A stretch of DNA of 64,000 nt from Pseudomonadota bacterium (GTDB taxonomy: Bacteria > Myxococcota > JACRCW01 > JAFGSX01). How positions within the stretch are numbered: the stretch's first letter is position 1; every line of letters starts with the position of its first letter. This document shows, in pieces, positions 1 through 64,000 of this stretch. A program made the position numbers and the translations under genes. Location of the stretch: positions 160,001 through 224,000 of the forward strand of contig JBDRCO010000037.1 of NCBI GenBank assembly GCA_043821645.1, given 5' to 3'. The notes under the pieces are model-generated. The model made no database searches. It was not told the origin of the DNA and worked only from the letters and a program-made list of their open reading frames with translations.

Positions 1-42
1 ATTCCAAGCAGGCCTGTTTTTAAATAAAACTATATTAGTGTA

Positions 43-1566
43 CTATAGGTCCGACTTTTTTGGATGCGCCAACCCTTCCAAAAAACGGACCAAGGTGGCC
101 ACCCCGAAGCCAGTGCCCCCCTTGGAAATATGGTCGCGTGCAGAGTCCGAGAAGGCAGGACCCGCGATGTCGAGATGGGCCCAGCGCACGCCCTCGGGCA
201 CGAACTCCCTCAGAAAGAGTGCGGCGGTGATGGCGCCGCCGTAGCGGCCACCCGTGTTCTTGAGATCCGCGATGGGACTCTTGAGCTGATCCCGCAGGCT
301 GTCGTCGAGGGGCAGGCGCCAGCTTGGCTCGCCCGCGAGAGCTCCGGCGCGGCCCAGGTCACTGGCCAAGCTGTCGTCGGCGCTGAACAATCCCGCGCAG
401 TGCGGCCCGAGCGCCACCACGCACGCACCGGTCAGGGTCGCCAGGTCCACCAGCAGCTCCGGCTTGACCGTGGCGGCGAGACTGAAGGTGTCGGCGAGGA
501 CCAGCCGGCCCTCGGCGTCGGTGTTGCCGATCTCGACGCTGAGCCCGGCGCGGGAACGCACCACGTCGCCGGGCTTGAACGCAGCGCTTCCCAGCATGTT
601 CTCGCTGCAGGCCAAAAAAGCGTGAACTTCGAGCGGGAGCTTCAGCTCGGCCACCGCTCGCATCGCAGCCAGCACAGCCGCGGCTCCCGCCATGTCGGAC
701 TTCATGCCGAGCATGCTGGCCGCGGGCTTGATGTCCAGGCCTCCGGCATCGAAGGTGATGCCCTTGCCCACGAGCACCACGCGTGGTCCTCGATGGCGGG
801 CGGGCCTGTGGCGCAGATGCACGACGCAGGGCGGCTCGTGGCTACCGCGCGACACGGCCTCGAGCAGGCCCATGCGCAAGCGCCGCAGCGAGGCGCGGTC
901 GTGCACACGAACGGTCAGGCCCAGCTGGCGACTGCCCTGCCGCGCCTGTTCGGCGAGGCGCCGCGGGGTCATGTGCGACGCGGGTTCGTTGACCAGATCG
1001 CGAGCCAGCATCGTGGCGCGGGCCAGCACCTCGCCCCGGGCCAGGGCCGGGCGCGAGATCGTCGGCTCTCCGGGAGGTAGGACCACGATGAAATCCGTGA
1101 GCTCGTGATCCCTGGTCGAGCGGCGCTTGTAGCGATCAAAGCGATAGAGCGCGAGCTGGGCACCCTCGACCAGGGCGGCGCCCACCTCCGGGGCGGGCTG
1201 CAGCGTCGCCAGCGAGGCGGGGAGCACGAGGGCCAGGCGCCGGGCCCGGGTGGCCACCGCGACGCGAACGCAGCGCGAGGCCAGGCGGCGAAGGTCGCTC
1301 ACCGTCGAGGGAGGGTTGGCTCCCAGGCCAAGCAGGGCCACCCGACGGGCGGGGATGAGGCGCTGGGTTCGCAGGGCCAGGGTCTGGTCCGGCGCCGCGG
1401 TGAAGCCGTCGTCGTCCACTGCCTGGCGCAGGGCTCCCTCAAGCGAGCGATCGAGTTCGGCCAGTGGCCCCACCCGGACCTTCTTCAGTTCGCCGCTGGT
1501 GAGCGGCAGCACGAGCAGGTCACAGCGCAGGCGCGACGGGGACTGACGACGGGCAACACAGCGCAT
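43..1566 (-). CDS. pepA: Leucyl aminopeptidase (M17)
   Basis: Catalytic motifs VGKGITFDAGG, MKSDMAG, NTDAEGRL, ATLTGA and HLDIAG; 507 aa. Confidence 0.96.
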   Translation of the reverse strand: MRCVARRQSPSRLRCDLLVLPLTSGELKKVRVGPLAELDRSLEGALRQAVDDDGFTAAPDQTLALRTQRLIPARRVALLGLGANPPSTVSDLRRLASRCVRVAVATRARRLALVLPASLATLQPAPEVGAALVEGAQLALYRFDRYKRRSTRDHELTDFIVVLPPGEPTISRPALARGEVLARATMLARDLVNEPASHMTPRRLAEQARQGSRQLGLTVRVHDRASLRRLRMGLLEAVSRGSHEPPCVVHLRHRPARHRGPRVVLVGKGITFDAGGLDIKPAASMLGMKSDMAGAAAVLAAMRAVAELKLPLEVHAFLACSENMLGSAAFKPGDVVRSRAGLSVEIGNTDAEGRLVLADTFSLAATVKPELLVDLATLTGACVVALGPHCAGLFSADDSLASDLGRAGALAGEPSWRLPLDDSLRDQLKSPIADLKNTGGRYGGAITAALFLREFVPEGVRWAHLDIAGPAFSDSARDHISKGGTGFGVATLVRFLEGLAHPKKSDL

Positions 1567-1751
1567 GGCATTCCTTCTGTCGGGCGACGACGATCAAGGC
1601 GTCGGAACGCGCCGGGCCCTTGTACCAGCGGGTGCGCGGCGGCGGCAAGGTGCGCCGCTGCCATCTTCTCGTGCCGTCGTAGAAATGGCTCCGAGCTTCC
1701 ACACCGCCTATCATGAGGTCGAGGAGGGGGGCAGCGCGCCCCGGGACGGTC

Positions 1752-2660
1752 ATGCCGCAATCGCTGGTTCACCTCAGTGCCATCGTCGAACTGGGTGGCG
1801 ATTCCAGGCTTCCGCCCCAGGTGCGGGAGGCGCTGCAGCGCTGTCCGGAGCTGGCCCGTCTGGGTGCCATCCTCCCCGACCTCCCTTTCTTCTCGAACAT
1901 CCGACGGCGCGCCCTGCGTCAGCTGTTGCATCTGCCACAGCCCGGGGCCGCCTGGGCCACCAGGATGCACCAGGAGCCTGCCCTGGAGCTTGGCGTGGCC
2001 TTGCTGCAGCCGCGCTCGCAATCGCGGCTGGGCCCCCTATCGCGGCTGGCTCTGGCGGCGGGCTTCTTCTCCCACGCAGCCCTGGACACCGCGCTGCACC
2101 CCCTGGTGTACCGGCTCATCGCGCAGGAGGGTGTGCAGGGGCAGCAGGCCAGCCAGACCCTCCATCTGAGCATCGAGAAGCTGCACAGCCTGATCCTGCA
2201 CCGCGAGCGCTGGGCAGAGGCGAGGCGCGAGCTGCCCGTCGCGGAGCTGTGCGACCTGCGGACCGAGGGACAGCGACCGGGCACAGGTCTGCACATCGCC
2301 GAAAGCCTGCGCGACATGCACGGGAAGGCACCCCTGCCTGCGGATATCGTGGACTGGGTGGAGGGCTTTGCTCGCTACGGCCGCCTGGTACAGCAGCACC
2401 CGGAGTGGGCCGAGGGTGGCCCCGTTGAGATCGATCGCGACCGCCCGCGCTGGTTCGATGGTCCACAGGTCGAGCTGCTGCTGGAACGTGCCCTGAGCAG
2501 GGCCCTGCGCTGGTTCTCACTGCTCGACCAGGCCTTCGCGCCCGGTGACGTGCTCCCGGCAGATCTGCTCAGGCTGGCCAGTGGTTTTCGCCGGGTTTCC
2601 CTCGACTTCACCGAGGATCCCTTCGTCGAGGAGGAGCGAGCGTCTCCGGGGGTGGACTAG
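1752..2660 (+). CDS. Zinc-dependent phospholipase C family-like protein
   Basis: N-terminal His (MPQSLVH), LGAILPD and GFFSHAALDTALHP metal-binding pattern. Start placed at ATG 1752; the ORF is open from 1713. Confidence 0.65.
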   Translation: MPQSLVHLSAIVELGGDSRLPPQVREALQRCPELARLGAILPDLPFFSNIRRRALRQLLHLPQPGAAWATRMHQEPALELGVALLQPRSQSRLGPLSRLALAAGFFSHAALDTALHPLVYRLIAQEGVQGQQASQTLHLSIEKLHSLILHRERWAEARRELPVAELCDLRTEGQRPGTGLHIAESLRDMHGKAPLPADIVDWVEGFARYGRLVQQHPEWAEGGPVEIDRDRPRWFDGPQVELLLERALSRALRWFSLLDQAFAPGDVLPADLLRLASGFRRVSLDFTEDPFVEEERASPGVD

Positions 2661-2801
2661 GCGCAGGGCTGGGCCACGGAGGCGGAACGGTTGCCGCCCG
2701 CGAAGGTGGCGGTTACCATTTACTCATGGCCCGGCGAGGAGTGAACCCGCTGGCCCCGTGACGCGTTGAAAGATCCCGCGGCCTCACCGCGGGGAGGTGA
2801 C

Positions 2802-5801
2802 ATGCGCAGAACGTTCCTGGACCTGGCGCTGGCAGCGCCGCTTGCGCTGCTTCTTGGCCTTGCGATCCAGCCTCCGCAGCACCTTGCAGGCAACGGCGCC
2901 GTCGCGGTCGCTTCCGAGCGAGCGCTGCAAGTCGACGCCACCGAGGACGGGGCCTACAGCCTGACGGCGCTGCGCCTGGTGAGCAAGGTAGTGCTCCTGA
3001 TCAAGGAGAACTACGTGGACCAGCAGCGGGTGAAACCCCGCGAGATGCTCATCGGCGCCATGCATGGCGTGGAACGCGAGGCCGCCGAGGTGCTGGCCAC
3101 CGAGAGCGAGGACACGCATTCGCTCATGGTGCATGTGGGGGCCGAGAAGCAGACCTACAGCGTCGAGGATGTCAGCTCTTTGTGGGAGATGACCTTCAGG
3201 CTGCGGGACATCCTGCGCTTCGTCGATCGCGAGCTTCCGCCAGACGTCGACCGCCGGGACATCGAGTACGCCGTGATCAACGGCATGCTGCAAACCCTGG
3301 ATCCGCACTCGATCCTGCTGACGCCGCGCTTCTACGAGGAGATGAAGATGTCGACCCGCGGCGAGTTCGGCGGCCTCGGCATCGTCATCGCGATCCGCGA
3401 CGGCCGCCTGACCGTGGTGGCGCCCATCGACGGCACACCGGCTCACATGGCCGGCATCCGGCGCCTCGACCAGATCGTTCGCATCGGCGAGGAGTCGACC
3501 ATCAACATGGCGCTCGACGAGGCCGTGGAGAGGCTCCGCGGCGCTCCCGGCACCCAGGTCACCATCTGGGTGCAGCGCGAGCCCTGGACCGAGCCGCGCA
3601 AGTTCGTGATGACCCGGGCGCGCATCAAGATCGAGAGCGTCACCGCGCAGCTTTTGGCCGACGACGTGGGCTATGTTCGCATCAAGAACTTCCAGAACAA
3701 CACGGCCCGCGACCTCGACGAGCACATCCGCAAGATGGCCGGACGCACTGCATCGGGTCTGCGCGGGCTGGTGCTGGATTTGAGGGACAATCCAGGCGGT
3801 TTGTTGGAACAAGCCATCGACGTCAGCGACCGCTTTCTCGAGGCTGGGGTGATCGTCAGCACCGTGGGAGCAGGTGCACCCAAGGTTGAGAGTGCGCACT
3901 GGGCCGGCAGCAACACAGAGCTGCCACTGGTGGTGCTGGTCAATGGAGGCAGCGCGTCGGCGTCCGAGATCGTGGCCGGAGCCATCAAGAACAACGACCG
4001 AGGGGTGGTGATCGGCGAGCAGACCTTCGGCAAGGGCTCCGTGCAGGTTCTGTACGACTTCAAGGACGGATCGGCCCTCAAGTTGACTGTGGCCCAGTAC
4101 CTGACACCGGGGGATCTCTCGATTCAGAACATCGGCATCACACCGGATGTGGCCGTGCAGACGGTCGCGGTGGAGAAGGACTACATCGATCTTTTCCAGG
4201 ACACCTCGCACATGCGCGAATCGGACCTGGACAAGCATCTCAACGACGAGCGCACTGCGACGGCCAAACCCGTTTTCCAGATCCGCCAGCTGGGCGACAA
4301 GGAGGATGAGGACCCCGACGCGGCCGCGGTGCGTGATGCCAGTCATGGATTCAAGAGCGACTTCCAGATCGAGCTGGCGCGACGACTTCTCGCCGAGAAA
4401 GGGGCGCGAACCCGTCGCGAGCTGCTCGAGGGCGCGCGGGCACCCTTCGCCGACGCGACCGCCGCCGAGGAGCAGCGCATCGTCGAGGCTCTGGCCGGCA
4501 TCGGGGTGGACTGGAGTCTGGGTCCGGACGTACCGGGTGGTCAGGCCGTGGCTCGCTTGCTCAAGGAGGCGCGAGCGGAGGCCGGCACTCCGGTGACGGT
4601 CGAGATCGAGGTGGAGAACAAGGGCACCGCTCCGCTGTACCGGCTGCGGGCAACCACCGGGTCCAAGTTCAATTCCTTCGCCGAGCAGGAGTTCGTGTTC
4701 GGTCGGCTCCTTCCTGGCGAGAAGCGACGCTGGTCGATCAAGCTGTCGACGCGCAAGGCGCTCCGCACTCGCACCGAGGAGGTGCCCGTGCGCTTCAGCG
4801 AGCAGTACAGCCGGGCACCGGAGGTTTTGCCGGTCAAGGTGCGCGTCGACGAGTTGCCGCGGCCGCGGTTCGAGCTGCTCGCCGCCATCGACGACAGCGA
4901 GGGCAATGGCGACGGAATGTTGCAGGTGGGCGAGAAGGTTCAGCTGGTGGTGGCGGTGCGCAACGTCGGGACCGGGGTGTCCGCGTCACCCCTGCTGACC
5001 CTGAAGAACATGACGGGACAGGAACTCTTCATCCAGCGAGGCCGGGTGGTTGCCGACGCCCTGGAGCCTGGGAAGGTCGGCGTGGCTCGCATGCAGTTCG
5101 ACGTGCGCGGTGTGCCGCTCAAGGGCGCACAGCTCCGCATTGGTGTCGTCGACCAGGACCTGGGAGAGGGCACGGCCACCCGCCTGAGCCTGCCCGTGAC
5201 CCGTGGTGGAACACCATCCACTCCCGTCACCGGTATCGCGACCAGCCGAGGTAAGGTGCCGCTTCGCTCCAGCATCGATGCCTCGTCGGCCGTGATCGCG
5301 GAGCTCGATCCGAGCCAGGCTGTGGCCGCGCTGACGCAGAATGGAGGGGCCCTGAGGGTCGAGCTTCCACGCAAGGTGCCAGCCTTCGTGGATGCGACGG
5401 CGGTGACCGTGGTGCCTGGCACCGCGGCTCTGCGCAAACGCCCGACAGCCACGCTGGTGTTCCCGGTGGTGCCCCCGCGCATCACGATCACGGCACCTGC
5501 CGCGGGCAGCGAGACACTGGCCAGCAGCCTGGTTTTCGAGGGGCGGGTGGAATCGGACCTGCCCGTGCGAGACCTGATCGTCTATGCCAATGGCAAGAAG
5601 GTGTTCTTCACCGCGGTGGGCAAGAAGACCCCGCAAGGATGGATCTTCTCGACCACGGTTCCTCTCGAGGAGGGGCCCAACATGATCGTCGTGGTGGGGC
5701 GTGTCGACGAGGAACTCGATGGCCAGAGCAGTGTGATCGTCCGACGTGCGATCAAGGGGCTGGAGGTGGCCGGGTCCGCGACTGCTCAGCCGGGACCCTA
5801 G
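2802..5801 (+). CDS. Long deltaproteobacterial C-terminal processing peptidase (S41A with PDZ and C-terminal beta-sandwich domains)
   Basis: LDPHS, GEFGGLGI (PDZ), LDLRDNPGG, SASASEI and TFGKGSVQ; signal peptide; GGAGG RBS before ATG 2802. Confidence 0.93.
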   Translation: MRRTFLDLALAAPLALLLGLAIQPPQHLAGNGAVAVASERALQVDATEDGAYSLTALRLVSKVVLLIKENYVDQQRVKPREMLIGAMHGVEREAAEVLATESEDTHSLMVHVGAEKQTYSVEDVSSLWEMTFRLRDILRFVDRELPPDVDRRDIEYAVINGMLQTLDPHSILLTPRFYEEMKMSTRGEFGGLGIVIAIRDGRLTVVAPIDGTPAHMAGIRRLDQIVRIGEESTINMALDEAVERLRGAPGTQVTIWVQREPWTEPRKFVMTRARIKIESVTAQLLADDVGYVRIKNFQNNTARDLDEHIRKMAGRTASGLRGLVLDLRDNPGGLLEQAIDVSDRFLEAGVIVSTVGAGAPKVESAHWAGSNTELPLVVLVNGGSASASEIVAGAIKNNDRGVVIGEQTFGKGSVQVLYDFKDGSALKLTVAQYLTPGDLSIQNIGITPDVAVQTVAVEKDYIDLFQDTSHMRESDLDKHLNDERTATAKPVFQIRQLGDKEDEDPDAAAVRDASHGFKSDFQIELARRLLAEKGARTRRELLEGARAPFADATAAEEQRIVEALAGIGVDWSLGPDVPGGQAVARLLKEARAEAGTPVTVEIEVENKGTAPLYRLRATTGSKFNSFAEQEFVFGRLLPGEKRRWSIKLSTRKALRTRTEEVPVRFSEQYSRAPEVLPVKVRVDELPRPRFELLAAIDDSEGNGDGMLQVGEKVQLVVAVRNVGTGVSASPLLTLKNMTGQELFIQRGRVVADALEPGKVGVARMQFDVRGVPLKGAQLRIGVVDQDLGEGTATRLSLPVTRGGTPSTPVTGIATSRGKVPLRSSIDASSAVIAELDPSQAVAALTQNGGALRVELPRKVPAFVDATAVTVVPGTAALRKRPTATLVFPVVPPRITITAPAAGSETLASSLVFEGRVESDLPVRDLIVYANGKKVFFTAVGKKTPQGWIFSTTVPLEEGPNMIVVVGRVDEELDGQSSVIVRRAIKGLEVAGSATAQPGP

Positions 5802-5877
5802 CAGAGGGGGGACCAGCGGGCGCAGGGAGGCGCCCTCGGGGGATGGGGATGGGGTACGTCACAGGTGGGGGGTGGAC

Positions 5878-6450
5878 ATGCCGCGGCTGTTCGTGGCGAC
5901 GGAGCTGAGTGCCGAGGCGCAGGCCCGTGCGTCCTCCCTCGAGGAGCAGCTGCGCCGGCAGCTGAGGCGGCGGGCGCGGGTGCGCTGGACCCGGCCCGAC
6001 GGGCGGCACGTCACACTCTGCTTTCTCGGGCTGGTTGCCGATGCTGCCGTCGATGCCGTGGCCAAGGTCATGCACGACGTCGCAGCGCGCCATTTTGGTT
6101 TCCAGGTGGCAGTGCACGGCCTGGGGGCTTTTCCCACAGCGCGCCGGGCTCGCGTGCTGTGGCTGGGTGTGACCGACCCCGCGGGTGCACTTGCTCGTCT
6201 GGCTGCGGACCTTCAAGAAGGGCTGCGCGAGGCCGGGCACGAAATCGACAGCCGCGAGTTCAAGGGACATGTCACCCTGGGGCGCGTGGCTGATCGCAGC
6301 GGGCTCGACGTCGACGACGAGATGGAGCTGGACCAGGCCGAGCCGATCTCGCTGCAGGTCGACAGCATCGTTCTGTTCGAGAGCCAGCTCGCCCCCTCGG
6401 GAGCTCGCTACGTGCGACTCCGCCAGGCGCGGCTGGCCGACGCCGGTTGA
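5878..6450 (+). CDS. thpR: RNA 2',3'-cyclic phosphodiesterase (2H family)
   Basis: MPRLFVA start and two HxT motifs (HVTLCFLG, HVTLGR); FPxxxRARVLW. Confidence 0.92.
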   Translation: MPRLFVATELSAEAQARASSLEEQLRRQLRRRARVRWTRPDGRHVTLCFLGLVADAAVDAVAKVMHDVAARHFGFQVAVHGLGAFPTARRARVLWLGVTDPAGALARLAADLQEGLREAGHEIDSREFKGHVTLGRVADRSGLDVDDEMELDQAEPISLQVDSIVLFESQLAPSGARYVRLRQARLADAG

Positions 6451-6544
6451 CAAGCTCGGCGCTTTCTTACGCAATCCCTGGAGCCCCAGGCTGCTCTTCC
6501 GCAGAGCTGGCGGCGGCCAGAGACCACCAGCGCGAGGTAGCACG

Positions 6545-6850
6545 ATGGATCCCGAGCAGCTCAAGGGTTTGCTGCAGCAGGCGCAGACGATGGCGCAGTC
6601 GCTCCAGGGTGACCTGGCAGGAAAGACTGCCGAGGGCAGCGCAGGGGGAGGGCTGGTGCGTGTCGAGGTCAATGGATCCAACCAGGTCACTGCGGTGCAC
6701 ATCGACCCGAAGGTGATCGACCCGTCGGATCCGGCCATGCTCGAGGACCTCGTCCGCGCGGCCATGAACCAGGCCTTCGAGCGTCTGCGCGAGCTGGTCG
6801 CCGAGGAGATGCAGCGGCGCACCGGGGGCATGCTGCCCGGGCTTTTCTGA
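6545..6850 (+). CDS. ybaB: YbaB/EbfC nucleoid-associated protein
   Basis: EGSAGGGLVRVEVNG and MLEDLVRAAMNQA; stop overlaps the recR start. Confidence 0.92.
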   Translation: MDPEQLKGLLQQAQTMAQSLQGDLAGKTAEGSAGGGLVRVEVNGSNQVTAVHIDPKVIDPSDPAMLEDLVRAAMNQAFERLRELVAEEMQRRTGGMLPGLF

Positions 6851-7446
6851 TGCTGGGCGATCCCCTGGTGGAGCTGTGCGACCTTCTGGGCCGTCTCCCA
6901 GGCGTGGGCGAGCGAACCGCGCAGCGCATGGCTTTTTACATGTTGCGCCACAGCCCCGACTATCCCCATGCCCTGGCAAGTGCCCTGGAGCAGGTGGCGA
7001 TCGCGATCCATGCCTGCGGGTTGTGCCAGAACCTCACCGCAAGCGATCCCTGCCCGGTGTGTGCGGATTCCCGCCGGCACAGAGAGACCATCTGCGTGGT
7101 TGCCAACCCGCAGGACGTCAACGCCATCGACGCCACAGGAGAGCACCGGGGTCTGTACCACGTGCTGCACGGTGTGCTGTCCCCGCTGGATGGTGTCGGC
7201 CCGGACGACCTCCGGGTGAAGCAGTTGCTGGCCAGATTGCCGGGTGCTCCTGTGGTCCAGGAGGTCATCGTCGCCACTCCGGCCTCGGTCGAGGGCGAGG
7301 CCACCGCGCTGTACCTGGCGGGGCTGATCAAACCCCTTGGTATCGCGGTGAGCCGCATCGCTGCAGGGATCCCCATGGGTGGCGAGATCGAGTACGCGGA
7401 CCGGTTGACTCTGGGACGCGCGCTCGGAGGCAGGCGATTGCTGTGA
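6850..7446 (+). CDS. recR: Recombination mediator RecR
   Basis: LPGVGERTAQR HhH motif, C4 zinc finger, YHVLHG, EGEATA and GGEIEYAD. Confidence 0.97.
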   Translation: MLGDPLVELCDLLGRLPGVGERTAQRMAFYMLRHSPDYPHALASALEQVAIAIHACGLCQNLTASDPCPVCADSRRHRETICVVANPQDVNAIDATGEHRGLYHVLHGVLSPLDGVGPDDLRVKQLLARLPGAPVVQEVIVATPASVEGEATALYLAGLIKPLGIAVSRIAAGIPMGGEIEYADRLTLGRALGGRRLL

Positions 7447-7540
7447 CCCAGGCCCGGCGATGCACGGCGGCTCTCCGGGGTTCCCGGGCCCGACTCGATG
7501 AAGTCCTACGTCCTGACAGGCCTGCCCAGGGCTGCTGACG

Positions 7541-9187
7541 CTACTCCACGACGGGTCTGAACTGCTCGCGCACGATGCGACGGTAGTGTTCCACCTCGAC
7601 AGCCTGGCGTGCGGCATCCCAGCCCAGCACGGGGGCCGCCAGAGCCGCGACCTCCGGGGCCTGTGCCAGGGCTTGCCCCTGCACCCACAGCGCCACGCGC
7701 AGGCGGCGAGTGAGCAGATCATCGAGGTGCACCACGCATTCGCGCTGGCACAGATAGGGCACCTCGGCACGAAGGTAGGGGGCACCGTCGATCAGGGGAT
7801 GGCGGAGCTCGGCGTTGCCCGCAGCCAGTTCCAGGGGCTCATGGGCCCGCGCGCCATACGACCGCACCATCTGCTCCGCCACGCGCTCGTCGACATCGAA
7901 GCGGCGCTGCAGCTCCTTCTTCTTCTCGTCGAGGGAGACGGCGCCACCCAGGGGCTTCTCGTGGGTCGAGCAGGGCTCGATGCTGGCGCGACGTTCCTCG
8001 CTGGTGCGCTGGACCACCAGGTCCACGATGTCCATCGCCATGATGCGATAGGTGGTCAGCTTGCCGCCAGCGATGGAGATGAGACCGCTCGGATCCTCGT
8101 ACACCGAATGTTCGCGTCCCACGGCCGAGGCGTTCTGGTCGCCCTTGCCCGGTGTCACGATCAGGGTTCGTACGCCAGCGATGCTGCTGATGACATCCGT
8201 CTCGGTGAAGGGCTCACCCTCGAAGGTCGCGTTGAGCGCTTTGAGCACGTAGCCAAGGTCGGCCTCGTCGGTGGTGCGGACATCGCCGTGGTCAAAGGTG
8301 TCGGTGGTGCCGACGAGCACGACCTCTCCCCAGGGCACCGCGAACATCAGACGGCCGTCCACGCGGTTCATGAACGCGACGGTGGCGTCGAGAGGCAGGC
8401 GCGCGCGCGACACGACCAGGTGCACACCCTTGGATGCACGAAGCTCGGAGGCCTCGATGGGCGCGATCTTGCCGCGCAGGGTATCCACGTGGATGCCGGT
8501 GGCGTTGACCACCTGATCTGCCCGCACCTCGATGCGCAGGTCGCGCTCGACGTCACGCAGACGCACACCGGCGACGCGCTCGCCCTCCATCACGAACCCA
8601 GTGGCCGAGACATAGTTGAGCGCCAGGCCGCCGTGAACCACGCCGTCCACCACGTTCTCGCTGACCAGCCTGGCGTCGTCGACGGTCGAGTCGTAGTACA
8701 GGGCGACACGGCGCAGGTCGCCGGTGCGCAGCGTCGGTGCGATGGCCTGGATCTCGTCGTCCTTGAGCATGCGGTGGGGGACGGCAGAGGGACCCGCCAG
8801 ATACTCGTAGAAGCGAAGGCCCATGCGGATGAACATGGGATGCAGCCGGGTGTGTCGATAGATGGGGAACATGAAGGGCATGGCCCGCACCAGGTGCGGG
8901 TTCAGGCGCAGCAACAGCTCGCGCTCCTGGCAGGACTCCTTGGTCAGGCGGATGTGGAAGCGCTCGAGGTAACGCAGGCCGCCATGCACCAGCTTGCTCG
9001 ACTTGCTCGAGGTGCCGCTGGCAAAGTCCTCGCGCTCGACGAGGAGCACACGCAGGCCGCGCAGCACAGCGTCCCTGAAGATGCCCGCGCCGGTGATGCC
9101 GCCGCCCACGACGACCAGATCGTAGTGTTGTCCGGCCAGGGAATCGAAGGTCTGGTCGCGCTCGACGACGGAGAAGTTCTTGCTCAT
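7541..9187 (-). CDS. glpD: FAD-dependent glycerol-3-phosphate dehydrogenase/oxidase
   Basis: GGGITGAG, DFASGTSSKSSKLVHGGLRYL, VGTTD and GGKLTTYR. Confidence 0.93.
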   Translation of the reverse strand: MSKNFSVVERDQTFDSLAGQHYDLVVVGGGITGAGIFRDAVLRGLRVLLVEREDFASGTSSKSSKLVHGGLRYLERFHIRLTKESCQERELLLRLNPHLVRAMPFMFPIYRHTRLHPMFIRMGLRFYEYLAGPSAVPHRMLKDDEIQAIAPTLRTGDLRRVALYYDSTVDDARLVSENVVDGVVHGGLALNYVSATGFVMEGERVAGVRLRDVERDLRIEVRADQVVNATGIHVDTLRGKIAPIEASELRASKGVHLVVSRARLPLDATVAFMNRVDGRLMFAVPWGEVVLVGTTDTFDHGDVRTTDEADLGYVLKALNATFEGEPFTETDVISSIAGVRTLIVTPGKGDQNASAVGREHSVYEDPSGLISIAGGKLTTYRIMAMDIVDLVVQRTSEERRASIEPCSTHEKPLGGAVSLDEKKKELQRRFDVDERVAEQMVRSYGARAHEPLELAAGNAELRHPLIDGAPYLRAEVPYLCQRECVVHLDDLLTRRLRVALWVQGQALAQAPEVAALAAPVLGWDAARQAVEVEHYRRIVREQFRPVVE

Positions 9188-9308
9188 GCGTCACCGCAGG
9201 TGGTTGGGTCGGTTGTAGCCTTGAGGACGCACCGCGTCAACGGCGTGCGAGGCGACCTGGAGGTCATGGTGAACGGAGCCGGCACCAGAGGAGCCAGGCC
9301 CGCGTCGA

Positions 9309-10391
9309 TCAGGGGATGCACTCGAAGGTACACAGGGACCATGGGATACTGCCGGCGGGGCATTCCCAGCCCTCGCTGCCGCACGGAGCCAGCGGACCGT
9401 CCGCGCTGCACCGGATCTGTCCCTGGTTGCAGTAGGCCCAGCGGCAGGTGTCGGTGGAGCTACACTGGCTGGCGGGGAGATGGCAGCTCTCGTCGAAGGC
9501 CTGGCACTGAGAGGCAAAGACCGCGCTCCCAGGGCACGCGTAGCTGGAAGCCACGTCGTCGAAGAAGCTACTACCCGACGCAACGTCGCAGCAGGTCGGG
9601 CCAGCGCCGCTCACCTGGTAGCAGGTGGGCGCAGTCGCACTGATGTCCAGAGGCCACGCTGCGGTGTACGCGTCGATACCTCCTCCCGCATCGGTGGAAC
9701 CACCACCATCCAGGGCGCTGGTGGCGTCGGGCTCAGGGCCGGTGCCGCTATCGAGGCTGATCTCGGAAACATCGAGGTGGCTCTGGCCTCCGTCCAGCTG
9801 AGATCCTCTATCCGGGATGCTGGCATCCGTGGTCCTCGGCGACTCCTCGCGACAGGCCACGCAGGGACGACGCTCGTCGGTGCAGTACTCGAAGGGCGAG
9901 CAGGGCGGGCTGATCGAGAATGGAGCCTGCAAACAGGCGCAGACCTGGTCCGCGGGGGCGGTGCACTGGGGTGGTGGCCGGTGACAGGTCGCGGTGGGCG
10001 TGGTGCCGGCCACGCCGTGCTTGATCACGCACACATCGTCGACGGAGCAGAACCACACCTCCTCGAAGTCATCTGCCTGGCAAGGTCTGAACTGACCGCT
10101 GGTGCATCGGTCCTTGCAGCTCGGGCAATCCAGCCAGCAATGATCCGCGCAGATGCGCTGGCCCTGGCAGTCCACCGCTCCGTTGAGTCCACAGGGTTCG
10201 GCTCCGTCGTCGCAGGCGCACTGTCTGCGGCAGATCCGGTTCTCGCAGCACTGCAGGCCCTCGGGACAGCTCGGGTTGTCCGCGGAGCAGGTGATCTGCG
10301 CAGCCTCGGGGATGAGCAGCTCGAAACAGGCCGCGAGTGTGCAGACGGTCACCGACATCGCTGCCCAGGCGATTCTTCTTTGTCTCGTCAT
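9309..10391 (-). CDS. Cys-rich putative lipoprotein with a D/A/G/S-rich linker
   Basis: Signal peptide ending TLAAC (lipobox-like), many Cys, central DAS/DGG low-complexity linker; start overlaps the upstream stop. Confidence 0.7.
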   Translation of the reverse strand: MTRQRRIAWAAMSVTVCTLAACFELLIPEAAQITCSADNPSCPEGLQCCENRICRRQCACDDGAEPCGLNGAVDCQGQRICADHCWLDCPSCKDRCTSGQFRPCQADDFEEVWFCSVDDVCVIKHGVAGTTPTATCHRPPPQCTAPADQVCACLQAPFSISPPCSPFEYCTDERRPCVACREESPRTTDASIPDRGSQLDGGQSHLDVSEISLDSGTGPEPDATSALDGGGSTDAGGGIDAYTAAWPLDISATAPTCYQVSGAGPTCCDVASGSSFFDDVASSYACPGSAVFASQCQAFDESCHLPASQCSSTDTCRWAYCNQGQIRCSADGPLAPCGSEGWECPAGSIPWSLCTFECIP

Positions 10392-11377
10392 TCGCGCTCC
10401 CCCCGGCTCTGGCGATCCAGCCAGTCCGTGAAGAACACCTCGACCGCCGCGGCCACACCCACCACCGCCGCAGCGACATACAGGCTGGTCCGTGCGACGT
10501 CCCAGCCCTCGGCCTGGCGCTGCCGGTCTTGCAGCGAGGTGTAGGGGACAGGATCGCCTGGGGCCACGCTGGACGCGGCGAGCTCGTTGAACGCCGCGTA
10601 GCTCAGCCCCGCCATGACCGTCGCGCCCCCGCCGGCGAGGGCCAGCAGGGCCGTGGCGCCAGCCGTCGACGCGAAGACCCAGACCGGCAGCGGGGGAGGG
10701 TTGAGATCGAGCGCCACCTCGGCATCGACGCCACGTCGGGCTCCGACGACCAGCGCCTGCTCCGGGAACAGTTGTTCGACGGCCGGGCCGAGGGCCGCCA
10801 GGAACTCCTCGCCGTTATCGGGGGTGAGCCTGCGCTCCACCGAACCCCTGGCCTGGGCGTTCAACATGTCCAGGCGGCGCAGGCTGAGCACGCTGGTCTG
10901 CCCGACCCGGGTCAGGCTGCCGGTGACCAGCTCGTCGACACCCAGGGCACCGGCGATCTCGCCCAGGCAACTTTCCTGGTCGCAGCCCAGCAGCTGCTTG
11001 CTGGCCTCGTGCGCCAGCATGGCGCGGATCTCGTCCATGCCGATGGCGTTGACGCCCTTCAGCTTACGCAGCTCGGTGGTCAGCGCATCCGTGGTGAGGC
11101 GGCCGACGCGGGCGGGCACACCCTCGACCCGCAGCTCGTACACGGCGATGCGAAGCTCGTCGGGCACCCCGAGGCGTGTCTTCGCGTCGACGGTGGTTGC
11201 CGTCGATGTCGGAGCTTCCAGGTCCGCCTCGAGTGGGGCCGGCGCGGTCGACGGTGCATCGCCTGGCAAGGCGCGTGCTACACCTGGCAGGACCAGGGCG
11301 AGGAGAGCGCCCAGCCACAGCTCGACCCGGAGCACGTGCGACCCGCGATGCACTTGCTGGGCTGTCTCGGGCTGCAT
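10388..11377 (-). CDS. Exported/membrane protein with a CsgG/TolB-N-like alpha/beta domain and two C-terminal hydrophobic helices
   Basis: AAGGAGG RBS before ATG 11377; IAVYEL...LLGCDQESCLGEIAGALGVDELVTGSL pattern; hydrophobic C-terminal segments. The fold is inferred. Confidence 0.6.
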   Translation of the reverse strand: MQPETAQQVHRGSHVLRVELWLGALLALVLPGVARALPGDAPSTAPAPLEADLEAPTSTATTVDAKTRLGVPDELRIAVYELRVEGVPARVGRLTTDALTTELRKLKGVNAIGMDEIRAMLAHEASKQLLGCDQESCLGEIAGALGVDELVTGSLTRVGQTSVLSLRRLDMLNAQARGSVERRLTPDNGEEFLAALGPAVEQLFPEQALVVGARRGVDAEVALDLNPPPLPVWVFASTAGATALLALAGGGATVMAGLSYAAFNELAASSVAPGDPVPYTSLQDRQRQAEGWDVARTSLYVAAAVVGVAAAVEVFFTDWLDRQSRGERE

Positions 11378-11414
11378 GGTGCCGGTGCCTCCTTCACGGC
11401 GGGTGGAGAACCCC

Positions 11415-11423
11415 ATTCTAGCA
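11415..11423 (-). promoter_or_regulatory. Extended -10 promoter candidate (TGcTAGAAT)
   Basis: TG-n-TAGAAT on the minus strand about 40 nt upstream of ATG 11377. Confidence 0.45.
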
Positions 11424-11564
11424 CCAGGATCGTGCCAGAGCCGAATCGGCAGCCGCCGCGCCGGAAACCAGCACGGTCCGGGATGACCCAGGTCGCGTCG
11501 AGGTCTGCGAGTGATCGGAGGGACTGTCAGGGAGGCGGTCGAGCTCAGGCGCGGGGGACGATCC

Positions 11565-14500
11565 TCAGTCGGCCGCGCCAGCCTTGTCGCCGGCCACCGC
11601 CTCGTCGCTGTAGCGCATCTCGGCGAGCTGGGAGTAAAAGCGCCAGCGCGCCTGGGCGGCGGTCTGCGCCATGTCGAGGAACTTGGCCGCCAGCTCTGGC
11701 TTGCTCTTGGTCAGCATCTTGTAGCGCGTCTCGCTGTAGGTGTATTCCTTCATCGAGATCTTGGGCGCCTTCGAGTCGAGCTTGAGGGGATTCTTGCCCT
11801 CGCGCGCCAGCAGCGGGTTGTAGCGGTACAGCACGATGTGACCGGAGTCGACGGCGGCCTTCTGGTGCTCCAGCCCCTTCTCCATGGGAATGCCGTGGGC
11901 GATGCAGTGGCTGTAAGCGATGATGAGCGAGGGACCCGGGTAGGCCTCGGCTTCGAGGAAGGCCTTGACGCACTGGGCGTCGTTGGCACCCATGGCGACC
12001 TGGGCCACGTAAATGTGGCCGTAGGTCATGGCGATGAGCCCGAGGTCCTTCTTGTTGATGGGCTTGCCGCTGGCCGCAAACTTGGCGACGGCGCCCACCG
12101 GGGTCGCCTTCGAGGCCTGGCCGCCGGTGTTGGAGTACACCTCGGTATCCAGCACCAGGGCGTTGACGTCGCGATTGTTGGCCAGCACGTGATCCAGGCC
12201 ACCGTAGCCGATGTCATAGGCCCAGCCGTCGCCACCAAACATCCACACGCTCTTGCGCACCAGGGCGTCGGCCACCGAGATCAGATTCTTGGCGTCGTTG
12301 GAGCTGTCCTTGTCGAGCTTGGTCTTGAGTTCGGCCACCCGGGCACGCTGCTCGGCGATGCCCTTCTCGGTGGTCTGGTCCGCCTCGAGCAGGCCCTGCA
12401 CCAGGTTGGCGCCCAGCGCGCCACCCATCTTGCCGAGGAGTTCGCGGGCGAACTGCCCATGCTTGTCCTGGGTCAGCCTGAAGCCCAGGCCGAACTCGGC
12501 ACAATCCTCGAACAGCGAGTTGTTCCAGGTCGGGCCGCGGCCGTCGCTGCGGGTGGTGTAGGGGGTGGTTGGCAGGTTGCCGCCGTAGATGGACGAGCAG
12601 CCCGTGGCGTTGGCGATGATCGCGCGGTCGCCGAAGAGCTGGGTCATCAGCTTGATGTACGGGGTCTCGCCGCAGCCGGAGCAGGCGCCCGAGTACTCGA
12701 ACAAGGGCTGCAGCACCTGGGAGCCCTTGACCGTGTGGATCTTGGGCAGGGTGCGATCGATCTCGGGCAGCTTGAGCAGGAAGTTGTAGTTGTCGCGCTC
12801 GGGCGCCCGCAGCGGGGGCTGCGCCGCCATCTCGAGAGACTTGTGGCTGACGTTGCTCTTGTCCTTGGCCGGGCAGACCTCGACGCAGAGCTGGCAGCCC
12901 GTGCAGTCCTCCGGCGCCACCTGCACCGAGTACACGGAGTTGGCCGGGAACTGCTTGTCCTTGGTCTCCCGCCATTTGAAGGTCGGCGGTGCGTCCTGGG
13001 TGAACTTCTTGTCGTAGACCTTGGTGCGAATGGCGGCGTGCGGGCAGACCATGGCGCACTTTCCGCACTCGATGCAGATCTTCTCGTCCCACACCGGGAT
13101 CTCGAGGGCGATGTTCCGCTTCTCGTACTGCGTGGTGCCCGTCGGGAAGCTGCCGTCCTTGGGGAAGGCCGACACCGGGATGTCGTCGCCCTTGCCCAGG
13201 ATGATCTGGCGCACCACCTGGTCGACGTACTCGGGGGCACCCTCGGGCACCGCGGGAGGACGCTTGAAGCTCGACGACACTTTGGCCGGAACCTTCACCT
13301 CGTGCAGGTTCTCCAGGGTCTTGTCCACGGCGTCGTAGTTGAGCTGGACGATGCGGTCGCCCTTGCCACCGTAGGTCTTCTTGATGGCGCCCTTGATGGC
13401 CGCGATGGCGTCGTCCTTGGGCAGCACGCCCGAGATGGCGAAGAAGCAGGTCTGCATGATCGTGTTGACGCGGTTGCCCATGTTCGCGTCCTGGGCGACC
13501 TGGTAGCCGTCGATCACGTAGAACTTGCACTTCTTGGCGATGAGGCTCTGCTGCACCTCGATGGGCAGGGTGTCCCACACCTTGTCCGCGGGCGCCTGGG
13601 TGTTGAGCAGGAAGGTGGCGCCGGGCAGCGCCTTGTCCAGCATGTCAAACTTCTCGAGGAACACGGTCTGGTGGCAGCCGATGAAGTGCGCCTGGTCGAT
13701 GAGGTAGGTCGAGCGGACGGGCTTCTTGCCGAAGCGCACGTGGCTCACGGTGACCGCGCCGGCCTTCTTGCTGTCATAGACGAAGTAGCCCTGGGCGTAG
13801 TTCTCGGTCTCGGTGCCGATGATCTTGATGGTGTTCTTGTTGGCGCCCACCGTGCCGTCGGAGCCTAGGCCGAAGAACAGGGCGCGAAAAACGCTGTTGT
13901 CCTCGGTCGAGAAGGTCGGGTCCCACGCGAGATTGGTGTGCGTCACGTCGTCGTGAATGCCCACCGTGAAGCCCTGCTTGGGCTTGTCCTTCTTCAACTC
14001 GTCAAACACGCCCTTGATCATCGCGGCGTTGAACTCCTTCGAACTCAGGCCGTAGCGGCCGCCGACGACGACGGGGAAGGTCTTGGTGGGCAGGGTGCCC
14101 TCGGCCTGCATCTCGGCCAGGGCCGTGACCACATCCTTGTACAGGGGCTCGCCGCCGGCGCCGGGCTCCTTGGTGCGATCCAGCACCGCGATCTTCTTGA
14201 CGCTGGCGGGCAGTGCCCTGGCCAGGTGCTCGCGGGAGAAGGGCCGGAACAGCCGCACCTTGACGAGGCCAATCTTCTCGCCCTTGGCCTGCAGGTACTC
14301 GACGGTCTCATGGGCGGCCTCGGTGCCCGAGCCCATGAGCACGATCACGCGCTCGGCGTCGGGAGCGCCCTCGTAGTCGAACAGGTGGTAGCTCCGACCA
14401 ACCACCTTGGCGAAGCGGTCCATGGCCTTCTGCACAATGGCCGGGCAGGCGTCGTAGTAGGGGTTCACCGTCTCGCGGGCTTGGAAGAACACGTCGGGGT

Positions 14501-15161
14501 TCTGCGAGGTGCCGCGCAGCACGGGGTGGTCCGGCGACATGGCGCGGGCGCGGTGGGCCCGCACCAGCTCGTCGTCGATCATCTGGCGCAGATCATCGTC
14601 GCTGAGCTCCTCGATCTTGGCCACCTCGTGGGAGGTGCGGAAGCCATCGAAGAAGTGCACGAAGGGCACCCGCGCTTCCAGTGACGCGGCCTGGGCGATG
14701 GCGACCGTGTCTCCGACTTCCTGCACCGAGCCCGAAGCGAGCAGGCCCCAGCCCGTGGCGCGCACGGCCATGATGTCCGAGTGATCGCCGAAGATGGACA
14801 GGGCGTGGGTGGCCAGGGTGCGGGCCGAGACGTGAAACACCGTCGAGGTCAGCTCGCCCGCCACCTTGAACATGGTCGGGATCATCAGCAGCAGGCCTTG
14901 GGAGGCGGTGAAGGTCGTGGTCAGGGCTCCCGTCTGCAGGGCGCCGTGCACCGCGGCCGCGGCTCCACCCTCGCTCTGCATCTCGACCACGTCGGGGACC
15001 GTGCCCCAGATGTTGGTCTTGCCCTGGGCGGACCACTCATCCGCCCATTCACCCATGTTCGAAGAGGGGGTGATCGGATAGATGGCGCAGATCTCGTTGA
15101 TGCGGTGGGCAACGTTGGCAGCGGCTTCATTGCCATCGATGGTGAGGATATTGCGGCTCAT
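11565..15161 (-). CDS. nifJ: Pyruvate:ferredoxin (flavodoxin) oxidoreductase, single chain
   Basis: YPITPS, EMQSEGGA, two ferredoxin CxxCxxCxxxCP motifs, GACSGCGET and GGDGWAYDIG TPP motif; AAGGAG RBS before ATG 15161. Confidence 0.97.
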   Translation of the reverse strand: MSRNILTIDGNEAAANVAHRINEICAIYPITPSSNMGEWADEWSAQGKTNIWGTVPDVVEMQSEGGAAAAVHGALQTGALTTTFTASQGLLLMIPTMFKVAGELTSTVFHVSARTLATHALSIFGDHSDIMAVRATGWGLLASGSVQEVGDTVAIAQAASLEARVPFVHFFDGFRTSHEVAKIEELSDDDLRQMIDDELVRAHRARAMSPDHPVLRGTSQNPDVFFQARETVNPYYDACPAIVQKAMDRFAKVVGRSYHLFDYEGAPDAERVIVLMGSGTEAAHETVEYLQAKGEKIGLVKVRLFRPFSREHLARALPASVKKIAVLDRTKEPGAGGEPLYKDVVTALAEMQAEGTLPTKTFPVVVGGRYGLSSKEFNAAMIKGVFDELKKDKPKQGFTVGIHDDVTHTNLAWDPTFSTEDNSVFRALFFGLGSDGTVGANKNTIKIIGTETENYAQGYFVYDSKKAGAVTVSHVRFGKKPVRSTYLIDQAHFIGCHQTVFLEKFDMLDKALPGATFLLNTQAPADKVWDTLPIEVQQSLIAKKCKFYVIDGYQVAQDANMGNRVNTIMQTCFFAISGVLPKDDAIAAIKGAIKKTYGGKGDRIVQLNYDAVDKTLENLHEVKVPAKVSSSFKRPPAVPEGAPEYVDQVVRQIILGKGDDIPVSAFPKDGSFPTGTTQYEKRNIALEIPVWDEKICIECGKCAMVCPHAAIRTKVYDKKFTQDAPPTFKWRETKDKQFPANSVYSVQVAPEDCTGCQLCVEVCPAKDKSNVSHKSLEMAAQPPLRAPERDNYNFLLKLPEIDRTLPKIHTVKGSQVLQPLFEYSGACSGCGETPYIKLMTQLFGDRAIIANATGCSSIYGGNLPTTPYTTRSDGRGPTWNNSLFEDCAEFGLGFRLTQDKHGQFARELLGKMGGALGANLVQGLLEADQTTEKGIAEQRARVAELKTKLDKDSSNDAKNLISVADALVRKSVWMFGGDGWAYDIGYGGLDHVLANNRDVNALVLDTEVYSNTGGQASKATPVGAVAKFAASGKPINKKDLGLIAMTYGHIYVAQVAMGANDAQCVKAFLEAEAYPGPSLIIAYSHCIAHGIPMEKGLEHQKAAVDSGHIVLYRYNPLLAREGKNPLKLDSKAPKISMKEYTYSETRYKMLTKSKPELAAKFLDMAQTAAQARWRFYSQLAEMRYSDEAVAGDKAGAAD

Positions 15162-15306
15162 CGGTATCTCCTTAGCGTGGCACCAGAGGGGCGGACCTCG
15201 AGGTCCGTGGGCCCGTCTCATACGTGCCGCCTGCACGAAGGGCAACGGTTATTTCCGACGCCGGGAGGCTGTGCGGACCCTTGTTTTTTTGTCTCGACCC
15301 ATCGCA

Positions 15307-15336
15307 TTGACATCGCGGCCGGTTCTGATAGGTAAT
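15307..15336 (+). promoter_or_regulatory. Candidate sigma70 promoter for mglBA
   Basis: Perfect TTGACA at 15307-15312, but only a weak -10 (TAGGTA or GGTAAT, 16-18 nt downstream). Confidence 0.35.
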
Positions 15337-15466
15337 GGGCCGCTCCCGAGGAGGAGGCCTCGGCTGCCATCGCTGTGATGGCGCCGGCGGTGCAACGACT
15401 CGACGGGAACCGATAACTTTCGCGCTTTGCAGCTGCCGGGGCGAGCGCGCCGGACATGAGGGCGGC

Positions 15467-15943
15467 ATGAACTCCCAGTTTGTGATGTACGAGGAGGAGT
15501 TCAAGCATATCCATGCGGTCTGCACCCGTTTGACCCGCGATGCGAATGCCAAGGTGGTCTTCCTCGTGGACAAGAATGGCCAGCTCATCGCGGCCACGGG
15601 CGAGGTCGCCAACCTGGACACCACGAGCCTGGCCTCGCTGACTGCGGGTAACATCGCCGCCACCGGCGGCATTGCCAAGCTGATCAACGAGAAGGAGTTC
15701 TCGCAGATCTTCCACGAGGGGGAGCGCGACAACCTTCACATCAGCATCGTGGGTCAGCGCGTGATCCTCGTCGTCATCTTTGATCACCGGTCGTCACTGG
15801 GACTGGTCCGGCTGCGGGTCAAGCGCGCCAGCGAGGAACTCAATGCGGTGTTCCTGCAGCTGGCCCAGAAGAGCGGGCAACCGAGTGCGATGTCGCCGTT
15901 CGCCGAGATCACCGACGACGACATCGACTCGCTTTTCAGCTAG
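15467..15943 (+). CDS. mglB: MglB, Roadblock/LC7 GTPase-activating protein
   Basis: VMYEEE, VFLVDKNGQLIA, SLASLTAGN, SSLGLVRLRV and the C-terminal FAEITDDDID-LF. Confidence 0.96.
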   Translation: MNSQFVMYEEEFKHIHAVCTRLTRDANAKVVFLVDKNGQLIAATGEVANLDTTSLASLTAGNIAATGGIAKLINEKEFSQIFHEGERDNLHISIVGQRVILVVIFDHRSSLGLVRLRVKRASEELNAVFLQLAQKSGQPSAMSPFAEITDDDIDSLFS

Positions 15944-16025
15944 GGGGCGTGCCGGGCACCCGTGAGGGACGCGGCCGGTACACTGAACGTGAGGCGGTCA
16001 GGGGCTCTGAAAGAGGACGCAGTCG

Positions 16026-16616
16026 ATGTCGTTCATCAACTATTCATCGCGCGAGATCAACTGCAAGATCGTGTACTACGGTCCCGGCCTGTGCGGGAAG
16101 ACGACCAACCTGCAGTACGTCTACAACAAGACCAGTCCCGACGCGAAGGGCAAGATGATCTCCCTCGCGACCGAGACCGAACGCACCCTGTTCTTTGACT
16201 TTCTGCCCTTGTCCCTCGGCGAGATCCGTGGCTTCAAGACGCGCTTCCACCTGTACACCGTTCCCGGTCAGGTGTTCTACGACGCCAGCCGCAAGCTGAT
16301 CCTCAAGGGCGTCGACGGCGTCGTGTTCGTGGCGGACTCGCAGATGGAGCGCATGGAGGCCAACCTCGAGTCCATCGAGAACCTCAAGATCAACCTCGCC
16401 GAGCAGGGCTACGACCTCAACAAGGTTCCGTACGTCATCCAGTACAACAAGCGAGATCTCCCGAGTGCCGCCACCGTCGAGGAGCTGCGACGCTTGCTCA
16501 ACGTCAATGGGGTTCCTGAGTTCCAGGCCACCGCCACCACCGGGGTGGGGGTGTTCGACACTCTCAAGGCCATCGCGAAGCTCGTGCTCCAGGAGCTCAA
16601 GAAGGGCGCGCCCTAG
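16026..16616 (+). CDS. mglA: MglA Ras-like polarity GTPase
   Basis: [40 protein letters not shown] and NKRD. Confidence 0.98.
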
Positions 16617-16682
16617 GTCCGGACTGCAGCCAGAAGGGGAGGCCTCGCCGTCGTCCGTCGACGGACAGCAGGGGAAATCATC

Positions 16683-17465
16683 ATGCGACATCTCATGTTT
16701 CGCTTCGCGCTCTTGAGCGCTGCGTTGGTCTGGGGCGGTGTGCTGATGGCACAGGCCGAAGGCGAGACGACGGTCGAGGCCACGCCTCCCGCAGCCGGGG
16801 ACCCGTCGTCACCAGCCGCAGCGGGCACCGAGACAGCCGTGGATCCTGCTCCCGCTCCAGCGCCGGCCGCCGGTGCCTCGGATCTCAAGACCGCCGACGA
16901 GAGCTACGAGGTCAAGATCCGGGACATCGAGGAAAGGGTCAACGAGCTCAAGGAGAAGATCTTCCAGTCCAAGGTGCGCCTGCTGTCCCTGCAGGAGGCC
17001 GTGTTCACCGGCGTGTCGTCCGGTGCTCGCGCCGTGCTCACCCACCGCAACGAGATGGGCTCGACCTTCCGCCTCACCGAGCTGCACTACTTCATCGACG
17101 GGGCGCCACTCCGGCAGGAGGTCGACGCCACTGGCGAGACCCTCTCGGCCAAGGAAGAGATCCAGCTCTTCTCGGGCAACATCGTCCCCGGAAACCACCA
17201 GATCACCGTCAACCTCGTCTACAAGGGCCATGGCTACGGTGTGTTCGCCTACCTCGACGGCTACACCTTCCGCATCAAGTCCAGCTACACGTTCAAGGCG
17301 GAGGAAGGCAAGGAGACCGAGGTCAAGATCGTTGCCTTCGAGAAGGGTGGCTTCACGACCGAACTTAAGGACAGGCCTGCGGTCCGCTATGACATCGAGG
17401 TCAAGAAGCAGCAGCGCAGGAAGCAGAAGGCGGAGGGCGAGCAGGCAGCGCCCTCGGTGCCCTGA
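16683..17465 (+). CDS. Exported protein with an A/P linker, coiled coil and beta-sandwich
   Basis: Signal peptide (AQA), heptad segment IRDIEERVNELKEKI, beta-rich C-terminus; first gene after mglA. Confidence 0.75.
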   Translation: MRHLMFRFALLSAALVWGGVLMAQAEGETTVEATPPAAGDPSSPAAAGTETAVDPAPAPAPAAGASDLKTADESYEVKIRDIEERVNELKEKIFQSKVRLLSLQEAVFTGVSSGARAVLTHRNEMGSTFRLTELHYFIDGAPLRQEVDATGETLSAKEEIQLFSGNIVPGNHQITVNLVYKGHGYGVFAYLDGYTFRIKSSYTFKAEEGKETEVKIVAFEKGGFTTELKDRPAVRYDIEVKKQQRRKQKAEGEQAAPSVP

Positions 17466-17497
17466 CACGTGTCAACCCAGAGCGAGCAGGCGGGATC

Positions 17498-19914
17498 ATG
17501 ACAGGCGGATGTCGAGGCATCGCACGCATGGCAGGAGGCCTCCTCTTGTGTGCGCTGGTCGTGCCCGCCCGCGCCGCCACTCCCACCTCTCTCCGCAGCA
17601 AGTTGCAGAAGCTCGAGGGATCGCTGGTCCAGGCCAAGGCCGAGGTCTCCGCTCTTGAGCGGGAGCTGAGCAGCGTCCTCGAGTCCTCGCGCCTGAAGTG
17701 CATGGAAGCCCGCGCCGAAGGACGCCTGGCCGAGGGCGCGCAATGTGGAGCGGTCGAGGAGAAGGTCAGCGAGGGACAGATCCTGCTTGACCTCGGCGAA
17801 AATGACAGGGCTGCGATCATTCTTTATGACGTCGTCACCGCACCGGGATTCGAGCGCAGCTTCCTTTACGAAGAGGCGGTCTCCACCCTCGCCGAGGCCC
17901 TGTACCGCAGTGGCAACTACATCGTGGCCAGGACCTACTTCCGCAGTCTGGTGCAGCGCGGCGCGCGGCTCTACGCCGAGAACTCGATCCAGCGCTTGAT
18001 CGAGATCAGCGGTCGACTCAATGACTACGGAGATCTCGACAGCTTCTTTGAGGCCTATCGCAAGATGTCCGGCGGCAGCGTTCGCCCCGAGATCGCCTAT
18101 GTGCGCGCCAAGTCCCTGATTCATGCGGGCCGCTCCGGCGAGGCCCTGCCCTTGCTCGAAAAGATCCCGCGCAACCACAACCTGTGGATGCGGGCGCAGT
18201 ACCTCTCCGGTGTGGCCGTGCTGGCGCCGGGCGGCGAGGCCGCCTTGCAGCAGGCGCTGGACTTCTTCAAGCGTGTCGGCGAGCAAGCTCCGCGCGACGC
18301 TGACGAGAAGGAAGTCCGAGAACTCGGCTACCTGGCACAGGGGCGTCTGTATTACGAGCTGGGCGACCTGGTGACCTCCATCGACGCCTACCAGAACATC
18401 CCTCGTGACTCCGAACACTTTCACGACATGCTGTTCGAGGTTGCCTGGGCCTTCATCAAGCGAGGGCAGTTGCTGTACGACCAGCCCGACCTGGCCCGGG
18501 CCGAATTTCGCAAGGCCCTGCAGGCTCTGGATCTCATCGTGGCACCTGGCAGCCGGCTCGAGCCCGAGATCGCGATCCTGCGCGGCAACCTGCTGCTCCG
18601 TCTCAGCGACTACGACGAAGCCACCAGCTCTTTCGCCGAGGTGGTGGGTCGTTACCAGACCACCGTGGACCAGCTCGAGGCCCTGATGGCCGAGCGTGGT
18701 GACGCCAGCCAGTTGCTCGAGGACATCCTGGCCGCCGACGAAAAGTCGCTGACGGTCAACACGCTGCTGCCCCCCCTGGCTGCCCGCTGGGCGCAGGGCC
18801 AGGAGGAGATCGACCAGGCGCTGCGGGTCTACAAGGACCTGCGCTACAGCAAGACCGAGCTGATCGAGACACGCAAGGTCATCGACAAGCTTCGTGCGGC
18901 GCTGGATTCGCCAAACCGCACCGAGCTGCTGCCTGCTTTCGGTGAGATCCACACACGCGGTCTCAATACCTACGACGCCCTGATAGGGTTGCGCAGTGTG
19001 CTGGTGGGCGTGCAGGGTGAGCTCCTCGACGCGACCAGGATTCCCGGCTACGCCGAGGTGGTGGAGCGGCGCAAGGTCCTGGAGAAGAAGTTTGCCTCCA
19101 TCCCCAAGACCCGAGAGGGCCTGACCGATCGCATGAACCGCATCGCCCAGCGCATCGAGGGTCTCGAACGCGACGTGTTCCGCCTCTCCCTGGCGATCGA
19201 CGAGGCCAATGCCCAGATCAAGGCCATGGAAGTGTGGCTGGTCAGTGTCAAGCAGTCCGGCAAGCTCGGCGCCGGCGAGATCGAGTTGATGAACGGTCGC
19301 CTGGCCCAGGCTCGTGCCGAGGTCGAGTACCTGCGCGAGGAACAGCAGGGGCTGGCAGAACTGCTCAAGCGTGAACATGCCCAGCTCACCGTGTCCGGCG
19401 GGCGGGCGCGCAAGAAGCCGAGATCCGCGCCGAGCTGGAGCGCACCCTGGCCGAGGAGGCCGGGCTGCTGAGCGGGGCGCGCAGTGGCGTGGACGCGGAG
19501 ACCCAGCAGATGCTCACCGAGGTCGACACGGTCGCGGTCGAGCTCGAGAACGTCATCGGCCGCCTGGAACGGTTCCGCGGTGCGCTCGATGGTCACGTCG
19601 AGAGCTACGTCACGGAGATGAAGCGCGCGATCTCCCGCGAGGAGCGCCTGCTCGACGAGCACGAGCGCGAGACCCTGCGCTACCAGAACCAGGCCGGAGA
19701 TGTGGCCGCCGGAGCTGCGGTGCAGGCACTGCGCGGTGTGCGGAACGATTTCCACGACTTCGTGCTGCGCGCCGACGTCGGCCTGGTCGACATGTCGTGG
19801 CAGATGAAGAAAGAAAAGTCGGACGAGATCTCGAAGATGGTCAAGCGGCAGCGCGCCGAACTCAAGGCTCTGGATGTGGAGTTCGGCGAGGTGCTGAAGG
19901 ATGACGAGGAGTAG
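17498..19914 (+). pseudogene. GltC-like TPR/coiled-coil protein split by a frameshift near 19397-19410 (ORFs 17498-19471 and 19489-19914)
   Basis: TPR motifs (LAQGRLYYE, FEVAWAF). Frame 1 degenerates after ...LTVSGG, while the -1 frame reads AQEAEIRAELERTLAEE... directly into the 141-aa ORF. Could be a real lesion or a sequencing error. Confidence 0.7.
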
Positions 19915-22900
19915 CCGGGTGCAGCGCTGGTCCATCCTCCTCCTGTGCATGGCCTCCCTGGCCCCGACCAGGCCCGCTGGGGCGCAGGTTGGCTCGGTAG
20001 TGCAGCCCGGTGACGCCCAGCTCCTCGACGAGATCCGCGAGGTGGTCGACGCCTTCGAGAAGCAGACCCGGGCCTACCGGCGGCAGGTGAACGGTCTGGT
20101 CCAGAGGCAGTACGAGGAGCGCCGCGCCCAGCTCTCCGAGACCTACGAGAAGGCGATCCGCGAGCTCGAGGTGGTCGAACGCCAGCGTCGGCTCGAGGCC
20201 ATCGCGCGCTTCGAGGCCTTCCTGCGGCACTACCCCGACAATCCACAGTACACGCCCGATGCCATGTTCAGGCTGGCAGAGCTTTACTACGAGCGATCTT
20301 ACGAGCAGTACCTGCAGGCCATGCGCGAGTTCGATCAGCAGGTCAAAGCCTTCGATCGCGGCGAGACCACCGACGACCCGGTGATGCCGAGCCAGCACTT
20401 CGAGGACTCGATCGCGCTGTACCAGCAGCTCATCAATCGGTTCCCGAGCTACCGGCTGGTGGATGCAGCCTACTACTTGCTGGGCTATTGCCTGGGCGAA
20501 CAGGGGGAGCTGGAGTCCTCGATCCAGACCTTCGTCACCCTCACCGAGAAGTACCCCGATTCTGGTTTTTACGTCGAGGCGTGGATGCGCATCGGCGAGT
20601 TCTACTTTGACGCCGACCGTCTGGACGAGGCTGTTCAGGCCTACACCCAGGTCACGACCAAGGGCGTGGGTACCAAGTTCTACGACAAGGGCCTGTACAA
20701 GCTTGCCTGGACCCACTACAGGCTCGACCTGTTCGACGCAGCCATTCGAGAGTTCCTGACCCTCGTCGACTACGCTGACGCCGAGAAGCTCAAGGGCAAC
20801 AACGAGGCCCAGTCCCTGCGACCGGAGTCCATCCAGTACGTCGCCATCAGCTTCGCTGACGAACGCTGGGACCGTGGCATTGCCTACGACTTCGAGGCGG
20901 ACCAGACCGGCGAGCAGATGGTGGATTTCGCGATCAGCTACTTCGCCTCGGCGGGCCATCGCCCCTACGAGCCCGAGATCATCGAGCGTCTGGGCGGCAT
21001 CCTGTTCGACAGCGCCAAGTACCAGGGCGCGGTCAAGGCCCTCGAGTACGCTCTCGACCAGGCCCCCCTGGCGCCGCAGGCTCCCCGGCTGCAGCAGAAG
21101 ATCGTCGAGGCCTGGGAACGCGCCCGACAGTTCGACAAGGCGACCGCCGCGCGCGACAAGCTGTTCGAGAAGTACGCGGAGAAGACACCCTGGTACGACG
21201 CCAATATCGAGAACGGTGAGGCCATCCGGGCCGCCCAGGAGTTGACCAAGAACTCGGTGTACGTGTCCGCGATCTTCCACCACCAGCAGGCTCAGCAATA
21301 TTTCCAGGAGCAGCGGCTGGATCTGGCCAAGGTCTCGTACGAGCAGGCGGCCAAGGGGTACCAGCGCTACCTCGACCGCTTCCCGCACGACAAACAGGCC
21401 TACGAGCTGCGGTTCTACCTGGCGGACTGCTACTTCTACTCCCTGGACTTCATGAACGCGGCCGACGCGTACCGCTACGTGCGCGACTCGACGGCAGGTG
21501 ACAAGTACCGCAACGATGCGGCCCTGGGCGTCATCTTCGCCTACCAGGAGGAGATCAAGCGGCTGGAGAAGGCAGGCAAGCTCGAGGCACGCAAGGTGCT
21601 GACCGGGGGCCGCGAGGGCGACACCCTTCCGGCTGCCGAGGAGATCCCGACGCTGCGGACGTCCTATATCCAGGCCTGCGACCGCTTCGTCGAGCTGGCC
21701 CCACAGCACGAGCGGGTGCCCGTTTTCTCCTACACCTCGGCCGAGACCTTCTACGTCTACAACCACTTTGACGAGGCCACCAAGCGCTTCGAGCAGATCA
21801 TCGAGAAGTACCCCACCGACGAGGTGGCCAAGTTCGCTGCGAACCTGATCATCGAGCTCCTGCTGGCCAAGAAAGACTGGGTTGCCGTCGAGAAATTCGC
21901 CCAGATGGTGCAGCAGCGACGGGTGGGCGACACCGAGGCCTACAAGAAGTTCGAGGTCGGCGCCCTGTTCAACAAGGCGAGCCAGTACAACGCCGAGGGC
22001 GAGAAGTTGCTTAGCGAGGGCAAGGCCAAGGAAGGCAACGCCAAGCTCGAGGCCGCCGCCGCCGAGTACGTGCGCCTGGTCAGCGAGAACCCCAAGCACG
22101 AGTTCGCGGACAAGGCCCTGTTCAATGCCGCGGTGGCCTACGAGCGCGTGCGCCGCTTCGAGTCGGCCGCGCGTCTGTACGAGCGGGTGTTCGATGAGTA
22201 CCCGCAGAGCGATCTCGCCGACAAGTCGCTGTTCCTGGTGGCACTCAAGAGCGAGCAGGCCTTCGACTTTGACAAGGCCATCGACAAGTACCTGAGGCTG
22301 GTCAAGGACTACCCCAAGAGCACCGACCGCGCCAACGCGCTCTTCAACGCGGCCCTCGCGCTTGAGAACACGCAGCAGTACGAGCGCGCGGCCCGGGAGT
22401 ACGAGCGCTACGCTTCGATGTTCTCCGATCGCGAGGACGCCCCCGAGACCTTCTACCGGGCCGCCATCGTGCATGAGAAGCGCGAGGACAAGGCTGCCAT
22501 GGTCTCGACCCTGTTCAAGTTCATCCAGAAGTACCGCAAGGACGCGCGCCAGGGCGACCGCGTGGTCGAGGCCCTGGGCAAGATCGCGACCTACTACGAC
22601 GAGGCCGGCAAGGACTCGGACGCGACCAAGTATTACGAGTCCGCGGTCAAGGAGTTCGCGGCCCGGGGTCTGGCGCCGGCCACGCGCGCTGGTTACTTCG
22701 CGGCCAAGGCTCGCTTCGCCCTCATCGAGAAGGAACTCAAGCGCTACGAGACCATCAAGATCGAGGGCGACGGCAAGAACCAGCAGAAGCAGCTTGCCCT
22801 CAAGGCCGAGCGCCTGAAGAAGGTCGAGGATCAGTACCGCACAGTGCTCGACTACAAGCAGATCGAGTGGTCCCTGGCCTCTCTGTATCGCATGGGCTTC

Positions 22901-23260
22901 CTGTACGAGAACCTGGCCGAGACCATGGTCGCCGCCGACTGTCCGAAGGACATCAAGCGCCTGGGCCAGGAGTACTGCGACGAGTACAAGGTCCTGCTCG
23001 AGGACAAGGCCGCCGAGCTGGAGCAGAAGATCGTGCCGGCCTATGAGCTGGCGTACAACGAGGCGATCAAGGCCAAGGTCATCAACGAGTGGACCAAGCG
23101 CACCCTCGAAGGCCTCAACAAGTATCGCAAGGCCCAGTACCCCATCGACAAGGAGCCCCTGGGACGGATGGTTCCTCCCTTGTCGACGGGCGCCGGACTG
23201 GTCATCCCCGACGAGGTTGCTGCTCGCATGGGCGCCGGGCGACAGATGGAGGGCAAGTGA
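19901..23260 (+). CDS. GltD/AgmU-like periplasmic TPR protein (cluster 1)
   Basis: Signal peptide; many TPRs (AMFRLAELYYE, EAWMRIGEFYF, LYKLAWTHY); C-terminal W-x-LASLYRMG and NEW motifs shared with 50223-53669. Confidence 0.8.
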   Translation: MTRSSRVQRWSILLLCMASLAPTRPAGAQVGSVVQPGDAQLLDEIREVVDAFEKQTRAYRRQVNGLVQRQYEERRAQLSETYEKAIRELEVVERQRRLEAIARFEAFLRHYPDNPQYTPDAMFRLAELYYERSYEQYLQAMREFDQQVKAFDRGETTDDPVMPSQHFEDSIALYQQLINRFPSYRLVDAAYYLLGYCLGEQGELESSIQTFVTLTEKYPDSGFYVEAWMRIGEFYFDADRLDEAVQAYTQVTTKGVGTKFYDKGLYKLAWTHYRLDLFDAAIREFLTLVDYADAEKLKGNNEAQSLRPESIQYVAISFADERWDRGIAYDFEADQTGEQMVDFAISYFASAGHRPYEPEIIERLGGILFDSAKYQGAVKALEYALDQAPLAPQAPRLQQKIVEAWERARQFDKATAARDKLFEKYAEKTPWYDANIENGEAIRAAQELTKNSVYVSAIFHHQQAQQYFQEQRLDLAKVSYEQAAKGYQRYLDRFPHDKQAYELRFYLADCYFYSLDFMNAADAYRYVRDSTAGDKYRNDAALGVIFAYQEEIKRLEKAGKLEARKVLTGGREGDTLPAAEEIPTLRTSYIQACDRFVELAPQHERVPVFSYTSAETFYVYNHFDEATKRFEQIIEKYPTDEVAKFAANLIIELLLAKKDWVAVEKFAQMVQQRRVGDTEAYKKFEVGALFNKASQYNAEGEKLLSEGKAKEGNAKLEAAAAEYVRLVSENPKHEFADKALFNAAVAYERVRRFESAARLYERVFDEYPQSDLADKSLFLVALKSEQAFDFDKAIDKYLRLVKDYPKSTDRANALFNAALALENTQQYERAAREYERYASMFSDREDAPETFYRAAIVHEKREDKAAMVSTLFKFIQKYRKDARQGDRVVEALGKIATYYDEAGKDSDATKYYESAVKEFAARGLAPATRAGYFAAKARFALIEKELKRYETIKIEGDGKNQQKQLALKAERLKKVEDQYRTVLDYKQIEWSLASLYRMGFLYENLAETMVAADCPKDIKRLGQEYCDEYKVLLEDKAAELEQKIVPAYELAYNEAIKAKVINEWTKRTLEGLNKYRKAQYPIDKEPLGRMVPPLSTGAGLVIPDEVAARMGAGRQMEGK

Positions 23261-24903
23261 TGCGCGTGCTGCTCACTGCTCTCACTCTGATGCTGTTGGC
23301 GGGCGCCTGTGCCACGACGGATAGCGCGGCGCGTCCGGACGACACCACCAGCAACAACACGGCGGCATCGACTCCGCCTCCACCTGCTGCTGCTGTCGAC
23401 GAGGCTGCCGCGCCGGAACCCACGCCGCCGCCGGCTCCCGAACCGACCGCGGCTGCGGTCCCACCAAAGCCTGCGCCACAACTCGAGGAACCCGCGCCCG
23501 AGGCGGTGGCAGACCCTGAGCCTCGGCTGTCCCGAGATGCATCTGCCAGCCAGGACTTCACCGACGGCGTCGCCGTGGCCGCAGCGGAGCCGGCTCGGGC
23601 CCTGGGTCTGTTCGAGCGCGCTGCGAAGAGCGACCCCGGCTTCGTGCTGGCCTGGCACAACGCCGGCGCGAGCGCCGAGCGCCAAGGCAAGCTCACGGAT
23701 GCCATCGCGTACTACCAGAAGGCACTCGAGCGTCGTCCGGACTACTTCCCGTCGCTGTACAGCCTGATCCAGATCTACACTCGTCAGGGCAAGGCCGCGG
23801 ATGCGCGCAGTCTTGCCGAACGCGCCGTCACCAAAAAGCGCAGTGCCTCGTCGCTGGCCGCAGCCAGTGCAGCTGCGCTGGCCGCTCGCCAGGTGGGGGA
23901 GGCCGAACGCCAGGCCAAGGCAGCCCTGAAGCTCGACGAGAAGTTCGTGCCGGCGATGTTGCTCCTCGCCGAGGCCTTTCATGCCCAGGGAAAGTTCGAG
24001 CTGGCCAAGTTCGTGCTCAGCAATGCCAAGGAAGTGGACCCGCGCAACGCGCTGGTGCACCAGGCTCTGGGACGAGCGCTGCTCGCGCTCAAGAACCCCC
24101 AGGGAGCCCAGCGCAGCTTCGAGGAGGCGATCGCGATCCGCCAGGACCTCGTCGAGAGCTACAACAACCTTGCGGTGCTGTACTACGAATCGGGCGACTA
24201 TGGCGCGGCTCTGACCTCGTCGAAGAATGCGGTGGACCAGGCTCCACAGCAGGGCGCAGCCTGGCTCAACTACGGCAATGCTCTGCGGGCTGCCAAGCGC
24301 CACGCCGAGGCTATACAAGCCTACGAGAAAACGATCTCGCTGTCCGATGCCGAGGCGGCGACCGCGGCGCAGTTCAACCTGGGCATCCTGTACATTGACA
24401 ATCCCGTCGACAAGCTCGACGACGTGCAGCGCATGGACAAGGCGATGGGCTATCTGAACGCTTACAAGGGGCGCGCCCGGCTCGACGAGGCCATGGCCGA
24501 GAAGCTCGACAAGTACCTCGCCGAGGCCGATCGCGAGAAGCAGCGCGAGCTCAAGCGCCGCGAGCGTGATGCCAAGCGTGCCGCCAAGGACGCCGCCAAG
24601 AAGAAGGCCGAAGAAGAAGCTCGGATCAAGGCCGAAGAGGAAGCCAAGCAGAAGGCTGCGGAAGAGGCAGCGCTGCTCAAGGCCCAGGAAGACGCGCGAA
24701 AGAAGGCCGAACAGGAGGCTCTCAAGAAGGCAGAGGCGGACGCTGCTCGGCAAAAGGCCGAGGCGGAAGCCGCCCGGCTCAAGGCCGAGGAGGAGGCGCG
24801 CAAGAAGGCCGAGGAGGCTGCCCGGCTGCAGGCCGAGGAAGAAGCGCGCAAGAAGGCCGAGGAAGAAGCCAAGCAGCGCAAGCTGGGTGGTGGCGGCAAG
24901 TAG
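23260..24903 (+). CDS. GltE/AglT-like TPR lipoprotein with a TolA-like C-terminal tail
   Basis: Lipobox LLAGAC after ATG 23260, Pro-rich linker, TPRs and K/A/E repeats. Confidence 0.78.
   Translation: MRVLLTALTLMLLAGACATTDSAARPDDTTSNNTAASTPPPPAAAVDEAAAPEPTPPPAPEPTAAAVPPKPAPQLEEPAPEAVADPEPRLSRDASASQDFTDGVAVAAAEPARALGLFERAAKSDPGFVLAWHNAGASAERQGKLTDAIAYYQKALERRPDYFPSLYSLIQIYTRQGKAADARSLAERAVTKKRSASSLAAASAAALAARQVGEAERQAKAALKLDEKFVPAMLLLAEAFHAQGKFELAKFVLSNAKEVDPRNALVHQALGRALLALKNPQGAQRSFEEAIAIRQDLVESYNNLAVLYYESGDYGAALTSSKNAVDQAPQQGAAWLNYGNALRAAKRHAEAIQAYEKTISLSDAEAATAAQFNLGILYIDNPVDKLDDVQRMDKAMGYLNAYKGRARLDEAMAEKLDKYLAEADREKQRELKRRERDAKRAAKDAAKKKAEEEARIKAEEEAKQKAAEEAALLKAQEDARKKAEQEALKKAEADAARQKAEAEAARLKAEEEARKKAEEAARLQAEEEARKKAEEEAKQRKLGGGGK
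24590..24885 (+). repeat. Coding degenerate tandem repeat (KAEEEAR/KKAEEAARL)
   Basis: Repeated aaggccgaggaa/gag units encoding a charged helix. Confidence 0.8.
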
Positions 24904-24946
24904 CCGGGGACCCGCGAACGGTCGCATCCTCGTCGACAGAGGTGGT

Positions 24947-25219
24947 ATGAAAATGCAGTTGCGCCGGCAAAGGAGCCGCCAGTATACTCGCTGCCTCGTC
25001 GGGGTCGGAGTCGCACTGACCCTGCTTCTGACGACGACAGCGGCGAGTGCGCAGCGGCGCAAGAAGATCGTGCTCAGCGAATTCGTGATCGAAGGGAGAG
25101 TGCAGAAGCCACAGGCCTTTCTTCTGCTGCAGAGGCAGAACCTGAACTTCGAGGGACTTCAACTCAAGAAGAGCTTCGTACCCAAGATTGTCAAGTCCGC
25201 CGACAGGAAGCCATTTTAA
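24947..25219 (+). CDS. GltF/CglF-like small exported protein (cluster 1)
   Basis: Signal peptide (ASA-Q) and IEGRVQKPQAF...SFVPKI, resembling IEGDLKTP...NF of 55185-55439; follows the gltE-like gene. Confidence 0.72.
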   Translation: MKMQLRRQRSRQYTRCLVGVGVALTLLLTTTAASAQRRKKIVLSEFVIEGRVQKPQAFLLLQRQNLNFEGLQLKKSFVPKIVKSADRKPF

Positions 25220-25373
25220 GGGTACTTGCCCGGGCCTTCGCGGCGACACAGAGGTTGTGCTAGGGTAAGCCCGCCGTGACAGAGAGAGTCCGGCGGTTCG
25301 TTCTGGGAGCAAGAGCCTCGCCCCTGAGGCTTGCATCATCGCGCCGGGAAAAGGCACAAGGAGGACGGTCACC

Positions 25374-26030
25374 ATGTTTGCAGCCATCGCCAAGTTCTTC
25401 GAGGACGGCGGACCGTGGATGTATCCCATCGCCGCGGTCTCAGTCGTCTGCGTCGCCGTCGCTATCGAGCGAATCGTATTCTTGTTCTTCCGCTACGATA
25501 TCAATGGCAACGCCTTCATGGCACAGGTCCAGAAGCTGGTGATGGCCAACAACATCGATCGCGCCATCAAGCTGTGCAACGCCGCCCCCAACGCGGCGCT
25601 GCCAAAGATCATCAAGGCTGGCCTCACCCGCGCCAACAAGGGTGAGATGGAGATCCAGAACGCGGTGGAGGAGAGCACGCTCGAGGTGGTGCCCATGCTG
25701 CAGAAGCGCACCAACTCCTTGGCGGCCCTCGCCAACCTGGCCACTCTGCTCGGTCTGCTCGGAACCGTCATCGGTCTGATCCAGGCCTTCAGCGCGGTTG
25801 CCAACGCGCCGCCGGACCAGAAGTCGGCCCTGCTGGCCTCCGCCATCTCGATCGCCATGAACACCACGGCCTTCGGTCTCATGGTGGCGATCCCGACCCT
25901 GTTTGTGCACCTGATCCTGTCGGGTGTGACCAAGAAGATCATCGACGAGATCGATATGTACTCGGTCAAACTCGAGAATCTGCTGATCGCGCGTGGCAAG
26001 GGCGGCTCGGCGGCCATGGACCGCGGCTAG
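25374..26030 (+). CDS. MotA/TolQ/ExbB proton-channel subunit (AglR-like)
   Basis: GGPWMYPI, ATLLGLLGTVIGLIQAF and ISIAMNTTAFGL; AGGAGG RBS. Confidence 0.93.
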   Translation: MFAAIAKFFEDGGPWMYPIAAVSVVCVAVAIERIVFLFFRYDINGNAFMAQVQKLVMANNIDRAIKLCNAAPNAALPKIIKAGLTRANKGEMEIQNAVEESTLEVVPMLQKRTNSLAALANLATLLGLLGTVIGLIQAFSAVANAPPDQKSALLASAISIAMNTTAFGLMVAIPTLFVHLILSGVTKKIIDEIDMYSVKLENLLIARGKGGSAAMDRG

Positions 26031-26137
26031 TCTCTTTCTGCCTTTTTTTGCGCGGACCCGGGCGACTCGCAAGCCCCGGAACTTCTGGCACCCCACGGTG
26101 TCAGATCTGCTGGGATTCGGTCGCGGGAGAGTGAGAG

Positions 26138-26665
26138 ATGGCCAGAAAACCATCCGAGCGGCGCCACGGTGCCGATGAGACGTCAGAGCTGAACCTGGTT
26201 CCGATCATGAACCTGGTGCTGATGCTCATCCCGTCCATCTTGATCACGGCGGCTTTCGTCGAGATCACGGTGATCAACGTTTCGGCGCCGCAGATCGGCG
26301 GTGGCGCTCCCCAGGAGCAGCAGGAAAAGCCTGACAAACCACCGCTCAATTTGACCATCGTATTGACCGACCAGGGGTTCACCATTGCGGGTTCGGGTGG
26401 TGTGCTGGGCCAGGAGCAGGCTGATCCCAATGCCCAGAAGGGGCCCACCATCCCGAAGACCTCGGCGGGTGACTACGACTGGCCAGGTCTGACCAAGAAG
26501 CTGGTCGAGATCAAGGATGCTTTTCCGGAAGAGACCAAGGTCATCGTCAACGCGGAGCCGGACATCAAGTACGAGTTCCTCGTGGGGACCATGGACGCGG
26601 CGCGCGAGACCACTGATCACCGCGAGCTGTTTCCCGACGTGATCCTGAGCGCAGGTATCACCTGA
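26138..26665 (+). CDS. ExbD/TolR subunit at the AglQ position, with Asn replacing the TM Asp
   Basis: ELNLVPIMNL TM start and AEPDIKYEFLVGTMDAAR periplasmic motif. Confidence 0.88.
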   Translation: MARKPSERRHGADETSELNLVPIMNLVLMLIPSILITAAFVEITVINVSAPQIGGGAPQEQQEKPDKPPLNLTIVLTDQGFTIAGSGGVLGQEQADPNAQKGPTIPKTSAGDYDWPGLTKKLVEIKDAFPEETKVIVNAEPDIKYEFLVGTMDAARETTDHRELFPDVILSAGIT

Positions 26666-26718
26666 TAGCAGTGAGGGTGAGGTGCCCGGAGCCGTGAACC
26701 ATCGCTGCGGAGCGTGAG

Positions 26719-27330
26719 ATGAGCGACGCCAGTCAGGAAAAAGATTTCAAGGTCCAGGAGGACGGCATCGGTGACGGTGGCGAGTTCGTCGGCTGGACCG
26801 ATGACCTCAAGGCTGCCCCCACCCAGCGCCGCAAGGGAAAGTCGAAGAGGGTCTCGGAGTACAAGGCCGCCCTCAACATGAACTCCCTCATGGACATCGT
26901 GACCATCATCCTGGTCTACCTGCTCAAGAGCTTTGCAGGCAGCCCGGTGTCGGTGCCCGATCCCAACGTCAAGCTGCCGGCCTCGACCGCCCAGCTGATC
27001 CCGGAAGAGGCGGCGACGATCACCGTGACGACGCAGCGAATCGTCGTCAATGACAAGTCCGTGGCGGAGATCAACGAGGGGCGTATCGACCCCAATGACA
27101 AGCGCGATGGCCCGCAGGGCTTCTTCATCACACCGCTGTACGACGCCCTGGTCGAGGCGGCGGACAACGAGAAGAAGATCGCCCAGTACAACCCGGCGCG
27201 GACCTTCAAGGGGATCAGCATTGTCATCTGCGACAAGAGCATCCCCTTCCGCCTGCTGTCCGAAGTCATGTACACGGCCGGCCAGGCCGAGTTCGGAAAC
27301 TTCAAGTTCGCCGTCATCAAGAAGGAATAG
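26719..27330 (+). CDS. ExbD/TolR subunit (AglS-like)
   Basis: LNMNSLMDIVTIILVYLLKSF and DKSIPFRLLSEVMYTAGQAEF. Confidence 0.9.
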   Translation: MSDASQEKDFKVQEDGIGDGGEFVGWTDDLKAAPTQRRKGKSKRVSEYKAALNMNSLMDIVTIILVYLLKSFAGSPVSVPDPNVKLPASTAQLIPEEAATITVTTQRIVVNDKSVAEINEGRIDPNDKRDGPQGFFITPLYDALVEAADNEKKIAQYNPARTFKGISIVICDKSIPFRLLSEVMYTAGQAEFGNFKFAVIKKE

Positions 27331-27415
27331 GCGGGTCTCGGGGGTCAGGGAGAGGTGTCGGTGCGCGTCGCCTCAGGACAGACGCGTGTATTGAAAGGGT
27401 GAGGAAGCAAAGGTC

Positions 27416-28786
27416 ATGGCCGCGCAAGCCACGGGCAAGATACTCCGCATCGGAGTGATCCAGAGCGGCAAGATCATCGAGGAGCGGCTCCTGCGCAAGC
27501 GGGACGTCGTCACCATCGGTACCGATACCAAGAACACCTTCGTGTTTCCCGCCTCGGAACTGCCCAAGGCCATCCGGCTCTTCGACTTCAAGGGTGGCGC
27601 CTACACACTGTGCTTCGACGACAAGATGGACGGACGTGTGTCCGTCGGTGAGTCTGTCCTCGACTTCACGGGACTCAAGACCCAGGGTGTGGCCAAGAAA
27701 TCTGGCGACCAGTACAGGGTGAGTCTCAATGAAGAGTCCCGCGGCAAGGTGGTCGTGGGCGGGTTCACGCTGCTGTTCCAGTTCGTGGTTCCGCCCCCTG
27801 AGCCTGCCAAGCCGCAGCTCCCGAGCGTGGCCAAGGGCGGCTGGGTCAAGTCCATCGACTGGTTCTTCACGGCGCTGATCGCCTGCTCGTTCGTGGCCCA
27901 CACGGGCTTCCTGGTCTCGTTCAAGTTCACAGATCTGCCTCCCAACCCGACGGTGTTCGAGCTGCCAGATCGCTTCGCCAAGTTCGTGGTGCCGGACAAG
28001 AAGAAGCGCGATCTCGAAGACGCGAAGAAGGCCGGCGAGGGCAAGACTGACGACGAGAAAAAGAAGAAAGCCAAGAAGAAGGCGGACGACGACGAGGGAG
28101 ACAAGAAGGCAGGCAAGAAGAAGGAGATGAGCGAGTCCGAGAAGGCCGCGGCGGCGGCTGCGCGCAAGGCGGCCATTCAGCAAAAGGTCGCAGGCAAGGG
28201 CTTGCTCAAGATCCTTGGCGCGCGGGGACCCGGGGCGGATGGTAGTGGCGCCATCTCCGACGTGTTCAGCGATGGCGGTTTGAGCGGCGATCTCGACGGT
28301 GCTTTTGATGGCACGTCCGGTGTCGGCATCGCCAACAGTGCCGATGAGACCACGCGCCGTGGCAGCGGTAGCGGTGAAGCCACCGGGATCGGCGACCTCG
28401 CCACCGAGGGCGTCGGTACTGCCAACACGGGTTCCAAGGGTGCCGTCAGCGTGCGGGGTAACATCCAGGCGTCCGCGGTCGAGTCCGTGGATGGCAGCCT
28501 GGACCCCAAGAAGATCGCCGCGGCGATTCGCTCACGTCTGTCGGGTATCAAGAATTGTTACGAGCAGCAGCTCAAGCGCAATCCGAAGCTGGCGGGCAAG
28601 ATCGTCGTTGCCTTTGTCATCGACGAAACCGGCAAGGTCAGCGAGGCGAGCGTGGACTCGGACACGCTGGGTGACGGCCAGGTGGCGAAGTGCATCATCG
28701 GGCTCATCCGGCGCGTCAGGTTCCCCAAGCCCGATGAGGGCACGGTCGAGGCCACCTTCCCCTTCGTTTTCACTCCAGCGGGCTGA
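27416..28786 (+). CDS. GltG-like TonB-type transducer (AgmX/PglI C-terminal domain), lacking a canonical FHA
   Basis: TM helix with an S-x3-H motif (SFVAH), K/E- then G-rich linker, and IKNCYEQQLKRNPKLAGKI...FPKP...FPFVF. Confidence 0.85.
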   Translation: MAAQATGKILRIGVIQSGKIIEERLLRKRDVVTIGTDTKNTFVFPASELPKAIRLFDFKGGAYTLCFDDKMDGRVSVGESVLDFTGLKTQGVAKKSGDQYRVSLNEESRGKVVVGGFTLLFQFVVPPPEPAKPQLPSVAKGGWVKSIDWFFTALIACSFVAHTGFLVSFKFTDLPPNPTVFELPDRFAKFVVPDKKKRDLEDAKKAGEGKTDDEKKKKAKKKADDDEGDKKAGKKKEMSESEKAAAAAARKAAIQQKVAGKGLLKILGARGPGADGSGAISDVFSDGGLSGDLDGAFDGTSGVGIANSADETTRRGSGSGEATGIGDLATEGVGTANTGSKGAVSVRGNIQASAVESVDGSLDPKKIAAAIRSRLSGIKNCYEQQLKRNPKLAGKIVVAFVIDETGKVSEASVDSDTLGDGQVAKCIIGLIRRVRFPKPDEGTVEATFPFVFTPAG

Positions 28787-28882
28787 TGACCGTACAATGG
28801 AACGCGCCAGGGCCAGCAGCGCCGGCGCGAGGCGGCGGCGGGCCCCTGCAGGCTCGACAATGGCGAGAGCGGGGAGGCGCAA

Positions 28883-29818
28883 GTGAAGGCCAAGTGGCTA
28901 CACGAGGTTCAGGATCTCCTCAACCAGGAGCAGTTCCGTGCCTGGTTCGATGACCTGGAGCAGGTCCGCATCGAACTCAAGGAGGCCGTGGAGCGCTACG
29001 AGGAGTTGCTGACCCAGGTCAATGTCAGCGAGTTCCGGAGCGAGCTGGCCCAGAAGAACGCCATCGATACCCTCTATCGTGCCAGCGAGTACGAGGACGC
29101 CGCGGCGCAGATGAACGCCGAGGCGACGGACCTCGAAAACAAAGCCATGGAGAACCTGGGCACCTTCGAGGAGCAGCGTGTGCATACCTCGGAGATCTGG
29201 TTCAAGCTGGAAGCTCTGGACCATGACTTGGAGGAGCATCGCAAGGCCAGCAACGCCGCTCGCGTCAAGGAGCTGGAGCGCGGCCGGCGCAAGATATCCG
29301 AGGAGTACGAGCGGGAAGCCGCCAAGAAGCAGCGCTTGTGGGAAGAGGTCGAGGCCATGTGGGGGATCAGCCTCGAGAAGAACCTGCTCACGAACGAGCG
29401 CAGTACCAAGGGCAAAGCCGTGCGGCGGCAAGCGGAGAAGCTTTTTGCCAAGGCCGAGGAGGCCAAGACCCAGGCCGAGGAGCTGCGGGCGGATGCCGAG
29501 GCCATCGCCCGGGAGCGCGAGCGGCTGGAAGAGCGCGAGCGGGAGCTAGTTGAGGACGCCAGGAGCCGGTTTGACGCGGTGCTGCACGAGGACTTCCTGT
29601 ACTGGCAGCAGCGCGAGAACAACAAGCGGGTCTGGGTGTCGCCCCTGATCTCGGACGTCAATAATTACAACATTTCCCTCAGGGCCTGTTCGGTGTATCA
29701 GTGTGAGCGGGGACGCGGCGTCGATTTCCTGGAACCCTTGATCGAGCAGGAAAAATCGTTGCAGGAGGATGGACGTCTCGACGAGTTCTTCAGTGGCGGT
29801 GCGACCAGCGTGCGTTGA
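28883..29818 (+). CDS. Cytoplasmic coiled-coil protein of unknown function
   Basis: E/K/R-rich heptads over most of the length and a small C-terminal beta domain; GGAGG RBS before GTG. Confidence 0.75.
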   Translation: MKAKWLHEVQDLLNQEQFRAWFDDLEQVRIELKEAVERYEELLTQVNVSEFRSELAQKNAIDTLYRASEYEDAAAQMNAEATDLENKAMENLGTFEEQRVHTSEIWFKLEALDHDLEEHRKASNAARVKELERGRRKISEEYEREAAKKQRLWEEVEAMWGISLEKNLLTNERSTKGKAVRRQAEKLFAKAEEAKTQAEELRADAEAIARERERLEERERELVEDARSRFDAVLHEDFLYWQQRENNKRVWVSPLISDVNNYNISLRACSVYQCERGRGVDFLEPLIEQEKSLQEDGRLDEFFSGGATSVR

Positions 29819-29827
29819 GGCAAGGCC

Positions 29828-30274
29828 ATGGACAAGATCGAGATCCTGCAAAAATCCCCGCTGTTCGAGAAACTCCTGCCTGCCGAGCTGGAGACCCTGG
29901 CAGAATTGACCCAGCCCCGTGAGTACGAGAGCGGCGAGGTCATCATCCGCGAGGGTGATGCAGGTGACGCTCTGTACATCCTGGTTCAGGGCGAGGTCGA
30001 GGTGCTGCGTAGGGATCCCCGTGGCGCCGACCACAGTCTGGCCGTGCTCACGGTTCCTGACTTCTTTGGCGAGATGTCCCTGATCGACAAGGAGCATCGC
30101 TCCGCAACGGTCCGTACCCGCACCCGGGTCACGGCCTTGACCTTGACCGCCGAGAACCTGCACAGCTTTGCCAAGGTCTATCGCGAGGGCTTCACCTGGA
30201 TCGCGGTCAACATCGCCAAGGTGCTCAGTCATCGTCTGCGCGAGACCAACCGTCGCCTCTCCGATCAGGGCTAG
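29828..30274 (+). CDS. Stand-alone cyclic nucleotide-binding domain protein
   Basis: IIREGDAGDALYILVQGEV and FFGEMSLIDKEHRSATV; no HTH. Confidence 0.92.
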   Translation: MDKIEILQKSPLFEKLLPAELETLAELTQPREYESGEVIIREGDAGDALYILVQGEVEVLRRDPRGADHSLAVLTVPDFFGEMSLIDKEHRSATVRTRTRVTALTLTAENLHSFAKVYREGFTWIAVNIAKVLSHRLRETNRRLSDQG

Positions 30275-30357
30275 TGGGCAAGCCGCACGCATGTGCCGAG
30301 GTCCGGGCTCGCCCCGGAGAGGGCACTGGTGTATCAAAGGCGGGTCCCGTGTACCGA

Positions 30358-30366
30358 TGATAGAAT
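30358..30366 (+). promoter_or_regulatory. Extended -10 promoter candidate (TGaTAGAAT)
   Basis: TG-n-TAGAAT about 70 nt upstream of ATG 30439. Confidence 0.45.
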
Positions 30367-30438
30367 CGGCGAGTTGACGCGAGTGCGTGGAGCGTGTCGC
30401 ACGCAGGGTCTCCCTGCACTGGACCACGGGGGTTCAAG

Positions 30439-33400
30439 ATGAAGACTTTCCTGGCTCCACTGAAATTTTCGGCTGTGCGAAACCTGCGGACGAGATCCTG
30501 GCATGGGGCCCTGTTGATCCTGCTCATGGCGCCAGGCGCCCAGGCGGTCGAACTCAGGGGCTTTCCCGTGGCCATGGGCGGCCGGGTGAGTGGGTCGTCG
30601 CCTGCCGTGATCGATGTGGATGGCGACGGCCAGCTGGACATCGCCCTGTGCACGTCGACGCGGCTGGTCGTGCTGGACAACAGCGGGGCGCCACTTGCAG
30701 GTTTTCCCTTCGCCCTCAGTCGATCGGCCGACGACAGCGAGATCCAGAACCCGGCATCTCCCACGGCCTGCGACGTCGATGGGGACGGTCGGCCCGAGCT
30801 GGTGGTCGCGGGTCCGGATCGCAAGCTTCACCTCGTGGACGGGGCCGGCAGCGAGCGCCCGGGATGGCCCATCGAACTCAGCGCCCGCGCTCCGGCGGCC
30901 GCGGCCTGCGTGGATCTCGATGGCGACGGCAAACCCGAGATCCTCGTGGTGTCCGAGGACGGCATTCTGCATGCGCGCAGTGCGAGTGGCGCGGCGGCAG
31001 CGGGTTTCCATCCACCCCAGACCAAGTTCTCGCCGGGGCTTATCTCGGTGGTGGACCTGGTCGCCGATCGCAAGGGCCCCGAGCTGGTTCTCGGGACGTC
31101 GGATGGTCGGCTGCATGCCCTTGAGCGCAGCGGACGATCCATCGAGGGATTTCCGGTGGTGACGGACTACGCGGTGAGTGCCGGTGCCTCCGCTGGCGAC
31201 CTGGACGGTGATGGCAGCTGGGATTTGGTGTTTGGCTCGCAGGACTTCGGTCTCTATGCCGTCGACGCGCGAGGCAAGCCGCTCCCTGGTTTCCCGGTCA
31301 AGACCGGCTACCGCATCTATGGCGGGACGGCGCTCGGCGACCTGGACGGAGACGGCCGCGCGGACATCGTGGTCGGGGGAGGGGATGGCAAGATCTACGC
31401 CTTCAATGGCCGGGGTGCGCCCCTTCCGGGATGGCCTGTGGCGACCCGAGCAAGGATACACTCCACGCCCGCCCTGGCCGACGTGGATCGCGACGGTGCT
31501 CTGGAGGTCCTGGTGACCTCGAACGATGGCCGGCTGCATGCCCTGAACCAGCGCGGCCGGCCAGTGCCAGGCTTTCCGGTGATGGTCGGAGGGGAGCTGA
31601 CCACCTCGCCACTGGCCGTGGACCTGGATGGTGATGGCAGCATCGAGGTCCTGGTGGCGTCGGCAAGTGGCCAGCTGCACGCCTACTCCTTCGTGCCCTC
31701 GGGAGCGGCCAAGGCGACCTCGGTGGCCTGGGCTGGCTATGGCAACGGGCCAGCCCGACATGGGCGGACCTTCCCCAATCGAGGTCTGTTCGTGGAACTC
31801 GCGCTGGCGCCGGAGCAAGCGCGTACGGCCGACGCCCTCGAGGTGCACTATCGCTTCGTGGATCTCGACGGTGACGCCGAGAAGGGCACACGGATCCGCT
31901 GGTATCGAGAGGGCAAGCGGGTGCCAGATCTCGATGACAGCCGCAAGGTCCCGGCCGACGCCACGCGCAAGGGACAGCGCTGGAGCTACACGCTGCAGGC
32001 CGCCGAGGACTTCGCGGTCTATGCCGAGGGCAAGGGTGCTCATCTGGCCCGATCACCCGAGCTCCGCGTGGCCAATACTCCACCCTCCGTCCCGACCGTG
32101 AGCCACGAACCCGCCCAACCAGGCACGCGAGACGACATCAAGCTCGTCGTGACCACCCCGGCCCAGGATGCGGATGGCGACAAGGTCCGCTACCGCGTGC
32201 GCTGGTTGCGTAACCGCGAGCTGGTCAAGGAACTCAACGACGCGTTCACGCTCCCGGCTACCCAGACCAAGAAAGGCCAGAGCTGGGAGGCCGTGGTGAT
32301 CGCCCACGACGGTGCCGACGAGGGAACGCCAGCCCGGCACCAGGTCCAGATCGCCAACAGTCCTCCCTCGGCACCGGGCATCGTGCTCGCGCCCGCCACG
32401 GCCCGGGCCGACGATCGCGTCACCGCGCGTGTCGCCAAGGCGTCGATCGATGCGGATGGCGACCCCATTCGTTACCGCTACCGCTGGAGCGTCGACGGGA
32501 AGCGCCGTCCAGTGGACGAATCGGTTGATACCGTACCGGCGCGGAGTGCGGGCAAGGGGCATCTGCTGGGGGTCGACGTCCTGGCCTTCGATGGCCAGGT
32601 GGAGGGCCCTGCGACCCATGTCGAGCTCAAGGTTGCCAACACTGCGCCGCCGGCGCCGGCGCTGTCTCTCGTGCCAGCCAAGCCGCGCGCCGGTGACGAT
32701 CTGATCGTCCGCATTGCGCCCCCTCGAGCAGACGCCGACGGTGACACCATCCGCTACGAACTCGCGTGGCGGCGCAACGGTGAAGCCGTGGCAGGCCTGC
32801 GCGAGGCACGGGTGCCCGCAGCCCAGACCCGCAAGGGAGAGCGCTGGAGTGCCGAGGTCACGGCCCAGGACGGCGAGGCAGCCGGTCCGGTGGCCAAGGC
32901 CGAGGTGACCGTCGGCAACACCCCCCCCGCGGCGCCACGGGTTTCCATCTCGCCGGCTCAGCCCCGCGCCGGTGACGCGCTCAAGGCTCAGGTTGTGGAG
33001 CCCTCGACCGACCTCGACGGTGACAGCGCGCGCTACTCCTGGAGCTGGCTGCGGGATGGCACCGAGGTTGCGGGCCTGAATACCGACAGCGTCCCACCGG
33101 GACGGCTCAAGAAGAACGAAGTCTGGCGCGTTCGTTCCACACCCTCGGACGGCACGGACAGCGGCACTCCTGGCCAGGCTGATCTGCGGGTCGAGGACAC
33201 GCCACCCGGCGCCCCGGTCGTCCGGATCGAGCCCGCCAAGCCCGCCACGGCTGACGCTCTGCGCGCCGTCATCGCAACCCCTGCGGTGGACGTGGATGGC
33301 GATGCCATCAGCTACCGCTACACCTGGTTTCTCGACGGCGTGGCGCAGGATCTTCCCGCCGATCGGGCCGAGGTGGAACCCGCCCGCACCCGCAAGGGGC

Positions 33401-35190
33401 AACGCTGGTCCGTTGAGGCCACGGCCGTGGCCGACGGGCAGATCGGGGAGGCCTCTCGTGCCGAGGTCGAGATCGGCGACACCCCACCTGCGACGCCACG
33501 CGTGGTGATCGCGCCGTCGAACCCGCACACTGGTGACGCCCTGCACGCCAGCGTGCCGGAGTTTCCCCAGGACGTGGACGGCGATCCCCTCAGCATGGCG
33601 ATCCGCTGGCTCAAGGACGGCCAGCCCGCAGGGATAGACGGCGCGAGTGTCCCTGCGGAGCGCACCCGTCGGGGCGAGCGCTGGACTGCCGAGGCCACCG
33701 CGAACGACGGCATGCGTCGCTCGGCTCCAGGTAAAGCCGAGGTCCGCATCGCCAACACGCCACCACGGCCACCGATTCTCAAGATGACCAAGCGCGCCTG
33801 GAAGACCGATGAGACCGTGATCGTGCAGGTGGTCACGCCTGCCCGCGACGACGACGGGGACCCGGTCACCCTGCGCTACGTGTGGGAGCGCGATGGCAAG
33901 GCCGTGGAGCTTCCGGCCACCACCACACAGTTGACGCCCGAGAGAACTGCCAAGGGCCAGGCCTGGGTGGTGCGCGCCATCCCCCGGGACGACAGCGAGG
34001 ATGGCCCCGAGGTCCGTGTCGCCTTCACCGTCCTCAACACCCCTCCCGGACCACCAACCATCACGCTGTCGCCCGCGAAACCGTCGACCCGGGAGCCCTT
34101 GCTGGTCAAGATCGATGCCCCGGCACCGGACACCGATCGCGACGCCCAGAAGTACCGCTATCGCTGGTACAAGGACGGCGTGCGGCAGCGGCTGGACGAG
34201 ACCAGTGGACGCGTGGACGCCAAGCTCACGCACCGCGATGAGCACTGGAGGGTCGAGGTTCGGGCCCACGATGGCGAGGTCGAGGGTCCCGCTGCGAGCG
34301 CCGAGCTTCGCATTCACAACACGGCTCCCGAAGCGCCGGAGCTGCGCATCGAACCGGACACGCCCGGCGGTGGCCAGGACCTGCGTTGCGTCGTCACCCG
34401 AGAGGCACAAGAGGCCGACGGCGACCCGCTGGTGTACCGCTTTTTGTGGGAACGAGACGGCGCTGCTGTGCCCGAGGGAGTCGACGGCGTGGTCCCGGGC
34501 GCCCTCGTCCGCAAGGGGCAGCGCTGGCGATGTTCGGCCGAAGCCAGCGACGGGAGTCTCACCGGGCCCCGGGTCCAGTCCAGCGAAGTGCGCGTGACCA
34601 ATAGCCCGCCGGCACCGCCACGCATCCAGGTCCTCCCGGAGCAAGCCACGGCGGACCACCCCATCACCTGCGCGGTGCTGGACGAGGCCCTCGACCCCGA
34701 CATGGACCCCGTTCGCTACCGCTTCGCCTGGCTCAAGGGAAAGGCCAAGAAGAGGCTGTTCGAGGACCAGTCCGTGCTCCCCCCGGGGACCGCTCGCAAG
34801 GGCGAGCAGTGGACGTGCCTGGTTCGGGCGAGGGATGCCGAGGCCGACAGCCAGGAGGTCCAGGTGTCGGTGAGCGTGATCAACTCGCCGCCCGCGAGCC
34901 CACGCATTCACCTGGAGCCGGAATACCCGGTGGCCGGGGTCGACGGGTTGCGCTGCATCATCGACGATCAAGCCATGGATCCGGATGGCGACAAGGTGCG
35001 GTACCGCGTGCAGTGGTTCAAGGATGGCGTGCTGCAGGGCTTCGCCGCCACCAGCCTCGATGTCCCCTCACGCCTTGTCGTCGACAAGAGCCTGTGGCAG
35101 TGCGCTGTCGAGGCCTCTGACGGCAAGCTGAACGCCGAGCTGGTTCGCAGCAACACCGTGGTGGTGGGCCGACGCCAGGGAGATCGCTGA
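30439..35190 (+). CDS. Large exported FG-GAP/VCBS propeller protein with 12 tandem ~95-aa beta-sandwich repeats
   Basis: Signal peptide (AQA-V), 8 DxDGDG-type blades, then N(T/S)PP...DxDGD..Y.Y.W...KG..W repeats. Start is uncertain. Confidence 0.85.
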   Translation: MKTFLAPLKFSAVRNLRTRSWHGALLILLMAPGAQAVELRGFPVAMGGRVSGSSPAVIDVDGDGQLDIALCTSTRLVVLDNSGAPLAGFPFALSRSADDSEIQNPASPTACDVDGDGRPELVVAGPDRKLHLVDGAGSERPGWPIELSARAPAAAACVDLDGDGKPEILVVSEDGILHARSASGAAAAGFHPPQTKFSPGLISVVDLVADRKGPELVLGTSDGRLHALERSGRSIEGFPVVTDYAVSAGASAGDLDGDGSWDLVFGSQDFGLYAVDARGKPLPGFPVKTGYRIYGGTALGDLDGDGRADIVVGGGDGKIYAFNGRGAPLPGWPVATRARIHSTPALADVDRDGALEVLVTSNDGRLHALNQRGRPVPGFPVMVGGELTTSPLAVDLDGDGSIEVLVASASGQLHAYSFVPSGAAKATSVAWAGYGNGPARHGRTFPNRGLFVELALAPEQARTADALEVHYRFVDLDGDAEKGTRIRWYREGKRVPDLDDSRKVPADATRKGQRWSYTLQAAEDFAVYAEGKGAHLARSPELRVANTPPSVPTVSHEPAQPGTRDDIKLVVTTPAQDADGDKVRYRVRWLRNRELVKELNDAFTLPATQTKKGQSWEAVVIAHDGADEGTPARHQVQIANSPPSAPGIVLAPATARADDRVTARVAKASIDADGDPIRYRYRWSVDGKRRPVDESVDTVPARSAGKGHLLGVDVLAFDGQVEGPATHVELKVANTAPPAPALSLVPAKPRAGDDLIVRIAPPRADADGDTIRYELAWRRNGEAVAGLREARVPAAQTRKGERWSAEVTAQDGEAAGPVAKAEVTVGNTPPAAPRVSISPAQPRAGDALKAQVVEPSTDLDGDSARYSWSWLRDGTEVAGLNTDSVPPGRLKKNEVWRVRSTPSDGTDSGTPGQADLRVEDTPPGAPVVRIEPAKPATADALRAVIATPAVDVDGDAISYRYTWFLDGVAQDLPADRAEVEPARTRKGQRWSVEATAVADGQIGEASRAEVEIGDTPPATPRVVIAPSNPHTGDALHASVPEFPQDVDGDPLSMAIRWLKDGQPAGIDGASVPAERTRRGERWTAEATANDGMRRSAPGKAEVRIANTPPRPPILKMTKRAWKTDETVIVQVVTPARDDDGDPVTLRYVWERDGKAVELPATTTQLTPERTAKGQAWVVRAIPRDDSEDGPEVRVAFTVLNTPPGPPTITLSPAKPSTREPLLVKIDAPAPDTDRDAQKYRYRWYKDGVRQRLDETSGRVDAKLTHRDEHWRVEVRAHDGEVEGPAASAELRIHNTAPEAPELRIEPDTPGGGQDLRCVVTREAQEADGDPLVYRFLWERDGAAVPEGVDGVVPGALVRKGQRWRCSAEASDGSLTGPRVQSSEVRVTNSPPAPPRIQVLPEQATADHPITCAVLDEALDPDMDPVRYRFAWLKGKAKKRLFEDQSVLPPGTARKGEQWTCLVRARDAEADSQEVQVSVSVINSPPASPRIHLEPEYPVAGVDGLRCIIDDQAMDPDGDKVRYRVQWFKDGVLQGFAATSLDVPSRLVVDKSLWQCAVEASDGKLNAELVRSNTVVVGRRQGDR
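31775..35165 (+). repeat. 12 diverged coding repeats of about 285 nt
   Basis: Counted by eye from the NTPP, DxDGD and KGxxW motifs; the last three each carry a Cys pair. Confidence 0.8.
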
Positions 35191-35204
35191 AAACGGTTCG
35201 TTCT

Positions 35205-36179
35205 TCAGCGTCCACGCATCTGGCATTCCGGGCAGTCCACCACCCTCAAGCTCTCGGGGTTCCGCGTGCTGTTGTAGGCCTGCAGTGCCTGCTGCAGAGA
35301 CGGAGTGCAACCCTCGCAGCCCCGAGGAGCCATGCGCGGGTCCAGGCCCTCATCGCTGGTGCCCACCGTGACCTCGCCCAGGGGGTGGACCTGGCGCAGG
35401 ACCTCGATCACGCTCCACAGGCTCGGGGGCTGGTAATGGCCCGCACGCCAGGCCTTCTCGATGGCCGTGCCCGGCGCCACGAACACGGGTTGCAGGGCCA
35501 CATGTGCAGGCACGCGAAGCCTGGTCGCCAGCTCGAACACGTAGCGGCTCGAGGCCACGGCGTCCGCGATGGCCTGGTCCTCGTCGAGACCCAGGGGCTT
35601 GATCAGCAGATACACCAGCAGGCGGGCACCGTGCTGCGCCAGGACGGTGGCGGCGCGCTCGAAGTCCTCGCGACCAAAGCCCTTGTTGACCAGGACCTCC
35701 CGGACGTGGTCGTCCGCACTTTCCAGGCCAATACCCACCTCGAGGCGCTGTCCAGGGACCCGGTCACAGGCGGCCTGGATGCGCTCGGCGTGCACGAACT
35801 CGGGCCGGGATTCCACCAGCACGCGCCGCACGGAGCTCGACCCGAGCGCAGCGAGAACATGGTCGCGCACCGTCGCGGGCATCTCGGCCTCGGCGAAAAA
35901 AGAACCCGAGTTGAACAGATCCACCTCGACGAGATCCGTGAAGGCGCCTGGTGTCGAGAACACGCTGTCGAACTGGGTGATCAGATCCTGGGCCGCCACG
36001 GACACGCCACCGGTGGACAGCGGATGGAAGCCGCAGTTGCTGCACCCGCCATCCGGGCGCCGCGCGTAGGTGCAGCCTGCGGCGCGAAAGATGAACATCA
36101 AGCGTGACCCCGCCGTCCCGTCGACGACGGTGCGGCTGCGCTCGACCAGGGCAGGCCGCCGCAGGTCCTCGGTCGTCAT
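35205..36179 (-). CDS. Radical SAM protein resembling the archaeal RaSEA (TIGR01210-like) family
   Basis: Spaced CX9CX2C (GCTYARRPDGGCSNC), FNSGSF, ESRPEFV, IGLES, NKGF, YLLIKP, YQPPSLWS and C-terminal CxxC...CxxC; ATGA overlap with the upstream gene. Confidence 0.8.
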   Translation of the reverse strand: MTTEDLRRPALVERSRTVVDGTAGSRLMFIFRAAGCTYARRPDGGCSNCGFHPLSTGGVSVAAQDLITQFDSVFSTPGAFTDLVEVDLFNSGSFFAEAEMPATVRDHVLAALGSSSVRRVLVESRPEFVHAERIQAACDRVPGQRLEVGIGLESADDHVREVLVNKGFGREDFERAATVLAQHGARLLVYLLIKPLGLDEDQAIADAVASSRYVFELATRLRVPAHVALQPVFVAPGTAIEKAWRAGHYQPPSLWSVIEVLRQVHPLGEVTVGTSDEGLDPRMAPRGCEGCTPSLQQALQAYNSTRNPESLRVVDCPECQMRGR

Positions 36180-37909
36180 CCGCGGTGCACCAGGAAGGGG
36201 CCGATGGCCAGCGCGTCGATGCGCGAGCGAGAGAAGGTGGCGATGGCGTGCTGCGGGGTACACACGATGGGTTCGCTGATGTTGAACGAGGTGTTGAGCA
36301 CCATGCCCACGCCCGACAGGGCGCGCAGCTCCCTGAGCAGTCTCGCGTACAGCGGGTTGACGGCTTCGCGCACCACGTGCACCCGCGAGGTGGCCTGGCC
36401 CGTGCTCCCGTTCTCCTGCACCACCGCAGGGATCAGCTGCATGGCCTTGCGATCCCGCACGGTGAGGGCCATCAACATGTACTCGGTGGCGTCGAGATCG
36501 GGTGGCGCGTGCAGGAACATGCCGACGTCCTCGTGCAGCACCGAGGGCGCGAAGGGACGGTAGGACTCGCGTTCCTTGATCTTGCTGTTGAGGCGTGTCC
36601 GGGTGTCGAAGCGGCTGGGGTCAGCCAGGATGCTTCGGTTGCCCAGCGCCCGCGGCCCGAACTCCAGGCGACCCTGGAACCAGGCCACCAGCTCGCCGTC
36701 GTGGATCAGGTGCGCGGCATCGCGCGCAATATCGTCGGGCCGGTGGACTGCGAGCCCGGCCTGGCGCAGGGCCGCCTCGATCTCGTCGTCAGCGTAGCCA
36801 GGTCCCAGGTAGCTGTGGTCGAGAAGGGGCCGTTGCGCGTTGCCGAGGACGTGGTTCCAGATCAGACAGGCCGCGCCCAGGGCCGTGCCGGCGTCGTTGG
36901 CCGCGGGCTGCACGTGGAGGAAGCGGAACGGCGTCTGCTCGAGGATGCGCGCATTGGCCACGCAGTTGAGCGCCACGCCGCCCGCCAGGCACAGGGCCTC
37001 CGCGCCGGTGCGCTGGTGGAGGATGCGGGCCAGGTGGACGATCACCTCCTCGGTGACGACCTGCAAACCCGCCGCGATGCTCGCCTCCTCGTACCGATCC
37101 ACCACGCTGGTGCGGCGCGGTCCGAACAGCGGGGCCAGGCCGTCGAAGTCCCGCGTCCGGAAGCGCATGATCGTGTTGTCGACCGCGAAGCCGGCCGTCT
37201 CGAGCTGCACCACGCGGCGCATGCGCCGGGCATAGTCCACGTCGCTGCGCTCACCCATGGGGTCCGTGGTGCAGGCGTAGCCCATCATCTTGCCTGGACC
37301 GGAGTAAACGTCGAAGCCCAGGTGCTCGCTCAGCTTTTCCCATACAAACCCCAGCGAATGGGGATACACCAGGGTGTCCAGGGTCTCGATGCGCGCCCCC
37401 TCGCCCAGGCCCAGGAAGGTCGTGGCATGCTCGCCGATGCCGTCGATGGCGAGCACGGCAGCGCGCCCGTGGGGTGACGGAAAGTAGGCGCTGGCCGCGT
37501 GACACAGATGGTGCGGCAGCACGTGCACCTCGGCGTGCACGAAGCGCTCGCGCAGCGACGCCAGGGCGCGCTGGTTGCTTGCGAAAAAGGCATCCTCCCC
37601 CTCGGGTGTCCCGAAATCGCCTGCGGGAATTCCCGCCACATCGAGCCCACGCTGGCTTTCGCGACGGAGCTGTGGATCGAAGGCGTAGCCCACATGGTCG
37701 ACCTGGTCTGCGGTCAGGCCCGCGTGGGCAAGCACCCACGCCAGGGCGGCCTCGGGGAGTTGATCGGCGTTGTCGACCCGCGAGTGCTTGCCGTGCTTGA
37801 CCCGGCTGAAGCGCTCCTCCTCGACCGCCGAGAGGATCTCGCCGTCTCGAAGCAGGCATACGGACGACTCATGGTAGGCGCAGTTGACGCCAAGGATGAC
37901 AGTGCTCAC
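36176..37909 (-). CDS. O-carbamoyltransferase (NodU/CmcH/TobZ family)
   Basis: YHES, EEERFSRVKH, HHLCHAASA, DGIGE, AGGVALNC, EFGPRALGNRS, RPFAP and LNTSFN; GGAGG RBS before GTG 37909. Confidence 0.94.
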   Translation of the reverse strand: MSTVILGVNCAYHESSVCLLRDGEILSAVEEERFSRVKHGKHSRVDNADQLPEAALAWVLAHAGLTADQVDHVGYAFDPQLRRESQRGLDVAGIPAGDFGTPEGEDAFFASNQRALASLRERFVHAEVHVLPHHLCHAASAYFPSPHGRAAVLAIDGIGEHATTFLGLGEGARIETLDTLVYPHSLGFVWEKLSEHLGFDVYSGPGKMMGYACTTDPMGERSDVDYARRMRRVVQLETAGFAVDNTIMRFRTRDFDGLAPLFGPRRTSVVDRYEEASIAAGLQVVTEEVIVHLARILHQRTGAEALCLAGGVALNCVANARILEQTPFRFLHVQPAANDAGTALGAACLIWNHVLGNAQRPLLDHSYLGPGYADDEIEAALRQAGLAVHRPDDIARDAAHLIHDGELVAWFQGRLEFGPRALGNRSILADPSRFDTRTRLNSKIKERESYRPFAPSVLHEDVGMFLHAPPDLDATEYMLMALTVRDRKAMQLIPAVVQENGSTGQATSRVHVVREAVNPLYARLLRELRALSGVGMVLNTSFNISEPIVCTPQHAIATFSRSRIDALAIGPFLVHRG

Positions 37910-38223
37910 GCGGCCTCCTGCCCCGCCATCGTGCGCCGGAGCCCAAGTGCCCGCATCATACACAGCACAAGGCCACGTGGGAGCCGCACGCGGCGACCTG
38001 GCGACGGGCCCGGTGGCTGATTTTTTTCGCTGTTCCGCTTGCTTGCCCGGGATGGCGGTGCTAACAAGCCGCTCTCGTCACGGCGTGAAGCGCCGGGCAT
38101 GGCCCTCGACGTGGGGGCAAGACTGCTGCCAGGGAAACACTGGCTTCACGGCGCCATCTGCCCTCGCGACGCCCGCTGTGGCTTCGATCTGGCCGGTGGA
38201 GCCCAGCACAACGGAGCGCAACC

Positions 38224-38583
38224 GTGCCGCTATCCGTTCTCATCGACGTGACACGCGCCGGTCTGGCGCAGAGCCCGGGTCCCCAGGGCGGCGCCCTCAG
38301 TATGGTACTCATGCTGGGAGTGATGTTCGCGATCATCTACTTCCTGATGATCCGACCCCAGCAGAAGCAGCAGAAGAAGCACCGCGACTTCCTGTCCAAG
38401 CTCAAGAAGGGCGACGAGGTGGTGACCCAGTCCGGGTTCCTTGGCCGCGTCTTTGCCGTCGAGGAGAGCGTGGTGACCCTGGAGCTGGCGGACAAGGTCA
38501 AGGTTCGCGTGCTCAAGCACGCCGTGGCCAACATGGCACCGGGCACCGAGCCCGCAGCCGCCGACGACAGCAGCAAGAAGTGA
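38224..38583 (+). CDS. yajC: Preprotein translocase subunit YajC
   Basis: YFLMIRPQQKQQK...LKKGDEVVT-SG; start is uncertain. Confidence 0.95.
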   Translation: MPLSVLIDVTRAGLAQSPGPQGGALSMVLMLGVMFAIIYFLMIRPQQKQQKKHRDFLSKLKKGDEVVTQSGFLGRVFAVEESVVTLELADKVKVRVLKHAVANMAPGTEPAAADDSSKK

Positions 38584-38626
38584 GCACTGGCCGTCCGGTG
38601 CGCGACGACCCCGCACGAGGTTGATG

Positions 38627-40405
<1,779 letters not shown>

Positions 40406-40415
40406 GGGGCGTGCC

Positions 40416-41735
40416 ATGCAACTCATCAAGCCGGGCACCGACTACAACTTCACTGGCCGCGTCCCGCTGTTTGGCGGGATCTCCATCGGGCTGGTCCTGC
40501 TGTCACTGGTCGGCATCGCCACCCGTGGATTCAACTGGGGCATCGACTTCGCCGGTGGCACCGAGCTGCAGGTGCGCTTCGACAGCGCCGTGGCCACCAC
40601 CGACATCCGTCGCGTGCTGGGGGAGCAGGGCTTCGACAAGAACGAGGTCCAGCCCTACGGCGCAGTCGAGAGCCACGAATTTCTGGTGCGCATCGAGCGC
40701 GTGACCTCGCTGGGCGAGGATCGCGTCGCCCGTCTTCGCGAGGAGGCGCTCAAGCACTTTGGTGCCGAGACCCTGCATGCCTTCGTGTTCGAGCCAAGCG
40801 AAGGTGATCGCGTGGCGCTGGATTTCGCGCTTCCTCCGATCACCGCACCGGCTGTCGAAGATGCCGGGGTGAGCGCGGACGCGGCGGTCCAGGGCGAGCA
40901 GCTGGCCAGGGCCCGCGCCCAGCGTGACGAGAAGTCCGTAGCCGAGCTGACCGTCAAGGTGCAAGACTTCTTCAAGGCCCAGGGCATCGAGCTGCGCGCG
41001 CACGACTTCATCCAGTTTGGCCAGGTCCGCGGTGACAAGGTCGAGGCCCTGATCTACTTCAAGGGCGTGGCCGATCGCATCGTGCAGAGCATGACCAAGG
41101 CCTTCGGCCCGGCCTGCACCGCGGAGAACGCCGCGGACGTGTGCAAGGCGAGCAATCGCTGCGACAGCGGCAAGTGCGCCATCGACAACCGGCGTACCGA
41201 CTACGTCGACAGCAACGTCAGCAAGGAGCTGCGGACCACCGGTCTGCTGGCCATCATCTACGCGCTACTCGGCATCCTGCTCTACATTGCCGTGCGGTTT
41301 GACTTTTACTTCTCCCCCGGGGCGGTGGTGGCGGTGATCCACGACGTCACCATCACCATGGGGATCTTCGCCTGGCTCGGTTTGGAGTTCAACCTGACCA
41401 CCATCGCGGCCCTGTTGACCATTGTAGGTTACTCACTCAACGACACCATCGTGGTCTACGACCGTATTCGTGAGACCCTGCCCACCGACGACAAGCTCAA
41501 GGAGGACAGGGCCAGCTACGTCAACCGCGCCATCAACGACACCCTGAGCCGCACCATCTTGACCTCGGGCACGACCATGCTGGTGGTCGTCGCGCTGCTC
41601 ATCTTTGCCACCGGCGTCATCCAGATGTTCGCCGTCGCCATGGCCATAGGCATCACGGTCGGAACCTACTCCTCGATCTACGTGGCCAGCCCCGTCTATC
41701 TGATCCTCAAGAAGATGGTACCCGCACCGCGCTAG
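40416..41735 (+). CDS. secF: Protein translocase subunit SecF with an enlarged periplasmic domain
   Basis: GIDFAGGT, HDV, GYSLNDTIVVYDRIRE and GTYSSI. Confidence 0.96.
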   Translation: MQLIKPGTDYNFTGRVPLFGGISIGLVLLSLVGIATRGFNWGIDFAGGTELQVRFDSAVATTDIRRVLGEQGFDKNEVQPYGAVESHEFLVRIERVTSLGEDRVARLREEALKHFGAETLHAFVFEPSEGDRVALDFALPPITAPAVEDAGVSADAAVQGEQLARARAQRDEKSVAELTVKVQDFFKAQGIELRAHDFIQFGQVRGDKVEALIYFKGVADRIVQSMTKAFGPACTAENAADVCKASNRCDSGKCAIDNRRTDYVDSNVSKELRTTGLLAIIYALLGILLYIAVRFDFYFSPGAVVAVIHDVTITMGIFAWLGLEFNLTTIAALLTIVGYSLNDTIVVYDRIRETLPTDDKLKEDRASYVNRAINDTLSRTILTSGTTMLVVVALLIFATGVIQMFAVAMAIGITVGTYSSIYVASPVYLILKKMVPAPR

Positions 41736-41927
41736 CCCGATCTCAGGCAGCATGCAATCCGCGGTGTAGGGCCCCCCGCGACGGGGCACGTCGGGTTGTT
41801 CTCCACCGACGGGGACTTTTTGGGGCCGTCGCGCGCTGCACATCGTGTCATCGACAAGGGGGGCCCAGCCCCTGCGCCCCACACCCTTCGATCGATGCCA
41901 CCTGTCATCGGTCGAGCGGATTTTTCA

Positions 41928-42404
41928 TCAGGGGCCGGTCGGCCCAGCCTCGGCAATGCCCACGAAGCGCACCGCGGTGCCAGCGGCCACGCCGTGGCGG
42001 CGGGAGAAGCCAGCGTTGACCTCGAGCACGTAGCGCGAGGGTTGCCCTACCTGGCGAGACACCGTGGTCAGAGGTTCGGCATTCTCGACCACGCCCACCA
42101 CACGCCTGTCGCTGCCGATGAAGATCATGTCCAGGGGGATGTAGGTGTTCTTCATCCAGAACGAGTGATTTCCATCCTCGCTGTACAGGAACAGCATGCC
42201 GTCATCGGCGTCGAGCTGACGGCGATACATGAGTCCGCGTGCCATTTCCTGGGGCGTGCGGGCCAGTTCCACCTTCACGGTGACCTCCCCGGCGCTCGCC
42301 AGCAGCACGACCTGGGACTGCGCGAACTGGGCACTGGCAGACTCGGCATCCATGGCACAGCACAGCAGGGCGGGGAGTGCAAGGCTCAAGGATAGACGTG
42401 GCAT
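41928..42404 (-). CDS. DUF192 family protein
   Basis: VELART..RGLMYR, GMLF, FWMKNTYIPLDMIF and YVLEVNAG. Confidence 0.92.
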   Translation of the reverse strand: MPRLSLSLALPALLCCAMDAESASAQFAQSQVVLLASAGEVTVKVELARTPQEMARGLMYRRQLDADDGMLFLYSEDGNHSFWMKNTYIPLDMIFIGSDRRVVGVVENAEPLTTVSRQVGQPSRYVLEVNAGFSRRHGVAAGTAVRFVGIAEAGPTGP

Positions 42405-42487
42405 GTGGGAATGATGCGCTGCCTGCAAGTCTTCTGGCAAGCCTGTGGATTCACAGGGGCGAGTGGTGCTCGGGAGAGGGCTTGAAT

Positions 42488-43747
42488 TCACGACCGCTCG
42501 GCTGTCACATCCTCGAGCTGCTCGACGGAAGCTTCGGCACGCTGTTCGGCGGCACCACCCGAGCTCGTCTCGGACTCTGATTTCGCGACCACCTCGACAG
42601 GCTCGGGGATGGTCTGCTTGACCGTGGCCGGGGGCAGGGCCTGGCTCTCGCGCAGGGCCTGGCCAATGATGTCGACGTCGCTGGTGAGGTCCTCGAGCTC
42701 GCGGGCCACGTCGCGCAGTTCGTCGGCCAGGCGCTCGCTGTCCGTGGCGTGATAGTTCATCAGCGAGAATCGCACCTTCTCGAGCAGGGCCAGCTGCGAC
42801 ACGATGCGTGCCACGGTGCGCTCGCGGCCGCGGCCTATGGACTGCAGGTAGGTGAGCTGCGCCATCAGGCTGTTCGCTGCGCGCTCGTACTGCTCCCGGG
42901 CGATGGGATCCTTGGCCTGGGTCGCCGAGCGCTGCAGATCGTCGACACGCGAGCGGATCTCGGCCTCGTTCTTGCCCGCGGTCTCGCCCTGTATGGCCTG
43001 CCAGCGCAGCGCGGTCTCGAACAGCGACAGGCACAGCTCCTTGGCCCTGTCCCTGAGGTCGTGCTCGAGTGCCTTCTCGATCTTGCGGCGCTTGAGGTCG
43101 TCGAGGATCTGATCGTACACGCGCTTGGCCTGGGTCGCATGGCGCAGCAGCTCGCCGCGCAACTTGTCCTCGGCTTTTCTGAAGGCGCGCGCAACGGGAT
43201 CCGTGAGCACGGTCACCCGGCGAACCCCGGTCAGGGCCGTGGCGATGAAGCCGCCCACCGCACCTGCGACCGCCGCCACCACGGGCACTGGAGCCAGACC
43301 CTCGGCGAGGCCAAACAGTCCGAAGCGCAGCCCGGCGAAGCCCGCGACCATCAGCGCCGGCACGCCCAGGAGCGCACCCAGGCCGCGGCGAATCCCGTTA
43401 CCTTCAAACAGCGTGATGGCCAGGCCAAGACCAAGACCCGACAGCACCCAGGAGAAAGTCGGGTAAGAGAAGCGCAGGTAGAGCAGCACCATGGCTGGCA
43501 CCAGGGCCGCCAGGCCAATCAGCACGGCACGCGTCAGCCGCTGCCCCAGGCGCTCGCCCACGAAGCCCAGGCCCGCGCCCATGGCCACCAGCACCACCGG
43601 GGCCCAGCGTTGCAGCTCGTAGGTCGGGTTGTTGCTCAGGGCTGCCAGCAGGCCAACCGCCGCGCCGCCGGCCGCCGCACCCACCGTGCCGCGCAGGACC
43701 TCGTGGTGAAAGCGATCATGGTCGTCAAAGGTGAGCTGGGTGGCCAT
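42488..43747 (-). CDS. Multi-pass membrane protein with a C-terminal coiled coil
   Basis: About 5-6 Gly-rich hydrophobic segments followed by a charged helical region; GAGG RBS. Confidence 0.72.
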   Translation of the reverse strand: MATQLTFDDHDRFHHEVLRGTVGAAAGGAAVGLLAALSNNPTYELQRWAPVVLVAMGAGLGFVGERLGQRLTRAVLIGLAALVPAMVLLYLRFSYPTFSWVLSGLGLGLAITLFEGNGIRRGLGALLGVPALMVAGFAGLRFGLFGLAEGLAPVPVVAAVAGAVGGFIATALTGVRRVTVLTDPVARAFRKAEDKLRGELLRHATQAKRVYDQILDDLKRRKIEKALEHDLRDRAKELCLSLFETALRWQAIQGETAGKNEAEIRSRVDDLQRSATQAKDPIAREQYERAANSLMAQLTYLQSIGRGRERTVARIVSQLALLEKVRFSLMNYHATDSERLADELRDVARELEDLTSDVDIIGQALRESQALPPATVKQTIPEPVEVVAKSESETSSGGAAEQRAEASVEQLEDVTAERS

Positions 43748-43782
43748 GGTGGCGTCCTCGGGTTCTGGAGTGACGACGGAGA

Positions 43783-45210
43783 TCAGCGGCGCTGGCTGCT
43801 GAAGGCCTCGGCGCGGTTGCTCTTGACGAAGTCCTGACCTGCCGCACTGCCCAGGTCGGCGGCGCCAGCCTTGGTATCCATGTCGTCGAAGTAGACCGCC
43901 TGCTGCCTGAGCGCCGGAGCGGCGGCGGCGGGCGCGTTGGCGGCGGCCTTCTTCATGCGGGCCTTGGCATCCCGCAGCACCTGCACGGCCTGGGTCTTGT
44001 CATTGCGCGACATGGCTTCCATCGAGGCGCTCACCGCTGCTGCGGCCTCGACCTTGTAGCCAGCCACCATGACGTCGGCGTTCTGCGAGCGACCGGCCAG
44101 AGCCTGGTCGTGCACGGCTGCCACACTGAGCAGACCCTGGGCGCTCTCGCCGCCGCCCGAGGCGGGCATCTGGTAGGTCAGGCCCAGGCTGGCAAAGGGA
44201 TGCACGTTCTGGCCCGAGGGCCGCGCCGTGGCACGGGCCACCAGGCGCCGCGATTCCCCGGAGGACAGGTCGCCGAGGTCGACCACCATGCTGTTGCCGT
44301 CGCGGGTGGCGTTGTAACCGAACACCTCCTGGATCTGCATGTTGGCGCCCGGGTCAATGCGCAGGCGCACGCGGCTGGCGACCAGGCTCTCCACGGCCTG
44401 GAACTCCTTGGCCAGGATGGACGCCAGCGCGCTGGTCTTGCGCAGGTGGTAGAAGCCGCCACCGCCGCGGATGGCGATGCGCTCCATCACGTTCTCGTCG
44501 TAGTCCAGACCCACGCCCATGCTCGAGAAGGTCAGCCCCTGCTCACGACCGTCGCCGGCGATGGCAGCCAGGCGGACCGGATTGCGCTCACCTTCGGTGG
44601 GTCGACCGTCGCTGATCAGGAGGACCCGCCGCGGCATCGAGGTCGTGGCCAGCTCACGGATCGCGGCGCGCAGGCCACCGCCGATGTTGGTACCACCGCC
44701 GGCGTCGATGGACATGACCCGGCGCTGCGCCAGGTCGCGGACATCGCGCACCGGGCTCAGGCGCAGGTCGGTGGTGACGTCGGATCCATAGCTGACAACG
44801 GCAATCATGTCGTCGTCGCGCAGCTTGCGCATAAAGGCCAGGGCTGCGTCCCGGGCGTCATCGATCTTGACCCCGGCCATGGAGCCAGAGCGGTCGATGA
44901 CCAGCACCGCGGCAAAGGGCGAGCGCGCGCCGGGCTGATTGGCCGCCTGCAGGTCCACATTCAAGAACAGGTCCGTGGCGCTGTCCGCCAGCACGTGCGA
45001 CTGGCTCAGGGTGGCCGTGGCGCGCACCGCGTTGCCAAAACTCACGGTGGCCTGGGGCTGACCCACGTTGACCGGCGGCGGGGGAGGCGGGGGTGGATAA
45101 TTGGTGGGCGTTGTAGGTGGCGCAACCACCTGTCCGCGCACCACCAGAAACAGAGCGGCCGCGCTCAGCAAGGCTGCGCCGCCAAAGATGCCCAGGGTCT
45201 TGGGGTTCAT
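43783..45210 (-). CDS. VWA-domain protein (YfbK-like) with an N-terminal anchor and poly-Pro linker
   Basis: MIDAS DRSGS, GGTNIGGGL, LLISDG and GVGLDYDE. Confidence 0.88.
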   Translation of the reverse strand: MNPKTLGIFGGAALLSAAALFLVVRGQVVAPPTTPTNYPPPPPPPPVNVGQPQATVSFGNAVRATATLSQSHVLADSATDLFLNVDLQAANQPGARSPFAAVLVIDRSGSMAGVKIDDARDAALAFMRKLRDDDMIAVVSYGSDVTTDLRLSPVRDVRDLAQRRVMSIDAGGGTNIGGGLRAAIRELATTSMPRRVLLISDGRPTEGERNPVRLAAIAGDGREQGLTFSSMGVGLDYDENVMERIAIRGGGGFYHLRKTSALASILAKEFQAVESLVASRVRLRIDPGANMQIQEVFGYNATRDGNSMVVDLGDLSSGESRRLVARATARPSGQNVHPFASLGLTYQMPASGGGESAQGLLSVAAVHDQALAGRSQNADVMVAGYKVEAAAAVSASMEAMSRNDKTQAVQVLRDAKARMKKAAANAPAAAAPALRQQAVYFDDMDTKAGAADLGSAAGQDFVKSNRAEAFSSQRR

Positions 45211-45372
45211 GGATTCCTCCCGCTCGGTCGTGTTGCCAGCGTCGCTACCTCAAACGGACACGCGAAGCCGACGATCTGTTCCTGGGACCTGCTTTTTCAT
45301 CATATGCCGAAACCGCGCACCAGGGCACTCGAAGGGGGGAGGCAGCGCGGGACACCGCCGCCGCGAGATTCT

Positions 45373-46419
45373 TCACCGTGGGACAACGAGCAGATTCGGT
45401 GTGGTGCGCAGGCCCTCGCCCCAGTGCCGCTTGTAGGGCACCTGCTGCCCGAGGTCGTAGTGTTGTACCCCGTCCTCGCACAACCAGGTTACGAGCTCCA
45501 GGTGCAGGAGATTGCCGATGGACAGCTCCGCACGAGCGTCGTCGTAGCTGAACTGGAAGCTACGGAAGTGATCGCCGCACTGGCCGCCGTGCATGTAGCC
45601 GACATGGTCACCCTCCAGGTGGGCCAGCAGCAGCCGGGCTCGGCCCTCGACGCGGAGACGGTGCAGCAGGTGATGGTAGAAGCCACGCATGGGTTCGCGA
45701 TCCGCGCCCATGTGCTCCAGGGCTTTCCAGGACCGGCTTTCGACCTCGAGGACCCGCCCGTAGAGCGCATCCACATCGGCCCTGTCGTCGAGGACAAGGC
45801 GCTCGATGTGCAGGCCGCGATCGCGCGCCCGGCGGCCGGCGCGGCGCAGGTTGCGCCGCAGCTCGCGCGAACGTCGCGAGAGGTAGCCGTCGAGTCCCCC
45901 CTGCAGCGAGGCCACCACGCGTCCCGTCGATGGTAGGCGATAGATCTCGTGGTTCCCTTGCAGGTGCATGAGCAGGTGCATCAGACGCGGGCCGGGATCC
46001 AGCCCGGAGATGAGCACGGAGCCGTGTGACAGATCAGACCCGTCGCGCTCCCCGTCCAGCGAGCCTCCTGAAGTCCCCAGGCTGTGGCCGGGTCGCAGGG
46101 TGCGGCCCTCGCCGGCGAGGAGGTCCAGCAAGAGGTGCTCGCTGCCAGGCCCCGCGATGGGGCTCGCGAAGCGCCAGCCATGCTCCAGAGCGTGCCACAA
46201 AGGTCCCAGCTCATCGTGATCGGTGCGCGACAGCGCAAGGTGACTGTCACCTCGGCGCGCCACGAAGACGTCGAGGTCAGGGGCGTGGCTGCGCGCAAAG
46301 GAGATCATCCAGTCGCTGCGGGAGCAGAAGGGATCGATGTCGGGCGAAGCTGCGACCGCGGCGTCGTAGGTCGAACGCCAGGCCTCGAGCGCGTCGAGCC
46401 CCTGGCCTGTTTCGATCAC
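45373..46419 (-). CDS. GNAT-fold acyltransferase (CelD/BcsL-like)
   Basis: SRELRRNLRR, SWK, SYD...SIGNLL and YDLG...YKRHW; GTG start inferred. Confidence 0.75.
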   Translation of the reverse strand: MIETGQGLDALEAWRSTYDAAVAASPDIDPFCSRSDWMISFARSHAPDLDVFVARRGDSHLALSRTDHDELGPLWHALEHGWRFASPIAGPGSEHLLLDLLAGEGRTLRPGHSLGTSGGSLDGERDGSDLSHGSVLISGLDPGPRLMHLLMHLQGNHEIYRLPSTGRVVASLQGGLDGYLSRRSRELRRNLRRAGRRARDRGLHIERLVLDDRADVDALYGRVLEVESRSWKALEHMGADREPMRGFYHHLLHRLRVEGRARLLLAHLEGDHVGYMHGGQCGDHFRSFQFSYDDARAELSIGNLLHLELVTWLCEDGVQHYDLGQQVPYKRHWGEGLRTTPNLLVVPR

Positions 46420-46426
46420 GTGAGGA

Positions 46427-46900
46427 TCAACCGCCGATGGGTTCGGCCTTGGGGTCGTGGGCCACCTCGCCGTCCTTGGCCGCACAGTACTTGGCCGGCT
46501 CCTTGACTGCGCCGGTCGTTTCCTCGCGATCGCAGCACAGCTCGTCCTCGAGGGCACCACTGGGGCAGAACGCGTGGTCTGGGGCGCGACAGGCCAGGGC
46601 TCCGAACTCGGTCACGACCTTGCACTCCATGGCAATGCCGTTTCCGTTGAGGCACTCGGTGTCGCTGGCACAGCGCTTGGTGCAGTAGGGCAGGCTGCCG
46701 TTGGTCGACAGGCAGATGAAGGTGTCGCAATTGAGAAAGGCCGTGGGGTCCTGCGACACGAAGTTGTCGCCGTCCTTGGGCTTCATCACCCCGTAAACGT
46801 CGTCTTCTTTCTCGGCGCACTTGCCTCCCAGAGGATCCGGCGTGCAGGCGGTCGCGGCGATGAGACCTAGCGTGAGGACGGCGAGTGTGAACTGGCGCAT
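46427..46900 (-). CDS. cglC: Cys-rich gliding-motility lipoprotein, CglC/GltK-like
   Basis: Lipobox ATAC, CDTFICL...YCTKRC pattern, divergent from the glt barrel/gltC genes as in myxobacteria. Confidence 0.7.
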   Translation of the reverse strand: MRQFTLAVLTLGLIAATACTPDPLGGKCAEKEDDVYGVMKPKDGDNFVSQDPTAFLNCDTFICLSTNGSLPYCTKRCASDTECLNGNGIAMECKVVTEFGALACRAPDHAFCPSGALEDELCCDREETTGAVKEPAKYCAAKDGEVAHDPKAEPIGG

Positions 46901-47081
46901 GAGATGGCTCCGGCCCAGGGGCTATTGTCATGGATTACCACGCGCTGTGGATCCCCTCAAGACAAGCTGCAGGACAGCGAAGGTCCCCGGTCTGGAAGCG
47001 GTCCGCGAAGGGTGGCGACAAGCCCCTGGCCACAGGGAACGTGGACACCGGCCTGGGTCTCCTCGATCTCGAGGTCCTCGT

Positions 47082-47097
47082 TGTGACCGAGCGCACA
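47082..47097. promoter_or_regulatory. CRP/FNR-family-like palindromic site
   Basis: TGTGA-CCGAGC-GCACA matches 9/10 of TGTGA-N6-TCACA, just upstream of TG-g-TAGGAT (47112-47120). Confidence 0.45.
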
Positions 47098-47473
47098 ACC
47101 GGGAGACTCTGTGGTAGGATTTACCCCACTGGCCCATTAGTAATGAGGTGGTTGCGGGTGGCACGGGGCTGCGATAGTTATGGGTGGTTCGCGAGACCCC
47201 GAGGGGAGGCAATCCCGTTCCCGTGGGAGGTCCGGATGCTAAGCCAGTCCACCGTGCCCGCAAAAAGCTGCAGGGGTGCCGGGAGCTTGAGACGGCTGGT
47301 ACGCGGACTCGCCACGGCCACACCGGTGGTGAGATGGGCTCCGCTCCCCGGTCTGCAGAACGATCGACCCCGTGCTACTCGACGACGAGGCTGCACCGGC
47401 CGCCGCGGGGCGGACCGGCCCGGAATGTAAAGACCCCGCGAACGCTATCGCGCATGTTGCGACGGAGAACACC

Positions 47474-48250
47474 GTGACGCTCAAGCCAGCCGCAGTTTTT
47501 GCTCTCGCCTTGCTCCCCGTCTCCGCCCTGGCGCAGGAGGCCACGAAGACCGATTCGGACACCGCGGCCGCCGCCGAGGAGTCGCAGGAGCAGGTCGAGG
47601 CCACGGACAGCGTGGGCAAGCCCCTGAGAGACCGCATCAAGGCGGTCAGTCGCAAGTCGTTCTTGAAGAAGAACCGCTTCGAGGCCACCCCGGCCTTTGG
47701 GCTCAGCGTCAACGATGCGTTCTTCCGTAACTACATCGTCCAGCTCGACGCCACCTACCACATCGTCGAGAGCTTCAGCCTCGAGCTGCGTCTGGGGCTG
47801 CCGGTGTTCGGTGAGCCGCTGGACCCGGTGGAGTTCCTGCGCAGCGAGTACAAGACCCTGACCAACATCGTGCGGCCGGCCTACCTGGTGCAGCTCTCTG
47901 GCAACTTCACGCCGCTGTACGGCAAGGTGGCCATGTTCAGCGAGTGGATCTGGCAGTACGACCTGTACCTGGCTGGCGGCGTCGGCGTCACCGGTATCGG
48001 TATCCTCACCGGTGCGCGCCTGGACATGTCGGCCATCGCCCACATGCCCTCGATGAACGTGGGCGTGGGCATGCGCTCCTTCATCACCCGCTGGATGGTC
48101 GTTCACCTGGACGCGCGCGACTACATCTACCCGTCGGTGACCGACGGCCTGAGCAACATCCAGAACCTGCTCGTCGTGAGCGTCGGCGTGGGCTTCTTCT
48201 TCCCCTTCGACTTCGAGTACGAGTACGAAGGCTACAAGGTGGTGCAGTGA
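47474..48250 (+). CDS. GltA/GltB-type outer-membrane beta-barrel
   Basis: GTG with GGAG RBS, signal peptide, RDRIKAVSRKSFLKKNRFE, PLYGK and terminal GFFFP. Confidence 0.85.
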   Translation: MTLKPAAVFALALLPVSALAQEATKTDSDTAAAAEESQEQVEATDSVGKPLRDRIKAVSRKSFLKKNRFEATPAFGLSVNDAFFRNYIVQLDATYHIVESFSLELRLGLPVFGEPLDPVEFLRSEYKTLTNIVRPAYLVQLSGNFTPLYGKVAMFSEWIWQYDLYLAGGVGVTGIGILTGARLDMSAIAHMPSMNVGVGMRSFITRWMVVHLDARDYIYPSVTDGLSNIQNLLVVSVGVGFFFPFDFEYEYEGYKVVQ

Positions 48251-50226
48251 TGAAGCGACGACGGGGCCTCGTGCTCCTGCCGGCGCTGCTGCTGGCAGCA
48301 CCGTCCCTGGCCCAGGACGACGACATGACCTTTGGCGCCCTCGAGGTGGAGGTCAAGAGCGTCGAGCGCGAGAAGTACGAAGAGGCGGTCAAGAAGACCA
48401 AGAGCAACCAGTGCGACGGAGCTATCTTTGACTTCTTCGACCTCATGCAGAACGAGAAGGCGAAGGAGTTCCACGAGGGCAGCGAGTACTACGTGGCCAA
48501 GTGCCTGTACCGGCTCGGCCTGTACCACGCGTCGCTGCACCGCTTCGCCAAGATTCTCGAGAAGGGCGAGAAAGGGCCGTACTTCCAGACCAGCCGCGAG
48601 TGGCTGTTCTTCATCTCGCGCAAGGTGCAGGACCAGGAGGCCGTGCTCGACGTCATCGCCAAGTACGCGGACAAGGGCGGGGTGCCCGAGAACTACGCTG
48701 ACGAGTTTCATTTCCTGCTTGGCAAGTACTACTACCTGATGGGCCTGGGCGACCTGGTGCCCGATCCCGAAGCCGGACGCGCCAGCGAGGCCGAGCAGAA
48801 GGCCAAGGAGGACAAGGCCAAGGAGGATGACGAGAAGGGCTTTGACTTCGGCGCCGACGAGGCCGGGGGTGGCGGTGGCGATGTGGCTGCGGCACCGGGC
48901 TCGGGTGGTGATTTCGATTTCGACCTGGGCGACCTGGATGGGAAGCCCAAGAAGAAGAAGACCAGCAAACCCAAGCCCAAGCCCAAAGCCAAGCCGGACG
49001 ACGACGGCAGCGATACCGCCAAGCCTGCGGGCGACGAGGGCATGGGATTCACCATCGGCGACGACAGCGGCGAGGGTGGGGGAGAGGGCGGTCCGGCCAA
49101 GGACGTCCAGGCCTACAAGCGAGCCGGGCAGCTGCCTGCGGGCGAGGCCATGGAACGCGCCGTGCAGCATCTGGAGCAGGTCCCCGAGGGGACCAAGTAC
49201 TACGCCCGGGCGCGCTACCTCGAGGGTCTGGTGTACTACCAGCGCGAGAATTACGATCGAGCGGTCGAGGCCTTCCGGCACGTGGTGCGTCTGACCCACC
49301 CCAAGACCGGGGCCTACAAGAGCCCCAAGCTGCGCGAGATGGCCTTCTTCTCGCTCGCACGGGTTCACTACGGATTCAAGCAGTTCCGCTACGCGATCTT
49401 CTACTACGACAAGATCAGCCGCAATTCCGAGGCCTGGCTCGACGCCATCTTCGAGAGTTCGTGGGCCTATTTCCGTCTGGGTAACTACGAAAAGAGCCTG
49501 GGCAACCTGATCACGCTGCACTCGCCCTTCTTCATCGACGAGTACTACCCCGAGTCACTCATCCTCAAGGCGGTCACCTACTACGAAAACTGCCGCTACC
49601 CCGAGGCGCGCGACATCCTCGAGGAGTTCGAGACCCACTACGGCGGCGTCCGCGACGAGCTGGTCAAGCTCACCGCGGAGTCGAAGACACCCGAGGACTA
49701 CTACAAGCTGCTCGACGACTTCGCCACCAAGGAGCCCAGCGAGACCAACCGCCTGACGCTGCGCATGTTGCGCCTGGCGCTCTCGGACCAGGGCGTCAAG
49801 ACCCTCGACCAGGCGGTGAACGAGATCGAGGCCGAGGCCGAACGCATGGGCCAGGTCGTGCCGGGCCTGATCTCCAGCCCCCTGGGCGACGAGATCAAGC
49901 AGTCGCTCGAAGCACGTCGGCAGAAGATCGTCGAGCGCGCTGGCACCATCCTGCGCGACAAGCTGTCGGCCGAACGCGACGACCTCAAGAGCCTGTCGTC
50001 GCAGCTGTTCCGCATCAAGTTCGAGATCGCGAAGATGGAAAAGGAACAGATCGAGGCCGAGATGCGCGGCGAGAGTCTGGTGGTGCCGCTCAGCGAGTAC
50101 CTGTTCTCGGCCGCAGTCGACGACGAGCACGAGTTCTATCCCTTCGTCGGTGAATACTGGCGCGACGAGCTGGGGACCTACGAGTACACCCTGACCCAGG
50201 GCTGCCGACCGGAGTCCAGCGAATGA
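48250..50226 (+). CDS. gltC: Gliding motility protein GltC
   Basis: FESSWAYF...LGNLITLHSPFF..YYPES...YYENCRY and PFVGEYWRDELGTY. Confidence 0.88.
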   Translation: MKRRRGLVLLPALLLAAPSLAQDDDMTFGALEVEVKSVEREKYEEAVKKTKSNQCDGAIFDFFDLMQNEKAKEFHEGSEYYVAKCLYRLGLYHASLHRFAKILEKGEKGPYFQTSREWLFFISRKVQDQEAVLDVIAKYADKGGVPENYADEFHFLLGKYYYLMGLGDLVPDPEAGRASEAEQKAKEDKAKEDDEKGFDFGADEAGGGGGDVAAAPGSGGDFDFDLGDLDGKPKKKKTSKPKPKPKAKPDDDGSDTAKPAGDEGMGFTIGDDSGEGGGEGGPAKDVQAYKRAGQLPAGEAMERAVQHLEQVPEGTKYYARARYLEGLVYYQRENYDRAVEAFRHVVRLTHPKTGAYKSPKLREMAFFSLARVHYGFKQFRYAIFYYDKISRNSEAWLDAIFESSWAYFRLGNYEKSLGNLITLHSPFFIDEYYPESLILKAVTYYENCRYPEARDILEEFETHYGGVRDELVKLTAESKTPEDYYKLLDDFATKEPSETNRLTLRMLRLALSDQGVKTLDQAVNEIEAEAERMGQVVPGLISSPLGDEIKQSLEARRQKIVERAGTILRDKLSAERDDLKSLSSQLFRIKFEIAKMEKEQIEAEMRGESLVVPLSEYLFSAAVDDEHEFYPFVGEYWRDELGTYEYTLTQGCRPESSE

Positions 50227-53200
50227 TGCACCCATCCATCCTGTCCGTGCTCGGGCGCGCGCGCGCGTTGATCGCTTGTGCGGCTCTGGGTCTGGCCGCC
50301 CCCGCGCTGGTGGCCGCGGTGCTGGTCCCCTCCAGCGCCGAGGCCAAGAAGAAGAAGAAGAAGAAGGAGAAGGACAAACCCAGCGGGGACCGCAAGGCGC
50401 CGGGCAAGGACGAGAGCGACCTCGGGGAGAAGGGTTCGTACGGGACTCCCGAGGTGGTCAAGGAGAAGGAGCGCACCAAGGTTCAGCTCGAGGCGCGTCC
50501 GACCCTGACCCTGGACGATTTCCGCAGCCGCAAGGAGGCGGAGAAGAAAGAGAAGATCGACGAGCAGCTCAAGTACATCGAGAAGATCATCTCGATGGAG
50601 CCGGCCAAGACCGAGATGCCCGGGCTGCTGTTCCAGAAGGCCGAGCTCTACCTCGAGCAGAGCGAGTTCTTCTTCTTTGCGGGCATGGGTCTCGACGACA
50701 AGATCCTGGAAGCCCGGGACAAGAAGAACAAGAAGGACCAGAAGAAGCTCGAGGCCGAGAAGAAGAAGTGGCTCGAGGAAAGCAAGCGCTGGAAGAAGGA
50801 TGGCGTCGAGATCTTTGCCGAGATCGTCGACAAGTACCCGACCTTTGACCGTCTCGCCGACGTTGTGTACTCCCTGGCGCAGGCCTACTGGGACGGTGGT
50901 GATAAGGACAAGGCCATCCCTTATTACCGGCAGCTCATCACCAAGTACCCGCAGAGTCAGTTCGTGCCCGATGCCTGGCTGGCCTTCGGCGAGTACTACT
51001 TTGGCAAGGCCGATATCCAGCGCGCCCTCGAGGCCTACCAGCGCACGGCCTCGTACGAGGACAGCAAGGTCTTCGCCTATGCCGTCTACAAGCAGGGCTG
51101 GTGCTACTACAACAAGGGCCAGTTCGAGGAGGCGGGCGACAAGTTCAAGGAGGTCATCCTTTACAGCGAGCTCAACCCCAAGCTGCTTGGCGACAAGAAG
51201 ATCACGCTGGGGCGGGAGGCTCGCAAGGACTTCGTGGTCACCTTCAGTCACTACGGCGATCCCCGGCGCGCCGTCGCCGAGTTCAAGGAGCTCACCCAGG
51301 ACGATGCCGAGCAGCGCAAGATGCTCGAGCGCCTGAGCGACATCTACTTCGGCGAGGGCAAGGACCGTGAGGCCATCGTCATGTACCGCACGCTCATGGC
51401 CATGACCCCCGACGACACCCGCAATCCCTTCTTCCAGGCGCGTATCGTCACCTGTGCCAAGCGTCTCAACGACAAGCGCTTCGTGGTCAAGATGGCCCGC
51501 GAGCTGGTCGACCACTTCCAGCGGGTTCGCACCTTCGCTGCGGCTCACAAGGACGACCCCAAGCTCAACCAGGAGAAGGTGGCCACCGACCTCGCCGACG
51601 CCGAGGACCTGTCCGACAACACCCTCCGCGTGCTGGCCACCACCTGGCACAACGAGGCGCGCAAGACCAAGGACGACGAGACCTTCGAGCTGGCCTACGA
51701 GCTCTACGGCGACTACCTCGACCTGTTCCCGGACAAGAAGCCCGCCTACGAGATCCGTTTCTTTTACGCCGAGCTGCTGTACCACCTCGAGCGCTTCGAG
51801 AAGGCCGGCGACGAGTACACCAAGGTCCTGCTCATCGATCCGGCCAAGGGTAAGTGGAGCCCGGCCAGCGCCGAGGAGGCCGTGCGTGCGTATGACGAGG
51901 CGGTGAGCGACTTCGATCGCAAGAACAAGCGCCCGCCGCTCAAGGGCGAGGCGGCGCTCAAGCCCTTGCCGGTGCCGAACATCAAGAAGAAGCTGTTGAT
52001 GGCATCGGACAACTACATCAAGCACTTCCCCAAGGGCAGCATCGTCGTCGAGTGCAAGTACAAGATCGCCAAGACGCTCTACGACTACAACAACTTCGAT
52101 CAGGCCGCCGAGCGTTTCCTGGAGATCACGACCGACTATCCGGACAACAGCCGCGCCGAGCAGGCGGCCAACCTCACCCTCGACATCTACAATCTCCGGC
52201 AGGAGTGGAAGAAGCTCAACGGCGCCGCGCGCAGCTTCTCCCAGAGCCGCCCGCTGATGAAGAACGAGGCCTTTGCGAAGACCCTGAGCGAGATTCTCGA
52301 GAACTCGTCCTTCAAGCTCATCGCCGACGAGTACGAGGTCCCGGGTGACAACCTGGGCGCTGCCAAGCAGTACCTCAAGTTCGTCGACGAGTTCCCCAAG
52401 AGCGAGCTCGCCGACAAGGCGATGATCAACGCCGCCAGCAACTTCCTCAAGGCGGGCAAGGACAAGGAGTCGATCCAGGTGCGCTTGCGCCTGGTGAAGG
52501 CCTATCCCAAGAGCCCGCTGGTCCCTGACGCCATGTATGCCATCGCCGAGAGCTACGAGCAGGTGGTGGACTACAAGGACGCGGCGGAGTGGCTCGAGAA
52601 GTTCGTCAAGCTCTACCCCAAGGACCCGCGCTCCAAGGACGCGCTGTTCAACGCCAGCATCTACCGGGAGGGGCTGGGCCAGTTCAAGCAGGCACTGAGC
52701 ACGCGGGAAGAATATCTGAAGACCTATCCCAAGGCCGACGATGTGGCCACCATCTACCTGTCCCTCGCCGGCCTGCACAAGCAGATGAGCGACGAGAAGA
52801 AGGCGTCCGAGGTCTACCAGGCCTGGGGCAAGAAGTACGGCAAGGGCAAGGACGAGGAGTGGGATGCCAAGTTCAAGGCCGTCGACGTGATGGCCCGGGA
52901 CAAGAAGTCCAAGAAGCAGGCCGAGCAGCTCGAGCAGGGTCTGGTCCGGGAATACGTCCGCCTGGGCAAGAAGGGGTGGAGTCAGTTCAAGAACGAGACC
53001 GATGCCCAGGCCCGCATTCGCTTCACCCTCGCCGACGAGGAGTACGAGAAGTACAAGAAGGTCAAGATCGAGTACCCGCGCGACCTCAACAAGAAGACCA
53101 TCAAGAAGTTCCAGGACACGCTCAAGGCCAAGGTCGCGGGCAAGGACAAGATCAAGGGCGTGTACACCGAGGTGGTCAAGCTGGGGCGTCCCGAGTGGGC

Positions 53201-53669
53201 CATCGCCAGCCTGTACCGGATCGGCGATGTGCACCTGCACCTGGTCGACGCCATCGTCAAGACCCCGGCACCCAAGGGGCTCAACGAGGAGCAGGCGGAC
53301 CTGTTCAAGGAAAAGCTGCGGGAGCAGACCTTCCCCATCGAGGAGCAGGGCGCCGAGGCCTTCAAGCTGTGCGTGGACAAGTCCAAGGAGCTCAACCTGT
53401 TCAATCAATGGACCCAGAAGTGCATCAACTTCCTCGAGGAGAACCGGCCGGATCAGCACCCGCAGATCATCGAGGAGCTGGCGGAGGTGAAGGCCGAGGT
53501 CCCCTTGCCGCCACCGCATGGCCTGGTGACCACGCTCAAGGCAGTGGCGCCGGCGAAGTCGGGCACGGCGGAATCTGCCAGTCCCGACGACAAGAAAGAT
53601 ACCGAAGGCGCCAAGACCGATGCACCCGCGGCCGAGGCTGCCGATGAGCCCGAGGAGGATGCATCATGA
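50223..53669 (+). CDS. gltD: GltD (AgmU) TPR protein
   Basis: Signal peptide, LFQKAELY, AWLAFGEYYF, YKQGWCYYN, WHNEARKT and WAIASLYRIG; gene order. Confidence 0.87.
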   Translation: MMHPSILSVLGRARALIACAALGLAAPALVAAVLVPSSAEAKKKKKKKEKDKPSGDRKAPGKDESDLGEKGSYGTPEVVKEKERTKVQLEARPTLTLDDFRSRKEAEKKEKIDEQLKYIEKIISMEPAKTEMPGLLFQKAELYLEQSEFFFFAGMGLDDKILEARDKKNKKDQKKLEAEKKKWLEESKRWKKDGVEIFAEIVDKYPTFDRLADVVYSLAQAYWDGGDKDKAIPYYRQLITKYPQSQFVPDAWLAFGEYYFGKADIQRALEAYQRTASYEDSKVFAYAVYKQGWCYYNKGQFEEAGDKFKEVILYSELNPKLLGDKKITLGREARKDFVVTFSHYGDPRRAVAEFKELTQDDAEQRKMLERLSDIYFGEGKDREAIVMYRTLMAMTPDDTRNPFFQARIVTCAKRLNDKRFVVKMARELVDHFQRVRTFAAAHKDDPKLNQEKVATDLADAEDLSDNTLRVLATTWHNEARKTKDDETFELAYELYGDYLDLFPDKKPAYEIRFFYAELLYHLERFEKAGDEYTKVLLIDPAKGKWSPASAEEAVRAYDEAVSDFDRKNKRPPLKGEAALKPLPVPNIKKKLLMASDNYIKHFPKGSIVVECKYKIAKTLYDYNNFDQAAERFLEITTDYPDNSRAEQAANLTLDIYNLRQEWKKLNGAARSFSQSRPLMKNEAFAKTLSEILENSSFKLIADEYEVPGDNLGAAKQYLKFVDEFPKSELADKAMINAASNFLKAGKDKESIQVRLRLVKAYPKSPLVPDAMYAIAESYEQVVDYKDAAEWLEKFVKLYPKDPRSKDALFNASIYREGLGQFKQALSTREEYLKTYPKADDVATIYLSLAGLHKQMSDEKKASEVYQAWGKKYGKGKDEEWDAKFKAVDVMARDKKSKKQAEQLEQGLVREYVRLGKKGWSQFKNETDAQARIRFTLADEEYEKYKKVKIEYPRDLNKKTIKKFQDTLKAKVAGKDKIKGVYTEVVKLGRPEWAIASLYRIGDVHLHLVDAIVKTPAPKGLNEEQADLFKEKLREQTFPIEEQGAEAFKLCVDKSKELNLFNQWTQKCINFLEENRPDQHPQIIEELAEVKAEVPLPPPHGLVTTLKAVAPAKSGTAESASPDDKKDTEGAKTDAPAAEAADEPEEDAS

Positions 53670-55108
53670 AGAGGCTGCTCCTCCCCTTGTTCATGGGCAT
53701 CGTGCTCGTACTTGGCGCCTGCCCCAAGCGTCCCGATGTGGTGCAGCCCGACACCCGGCCCGGGGATGGAACCGGGCGGCCGCCAGGTGATAGCGGCACC
53801 CAGGCTCAGACCAGCACCAATGCCGAGGCTGCGCGCGCCTTCGATGACGGGCTCAAGATCCAGGCCTCGGATCCCGAGCGAGCCATCGCACGCTTTGAGG
53901 CCGCAGCCGCGGCAGACAAGAGCTTCGGCGTGGCCCTGTACAATGCTGGCGCCCTCGAGGAGAAGCGCGGCAACGACGCGCGAGCCGCCGAGCTGTACGA
54001 GAAGGCCATCAAGGCCGATGCGACCCTGGACGAACCCGCAGACAACCTGGCGCTCATGCTGCTCAGACAGGACAAGAAGGCCAAGGCCAAGCGTGTGCTC
54101 GAGGCCGCCATTGCCCAGAACCCCAAGGCCGTGGGGCCACGCCTGCGCCTGTCGCGCATTGCCCTGAACGACAACCAGCTGCAGGAGTCCTACGGCCTGG
54201 CCCGCGAGGCCCTGGCGCTCGAGGCCAAGAGCCTCGAGGGCTATCGGATCATGGCGGACATCGCTCTGAGGCAGAAGCAGCCAGCCATGGCCAAGCTGCT
54301 CATCCTCAAGGGATACAAGCTGGCGGCCGAGGATCCCTACCTGCATTTCCTGATGGCCGAGACCCTCTTCGCCGAGAAGGAGAACTCGGCCGCGGTGCTC
54401 GAGTACCGCAGGGTGCTGGCCGCGGATCCCAACTTCCTCCCGGCGCGGGTGCGTCTGGCCTACATGGCGATGGGGCAGCGCGACTTCGGCACTGCCGAGC
54501 AGCATTTTGACGCCCTGGCCAAGGCGAATCCCAAGGATGGAGGTGCCCTGGTCAACCTGGGTCTGGCCTACAAGGGGCAGGCGCGGTTTGACGAGGCCAA
54601 AGCCACTTACGAGAAGGCCCTCGCCGTCGACAAACGCAATACCGAGGCTCTGTTTGCCCTCGGTGTGCTCGAGCTCAGGCACCTCAACGACCCCAAGACT
54701 GCCAAGAAGCACCTCAAGGCCTACGTGAGCGACAACCCGAGAGTTTCGGGCAAGCATCCGGTGTTCAAGCTGCTCGAGGAGGCCGACATCCTCATCTCGG
54801 CGCAGGCCGAGGAAACGCGTCAGATGGCGCTGATGAAGAAGCAGCAAGAGGAGATGGAGCGCAAGGCCGCCGAGGACGCCAAGCGCGCCGCAGAAGAGGC
54901 CAAGAACAAGCCGCCCGAGGCTCAGCCACCGGCGGAGGGGCAGCCTCCTGCCGATGCGCCACCGGCCGAGGACACTCCGCCTCCTGCGGACAATTCGGTG
55001 CCGGCCGAGGGCACGAGTTCGGCAGCCGCGCCGGCAGCAGAGGCTCCCGCGCCGGCCCCGCCAGCCAGGGAGGACGAGCCTGGGGAGCCCGAGGAGCCTG
55101 GTCCATGA
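53666..55108 (+). CDS. gltE: GltE (AglT) TPR lipoprotein
   Basis: Lipobox VLGAC, TPRs and a P/A/E-rich tail; gene order. Confidence 0.82.
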   Translation: MKRLLLPLFMGIVLVLGACPKRPDVVQPDTRPGDGTGRPPGDSGTQAQTSTNAEAARAFDDGLKIQASDPERAIARFEAAAAADKSFGVALYNAGALEEKRGNDARAAELYEKAIKADATLDEPADNLALMLLRQDKKAKAKRVLEAAIAQNPKAVGPRLRLSRIALNDNQLQESYGLAREALALEAKSLEGYRIMADIALRQKQPAMAKLLILKGYKLAAEDPYLHFLMAETLFAEKENSAAVLEYRRVLAADPNFLPARVRLAYMAMGQRDFGTAEQHFDALAKANPKDGGALVNLGLAYKGQARFDEAKATYEKALAVDKRNTEALFALGVLELRHLNDPKTAKKHLKAYVSDNPRVSGKHPVFKLLEEADILISAQAEETRQMALMKKQQEEMERKAAEDAKRAAEEAKNKPPEAQPPAEGQPPADAPPAEDTPPPADNSVPAEGTSSAAAPAAEAPAPAPPAREDEPGEPEEPGP

Positions 55109-55184
55109 GGCGGATTGGCGGCCGCGGCCTGCTGCGTGATACTGTGGTACCCGGGCCCGGTCTCCGGGGTCTGCTGGAGGCAGC

Positions 55185-55439
55185 ATGAAAAGATTCGCGA
55201 TCTCCCTGTTTTGTGCCCTGGTCCTCGCGCTGGCCGGGGCGACAGCCATGGCCCAGGATGAGGGTGCCATCTACAAGAAAAAGACCGTCATCAACTTCGA
55301 GGACGACACCATCGAGGGCGATCTCAAGACCCCGGATGCCGAATACCTCGAAGCCAGAAAGCGTATGCGCCACGCCAGCTTGATCAAGATCCGGGACAAT
55401 TTCAGGCGCACCGTGCTGCAGTCGGTGACGAATCTGTAG
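55185..55439 (+). CDS. gltF: GltF (CglF)
   Basis: YKKKTVINFEDDTIEGDLKTP...LIKIRDNF. Confidence 0.9.
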   Translation: MKRFAISLFCALVLALAGATAMAQDEGAIYKKKTVINFEDDTIEGDLKTPDAEYLEARKRMRHASLIKIRDNFRRTVLQSVTNL

Positions 55440-55539
55440 GACACGCAGAATGACCTGGAACCCCAGCCGGGGCGCGGTTGTCGGTGTTGTGAGAGGGATG
55501 CTGAGGAGTTGTGCACCCGCATCGACGAGGTAGAGGGCG

Positions 55540-57672
55540 ATGACAAACCGAGTCTCCCTGAAGATCAGCCGCGCTGGCGAGGATGTTGGTGTCGAGACCT
55601 TCGATCGCGACATCATCAAGATCGGTCGCCTGGCCTCGGCGCATCTCAAGCTCGACGATCCCAAGGTCTCCCGCATCCACGCTGTCATCGAGGTGACCGC
55701 GAGCGGCGAGGACATCTCCATCATCGACATGGGATCGGCCGAGGGGACCTTCGTCAACGGTGACAAGGTCACCAAGGTGAAGCTCAAGGACGGCGACGAG
55801 ATCCGGCTGGGGGACACCCGGCTGGTGTTGCAGCTCGGTGAGGTTGCGGACACCGTGGCGGAGGCGGCCGCGGCCGCTGTGGTCGTCGCCGAGGATCCCG
55901 CTGCCACCGAACTGGTGCGCCCCTCACCCAGCCAGCACGAGATGGCGACCCTGGCCGAGCTGCCCCTGGGGGACGATACCGGCGGCGTGTTCGACGGACT
56001 CTCGACGGAGGACGCCCACGCCGTGGCCGCCGCGGTGGTAACTCCCGTCCTGGCCTCGCAGCCACCGGCGGCTGCCCCGCAGCCTGCGCCCGTGGTTTCG
56101 TCCATGCCCCCGACCGTCACCGAGGTTGCCGCGTCCGGTGCTGTGAGCATGAGCGAGGACGGACTGGCGGAGTGGTCGGATCCTCCTCCCGTGGCGGCGG
56201 ACTTGCTGTCGCCGGGCGTGGCGGGAAATGCGCTGGTGGCACCGATGCCCACCGCGCCGTCGATGGAGTGGTACGACCCCTTTGGCGAGCTTCACAATGT
56301 CCTCATCGAGCCCGAGGAAAAGGTCAGCAAGGCCAACCGTGTGCTCGAGGTCGCCGTGATGTGGGACGGGCGACTGCTCGATGTCCGCCACTACAACGAG
56401 CCCAAGCTCGTGACCATGGGCGAGAGCAAGAAGGCGGACATCTTCGTGGTCAGCGAGGGCTTGCCGTCCAACGAGTTCCCGCTGATCCGGTTCAGCGATG
56501 GCGAGTACGTGCTGACCTACTTTGACGGCCTCGACGGCGCGATTCTCCGCGACGGTACCAGCGTGCCCCTGGGCGCGCTCAAGGGGCAGCCAGACGATAC
56601 CTTCTCGAAGAGCTACCAGTTCCCCTTGCCCCTGGAATCCTTGACCACCATCGACTACGGCGGATTGACCCTGCAGCTTCGCTTCGTGCAGAAGCCGGGC
56701 ATCATTCCCGGTGGCCCGTTTCAGGAGATCAACTACAACTGGCTCAACGTGTTTCTGGTGTCGCTGTTCCTGCATGTGGGCTTCTTCGCCACCACGGCGC
56801 TCTATCCTTACGACACGACCTCACTCGAGGAGGATCTGTTCTCGTCGCCCAATCGTTTTGCCCAGTTCATCCTCAACCCGCCGGAGAAGGAGAAGAACTC
56901 CCTTCTCAGCAAGCTGATGAAGCAGAAGGAGGGGGAGAGTTCGGCCAAGCACGCGGGTGCCGACGGCAAGGCGGGCAAGCAGGACGCCAAGGACACCGGC
57001 AAGCGCATGGCCAGCAAGGCCGAGAAGCCCACCAACGAGATGGTCGTCCAGAACAAGCTGAACCAGCTCTTTGGCAAGGGCGGTGGCAGCGAGGGCGTGT
57101 CGTCGGTGTTCGGAGGTGGTCTGGGCGGTGAGCTGGTGGGCGCCCTCGGTGGTGTCACTGGCGCGCAGATCGGTGATTCCTACGGCTTTGGTGGTCTGGG
57201 GCTGCGTGGCCACGGACCGGGTGGTGGAGGATCGTCGACGACGACCTTCGGCGTCGGTTCCATCGGCACCCGCGGTCGCGGTGGTGGCTCCTCGGGTTAC
57301 GGCTCGGGCTCCGGCGGCCTGGGTGGCAAGTCGGACCGCAACGTGGCCATCTCCCAGGGTACTCCTGTCATCATGGGCTCCCTCGACAAGGAGATCATTC
57401 GCCGCGTCATCAAGGAAAACATCGCGCAGATTCGGTACTGCTACGAGCGAGAGCTGGCGCGCAGTCCCGGTCTGTACGGCAAGATCATGGTCAAGTTCAT
57501 CATCGCCGGTACCGGGCAGGTTTCCAACGCCCAGGTCATCGAGAGCACGATGAAGAACCCCGAGGTCGAGAGCTGCATCTCCAACAAGGTGCGCGGCTGG
57601 AGATTCCCCAAGCCCAAGGGCGGTGGCATCGTGATCGTCAGTTATCCCTTCATCTTCAAGCAGAGTGGCTGA
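55540..57672 (+). CDS. gltG: GltG (PglI): FHA, TM and TonB C-terminal domains
   Basis: IKIGRLASAHLKLDDPKVSRIHA FHA; SLFLH TM motif; QIRYCYE...FPKPKGGGIVIVSYPF. Confidence 0.92.
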   Translation: MTNRVSLKISRAGEDVGVETFDRDIIKIGRLASAHLKLDDPKVSRIHAVIEVTASGEDISIIDMGSAEGTFVNGDKVTKVKLKDGDEIRLGDTRLVLQLGEVADTVAEAAAAAVVVAEDPAATELVRPSPSQHEMATLAELPLGDDTGGVFDGLSTEDAHAVAAAVVTPVLASQPPAAAPQPAPVVSSMPPTVTEVAASGAVSMSEDGLAEWSDPPPVAADLLSPGVAGNALVAPMPTAPSMEWYDPFGELHNVLIEPEEKVSKANRVLEVAVMWDGRLLDVRHYNEPKLVTMGESKKADIFVVSEGLPSNEFPLIRFSDGEYVLTYFDGLDGAILRDGTSVPLGALKGQPDDTFSKSYQFPLPLESLTTIDYGGLTLQLRFVQKPGIIPGGPFQEINYNWLNVFLVSLFLHVGFFATTALYPYDTTSLEEDLFSSPNRFAQFILNPPEKEKNSLLSKLMKQKEGESSAKHAGADGKAGKQDAKDTGKRMASKAEKPTNEMVVQNKLNQLFGKGGGSEGVSSVFGGGLGGELVGALGGVTGAQIGDSYGFGGLGLRGHGPGGGGSSTTTFGVGSIGTRGRGGGSSGYGSGSGGLGGKSDRNVAISQGTPVIMGSLDKEIIRRVIKENIAQIRYCYERELARSPGLYGKIMVKFIIAGTGQVSNAQVIESTMKNPEVESCISNKVRGWRFPKPKGGGIVIVSYPFIFKQSG

Positions 57673-57811
57673 GGTCTGATCCAGGACAGGGATCCGGTCA
57701 TCTCGAGGGCGGCGTCGCCGCCCTCGGCCGTCGAGAGCACGCCCGTTCGATGGTTCCAGCAAGGAGCCAGGCGGGCGCAGCGAATCGCGGACAGGTCGAC
57801 GAGGAAAAAAG

Positions 57812-58453
57812 ATGCGCGTGCGAATGCGGCTGCTGATCGTGATGCTGGGGACTCTGCTGGTGGCTCCGTCGCTGTGGGCCCAGGGCGAGGTGCGCGGCAC
57901 CGAGGTGGGCGAGGGCGAGGGCGAGGAGACGGTAGGCGAGAGCAAGATCGCCAAGATTCGCGCTGTCGAGCGCGGACTGTGGTTCAACGTCGACTACGGT
58001 CCGTACTACCAGATCCCCCTCGGCCTGCCGCAGGAGATGTGCTTCCCGTGCATCGGCAGCCAGATCGGCGTGCGCGTCGGCTACGACATCCTCAATAACC
58101 TCACCGCCGATGCCTTCGTGCGCGGGTCCTTTGCCAACTTCAAGACCGAGTATGCTCGCCTTTACTCTGGCGACATCGCCTCCTACTACACGGGCGGCTC
58201 GGTGCGCTTCTCCTACATCACCACCGAGCGTTTTCATGCCACCGCGCGGCTCGGCGGCGGCGTCGCCTTCCTGTTCCCTGCCGAGTCTGCGGGAGGGTCC
58301 TTCCTCGCGCCAGCTGCGGATCTGGGACTGGGCATCGAGTACTTCACGCGACTGCGCCACTTCTCGGTGGGGTGCGAGATCGAGACCCTGGCTTTCCTGT
58401 GGCCTTTCAGCGTGGGTTTCTCGGTTCTGCCCACTTTCAAGTACACCTTCTAG
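57812..58453 (+). CDS. gltH: GltH (CglE) outer-membrane beta-barrel
   Basis: AVERGL, VGYD, GIEYFTRLRHFSVG and terminal KYTF; follows gltG. Confidence 0.85.
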   Translation: MRVRMRLLIVMLGTLLVAPSLWAQGEVRGTEVGEGEGEETVGESKIAKIRAVERGLWFNVDYGPYYQIPLGLPQEMCFPCIGSQIGVRVGYDILNNLTADAFVRGSFANFKTEYARLYSGDIASYYTGGSVRFSYITTERFHATARLGGGVAFLFPAESAGGSFLAPAADLGLGIEYFTRLRHFSVGCEIETLAFLWPFSVGFSVLPTFKYTF

Positions 58454-58481
58454 ATTCCGTCAAAGAAGGCGCGCACGGCGG

Positions 58482-58511
58482 TTGAGGGGAACTCGGTCCC
58501 TCTGCTATAAA
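58482..58511 (+). promoter_or_regulatory. Candidate sigma70 promoter for the gltI-like gene
   Basis: TTGAGG (58482), 18-nt spacer including TG, then TATAAA (58506). Confidence 0.4.
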
Positions 58512-58606
58512 TCTGCGATTTCTCTGCGCGATTGCGAGGCCGGGGTGGCCGCGCCTGGCCTCGCTTCGAGCCGTGGTGCACGCTGCGCCGGCGACGGTGG
58601 TTTTTC

Positions 58607-61600
58607 ATGGAAGAACAAATTCGCGAGCAACTGAAGATCTTGCAGGACCAGCCCGCCGACGCGGACGCCATGGCCTCGATTGAGGCCATGTACACGCAAC
58701 GCGGTGAGTGGGAGGCCCTGGCACGCCTGCTCGAGGACAACGCGCAGCGTTTGGGTGACAGCGAGCGCACGGTCGGTCTGCTGCTCAAGGCAGCGGACCT
58801 GTACCGCGACAAGCTCCAGCGTGTGGACAAGTCGGAGCGCGCTCTGCGCCGCGCCCTCGACGTGGTCCCCCGGCACCGCGGCGCCCTGGAACGCCTGCGG
58901 CAGCTGCTCGCAGACGCCGGGCGGCACGCCGACGTGGCGAGCATCATCGAGCGCCAGGTAGACGCGGCTCTCGACGACAAGGAGAAGGCACGCCACCTCA
59001 AGGAGCTGGGCAAGATCTACGACGAGAACCTGGATCTGCCAGAGCAAGCATTGCGCGCGTTGCAGGCAGCCTTCGAGGCGGATCGCACGGCCAAGAGTGC
59101 ACTCCTGCGTGGGGCCTCCATCTACCGTCGCCTGGGTCGACATGAGATGGCCAAGGGCCTTCTCGACCTGCTGCTCGAGGTGACCGAGGAAGAAAGCGAT
59201 GCCCAGATGCTGGCCGACCGCTATGCCGATGTGGCGGGCGAGCTGGAACACAGTCCCACACTCCACGATGTCGCGAGAGACGCGGTGACCCGAGCCCTGG
59301 CACTGGTGCCCGGTCACGCCCGAGCCACGGAGCTTGAGCAACACCTCGCGAGCTACGCAGAAAGCTGGCAGGACCAGGTGCGCACACTTCGCGCCCAGGC
59401 CATGGAGGCGCGCGACAAGAAGACGGCGGCCTCGCGCTACCTGGCGATCGCCGAGCACCACTGGGTCTATGGCAAGGACGCGAAAGCTGCCGAGGAGGCC
59501 CTGGAGAAGGGCTTCCTGCTGGTTCCGGGGCACTGGTCCTCGGTGCGCTTCCTGGAGCGGATGGGGCGCGAGGCCGGACATATCGAACGGGTTCTGGAAC
59601 GGCTGACACGGATGGCCTCGGAGGTCACAGACGTTCGCATCGCCGTGGACCTCTATCTGCTGGTGGCGGTGCTCGAGCAGGAGGCCGGTGGCAACGGTGA
59701 GCGTCTGGTGGACGTGTACGGCAAGGTGCTGAAGATCGATCCCGCGAATCGCAATGCCGCCGCGGCGCTGACGGACATTCATCTCAGTGCCGGGCAACAT
59801 GCTGAGGCTGCACAGGTCCAGGCGCACTACGCCGGCGAGGTCCGCGATCGCAGCGAACGACTGGCCGCGCACCTGCTGGCGGCGCGCCTGTTCGTGGGTG
59901 ACGCCGGTGACCCCGCCGAGGCAGTGCGGCACTTTGAAGCCGTGTGCGAGATCGACGCGGACCATGGCGAGGCGATCGCCGCTCTGGATGCACTATACCA
60001 GGGCGCGGGTCGTCACGCGGACCGGGCCAGGCTGCTGGAGCGGCGGGTCGAACTCGGTGGCGAGGCGGCAGCTCAAGCCGAGCTCCACGACGGCCTGGCC
60101 GCTCTGTACGCCGACCACCTCGATGATCCCCTGCTGTCATACCAGGCACTGCGCCGGGCCTACGCTCTGGACCCGCGGCAGGAGCGGGAGGATGCGCTGG
60201 AGCGGCTGGCAGACACCCTGGCGCGCCCCTCCGAGCTGGCCGAGACCTACCTGCAGGCCGCCGAGCGCCTGGACGATGCTGCTGCACGTCAACGACTGTG
60301 GCTGCGGGCAGCGGACCTGGCCCAGCGCGCGGGTGCGCCCAACGTCGCACGCGAGGCGCTGGGACGTGTCCTCAACGAGGACCCCAACAGCGATGCCGCG
60401 TTGAACGCGCTCGAGTCCCTGGTGGTCAAGGGCGAGGATGCCAGGGCGCTGGCGGAGGCCCTGGAGGCGCGGCTCGCGGTGGCCCGAGCGACCAAGGAGC
60501 GTCACACCTTGCTGCTGCGCCTGGCGCGGCTGTATGCCCAGGAACTCCGGGATGCAGCGCGTGCCATCGACCGCTACCGCGCCCTGCTCGATCTTGACCC
60601 AGCGGATGGTGAAGCGCTCGAGGCGCTGGATGGCCTGCTGAGGCGCGAGGAGCGCTGGCGCGAGCTGGCTGTCGTCGTCGAGAAGCGCATCGCCCTGTCC
60701 GATGAGCCCGCAGCCTCGGAACTCAGGCTGCGTCTCGCCAAGCTGCTGGAGGACCGTCTCAACAAACCCATCGACGCCCTGGAGCTATACGAGACCATGC
60801 ACAGCGCTGCCCCGGAGCGGCTCGATGTGGTGGCCGCGCTCGAGCGCCTGCTGCTGCGTGGCGTCGAGACGGTGCGCATTGCCGGTGTGCTGCAGCCGCA
60901 CTACGCCGCCGTCGGGGCGCACCGCCGCCATGTCGAGATGATCGAGATCCGGCGCCAGGCCACCGAGGACCCCGCACGTCGCGCCACGCTGGCACGCGAG
61001 GCTGGTCGCGTCCTCGAGGAGGAGCTGCGCAACCCACGGGAGGCTTTCACGGCGCTGTCCATGGCCCTGGTCGATCAGCCCGAAGATTCCGAGTTGCCCC
61101 GGGCGCTGGATCGCCTGGCGGAGTCTGCGGGCTGTCACGACGAGCTGGCCCGGGTCCTCGAGAAGGCTGCTGCGGCACTGCCCGAAAGTCCGGCCAAGGT
61201 CGCACTGGAGGCGCGCCGGGCAGACATCCTGGAGCAGCGACTCGGGAATGCCGATGCTGCCATCGAGGCGCATCGCAACCTGCTGCGCCAGAACCCCGGG
61301 AACCTGGGCTCGCTCGATGCTCTCATCGGTCTGCTCGAGGCCACGGGCCGCCACGAGGAACTGGTGGAATGGCTGGAGGTTCGGCGCGACTTCACGGATC
61401 TGGCCGAGCGAGCGGCACTCGATGAGCGCATCGGCCTGGTGCTGAGCGAACAACTGCAGCACACCGACGAGGCGATCCAGGCCTTCGAGCGGGCCCGCGA
61501 GGGCAAGGACGACAGGATTCGCGAGCGGGCCTTGTTGCAGCTGGACACGCTGTACCTCGCCCGGGGTGATGGCACCGCACTGCGAAGCGTGCTCGAGGAG

Positions 61601-64000
61601 CGAGCAGTGATCGCCGTGGGCACCGAGCGCAGCGAGCTGTTCGCGCGCATCGGCGAGCTTTGCCTCGACGCCCGCGATGCCTCGGCGGCCCTGCCTGCCC
61701 TCGCGGAGGCCCTGCGCGGGGACGGCCAGAATGCCCGCGCCATCGCTGCCCTGGCGCGGCTCTGCGACGATGACACGGCGGACCAGCCCCAGCGGGTCGA
61801 GGCAGCACGGATCCTGGAGCCCGTGCGACGTGACGAGGACAACGCCGCCGGCCTGGTGAAAGTGCTCTCGTTGCGAATGGCGGCCAGCACAGACACTGCA
61901 CAGCGACGAGCGCTGGTGGTGGAGCTGGCGACCCTGCTGACCGAGGACCTGGATCGCTCTGGTGAGGCCGTCGACCTCCTGCTGCAGCATGTGCAGGCCG
62001 ATCCGGAAGATACCGAGGGCCGCGGTCTGGCAGAGCGCCTGGCCCTGGCAAGCGGCGAGCACGAGCGCCTGTTCGCGACCCTGCACGAGATGGTGGTGGC
62101 TGGCGGTGCGCACGCCGAGCCCATGGCGCGGCGCCTGGTGGAGCTTGCGCGGGAGCGAGGCAATCCAGGTGTGGCCCGGGCGGCCCTCACCACCCTGCTC
62201 GAAGCCAACCCGGAGCATTCCTGGGCTCTATCCCAGTTGGTCGACCTGTCCCGGAGCGACGACAGCCCGGCCACCCTCGGGGAGGCTCTTCTGGCCCAGG
62301 CGCAGGTTCTGGAAACCAGCCGCGCCATCCCGGTGCTGCTCGAGGCAGCCGAGGCCTTCGTGCTCGCGCAGAACATCGAGCGAGCCGTCCTGGCGCTGCG
62401 CATGAGGATAGACCTGGGTGGCTTCGATCTGGCGGTGGCGGACCGCCTGGCTGCCATGCTCACTTCACTGGAGCGGCACGAAGAGGTGGCAGGGTTGTGG
62501 CACGACGCCAAGAGCCTGGCTGAGGCGTCCCTGTACCCCGAGATCTCGCTGCGCCTGGCCATGGCGCATCTGGGACCGCTCGAGAACCCGGAGGCAGCGG
62601 TCAAGCACTTTGGTGAATGCCTCGACGCGAACGTCGAAGGCGAAGCAGCGCGGCGCGCGGTCTCGATGCTCGACGCGCTGGCCCGGGGTGAGCACCAGGC
62701 TCGCCACGGTGCCCGCACTGTGCTCGCGGCGCATTTCAGGCACAGCAATCAGCCTCGACCCCTGATCGAGATGCTGGAACTCACGGCGGACGAGTGCACC
62801 CAGGCCGAGGAGCGCGCGGCGATGTTCGACGAGATCACGGCCCTGCGCGACGGGACCTTGCAGGAGGCCACCCTGGCCTTTGCCGCAGCGACCCGATCCT
62901 ACAGGGCGTCGCCCTCGGATCAGCGCTTGCTCCAGTTGCGTGATCTGGCGGCGCGTTCCGAGTCGGACGAGACCTACGTCGCGCTGCTGGAGGAGATCGC
63001 GGATGGCTGTGAGGCGGACGAGCGGAGCCGTGCCGCGGATCTGCTCAAGGAAGCCGCGCGCGCCAGTGGTGAGCAGCTGGGGGACCGCGCCTCCCGCGTT
63101 CGCCTGCTGCAGAAGGTGCTCGAGCTGGTACCTGGTGATGGTGAGGCCCTGGCCGCTCTGGAGAGCTCACACCGCGAGGCTGCCGAGACAGAACAGCTGG
63201 TGCAGGTATTGCTGCAGAAGGCCGAGGCCACCGAGGGCGAAGAGCGCTTCGACAGCCTGATCCAGGCTGCACGGCTCCAGGTCGAGGCCCCGGCCCAGCG
63301 GGACGAGGGCATCACCCTGCTGCGGCGCCTGGCCGAGGAGAATCCCCAGCGTGGGCCTGTGCTCGAGCTGCTCGAGACCGCGCTGTCGAGGCGCGGGGAT
63401 CGCCTGGCGGCGTCGCAGGTGCTGCGCCAGCGCATCGAGCTCGAGGAGGATGCCGGCCTGCGGGGCGCGATGCTGACCCGCCTGGGACGGATGTTGCTCG
63501 GCCTCGAACGCCACTCCGAGGCTCTCGAATCCCTGGCCGCCGCCGCTGCGGAAGCGGCGCGGGATCCCAGCCTGGCCGCTGCCATCGGCGAGCTGCTCGA
63601 GCACGCCAGGACCACCGGCACACCCTCACCGGTGGCCGTGGCAGAGCTGATGGAGACCGTGCTGCGGGCCATTGGTTCCACCGAGGATCTGCCGCCTGTC
63701 CTCGAAATCCGGCTGCAGGCTAGCAACGAACCTGCGCTGCGCCAGGAGCTTCTGCTCGAGATCGCACATATCCAGGAGACCATGCTGGGCCAGCCAGCCC
63801 TGGCCTTCATGACCGCATGCCGCGCGCTGCGCGAGGTGGCTGGAGATGTCTCAGCCCTGGAACGCGCGGACCGGCTCGCACGTCACAGCAACTGGGAAGA
63901 GGAACTCGTCGATGTCATCGAGGAGATCGTCGAGGACCTGGACGACGCTGCCGCATCAGCACAACTTCACGCTCGGGCCGCGGAGCTGTGCTCCGGGGAC
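58607..64000 (+). CDS. gltI: Giant cytoplasmic TPR protein, GltI (AgmK)-like; truncated by the window end
   Basis: Missing from the ORF track, consistent with no stop in the window. Begins MEEQIREQLKILQDQP, and spot checks (60002 GAGRHADRARLLERR; 63962 QLHARAAELCSGD) stay in frame, giving about 1798 codons of TPR-like repeats; follows gltH. Confidence 0.82.
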   Translation, partial: MEEQIREQLKILQDQPADADAMASIEAMYTQRGEWEALARLLEDNAQRLGDSERTVGLLLKAADLYRDKLQRVDKSERALRRALDVVPRHRGALERLRQLLADAGRHADVASIIERQVDAALDDKEKARHLKELGKIYDENLDLPEQALRALQAAFEADRTAKSALLRGASIYRRLGRHEMAKGLLDLLLEVTEEESDAQMLADRYADVAGELEHSPTLHDVARDAVTRALALVPGHARATELEQHLASYAESWQDQVRTLRAQAMEARDKKTAASRYLAIAEHHWVYGKDAKAAEEALEKGFLLVPGHWSSVRFLERMGREAGHIERVLERLTRMASEVTDVRIAVDLYLLVAVLEQEAGGNGERLVDVYGKVLKIDPANRNAAAALTDIHLSAGQHAEAAQVQAHYAGEVRDRSERLAAHLLAARLFVGDAGDPAEAVRHFEAVCEIDADHGEAIAALDALYQGAGRHADRARLLERRVELGGEAAAQAELHDGLAALYADHLDDPLLSYQALRRAYALDPRQEREDALERLADTLARPSELAETYLQAAERLDDAAARQRLWLRAADLAQRAGAPNVAREALGRVLNEDPNSDAALNALESLVVKGEDARALAEALEARLAVARATKERHTLLLRLARLYAQELRDAARAIDRYRALLDLDPADGEALEALDGLLRREERWRELAVVVEKRIALSDEPAASELRLRLAKLLEDRLNKPIDALELYETMHSAAPERLDVVAALERLLLRGVETVRIAGVLQPHYAAVGAHRRHVEMIEIRRQATEDPARRATLAREAGRVLEEELRNPREAFTALSMALVDQPEDSELPRALDRLAESAGCHDELARVLEKAAAALPESPAKVALEARRADILEQRLGNADAAIEAHRNLLRQNPGNLGSLDALIGLLEATGRHEELVEWLEVRRDFTDLAERAALDERIGLVLSEQLQHTDEAIQAFERAREGKDDRIRERALLQLDTLYLARGDGTALRSVLEERAVIAVGTERSELFARIGELCLDARDASAALPALAEALRGDGQNARAIAALARLCDDDTADQPQRVEAARILEPVRRDEDNAAGLVKVLSLRMAASTDTAQRRALVVELATLLTEDLDRSGEAVDLLLQHVQADPEDTEGRGLAERLALASGEHERLFATLHEMVVAGGAHAEPMARRLVELARERGNPGVARAALTTLLEANPEHSWALSQLVDLSRSDDSPATLGEALLAQAQVLETSRAIPVLLEAAEAFVLAQNIERAVLALRMRIDLGGFDLAVADRLAAMLTSLERHEEVAGLWHDAKSLAEASLYPEISLRLAMAHLGPLENPEAAVKHFGECLDANVEGEAARRAVSMLDALARGEHQARHGARTVLAAHFRHSNQPRPLIEMLELTADECTQAEERAAMFDEITALRDGTLQEATLAFAAATRSYRASPSDQRLLQLRDLAARSESDETYVALLEEIADGCEADERSRAADLLKEAARASGEQLGDRASRVRLLQKVLELVPGDGEALAALESSHREAAETEQLVQVLLQKAEATEGEERFDSLIQAARLQVEAPAQRDEGITLLRRLAEENPQRGPVLELLETALSRRGDRLAASQVLRQRIELEEDAGLRGAMLTRLGRMLLGLERHSEALESLAAAAAEAARDPSLAAAIGELLEHARTTGTPSPVAVAELMETVLRAIGSTEDLPPVLEIRLQASNEPALRQELLLEIAHIQETMLGQPALAFMTACRALREVAGDVSALERADRLARHSNWEEELVDVIEEIVEDLDDAAASAQLHARAAELCSGD

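Follow-up and report, generated by a model that had tools for sequence, protein, structure and literature searches.

An mglBA-linked Glt-like gene cluster with an embedded TolQ-TolR-TolR motor, probably orthologous to the G4 cluster of Myxococcus xanthus

The 64,000-nucleotide stretch of DNA analyzed here (the window) contains, at 15467-30274, a Glt-like gene cluster that is probably an orthologue of the M. xanthus G4 cluster with conserved neighbours, its embedded TolQ-TolR-TolR motor perhaps reflecting an older arrangement. On the + strand, from the ATG of mglB at 15467 to the stop codon of a cyclic nucleotide-binding (cNMP) protein gene at 30274, we identified mglB, mglA, a gene for an exported protein, GltC-, GltD-, GltE- and GltF-like genes, a TolQ-TolR-TolR set, a GltG-like gene, and genes for a coiled-coil and a cNMP-binding protein. 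All genes listed in the first-pass annotation were thus recovered at their coordinates and on this strand, with the corrections that the GltC-like gene is frameshifted and that the GltE-like and GltF-like genes start at 23260 and 24947. The row of genes is beyond chance, because a GC3 filter (>0.78) retained 12 of the 14 ORF pieces (the GltE-like and GltF-like pieces are absent from the filtered list) and because the order recurs in related loci. The co-directional GltC-, D-, E-, F-, G-like order is identical there, and all 80 genome loci that match the GltD-like protein best kept this synteny.

The cluster opens with an MglA/MglB polarity module, an adjacent pair with full-length similarity to solved structures. 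MglB (15467-15943, 158 aa), a Roadblock/LC7 protein that partners MglA as its GTPase activator (Pfam Robl_LC7, E 1.3e-16), matches PDB chain 6h5b_B 'MglB' with 229.5 bits over its full length (residues 1-158), and scores 81 bits against the Thermus-type NCBIfam equivalog model for MglB (cut-off 200). The Ras-like polarity GTPase MglA (16026-16616, 196 aa) was assigned by similarity to PDB 6h17_A, named 'Mutual gliding-motility protein MglA' (379.7 bits, residues 1-195), and mglA is 81-93% identical to mglA of 28 related loci. The following gene (16683-17465) lies directly 3' of mglA in 56 of 58 loci and encodes an exported 260-aa protein (Exp260) with a signal peptide, a disordered Pro/Ala-rich stretch, a long helix and a beta-sandwich. 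Searches of Pfam and NCBIfam assigned Exp260 to no family. Its AlphaFold2 model (pLDDT 73.5; helix 70-108, strands 115-242) is a beta-sandwich and not a barrel; a fold search of the PDB gave no match at E ≤ 1e-3, and the look-alikes in the Atlas belong to Myxococcota clusters without a Pfam family.

Four Glt-like genes follow. The GltC-like TPR/coiled-coil periplasmic protein (17498-19914; gene found in 56/58 loci) scores 61.6 bits against the NCBIfam GltC model (cut-off 450) and shares, over 252 aa, 27% identity with the canonical GltC encoded elsewhere in the window. Its gene is split by a frameshift near 19392-19410 into pieces at 17498-19471 and 19489-19914, whereas in 66 of 67 relatives it is one uninterrupted ORF of about 790-850 aa, the other split locus being L006. 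The GltD-like TPR protein (19901-23260, 1119 aa) carries a signal peptide and six YbgF-type TPR stretches (156.9 bits), and shows 26% identity to its GltD-like counterpart in the canonical cluster of the window and 40-44% to syntenic Myxococcus and Archangium proteins; 918 homologues were found at E ≤ 1e-10. The GltE-like TPR protein (23260-24903; NCBIfam GltE 70.9 bits, cut-off 225) has a lipobox-like N-terminus (AGAC at residue 15), a Lys/Glu/Ala-rich C-terminal tail and 27% identity to the canonical GltE. The small exported GltF-like protein (24947-25219, about 90 aa) matched no family in profile searches. It resembles the product of a small ORF that occupies the GltF slot in the canonical cluster (55185-55439; 27% identity over 78 aa, E 4e-4), and like the GltE-like gene it was found in 54 of 55 loci.

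Next come a TolQ/AglR-type proton-channel subunit (25374-26030, 218 aa; MotA_ExbB 89 bits), a TolR/AglQ-type subunit (TolR1, 26138-26665, 175 aa; ExbD 48.9 bits) and a TolR/AglS-type subunit (TolR2, 26719-27330, 203 aa; ExbD 34.1 bits). The GltG-like bitopic inner-membrane protein (27416-28786), whose gene follows in 55/55 loci, scores 198.2 bits against NCBIfam GltG (cut-off 650), while its C-terminus matches the AgmX/PglI C-terminal domain with 104.5 bits (cut-off 40). It consists of a cytoplasmic beta-rich domain, a transmembrane helix (149-169), a charged/Gly-rich periplasmic stretch and a TonB-C-like end. In hhalign its match to the canonical GltG (710 aa) covers residues 265-709 of the latter (probability 100), so the N-terminal FHA part is missing. 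The cytoplasmic coiled-coil protein CC311 (28883-29818, 311 aa), found in 16 of 55 loci, was modelled by AlphaFold2 (pLDDT 88.3) as an antiparallel two-helix hairpin (helices 16-121 and 125-230) with a small beta domain. It has no family in Pfam or NCBIfam, and the model found no match in the PDB at E ≤ 1e-3. The cluster ends with a stand-alone cNMP-binding domain protein (29828-30274, 148 aa; cNMP_binding 84.7 bits), whose residues F80, G81, E82, R91 and A93 do not vary across 27 homologues and whose gene was found in 38/55 loci. A secreted FG-GAP repeat protein (30394-35190, 1598 aa; FG-GAP_3 106 bits) with an N-terminal signal-like sequence is a possible accessory, but its membership of the cluster is doubtful, as its gene follows the cNMP gene in only 4/55 loci.

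Gene content and synteny tie this locus to G4, which comprises MXAN_1919-1923 with protein lengths of 447, 91, 490, 1111 and 809 aa, MXAN_1923 being the GltC homologue and MXAN_1925 being mglA (Luciano et al. 2011, PMC3169522). The two clusters share the GltC-, D-, E-, F-, G-like order and near-identical lengths, both are without a barrel or GltI/J/K, and the single gene that separates mglA from the GltC-like gene in the window matches the position of G4 near mglA. Four loci of Myxococcus species (L023, L031, L033 and L034) read mglB-mglA-Exp260-C-D-E-F-G-cNMP and encode proteins of 804-806, 1115-1123, 83-85 and 447-448 aa; like the window, they carry mglBA and one exported-protein gene upstream and the cNMP gene downstream. 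In both trees the window's GltD-like protein is placed within the syntenic set. Orthology to G4 is based on these other Myxococcus species, the published lengths and the locus tags, closeness being judged on syntenic Myxococcus and Archangium proteins, with the DK1622 G4, G3 and G5 sequences outside the comparison. The window differs from M. xanthus-type loci, which have nothing between the GltF-like and GltG-like genes, by the TolQ-TolR-TolR set at that place, and goes beyond G4 in having CC311 and a frameshifted GltC-like gene. The initial view of an undescribed system was thus overstated. That the subunits might be orthologues of an already characterized system is borne out as far as description goes and not as to functional characterization, and the annotation was right that no function of the cluster has been reported. 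A mutant in MXAN_1922, the G4 gltD homologue, showed wild-type gliding and twitching (Luciano et al. 2011). This mutation was a polar insertion, and the published G4 and M2 mutants were scored for motility and sporulation only. We found no later paper naming G4 or M2 genes in the literature searched.

Among the 14 proteins of 15467-30274 no Pfam or NCBIfam match to a GltA/B/H barrel or to GltI/J/K was obtained, and the same searches gave no CglB within these limits. The first-pass statement to this effect is correct inside the cluster, but 17 kb further downstream (47372-64000+) the window has a second, canonical Glt cluster, which includes a barrel, a giant TPR gene resembling GltI and a CglE-like gene. 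This canonical cluster scores close to or above the NCBIfam cut-offs (GltC 568.7 vs. 450, GltE 194.2 vs. 225, GltG 610.7 vs. 650 and CglE 114 vs. 70 bits), and its visible part contains no motor genes. As the G4-type proteins are 26-27% identical to the canonical ones of the same window, the locus at 15467-30274 is an old paralogue. Identity with the Agl-Glt gliding machinery was rejected on the GltC, GltE and GltG scores (61.6, 70.9 and 198.2 bits). The annotation's separation of the cluster from the gliding genes therefore stood, as did its description of a Glt-like paralogue with a TolQ-TolR-TolR motor of its own.

The subunits of Agl-Glt (G1, G2, M1) are homologous to those of the window and may share a force path from motor to GltG to GltD; however, Agl-Glt has the barrels and lipoprotein of its GltA/B/H/K set, GltI/J and an N-terminal FHA on GltG, all of which the window cluster lacks. 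In the published model, this FHA domain docks on GltI. The Nfs spore-coat system (G3, nfsA-H) is likewise a Glt paralogue with a non-motility task, but it has retained counterparts of A, B and H and relies on AglRQS as a borrowed motor, whereas the window cluster has none of A/B/H and its own motor. Likeness to Tol-Pal is seen in the TolQ/TolR-type motor, the TolA/TonB-like transducer and the CpoB/YbgF-type TPR repeats of the GltD-like protein; the window cluster differs in having two different TolR-type genes and no TolB or Pal match. Identity with Tol-Pal was rejected on the latter absence and on the equivalog scores (TolQ 54.2 bits vs. a cut-off of 221; TolR 23.2 vs. 127.3). The 'core complex' of Luciano et al. 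(2011), found in Gammaproteobacteria, Geobacter and Fibrobacter, consists of GltC, D, E and G plus AglR, Q and S in one cluster, with a typical extra gene in the non-myxobacterial examples. All seven gene kinds likewise occur in the window in a single co-directional region (GltC/D/E/G homologues, one TolQ-type and two TolR-type genes), again with no function reported; the window adds the GltF-like, Exp260, mglBA, CC311 and cNMP genes.

Among the 65 loci with both GltE-like and GltG-like genes, seven others carry the motor between the GltF-like and GltG-like genes, and the TolQ of the window is 63-69% identical to theirs. These loci are all deep-branching and spread over three of five deep lineages, while the crown clade of Myxococcaceae and Archangiaceae (57/74 rows of one tree and 25/42 of another) has no embedded motor. 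Since the root of the GltD-like tree is a paralogue branch as long as 3.27 changes per column and the tree left four lineages beside the crown unresolved, an ancestral motor inside the G4-type cluster is only one parsimonious reading, with a minimum of two changes. The window motor may be the counterpart of the M. xanthus M2 set (MXAN_3003-3005), which also has one TolQ-type and two different TolR-type genes (260/173/193 aa, compared with 218/175/203 aa in the window) but is unlinked to G4. This link draws on the order of names in published tree files, and on accession numbers that are consecutive: the entries for MXAN_3003, 3004 and 3005 accompany Plesiocystis EDM80283, -84 and -85, and those for MXAN_1923, 1922, 1921 and 1919 accompany EDM80280, -81, -82 and -86. 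Searches with the TolQ and TolR1 of the window gave no named protein from Myxococcus. A mutant in MXAN_3004, the M2 aglQ homologue, had normal motility and normal sporulation.

On this protein set, the cluster likely encodes a pmf-driven, Tol/Agl-like trans-periplasmic machine serving neither gliding nor sporulation. The lack of a barrel, GltI/J/K and FHA argues for a trans-periplasmic force transducer outside gliding and spore-coat assembly. A TolQ pentamer with a TolR1/TolR2 heterodimer would draw on the proton gradient, TolR2 keeping the transmembrane Asp, and would act on the GltG-like protein at its single transmembrane helix. With its long periplasmic stretch and TonB-C-like end, the GltG-like protein may then engage the GltD-like TPR pillar, to which the GltE-like lipoprotein, the GltC-like and GltF-like proteins and probably Exp260 would attach. 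The mechanistic template is a published AlphaFold model of AglR5QS-GltG-GltD-E-F-C; an AglR-GltG interaction was detected in two-hybrid assays (Luciano et al. 2011). From these parts we infer the path from motor to GltG to GltD. TolR1 of the window has Asn where TolR-family proteins have the transmembrane Asp, a caveat on the motor. MglA or a cyclic nucleotide may also control the machine, and the best guess for its cellular task is an envelope task of the Tol-Pal kind. Nothing in the analysis supports the prey-contact role once suggested for it.

The proposal that the machine is possibly MglA-positioned has as its sole basis the adjacency of mglBA, which is indeed conserved upstream of the cluster in 50/58 loci across deep lineages. 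The placement could instead be inherited gene order, with MglA neither positioning nor regulating the machine, a reading we hold to be a serious contender at somewhat below even chance. The wild-type gliding and twitching of the MXAN_1922 mutant, which differ from the established phenotype of mglA mutants, speak for absence of functional coupling. The same is true of the 8/58 loci where mglBA is missing upstream, of lineage D, which keeps the six core genes without mglBA, and of the insertion of about 5 kb between mglA and Exp260 in L047 and L049. A survey of MglA neighbourhoods also found group 1 contexts variable (Wuichet 2014). Besides the conserved adjacency, the short predicted gap between mglA and Exp260 points the other way (≤150 bp in 46/54 loci and ≤5 bp or overlapping in 12/54, with heuristic start codons), as does the absence of a terminator-like + strand site from this gap in the window, in a scan that was at chance level overall. 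At the opposite end, it seems improbable that G4 and M2 are a third complete Agl/Glt-class machine whose original operon included mglBA, the GTPase having arisen as the switch of this envelope machine and later being borrowed by gliding and pili; MglA-GTP would then set polar placement, a cyclic nucleotide would tune the machine via the cNMP protein, and CC311 would be a cytoplasmic adaptor in some lineages.

Two further explanations concern the motor and the state of the cluster. It is very unlikely that the embedded TolQ-TolR-TolR is the functional AglRQS of the organism, serving the canonical Glt cluster and making the locus part of the gliding system. The canonical cluster does lack motor genes, the modular Agl motor of M. 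xanthus works for Glt as well as for Nfs (Wartel et al. 2013), and our view covers 64 kb of the genome; if there is no separate aglRQS elsewhere in it, the motor could also serve the canonical cluster. However, the motor sits between G4-type genes in the window and seven other loci, the published tree files put the Plesiocystis set from the equivalent position beside M2 rather than beside MXAN_6860-62, and aglRQS of M. xanthus is likewise unlinked to glt (Luciano et al. 2011). M2 is moreover dispensable for motility, and MXAN_3003 binds neither GltG nor NfsG in two-hybrid assays. There is equally little chance that the cluster is a pseudogenized remnant of a machine that no longer works: the frameshifted GltC-like gene and the Asn of TolR1 fit decay, but the remaining genes are intact (GC3 0.79-0.91), Asn is found in four of eight aligned TolR1 proteins (the window, L052, L064 and L070; Asp in the other four) with the TolR2 Asp kept in 8/8, a second split GltC-like gene exists in L006, and an equally simple cause is an assembly error of one base within a G+C-rich stretch of the contig. 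Given the frameshift, this organism may have a defective machine, or its assembly may be wrong.

The preferred reading thus remains orthology to G4, and the window adds no new kind of system but a myxobacterial instance of the known G4 type without an assigned function. In the best-studied gliding bacterium, G4 and the orphan M2 motor have carried the label 'function unknown' since 2011-2013. The locus offers two hypotheses for M. xanthus, namely that MXAN_3003-5 is the motor of MXAN_1919-1923 and that there is a link between this machine and the MglA polarity switch. Were both true, a third task of the Agl/Glt class would join gliding and spore-coat assembly.

The first-pass annotation had described a row of polarity, Glt-like and motor genes at 15467-30274, and its gene list and coordinates were borne out by ORF and family calls. 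All genes of the row lie on the + strand with intergenic gaps of -14 to 154 bp, in a window of ~65% G+C. The row opens with mglB (15467-15943, 229.5 bits to solved MglB) and mglA (16026-16616, matching the solved 'Mutual gliding-motility protein MglA' with 379.7 bits over residues 1-195), followed by the gene for an exported protein of 260 aa, Exp260 (16683-17465). Next come a split GltC-like TPR/coiled-coil gene (17498-19914), a GltD-like TPR gene encoding 1119 aa (19901-23260), a GltE-like TPR gene whose product begins with a lipobox-like sequence (23260-24903) and a small GltF-like gene (24947-25219). An embedded motor set, consisting of TolQ (25374-26030) and two distinct TolR/ExbD-type genes, TolR1 and TolR2 (26138-26665 and 26719-27330), precedes a GltG-like gene (27416-28786), and the row closes with genes for a 311-aa coiled-coil protein, CC311 (28883-29818), and a cNMP-binding protein of 148 aa (29828-30274). 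Scans found no Rfam RNAs or tRNAs, and the promoter and terminator scan stayed at chance level (11 terminator-like sites vs 10.0 expected, and one promoter-like site vs 1.3 expected). Divergent from mglB lies a pyruvate:ferredoxin oxidoreductase gene (11565-15245, - strand), which is also the left neighbour in the closest related locus, L001. On the other side, a radical SAM protein (35205-36263, - strand) scores 198.6 bits against the archaeosine RaSEA equivalog, slightly below the cut-off of 212; a RaSEA-type archaeosine protein is unusual in a bacterium.

The observation was thus confirmed as a whole, with a correction to the anatomy of the GltC-like gene. Its reading frame from 17498 enters an out-of-frame tail with a stop at 19471, and the homologous reading resumes in a different frame, open from 19375, with the break region at 19380-19500. 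Of 67 related loci holding both parts, 66 have the gene as a single ORF of ~790-850 aa, L006 being the sole other split. Either a genuine mutation or an assembly error within a G+C-rich run could account for the break.

The window also carries, on its + strand, a canonical gliding Glt cluster that runs from 47372 and continues past 64000. It encodes a protein with a myxobacterial outer-membrane barrel domain (107 bits, cut-off 60), GltC (568.7 bits, exceeding its equivalog cut-off, 450), a GltD-like TPR protein of 1148 aa, GltE (194.2, cut-off 225), a short ORF where GltF would be expected (55185-55439), a GltG whose N-terminus carries an FHA domain (610.7, cut-off 650), a CglE-like protein (114, cut-off 70) and, at the place of GltI, a giant TPR protein that extends past the window end. 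No motor genes were found within 47372-64000. Upstream on the - strand are a 419-aa ORF without known identity (42488-43747), a VWA-domain protein (43783-45210) and a GNAT-like Acetyltransf_6 protein (45373-46560), and none of these genes between 42488 and 46560 gave a CglB-type equivalog match.

With the same models, the proteins of the row at 15467-30274 score far lower (GltC 61.6, GltE 70.9 and GltG 198.2 bits), and they share just 26-27% identity with their canonical counterparts in the window. The BLASTP alignment of the GltG-like protein with canonical GltG is confined to the last 100 residues, and profile comparison matches it to residues 265-709 of the 710-aa canonical protein (probability 100, E 1.5e-41). 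The GltG-like protein retains the pre-membrane domain, the TM helix, the periplasmic stretch and the TonB-C-like end, and is without the N-terminal FHA part. Based on these low scores, the low identity and the partial GltG alignment, the row is an old paralogue and not a set of gliding genes, and membership in Glt proper was rejected.

Besides G1 and G2, the glt-type clusters described from M. xanthus are G3 (nfs), G4 and G5, together with an extra motor set, M2 (Luciano et al. 2011; PMC3169522). G4 comprises MXAN_1919-1923, with lengths of 447, 91, 490, 1111 and 809 aa, and mglA is MXAN_1925 (PMC3169522). The corresponding lengths in the window, from the GltG-like to the GltC-like protein, are 456, ~90, 547, 1119 and 657+141 aa. 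Four loci of Myxococcus species (L023, L031, L033 and L034) have the order mglB, mglA, Exp260, C, D, E, F, G, cNMP, with GltC-like proteins of 804-806, GltD-like of 1115-1123, GltF-like of 83-85 and GltG-like of 447-448 aa. This order fits the tags of DK1622, known here by tags and lengths, one for one. By gene order and protein lengths, the cluster in the window belongs to the G4 type, and it also has the composition defined as the core complex, that is, GltC/D/E/G and AglRQS homologues (Luciano et al. 2011). A polar mutation in MXAN_1922, the gltD homologue of G4, left motility unaltered, and the role of G4, G5 and M2 was stated as unknown in that report (PMC3169522).

The same neighbourhood was present in all of the best 80 among 544 relatives, which were obtained by scanning the GltD-like alignment against one genome per species. 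Among these best 80 of 544, 58 loci extend 5 kb or more upstream of the GltD-like gene, and by tblastn mglB and mglA were present in 50 of the 58, and Exp260 and the GltC-like gene in 56 each. At least 8 kb downstream was available in 55 of the best 80, where tblastn found the GltG-like gene in 55/55, the GltE-like and GltF-like genes in 54/55 each, the cNMP protein in 38/55, CC311 in 16/55 and TolQ-TolR-TolR in 5/55. A secreted FG-GAP repeat protein of 1598 aa (30394-35190, + strand) directly follows the cNMP gene in the window and, since it holds the same position in just four of these 55 loci among the best 80 (L068, L070, L077 and L079), may be an accessory or a cargo particular to some lineages. 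Between mglA and Exp260, 46 of 54 loci have a predicted gap of ≤150 bp, and in 12 of 54 the two genes lie ≤5 bp apart or overlap; start codons were picked heuristically for these counts, and two cases of large overlap are probably miscalls. In L047 and L049, both motor-bearing, ~5 kb is inserted at this point. A deep lineage with L042, L051, L053 and L056 has only Exp260-C-D-E-F-G, with mglBA, motor and cNMP gene absent nearby, and marks these six genes as the minimal conserved set. In a 2014 survey of MglA neighbourhoods, the contexts of group 1 were termed variable (PMC4316618).

The motor is embedded in seven of the 65 loci holding both GltE-like and GltG-like genes (L047, L049, L052, L055, L063, L064 and L070). 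None of the Myxococcaceae/Archangiaceae loci has it; there the GltG-like gene directly follows the GltF-like gene, as in M. xanthus. Two GltD-like trees, a FastTree tree of 74 rows (seven truncated rows excluded) and an IQ-TREE quick tree of 42 rows, were both rooted on the canonical GltD of the window, and five deep lineages appear in both. Three of them bear the embedded motor: a seven-row clade including L052, L064, L070, L047, L049 and L063; L055 together with L038; and the window with L001, whose contig stops short of the motor position. The motor is missing from the large crown clade and from a five-row lineage that is also without mglBA and the cNMP gene, and the minimum number of state changes on the tree is two. 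The embedded motor is likely the ancestral arrangement, a grading that reflects the very long outgroup branch and the lack of a firm order among the four lineages beside the crown. In line with this, homologues of GltC/D/E/G and AglRQS were reported to share one cluster in groups other than Myxococcales and Bdellovibrionales (PMC3169522).

Several published results bear on the identity of the motor in M. xanthus. MXAN_3003-5 (M2) is dispensable for motility, deletion of MXAN_3004 leaves sporulation normal, and MXAN_3003 showed no two-hybrid interaction with GltG or NfsG (Wartel et al. 2013; PMC3858216), and M2 is therefore an orphan motor on the evidence of that report. In the tree file of Luciano et al. 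(2011; PMC3169522), Plesiocystis pacifica EDM80280, EDM80281, EDM80282 and EDM80286 stand beside MXAN_1923, 1922, 1921 and 1919, and EDM80283, EDM80284 and EDM80285 beside MXAN_3003, 3004 and 3005. The order of names and the consecutive accessions suggest that Plesiocystis has a C-D-E-motor-G arrangement like that of the window, and that its motor is M2-like. In M. xanthus, M2 is probably the motor that serves G4. Homologue searches with TolQ and TolR1 of the window returned only unnamed or MAG proteins, and no named M. xanthus M2 or Agl protein. When eight embedded sets were aligned, the transmembrane Asp, which is the proton-accepting residue of TolR/ExbD-type proteins, was present in TolR2 of all eight, and TolR1 had Asp in four and Asn in four, the Asn group being the window (26138-26665), L052, L064 and L070.

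The model of Exp260 (pLDDT 73.5) has a signal peptide followed by a disordered linker, then a helix of 39 residues and a beta-sandwich. The fold search against PDB gave nothing at E <= 1e-3, the best matches being weak beta-sandwiches of the transthyretin or Bacteroides adhesin type, and in the Atlas only Myxococcota clusters without Pfam families were found, some auto-named 'dihydrolipoamide acetyltransferase'. The confident model of CC311 (pLDDT 88.3) shows an antiparallel hairpin of helices, 100 residues long, together with a small beta domain. Its fold search likewise gave nothing at E <= 1e-3, with generic long coiled coils, including SMC arms and chemoreceptors, as weak top matches, and fold, Atlas and Pfam searches found no significant structural or sequence relatives. 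A match to SH3BP5 reached just 4.6e-3 with TM 0.19-0.29, and CC311 was not read as a GEF relative. The predicted complex of MglA, CC311, GTP and Mg scored 0.00 vs a mark of 0.32, which is evidence neither way. Pfam searches at E <= 10 gave no meaningful match for the GltG-like N-terminus, the CC311 C-terminus, the Exp260 beta domain or the GltF-like protein. In the cNMP protein, the Gly-Glu and Arg-Ser-Ala positions G81, E82, R91 and A93, which form the phosphate-binding cassette, are invariant across 27 homologues.

In the gliding machinery, AglR binds GltG in two-hybrid assays (PMC3169522). A published AlphaFold model combines a pentamer of AglR with a heterodimer of AglQ and AglS, places the GltG helix next to the channel, wraps GltD in a disordered periplasmic stretch of GltG, with the TonB-C-like domain on the N-terminus and GltE on the C-terminus of GltD, and has GltF bridging GltG and GltC, which docks outer-membrane porins (PMC11761067). 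The cluster has a homologue for every inner-membrane and periplasmic part of AglRQS-Glt, with Exp260 in addition; unlike AglRQS-Glt, it is without porin, GltK/CglB, GltI/J or an FHA domain for GltI. Based on this set of parts, we propose that a proton-driven motor would move or tension a periplasmic TPR assembly via the GltG-like transducer, with peptidoglycan, an unlinked outer-membrane protein or Exp260 as candidate distal partners. Gene order alone suggests MglA/MglB, and likewise the cNMP-domain protein, as cytoplasmic inputs. In its proposed working, the cluster resembles gliding Glt, Nfs and Tol-Pal, yet it belongs to none of them. The published mutants of the G4 gltD homologue and of M2 argue against roles in gliding and in spore-coat assembly, and membership in Nfs was rejected. 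Membership in Tol-Pal was also rejected; from the TolQR, TolA-like and CpoB-like parts of the cluster, a Tol-Pal-like envelope task is our guess.

The first-pass interpretation is partly supported. Its reading of a paralogue set apart from the gliding genes stands, and the Glt-like paralogue clusters of unknown role that it mentioned do exist; they were described in 2011, as was the fact that they had no assigned role and no motility phenotype (PMC3169522). Among the literature searched for the G4 and M2 locus tags or for G4-type clusters, Luciano et al. (2011) and Wartel et al. (2013) were relevant, and one comparative-genomics paper names MXAN_1327. In the portions of this literature searched, we found no statement that mglBA lies ahead of the cluster in most lineages, nor that M2 is the motor of G4; the supplementary figures of Luciano et al. 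may show the Plesiocystis arrangement. The system as such is not new, and what the window does is to sharpen two testable hypotheses on a long-standing 'function unknown' system.

Follow-up and report, generated by a model that had tools for sequence, protein, structure and literature searches.

An overlapping carbamoyltransferase and RaSEA-like radical SAM gene pair points to an undescribed two-step chemical modification in several bacterial phyla

The gene pair and its carbamoyltransferase

The window, that is, the whole 64-kb stretch of DNA analysed here, carries on its minus strand two overlapping genes. The upstream gene (P0002, 36176..37909) encodes a 577-residue carbamoyltransferase of the TobZ/NodU/CmcH family with an N-terminal Kae1-like and a C-terminal YrdC-like domain, and the downstream gene (P0001, 35205..36179), which starts with ATG, encodes a RaSEA-like radical SAM protein of 324 residues. 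As an earlier sequence-only reading had described, they form a two-gene unit with an ATGA overlap (36176..36179, minus strand). In the junction text ...cgcggATGAcg..., these four bases hold the stop codon of the carbamoyltransferase gene (36176-36178) and the start codon of the radical SAM gene, which itself ends at 35205-35207. The overlap suggests translational coupling of the two genes. The carbamoyltransferase most likely starts at the GTG at 37909, since a ribosome-binding site, AGGAGG (37914..37919, minus strand), lies 4 nt upstream of it; the orthologues also align from residue 1. Both genes are intact, and their third-codon-position GC (0.88 and 0.85) matches the expectation for the surrounding DNA of about 66% GC, which argues that both are real.

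An Rfam scan of 34900-38700 returned only two sub-threshold matches (radC, 23.9 bits against 40; a CRISPR repeat, 22.2 against 50), which are taken as chance and give no riboswitch clue. A promoter scan of the locus found no promoter-like site, and a terminator scan found two terminator-like sites, both inside genes and no more than in shuffled sequences. A Pfam scan of 43 ORFs in the 64-kb window detected no domain of the TGT, ArcS, PUA or QueC/D/E type, in agreement with the earlier claim that the window contains neither arcS nor tgt, and no tRNA gene was found in the window.

Both Pfam domains of the carbamoyltransferase are present in N-then-C order above their gathering scores: Carbam_trans_N (PF02543) at residues 5-348 (183 bits, cut-off 24, E 1.4e-53) and Carbam_trans_C (PF16861) at residues 399-576 (183.7 bits, cut-off 27, E 2.7e-54). 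The NodU equivalog NF041651 scores 118.1 bits, below its cut-off of 1000. In the PDB, TobZ is matched at 7.5e-85, and the characterised relatives matched there, TobZ, NovN and GdmN, all act on small molecules. The motifs HHxxH, DGxGE, NDAG, K-E-R-E-x-x-RPFAPS and NTSFN align with TobZ (chain 3ver_A) and are invariant in 32 orthologues. The first of them, H133-H134-x-x-H137 in the Kae1-like domain, is encoded at 37499..37513 (minus strand) and aligns with HHLAH of TobZ. We take these histidines, from the TobZ literature, to be putative metal ligands, and the other motifs presumably have the catalytic roles of TobZ-type enzymes.

The two-domain architecture and conserved motifs are thus those of TobZ, NodU, CmcH, NovN and GdmN. 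The known members of this type are encoded in biosynthetic clusters, where they tailor antibiotics or Nod factors, and we know of no radical SAM partner for any of them, whereas the clade of P0002 is tied to a RaSEA-like gene outside such clusters. Its members are 43-75% identical across phyla. None of the 120 best relatives of P0002, which span 571-643 residues, is a transferase-radical SAM fusion.

The radical SAM protein and its bacterial relatives

The RaSEA equivalog TIGR01210 is the sole strong family match of P0001 (199.0 bits, E 1e-58), although this is less than its curated cut-off (212.15); on the same model, the archaeal L058 reaches 303.6 bits. The only other family models that score the protein are MnmL/YtqA (TIGR01212, 24.6 bits, cut-off 180) and Elp3 (TIGR01211, 20.7 bits, cut-off 350), and all three families are tRNA enzymes. 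In this comparison of TIGR01210 with other radical SAM families, named in advance by the sequence-only reading as a test that could overturn it, no other characterised family claimed the protein. The tRNA U34 radical SAM enzymes Elp3 and MnmL/YtqA are accordingly distant sequence relatives, and P0001 lacks a GNAT domain and scores far below their cut-offs. Its AlphaFold2 model (pLDDT 94.9) has Elp3 and RlmN as nearest solved folds, the closest being Elp3 8pty_C (E 9.4e-10, TM 0.58); Atlas models named RaSEA superpose on it with TM 0.89-0.92.

The CX9CX2C motif and the C-terminal cysteine cluster noticed earlier are both present. The codons of C36-x9-C46-x2-C49, the predicted radical SAM [4Fe-4S] cluster site, lie at 36033..36074 (minus strand), and these cysteines are invariant in 28 of 28 sequences of alignment A1 and in archaeal RaSEA. 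The codons of C288-x2-C291 and C316-x2-C319 lie at 35223..35318 (minus strand); these residues, a putative second metal site with four cysteines, are kept in at least 97% of the carbamoyltransferase-linked clade and in 100% of the archaeal sequences. All seven cysteines are thus kept on both sides, and they belong to 28 positions that are at least 90% conserved in common between the clade of P0001 and archaeal RaSEA. Other positions differ. Y, K and S, present in 100% of the archaeal sequences, are replaced by F51, D87 and A228 in P0001 and in at least 90% of its clade, and an archaeal N is F233 in P0001.

In a quick IQ-TREE tree of 76 rows, P0001 groups with 41 carbamoyltransferase-adjacent rows and all 27 archaeal RaSEA rows lie opposite; the split has an SH-aLRT of 93, which is not decisive in a quick tree. 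A FastTree tree of 94 rows gives the same placement outside the archaeal clade, whose support is 100. By sequence, therefore, the protein belongs to a bacterial clade that is sister to archaeal RaSEA and whose signature residues differ, so that "RaSEA-like" in the earlier description holds, while "archaeal-type" calls for this refinement. Three bacterial relatives (P0032, P0045 and P0112) carry the source name 'archaeosine biosynthesis radical SAM protein RaSEA'.

A profile search over 1.84 billion representatives revealed longer, fused forms that a word-indexed search had missed. Among 27 long forms scanned, six have an N-terminal TIR_2 domain (E <= 1e-12) and one an EAD7 domain. In the 94-row tree these TIR/EAD7-fused proteins are the nearest radical SAM clade to the pair clade, and the two share the signature R26, F51, D87, A228, F233, G273, S275 and E277; the fused clade has L91 where P0001 has S91, and often G in place of K194. 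Instead of a carbamoyltransferase partner, the fused proteins carry TIR or EAD7 and a conserved domain of about 170 residues. This domain weakly matches DUF6879 in 4 of 12 proteins, its Atlas features score at most 0.84, which is a lead only, and its hhalign comparison with the transferase and the radical SAM protein gave a probability below 1%.

Recurrence and co-inheritance of the pair

Among 80 related loci, out of 194 genome matches, 42 have a carbamoyltransferase gene immediately upstream of the radical SAM gene, in contrast to 0 of 27 archaeal loci. The pair-bearing loci belong to Myxococcota, Riflebacteria, Verrucomicrobiota, Planctomycetota, Xenobia and one DPANN bin, and thus cover at least five bacterial phyla. 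Of 42 measured junctions, that of the window among them, 32 have the 4-base overlap, or 33 when a fused ORF (L037) is counted. The trees of the two genes agree in their major clades, and the identities to the two window proteins are correlated (r = 0.89, 37 loci). The conserved overlap and the co-inheritance are the grounds on which a chance neighbourhood of the two genes is rejected. The pairing therefore recurs beyond this genome, so that the second outcome by which the sequence-only reading could have been overturned, a pairing confined to one genome, also came out in its favour, and literature searches found no description of it, as the earlier reading had supposed.

The pair appears to have been transferred between phyla. 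It is rare and found only in bins of uncultured genomes, which argues against a housekeeping function and counts against the reading favoured below. There is no third conserved gene, as the commonest further gene family reaches 7 of 43 pair-bearing loci, and the neighbours of 19 loci (102 ORFs) have no shared theme.

Other bacterial RaSEA-like proteins have other partners: an amidinotransferase/DDAH-like enzyme, a HemK-type amide N-methyltransferase, AsnB and a carbamoyltransferase. A wider theme is that each of these enzymes forms or acts upon a planar N-C(=X)-N/O group. The Streptomyces pFRL3 operon has the order rSAM-P450-SHMT-GT9-carbamoyltransferase-GDSL-RfaE2. A RaSEA-like gene is also found in a cluster on a B. 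thuringiensis plasmid, with a HemK/PrmC gene 5 kb away, and in metabolite-type clusters at three further loci (L076, which has an NRPS, L054 and L062).

Proposed chemistry and substrate

The overlapping pair points to an undescribed two-step chemical modification, and it is very probable that the two proteins form a coupled two-step modification unit. By homology to TobZ, the YrdC-like domain would convert carbamoyl phosphate and ATP into carbamoyl-AMP, from which the Kae1-like domain would transfer the carbamoyl group to a substrate hydroxyl or amino group. By homology to RaSEA, the radical SAM enzyme would cleave SAM at its CX9CX2C cluster, and the resulting 5'-deoxyadenosyl radical may take a hydrogen from the carbon adjoining the carbamoylated atom, leading to C-N or C-O scission or to a rearrangement. 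The order, carbamoyl step before radical step, is assumed, and we hold it to be somewhat favoured over the reverse. The add-then-radical mechanism put forward in the sequence-only reading, with its choice among nucleoside, glycan and small molecule, is thus still a proposal.

The nearest known counterpart is ArcS-RaSEA, which synthesises archaeosine on tRNA G15 in Euryarchaeota and in which ArcS transfers lysine. Both systems share one radical SAM scaffold (CX9CX2C, the motifs SGS and GLES, K166, K194, D206, Y249, W255 and the four C-terminal cysteines), and the proposed logic agrees as well, in that an adduct-forming transferase has a radical SAM partner. The two systems differ in the transferase, which is ArcS in one and a TobZ-type carbamoyltransferase in the other; in the radical SAM protein, which here belongs to the bacterial sister clade, below the TIGR01210 cut-off and with changed residues; and in the surroundings, since neither tgt nor arcS is near the pair in the 64-kb window. 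The two proteins would be made in a coupled fashion, and the tight translational coupling suggests that, by analogy with RaSEA and ArcS, they probably work as a complex. A complex prediction for the transferase and the radical SAM protein gave a score of 0.00, which weighs neither for nor against binding. On this analogy, we tentatively favour one obligate functional unit that would add a group and then process it by radical chemistry, as ArcS and RaSEA do, on a widely available substrate, with an RNA nucleoside or a nucleotide as the leading guess; we rate this reading as a whole just short of an even prospect.

Since the pair has apparently moved between phyla, unaccompanied by any scaffold, transporter or regulator gene, the substrate is probably one that most cells contain. 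Our leading guess is a nucleoside of tRNA or rRNA, or a free nucleotide, and an RNA or nucleotide target is a serious possibility, if short of a probable one. It is suggested by four lines of evidence: the families that score P0001 are all tRNA enzymes; the nearest solved folds of its model are Elp3 and RlmN; TsaD/Kae1 and TsaC/YrdC, the standalone relatives of the two carbamoyltransferase domains, make t6A on tRNA; and the sister clade fused to TIR or EAD7 conflict domains shares the signature residues. Conflict systems of the TIR/EAD7 kind often act on nucleotides or nucleic acids.

Some features were counted against an RNA target. No RNA-binding domain such as PUA, THUMP or TRAM was recognisable with Pfam in P0001 or P0002, and the calculated pI is slightly acidic for each protein (radical SAM protein 5.7, carbamoyltransferase 6.0). 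Isoelectric points do not separate RNA from small-molecule substrates. The small-molecule substrates of the PDB-matched TobZ-family enzymes and the apparent metabolite clusters around other RaSEA-like genes were counted in the same direction.

These last two features also bear on the strongest alternative, in which the pair tailors a specialised metabolite, lipid or surface glycan: a sugar or alcohol would be O-carbamoylated, in the manner of TobZ, NodU, NovN and GdmN, and the radical SAM enzyme would act on the same molecule, with the scaffold genes located elsewhere. Antibiotic-tailoring enzymes are the closest solved relatives of the transferase, the RaSEA-like genes of pFRL3, of the B. thuringiensis plasmid and of the three loci mentioned above lie in metabolite-type clusters, and at one pair locus (L041) genes for SHMT, a B12-radical SAM protein and a GDSL protein adjoin the pair. 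However, the neighbours are heterogeneous and no family of scaffold, glycosyltransferase or exporter genes recurs, the maximum being 7 of 43 pair loci. The same tight two-gene architecture in at least five phyla would be unusual for a step that needs a lineage-specific scaffold, and the transferase of the Streptomyces operon shares just 36% identity with P0002, to which other members of the family are equally close. We regard this alternative as unlikely, though with a real share of the probability.

A function in conflict or defence, in which a modified nucleotide, or a modified tRNA or other essential molecule, would be produced upon infection or competition, as is presumably the case for the TIR/EAD7-fused relatives, is improbable. 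It would fit the sporadic, apparently transferred distribution of the pair and the sister clade with TIR_2 or EAD7, which has the same signature residues. According to a published account (PMC7159879), EAD7 serves to recruit effectors in conflict systems. On the other hand, P0001 and P0002 match none of the families in the 5027 models of PADLOC-DB 2.0 at E <= 0.001, and no copy of the pair is present in 50,697 phage records. Moreover, the genes around the pair do not form defence islands, neither protein has a domain for sensing or regulation, and the strong conservation of the transferase differs from the fast evolution that is typical of defence genes.

A protein target, whose side-chain amine or amide would be carbamoylated and then processed by radical chemistry, is very improbable. 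It is brought up by the fused ORF counted above, in which the radical SAM protein is joined to a HemK/MTQ2-like methyltransferase with an NPPF motif, and by the HemK/PrmC gene of the B. thuringiensis plasmid. The characterised relatives of this methyltransferase have release factors and ribosomal proteins as substrates, which they methylate at glutamine amides, but RNA bases are also methylated by the same fold, the fusion is found in only 1 of 42 pair loci, and no conserved precursor peptide gene or protein-recognition domain is near the pair. Finally, it is scarcely credible that P0001 is a true RaSEA making archaeosine with an ArcS encoded elsewhere, beside an unrelated carbamoyltransferase gene: TIGR01210 is its best model and some relatives are so named, but archaeosine function is rejected on the sub-cut-off score, the placement outside the archaeal clade, the changed archaeal-invariant residues and the conserved carbamoyltransferase partner, and no TGT or ArcS domain was found among the window ORFs scanned.

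The small size of a two-gene module makes the proposal directly testable by co-expression. The annotation of the bacterial clade should also be corrected, as its members named RaSEA, including the three above, have a carbamoyltransferase partner and non-archaeal signature residues. Independently of the pair, the chemistry of these enzymes can also be approached through the TIR/EAD7-fused sister clade. A bolder and rather doubtful extension is that the pair, by way of a RaSEA-type radical step, equips the tRNA or rRNA of bacteria, or a nucleotide, with a carbamoyl-derived modification not described before, that the same pocket has been recruited with TIR or EAD7 as a conflict effector, and that RaSEA might be the archaeal tip of a wider family processing amidine, urea or carbamate groups on nucleic acids or nucleotides. 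Should the pair prove to make a new modification of RNA or of a nucleotide, it would represent a bacterial pathway with new radical SAM chemistry, and the ArcS-RaSEA principle of attaching a group and trimming it by a radical would, if the proposal is true, extend beyond archaeosine.

A coupled two-gene unit in the window

The pair lies at 35205–37909 on the minus strand and consists of two ORFs. For the carbamoyltransferase P0002 (577 aa), the GTG at 37909 (minus strand) is the best choice of start, because AGGAGG lies 4 nt upstream and orthologues align from residue 1. The two-gene unit with an ATGA overlap claimed in the sequence-only reading is present, the transferase stop and the ATG of the radical SAM gene sharing 36176–36179 (minus strand) as read in the sequence. 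The CX9CX2C motif and C-terminal Cys cluster described in the same reading are likewise found in the product of the downstream ORF, P0001 (324 aa), as C36-x9-C46-x2-C49 and C288-x2-C291...C316-x2-C319. The third-position GC of the two genes is 0.88 and 0.85, as expected of real genes in high-GC DNA.

P0001 is RaSEA-like, that is, related to the archaeal radical SAM enzyme of archaeosine synthesis whose partner is ArcS. When TIGR01210, the RaSEA model, was set against other radical SAM families, it was the sole strong match (1e-58), its 199 bits standing just below the curated cut-off of 212.15, while MnmL/YtqA and Elp3 gave 24.6 and 20.7 bits. No RaSEA structure is present in the PDB, where the best solved relative of P0001 by sequence is Elp3 (4e-5). 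Its AlphaFold2 model (pLDDT 94.9) is nearest to Elp3 and RlmN (TM 0.5–0.6), and aligns at TM 0.89–0.92 with ESM Atlas predictions that bear the RaSEA label. P0002 is, as judged from its sequence, a TobZ-type carbamoyltransferase. It contains both carbamoyltransferase Pfam domains (1.4e-53 and 2.7e-54) and matches solved TobZ at 7.5e-85 in the PDB, followed by NovN and GdmN. Its HHxxH, DGxGE, NDAG, K-E-R-E-x-x-RPFAPS and NTSFN motifs align with those of TobZ, and these five sets are invariant among 32 orthologues.

The pair is adjoined by the gene of a convergent FG-GAP/beta-propeller protein of 1598 aa (30394–35190, plus strand), whose stop codon and that of the radical SAM gene are 14 nt apart, and on its other flank by divergent secD and secF (38621–41735, plus strand); neither recurs beside the pair in related loci. 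The stretches 15332–29818 and 47333–64000 resemble the gliding-motility region of a myxobacterium, with genes for a Roadblock/LC7 (MglB-like) protein (15332–15943), a small GTPase (16011–16616), one ExbB and two ExbD (25269–27330), an FHA/TonB_C protein (55534–57672) and several giant TPR proteins. A pyruvate:ferredoxin oxidoreductase gene (11565–15248, minus strand; ~1227 aa) may point to anaerobic or microaerobic growth, in keeping with the oxygen sensitivity of a radical SAM enzyme and with where the related bins come from (groundwater, digesters and sediments).

Recurrence and inheritance of the pair

The pairing recurs well beyond the window. One genome per species was scanned, which yielded 194 radical SAM relatives; among the best 80 of these, a tblastn search with P0002 found a transferase gene immediately upstream, in the same orientation, at 42 loci. 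The bins concerned are labelled Myxococcota, Riflebacteria/Ozemobacteraceae, Verrucomicrobiota, Planctomycetota, Xenobia and Pseudomonadota, with one Nanoarchaeota bin; all are from metagenomes, and their taxonomic assignment may be in error. Transferase and radical SAM genes share a 4-base start/stop overlap (ATGA or GTGA) at 32 of the 42 measured junctions, the window included, and are 0–7 nt apart at three more; in the Nanoarchaeota locus L037 the transferase overlaps a longer fused ORF. Any transferase is missing from 37 of the 80 loci, of which 27 are archaeal, five are uninformative because the radical SAM gene begins 190 nt or less from the contig start, and five are bacterial with upstream room (L033, L053, L054, L062 and L076). 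In the remaining locus, L048, only two transferase remnants (query residues 1–45 and 484–575) precede an intact radical SAM gene (L048:9529–10993), which may mean that the pair is decaying in this one bin. The radical SAM genes of L018, L020 and L053 are frameshifted, either through errors or as pseudogenes. All-against-all clustering of ORFs from 43 pair loci found only the transferase and radical SAM families in common, the next real family occurring in seven; families 1, 3 and 4 were rejected as shadow ORFs that lie antisense to the two genes. No common theme emerged among neighbours in a Pfam search of 102 ORFs from 19 loci.

A quick IQ-TREE phylogeny of 76 radical SAM rows, from which five fragmentary or frameshifted ones (L018, L020, L027, L043 and L053) were left out, has a main split with an SH-aLRT of 93. 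One side holds 47 rows, 41 transferase-adjacent, three cut by a contig end and three without transferase; the other holds all 27 archaeal RaSEA rows with a Paenibacillus and a Ktedonobacteria sequence. A FastTree phylogeny of 38 transferases recovers the same major groups: the window and L001 fall within a Myxococcota/Riflebacteria group, L035/L039 stand beside Verrucomicrobiota, two Kofleriaceae sequences pair together, and the outliers are Planctomycetota and Xenobia. Across 37 loci, identity to P0001 and identity to P0002 are correlated (r = 0.89). The pair has been passed down as a unit and has apparently moved between phyla as one.

The transferase-linked and archaeal groups have the same residue in at least 90% of both at 28 positions, including all seven cysteines, SGS, GLES, K166, K194, D206, Y249 and W255. 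In contrast, the transferase-linked clade has F51, D87 and A228 where archaeal RaSEA has invariant Y, K and S, and F233 where 81% of archaeal rows have N; these four positions would contact substrate. Within this clade, P0032, P0045 and P0112 bear the name 'archaeosine biosynthesis radical SAM protein RaSEA' in their source records, which is probably over-annotation, because the partner is conserved and the signature residues are changed.

Other partners of RaSEA-like proteins

When 1.84 billion representative proteins were searched with a profile, 2715 relatives were found (E ≤ 0.001), of which 886 reached E ≤ 1e-30; long proteins are frequent among the best 150. Among 27 long forms scanned, seven have an N-terminal TIR domain, one each has EAD7, an ABC ATPase domain, GNAT, ACT or DUF6190, and one ends in a DDAH/amidinotransferase-type domain. 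Twelve carry, just ahead of the radical SAM domain, a ~170-aa domain with IYxHD, ATHP, RGVxVxRLY and DFV motifs, which has no relationship to the transferase and weakly matches DUF6879 in four of the 12. P0260, P0267, P0269, P0272, P0295, P0296, P0305, P0358, P0265, P0301, P0332 and P0372 combine the RaSEA-like domain with an N-terminal TIR or EAD7 and the ~170-aa domain. In a FastTree phylogeny of 94 rows, most TIR/EAD7 forms are sister to the transferase-linked clade, sharing R26, F51, D87, A228, F233, G273, S275 and E277 with it. EAD7 is reported to be an effector-recruiting domain in conflict systems (PMC7159879).

Further partners are seen elsewhere. In Paenibacillus macquariensis (L062:9366–11518) an ADI/amidinotransferase-superfamily gene comes after the RaSEA-like gene, and the two kinds of domain are fused in P0334. 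The radical SAM gene of L076, from the same clade as that of L062, stands behind NRPS and thioesterase genes, and that of L054 adjoins ATP-grasp, HGD-D and MFS genes. On Bacillus thuringiensis HD1002 plasmid NZ_CP009349.1 (L081:1–18103) a FAS/PKS-like cluster that contains AsnB, PPTase and ABC transporters also includes a RaSEA-like gene, and 5 kb from this gene is a HemK/PrmC-family methyltransferase (198.9 bits; PrmC model cut-off, 199.1). Plasmid pFRL3 of Streptomyces sp. FR1 (NC_023283.1; L082:8836–18840 and L084:1–4548) has an apparent operon of RaSEA-like radical SAM, P450, SHMT, GT9 heptosyltransferase-type, carbamoyltransferase (36% identity to P0002), GDSL esterase, RfaE2 and oxidoreductase genes, which looks like a cluster for a heptose-containing metabolite. 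In L037 (L037:3–3484) the ORF overlapped by the transferase gene through ATGA encodes P0122 (693 aa), a HemK/MTQ2-like N-methyltransferase (NPPF motif) fused to a RaSEA-like radical SAM domain. One pattern suggested by these data is that the partners seen repeatedly either form planar N-C(=X)-N/O groups or work on them, whether carbamoyl, amidino/guanidino or carboxamide; the amidine handled by RaSEA is of the same kind.

A possible reaction and its substrate

The two genes are intact, coupled and co-inherited, with the TobZ-type motif set of P0002 and the RaSEA-type cluster and core of P0001 complete. The transferase would form carbamoyl-AMP and then carbamoylate an -OH or -NH2 group, and the radical SAM enzyme would take a hydrogen beside the carbamoylated group, leading to cleavage or rearrangement. 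The two may work as a complex, because ArcS and RaSEA are reported to do so, ArcS alone being inactive (PMC11298593). Since the unit has only two genes, stands alone and is mobile, its substrate is probably one found in most cells. A small molecule is suggested by the known substrates of TobZ-family enzymes, and other RaSEA-like genes lie inside metabolite-type clusters; Pfam detected no RNA-binding domain in P0001 or P0002. These points count against RNA or a nucleotide, which is still our tentative first guess, since the relatives include RaSEA, MnmL and Elp3 and, for the transferase domains, TsaC/TsaD, and the sister clade is of a conflict-system type.

The sequence-only reading knew of no described pathway with this pairing, and no description of it was found in the main texts of open-access papers; the word 'carbamoyl' is absent from the eLife paper on conflict systems. 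The pair is real and conserved. It is a bacterial carbamoyltransferase and RaSEA-like radical SAM module, a variant on the ArcS–RaSEA theme.
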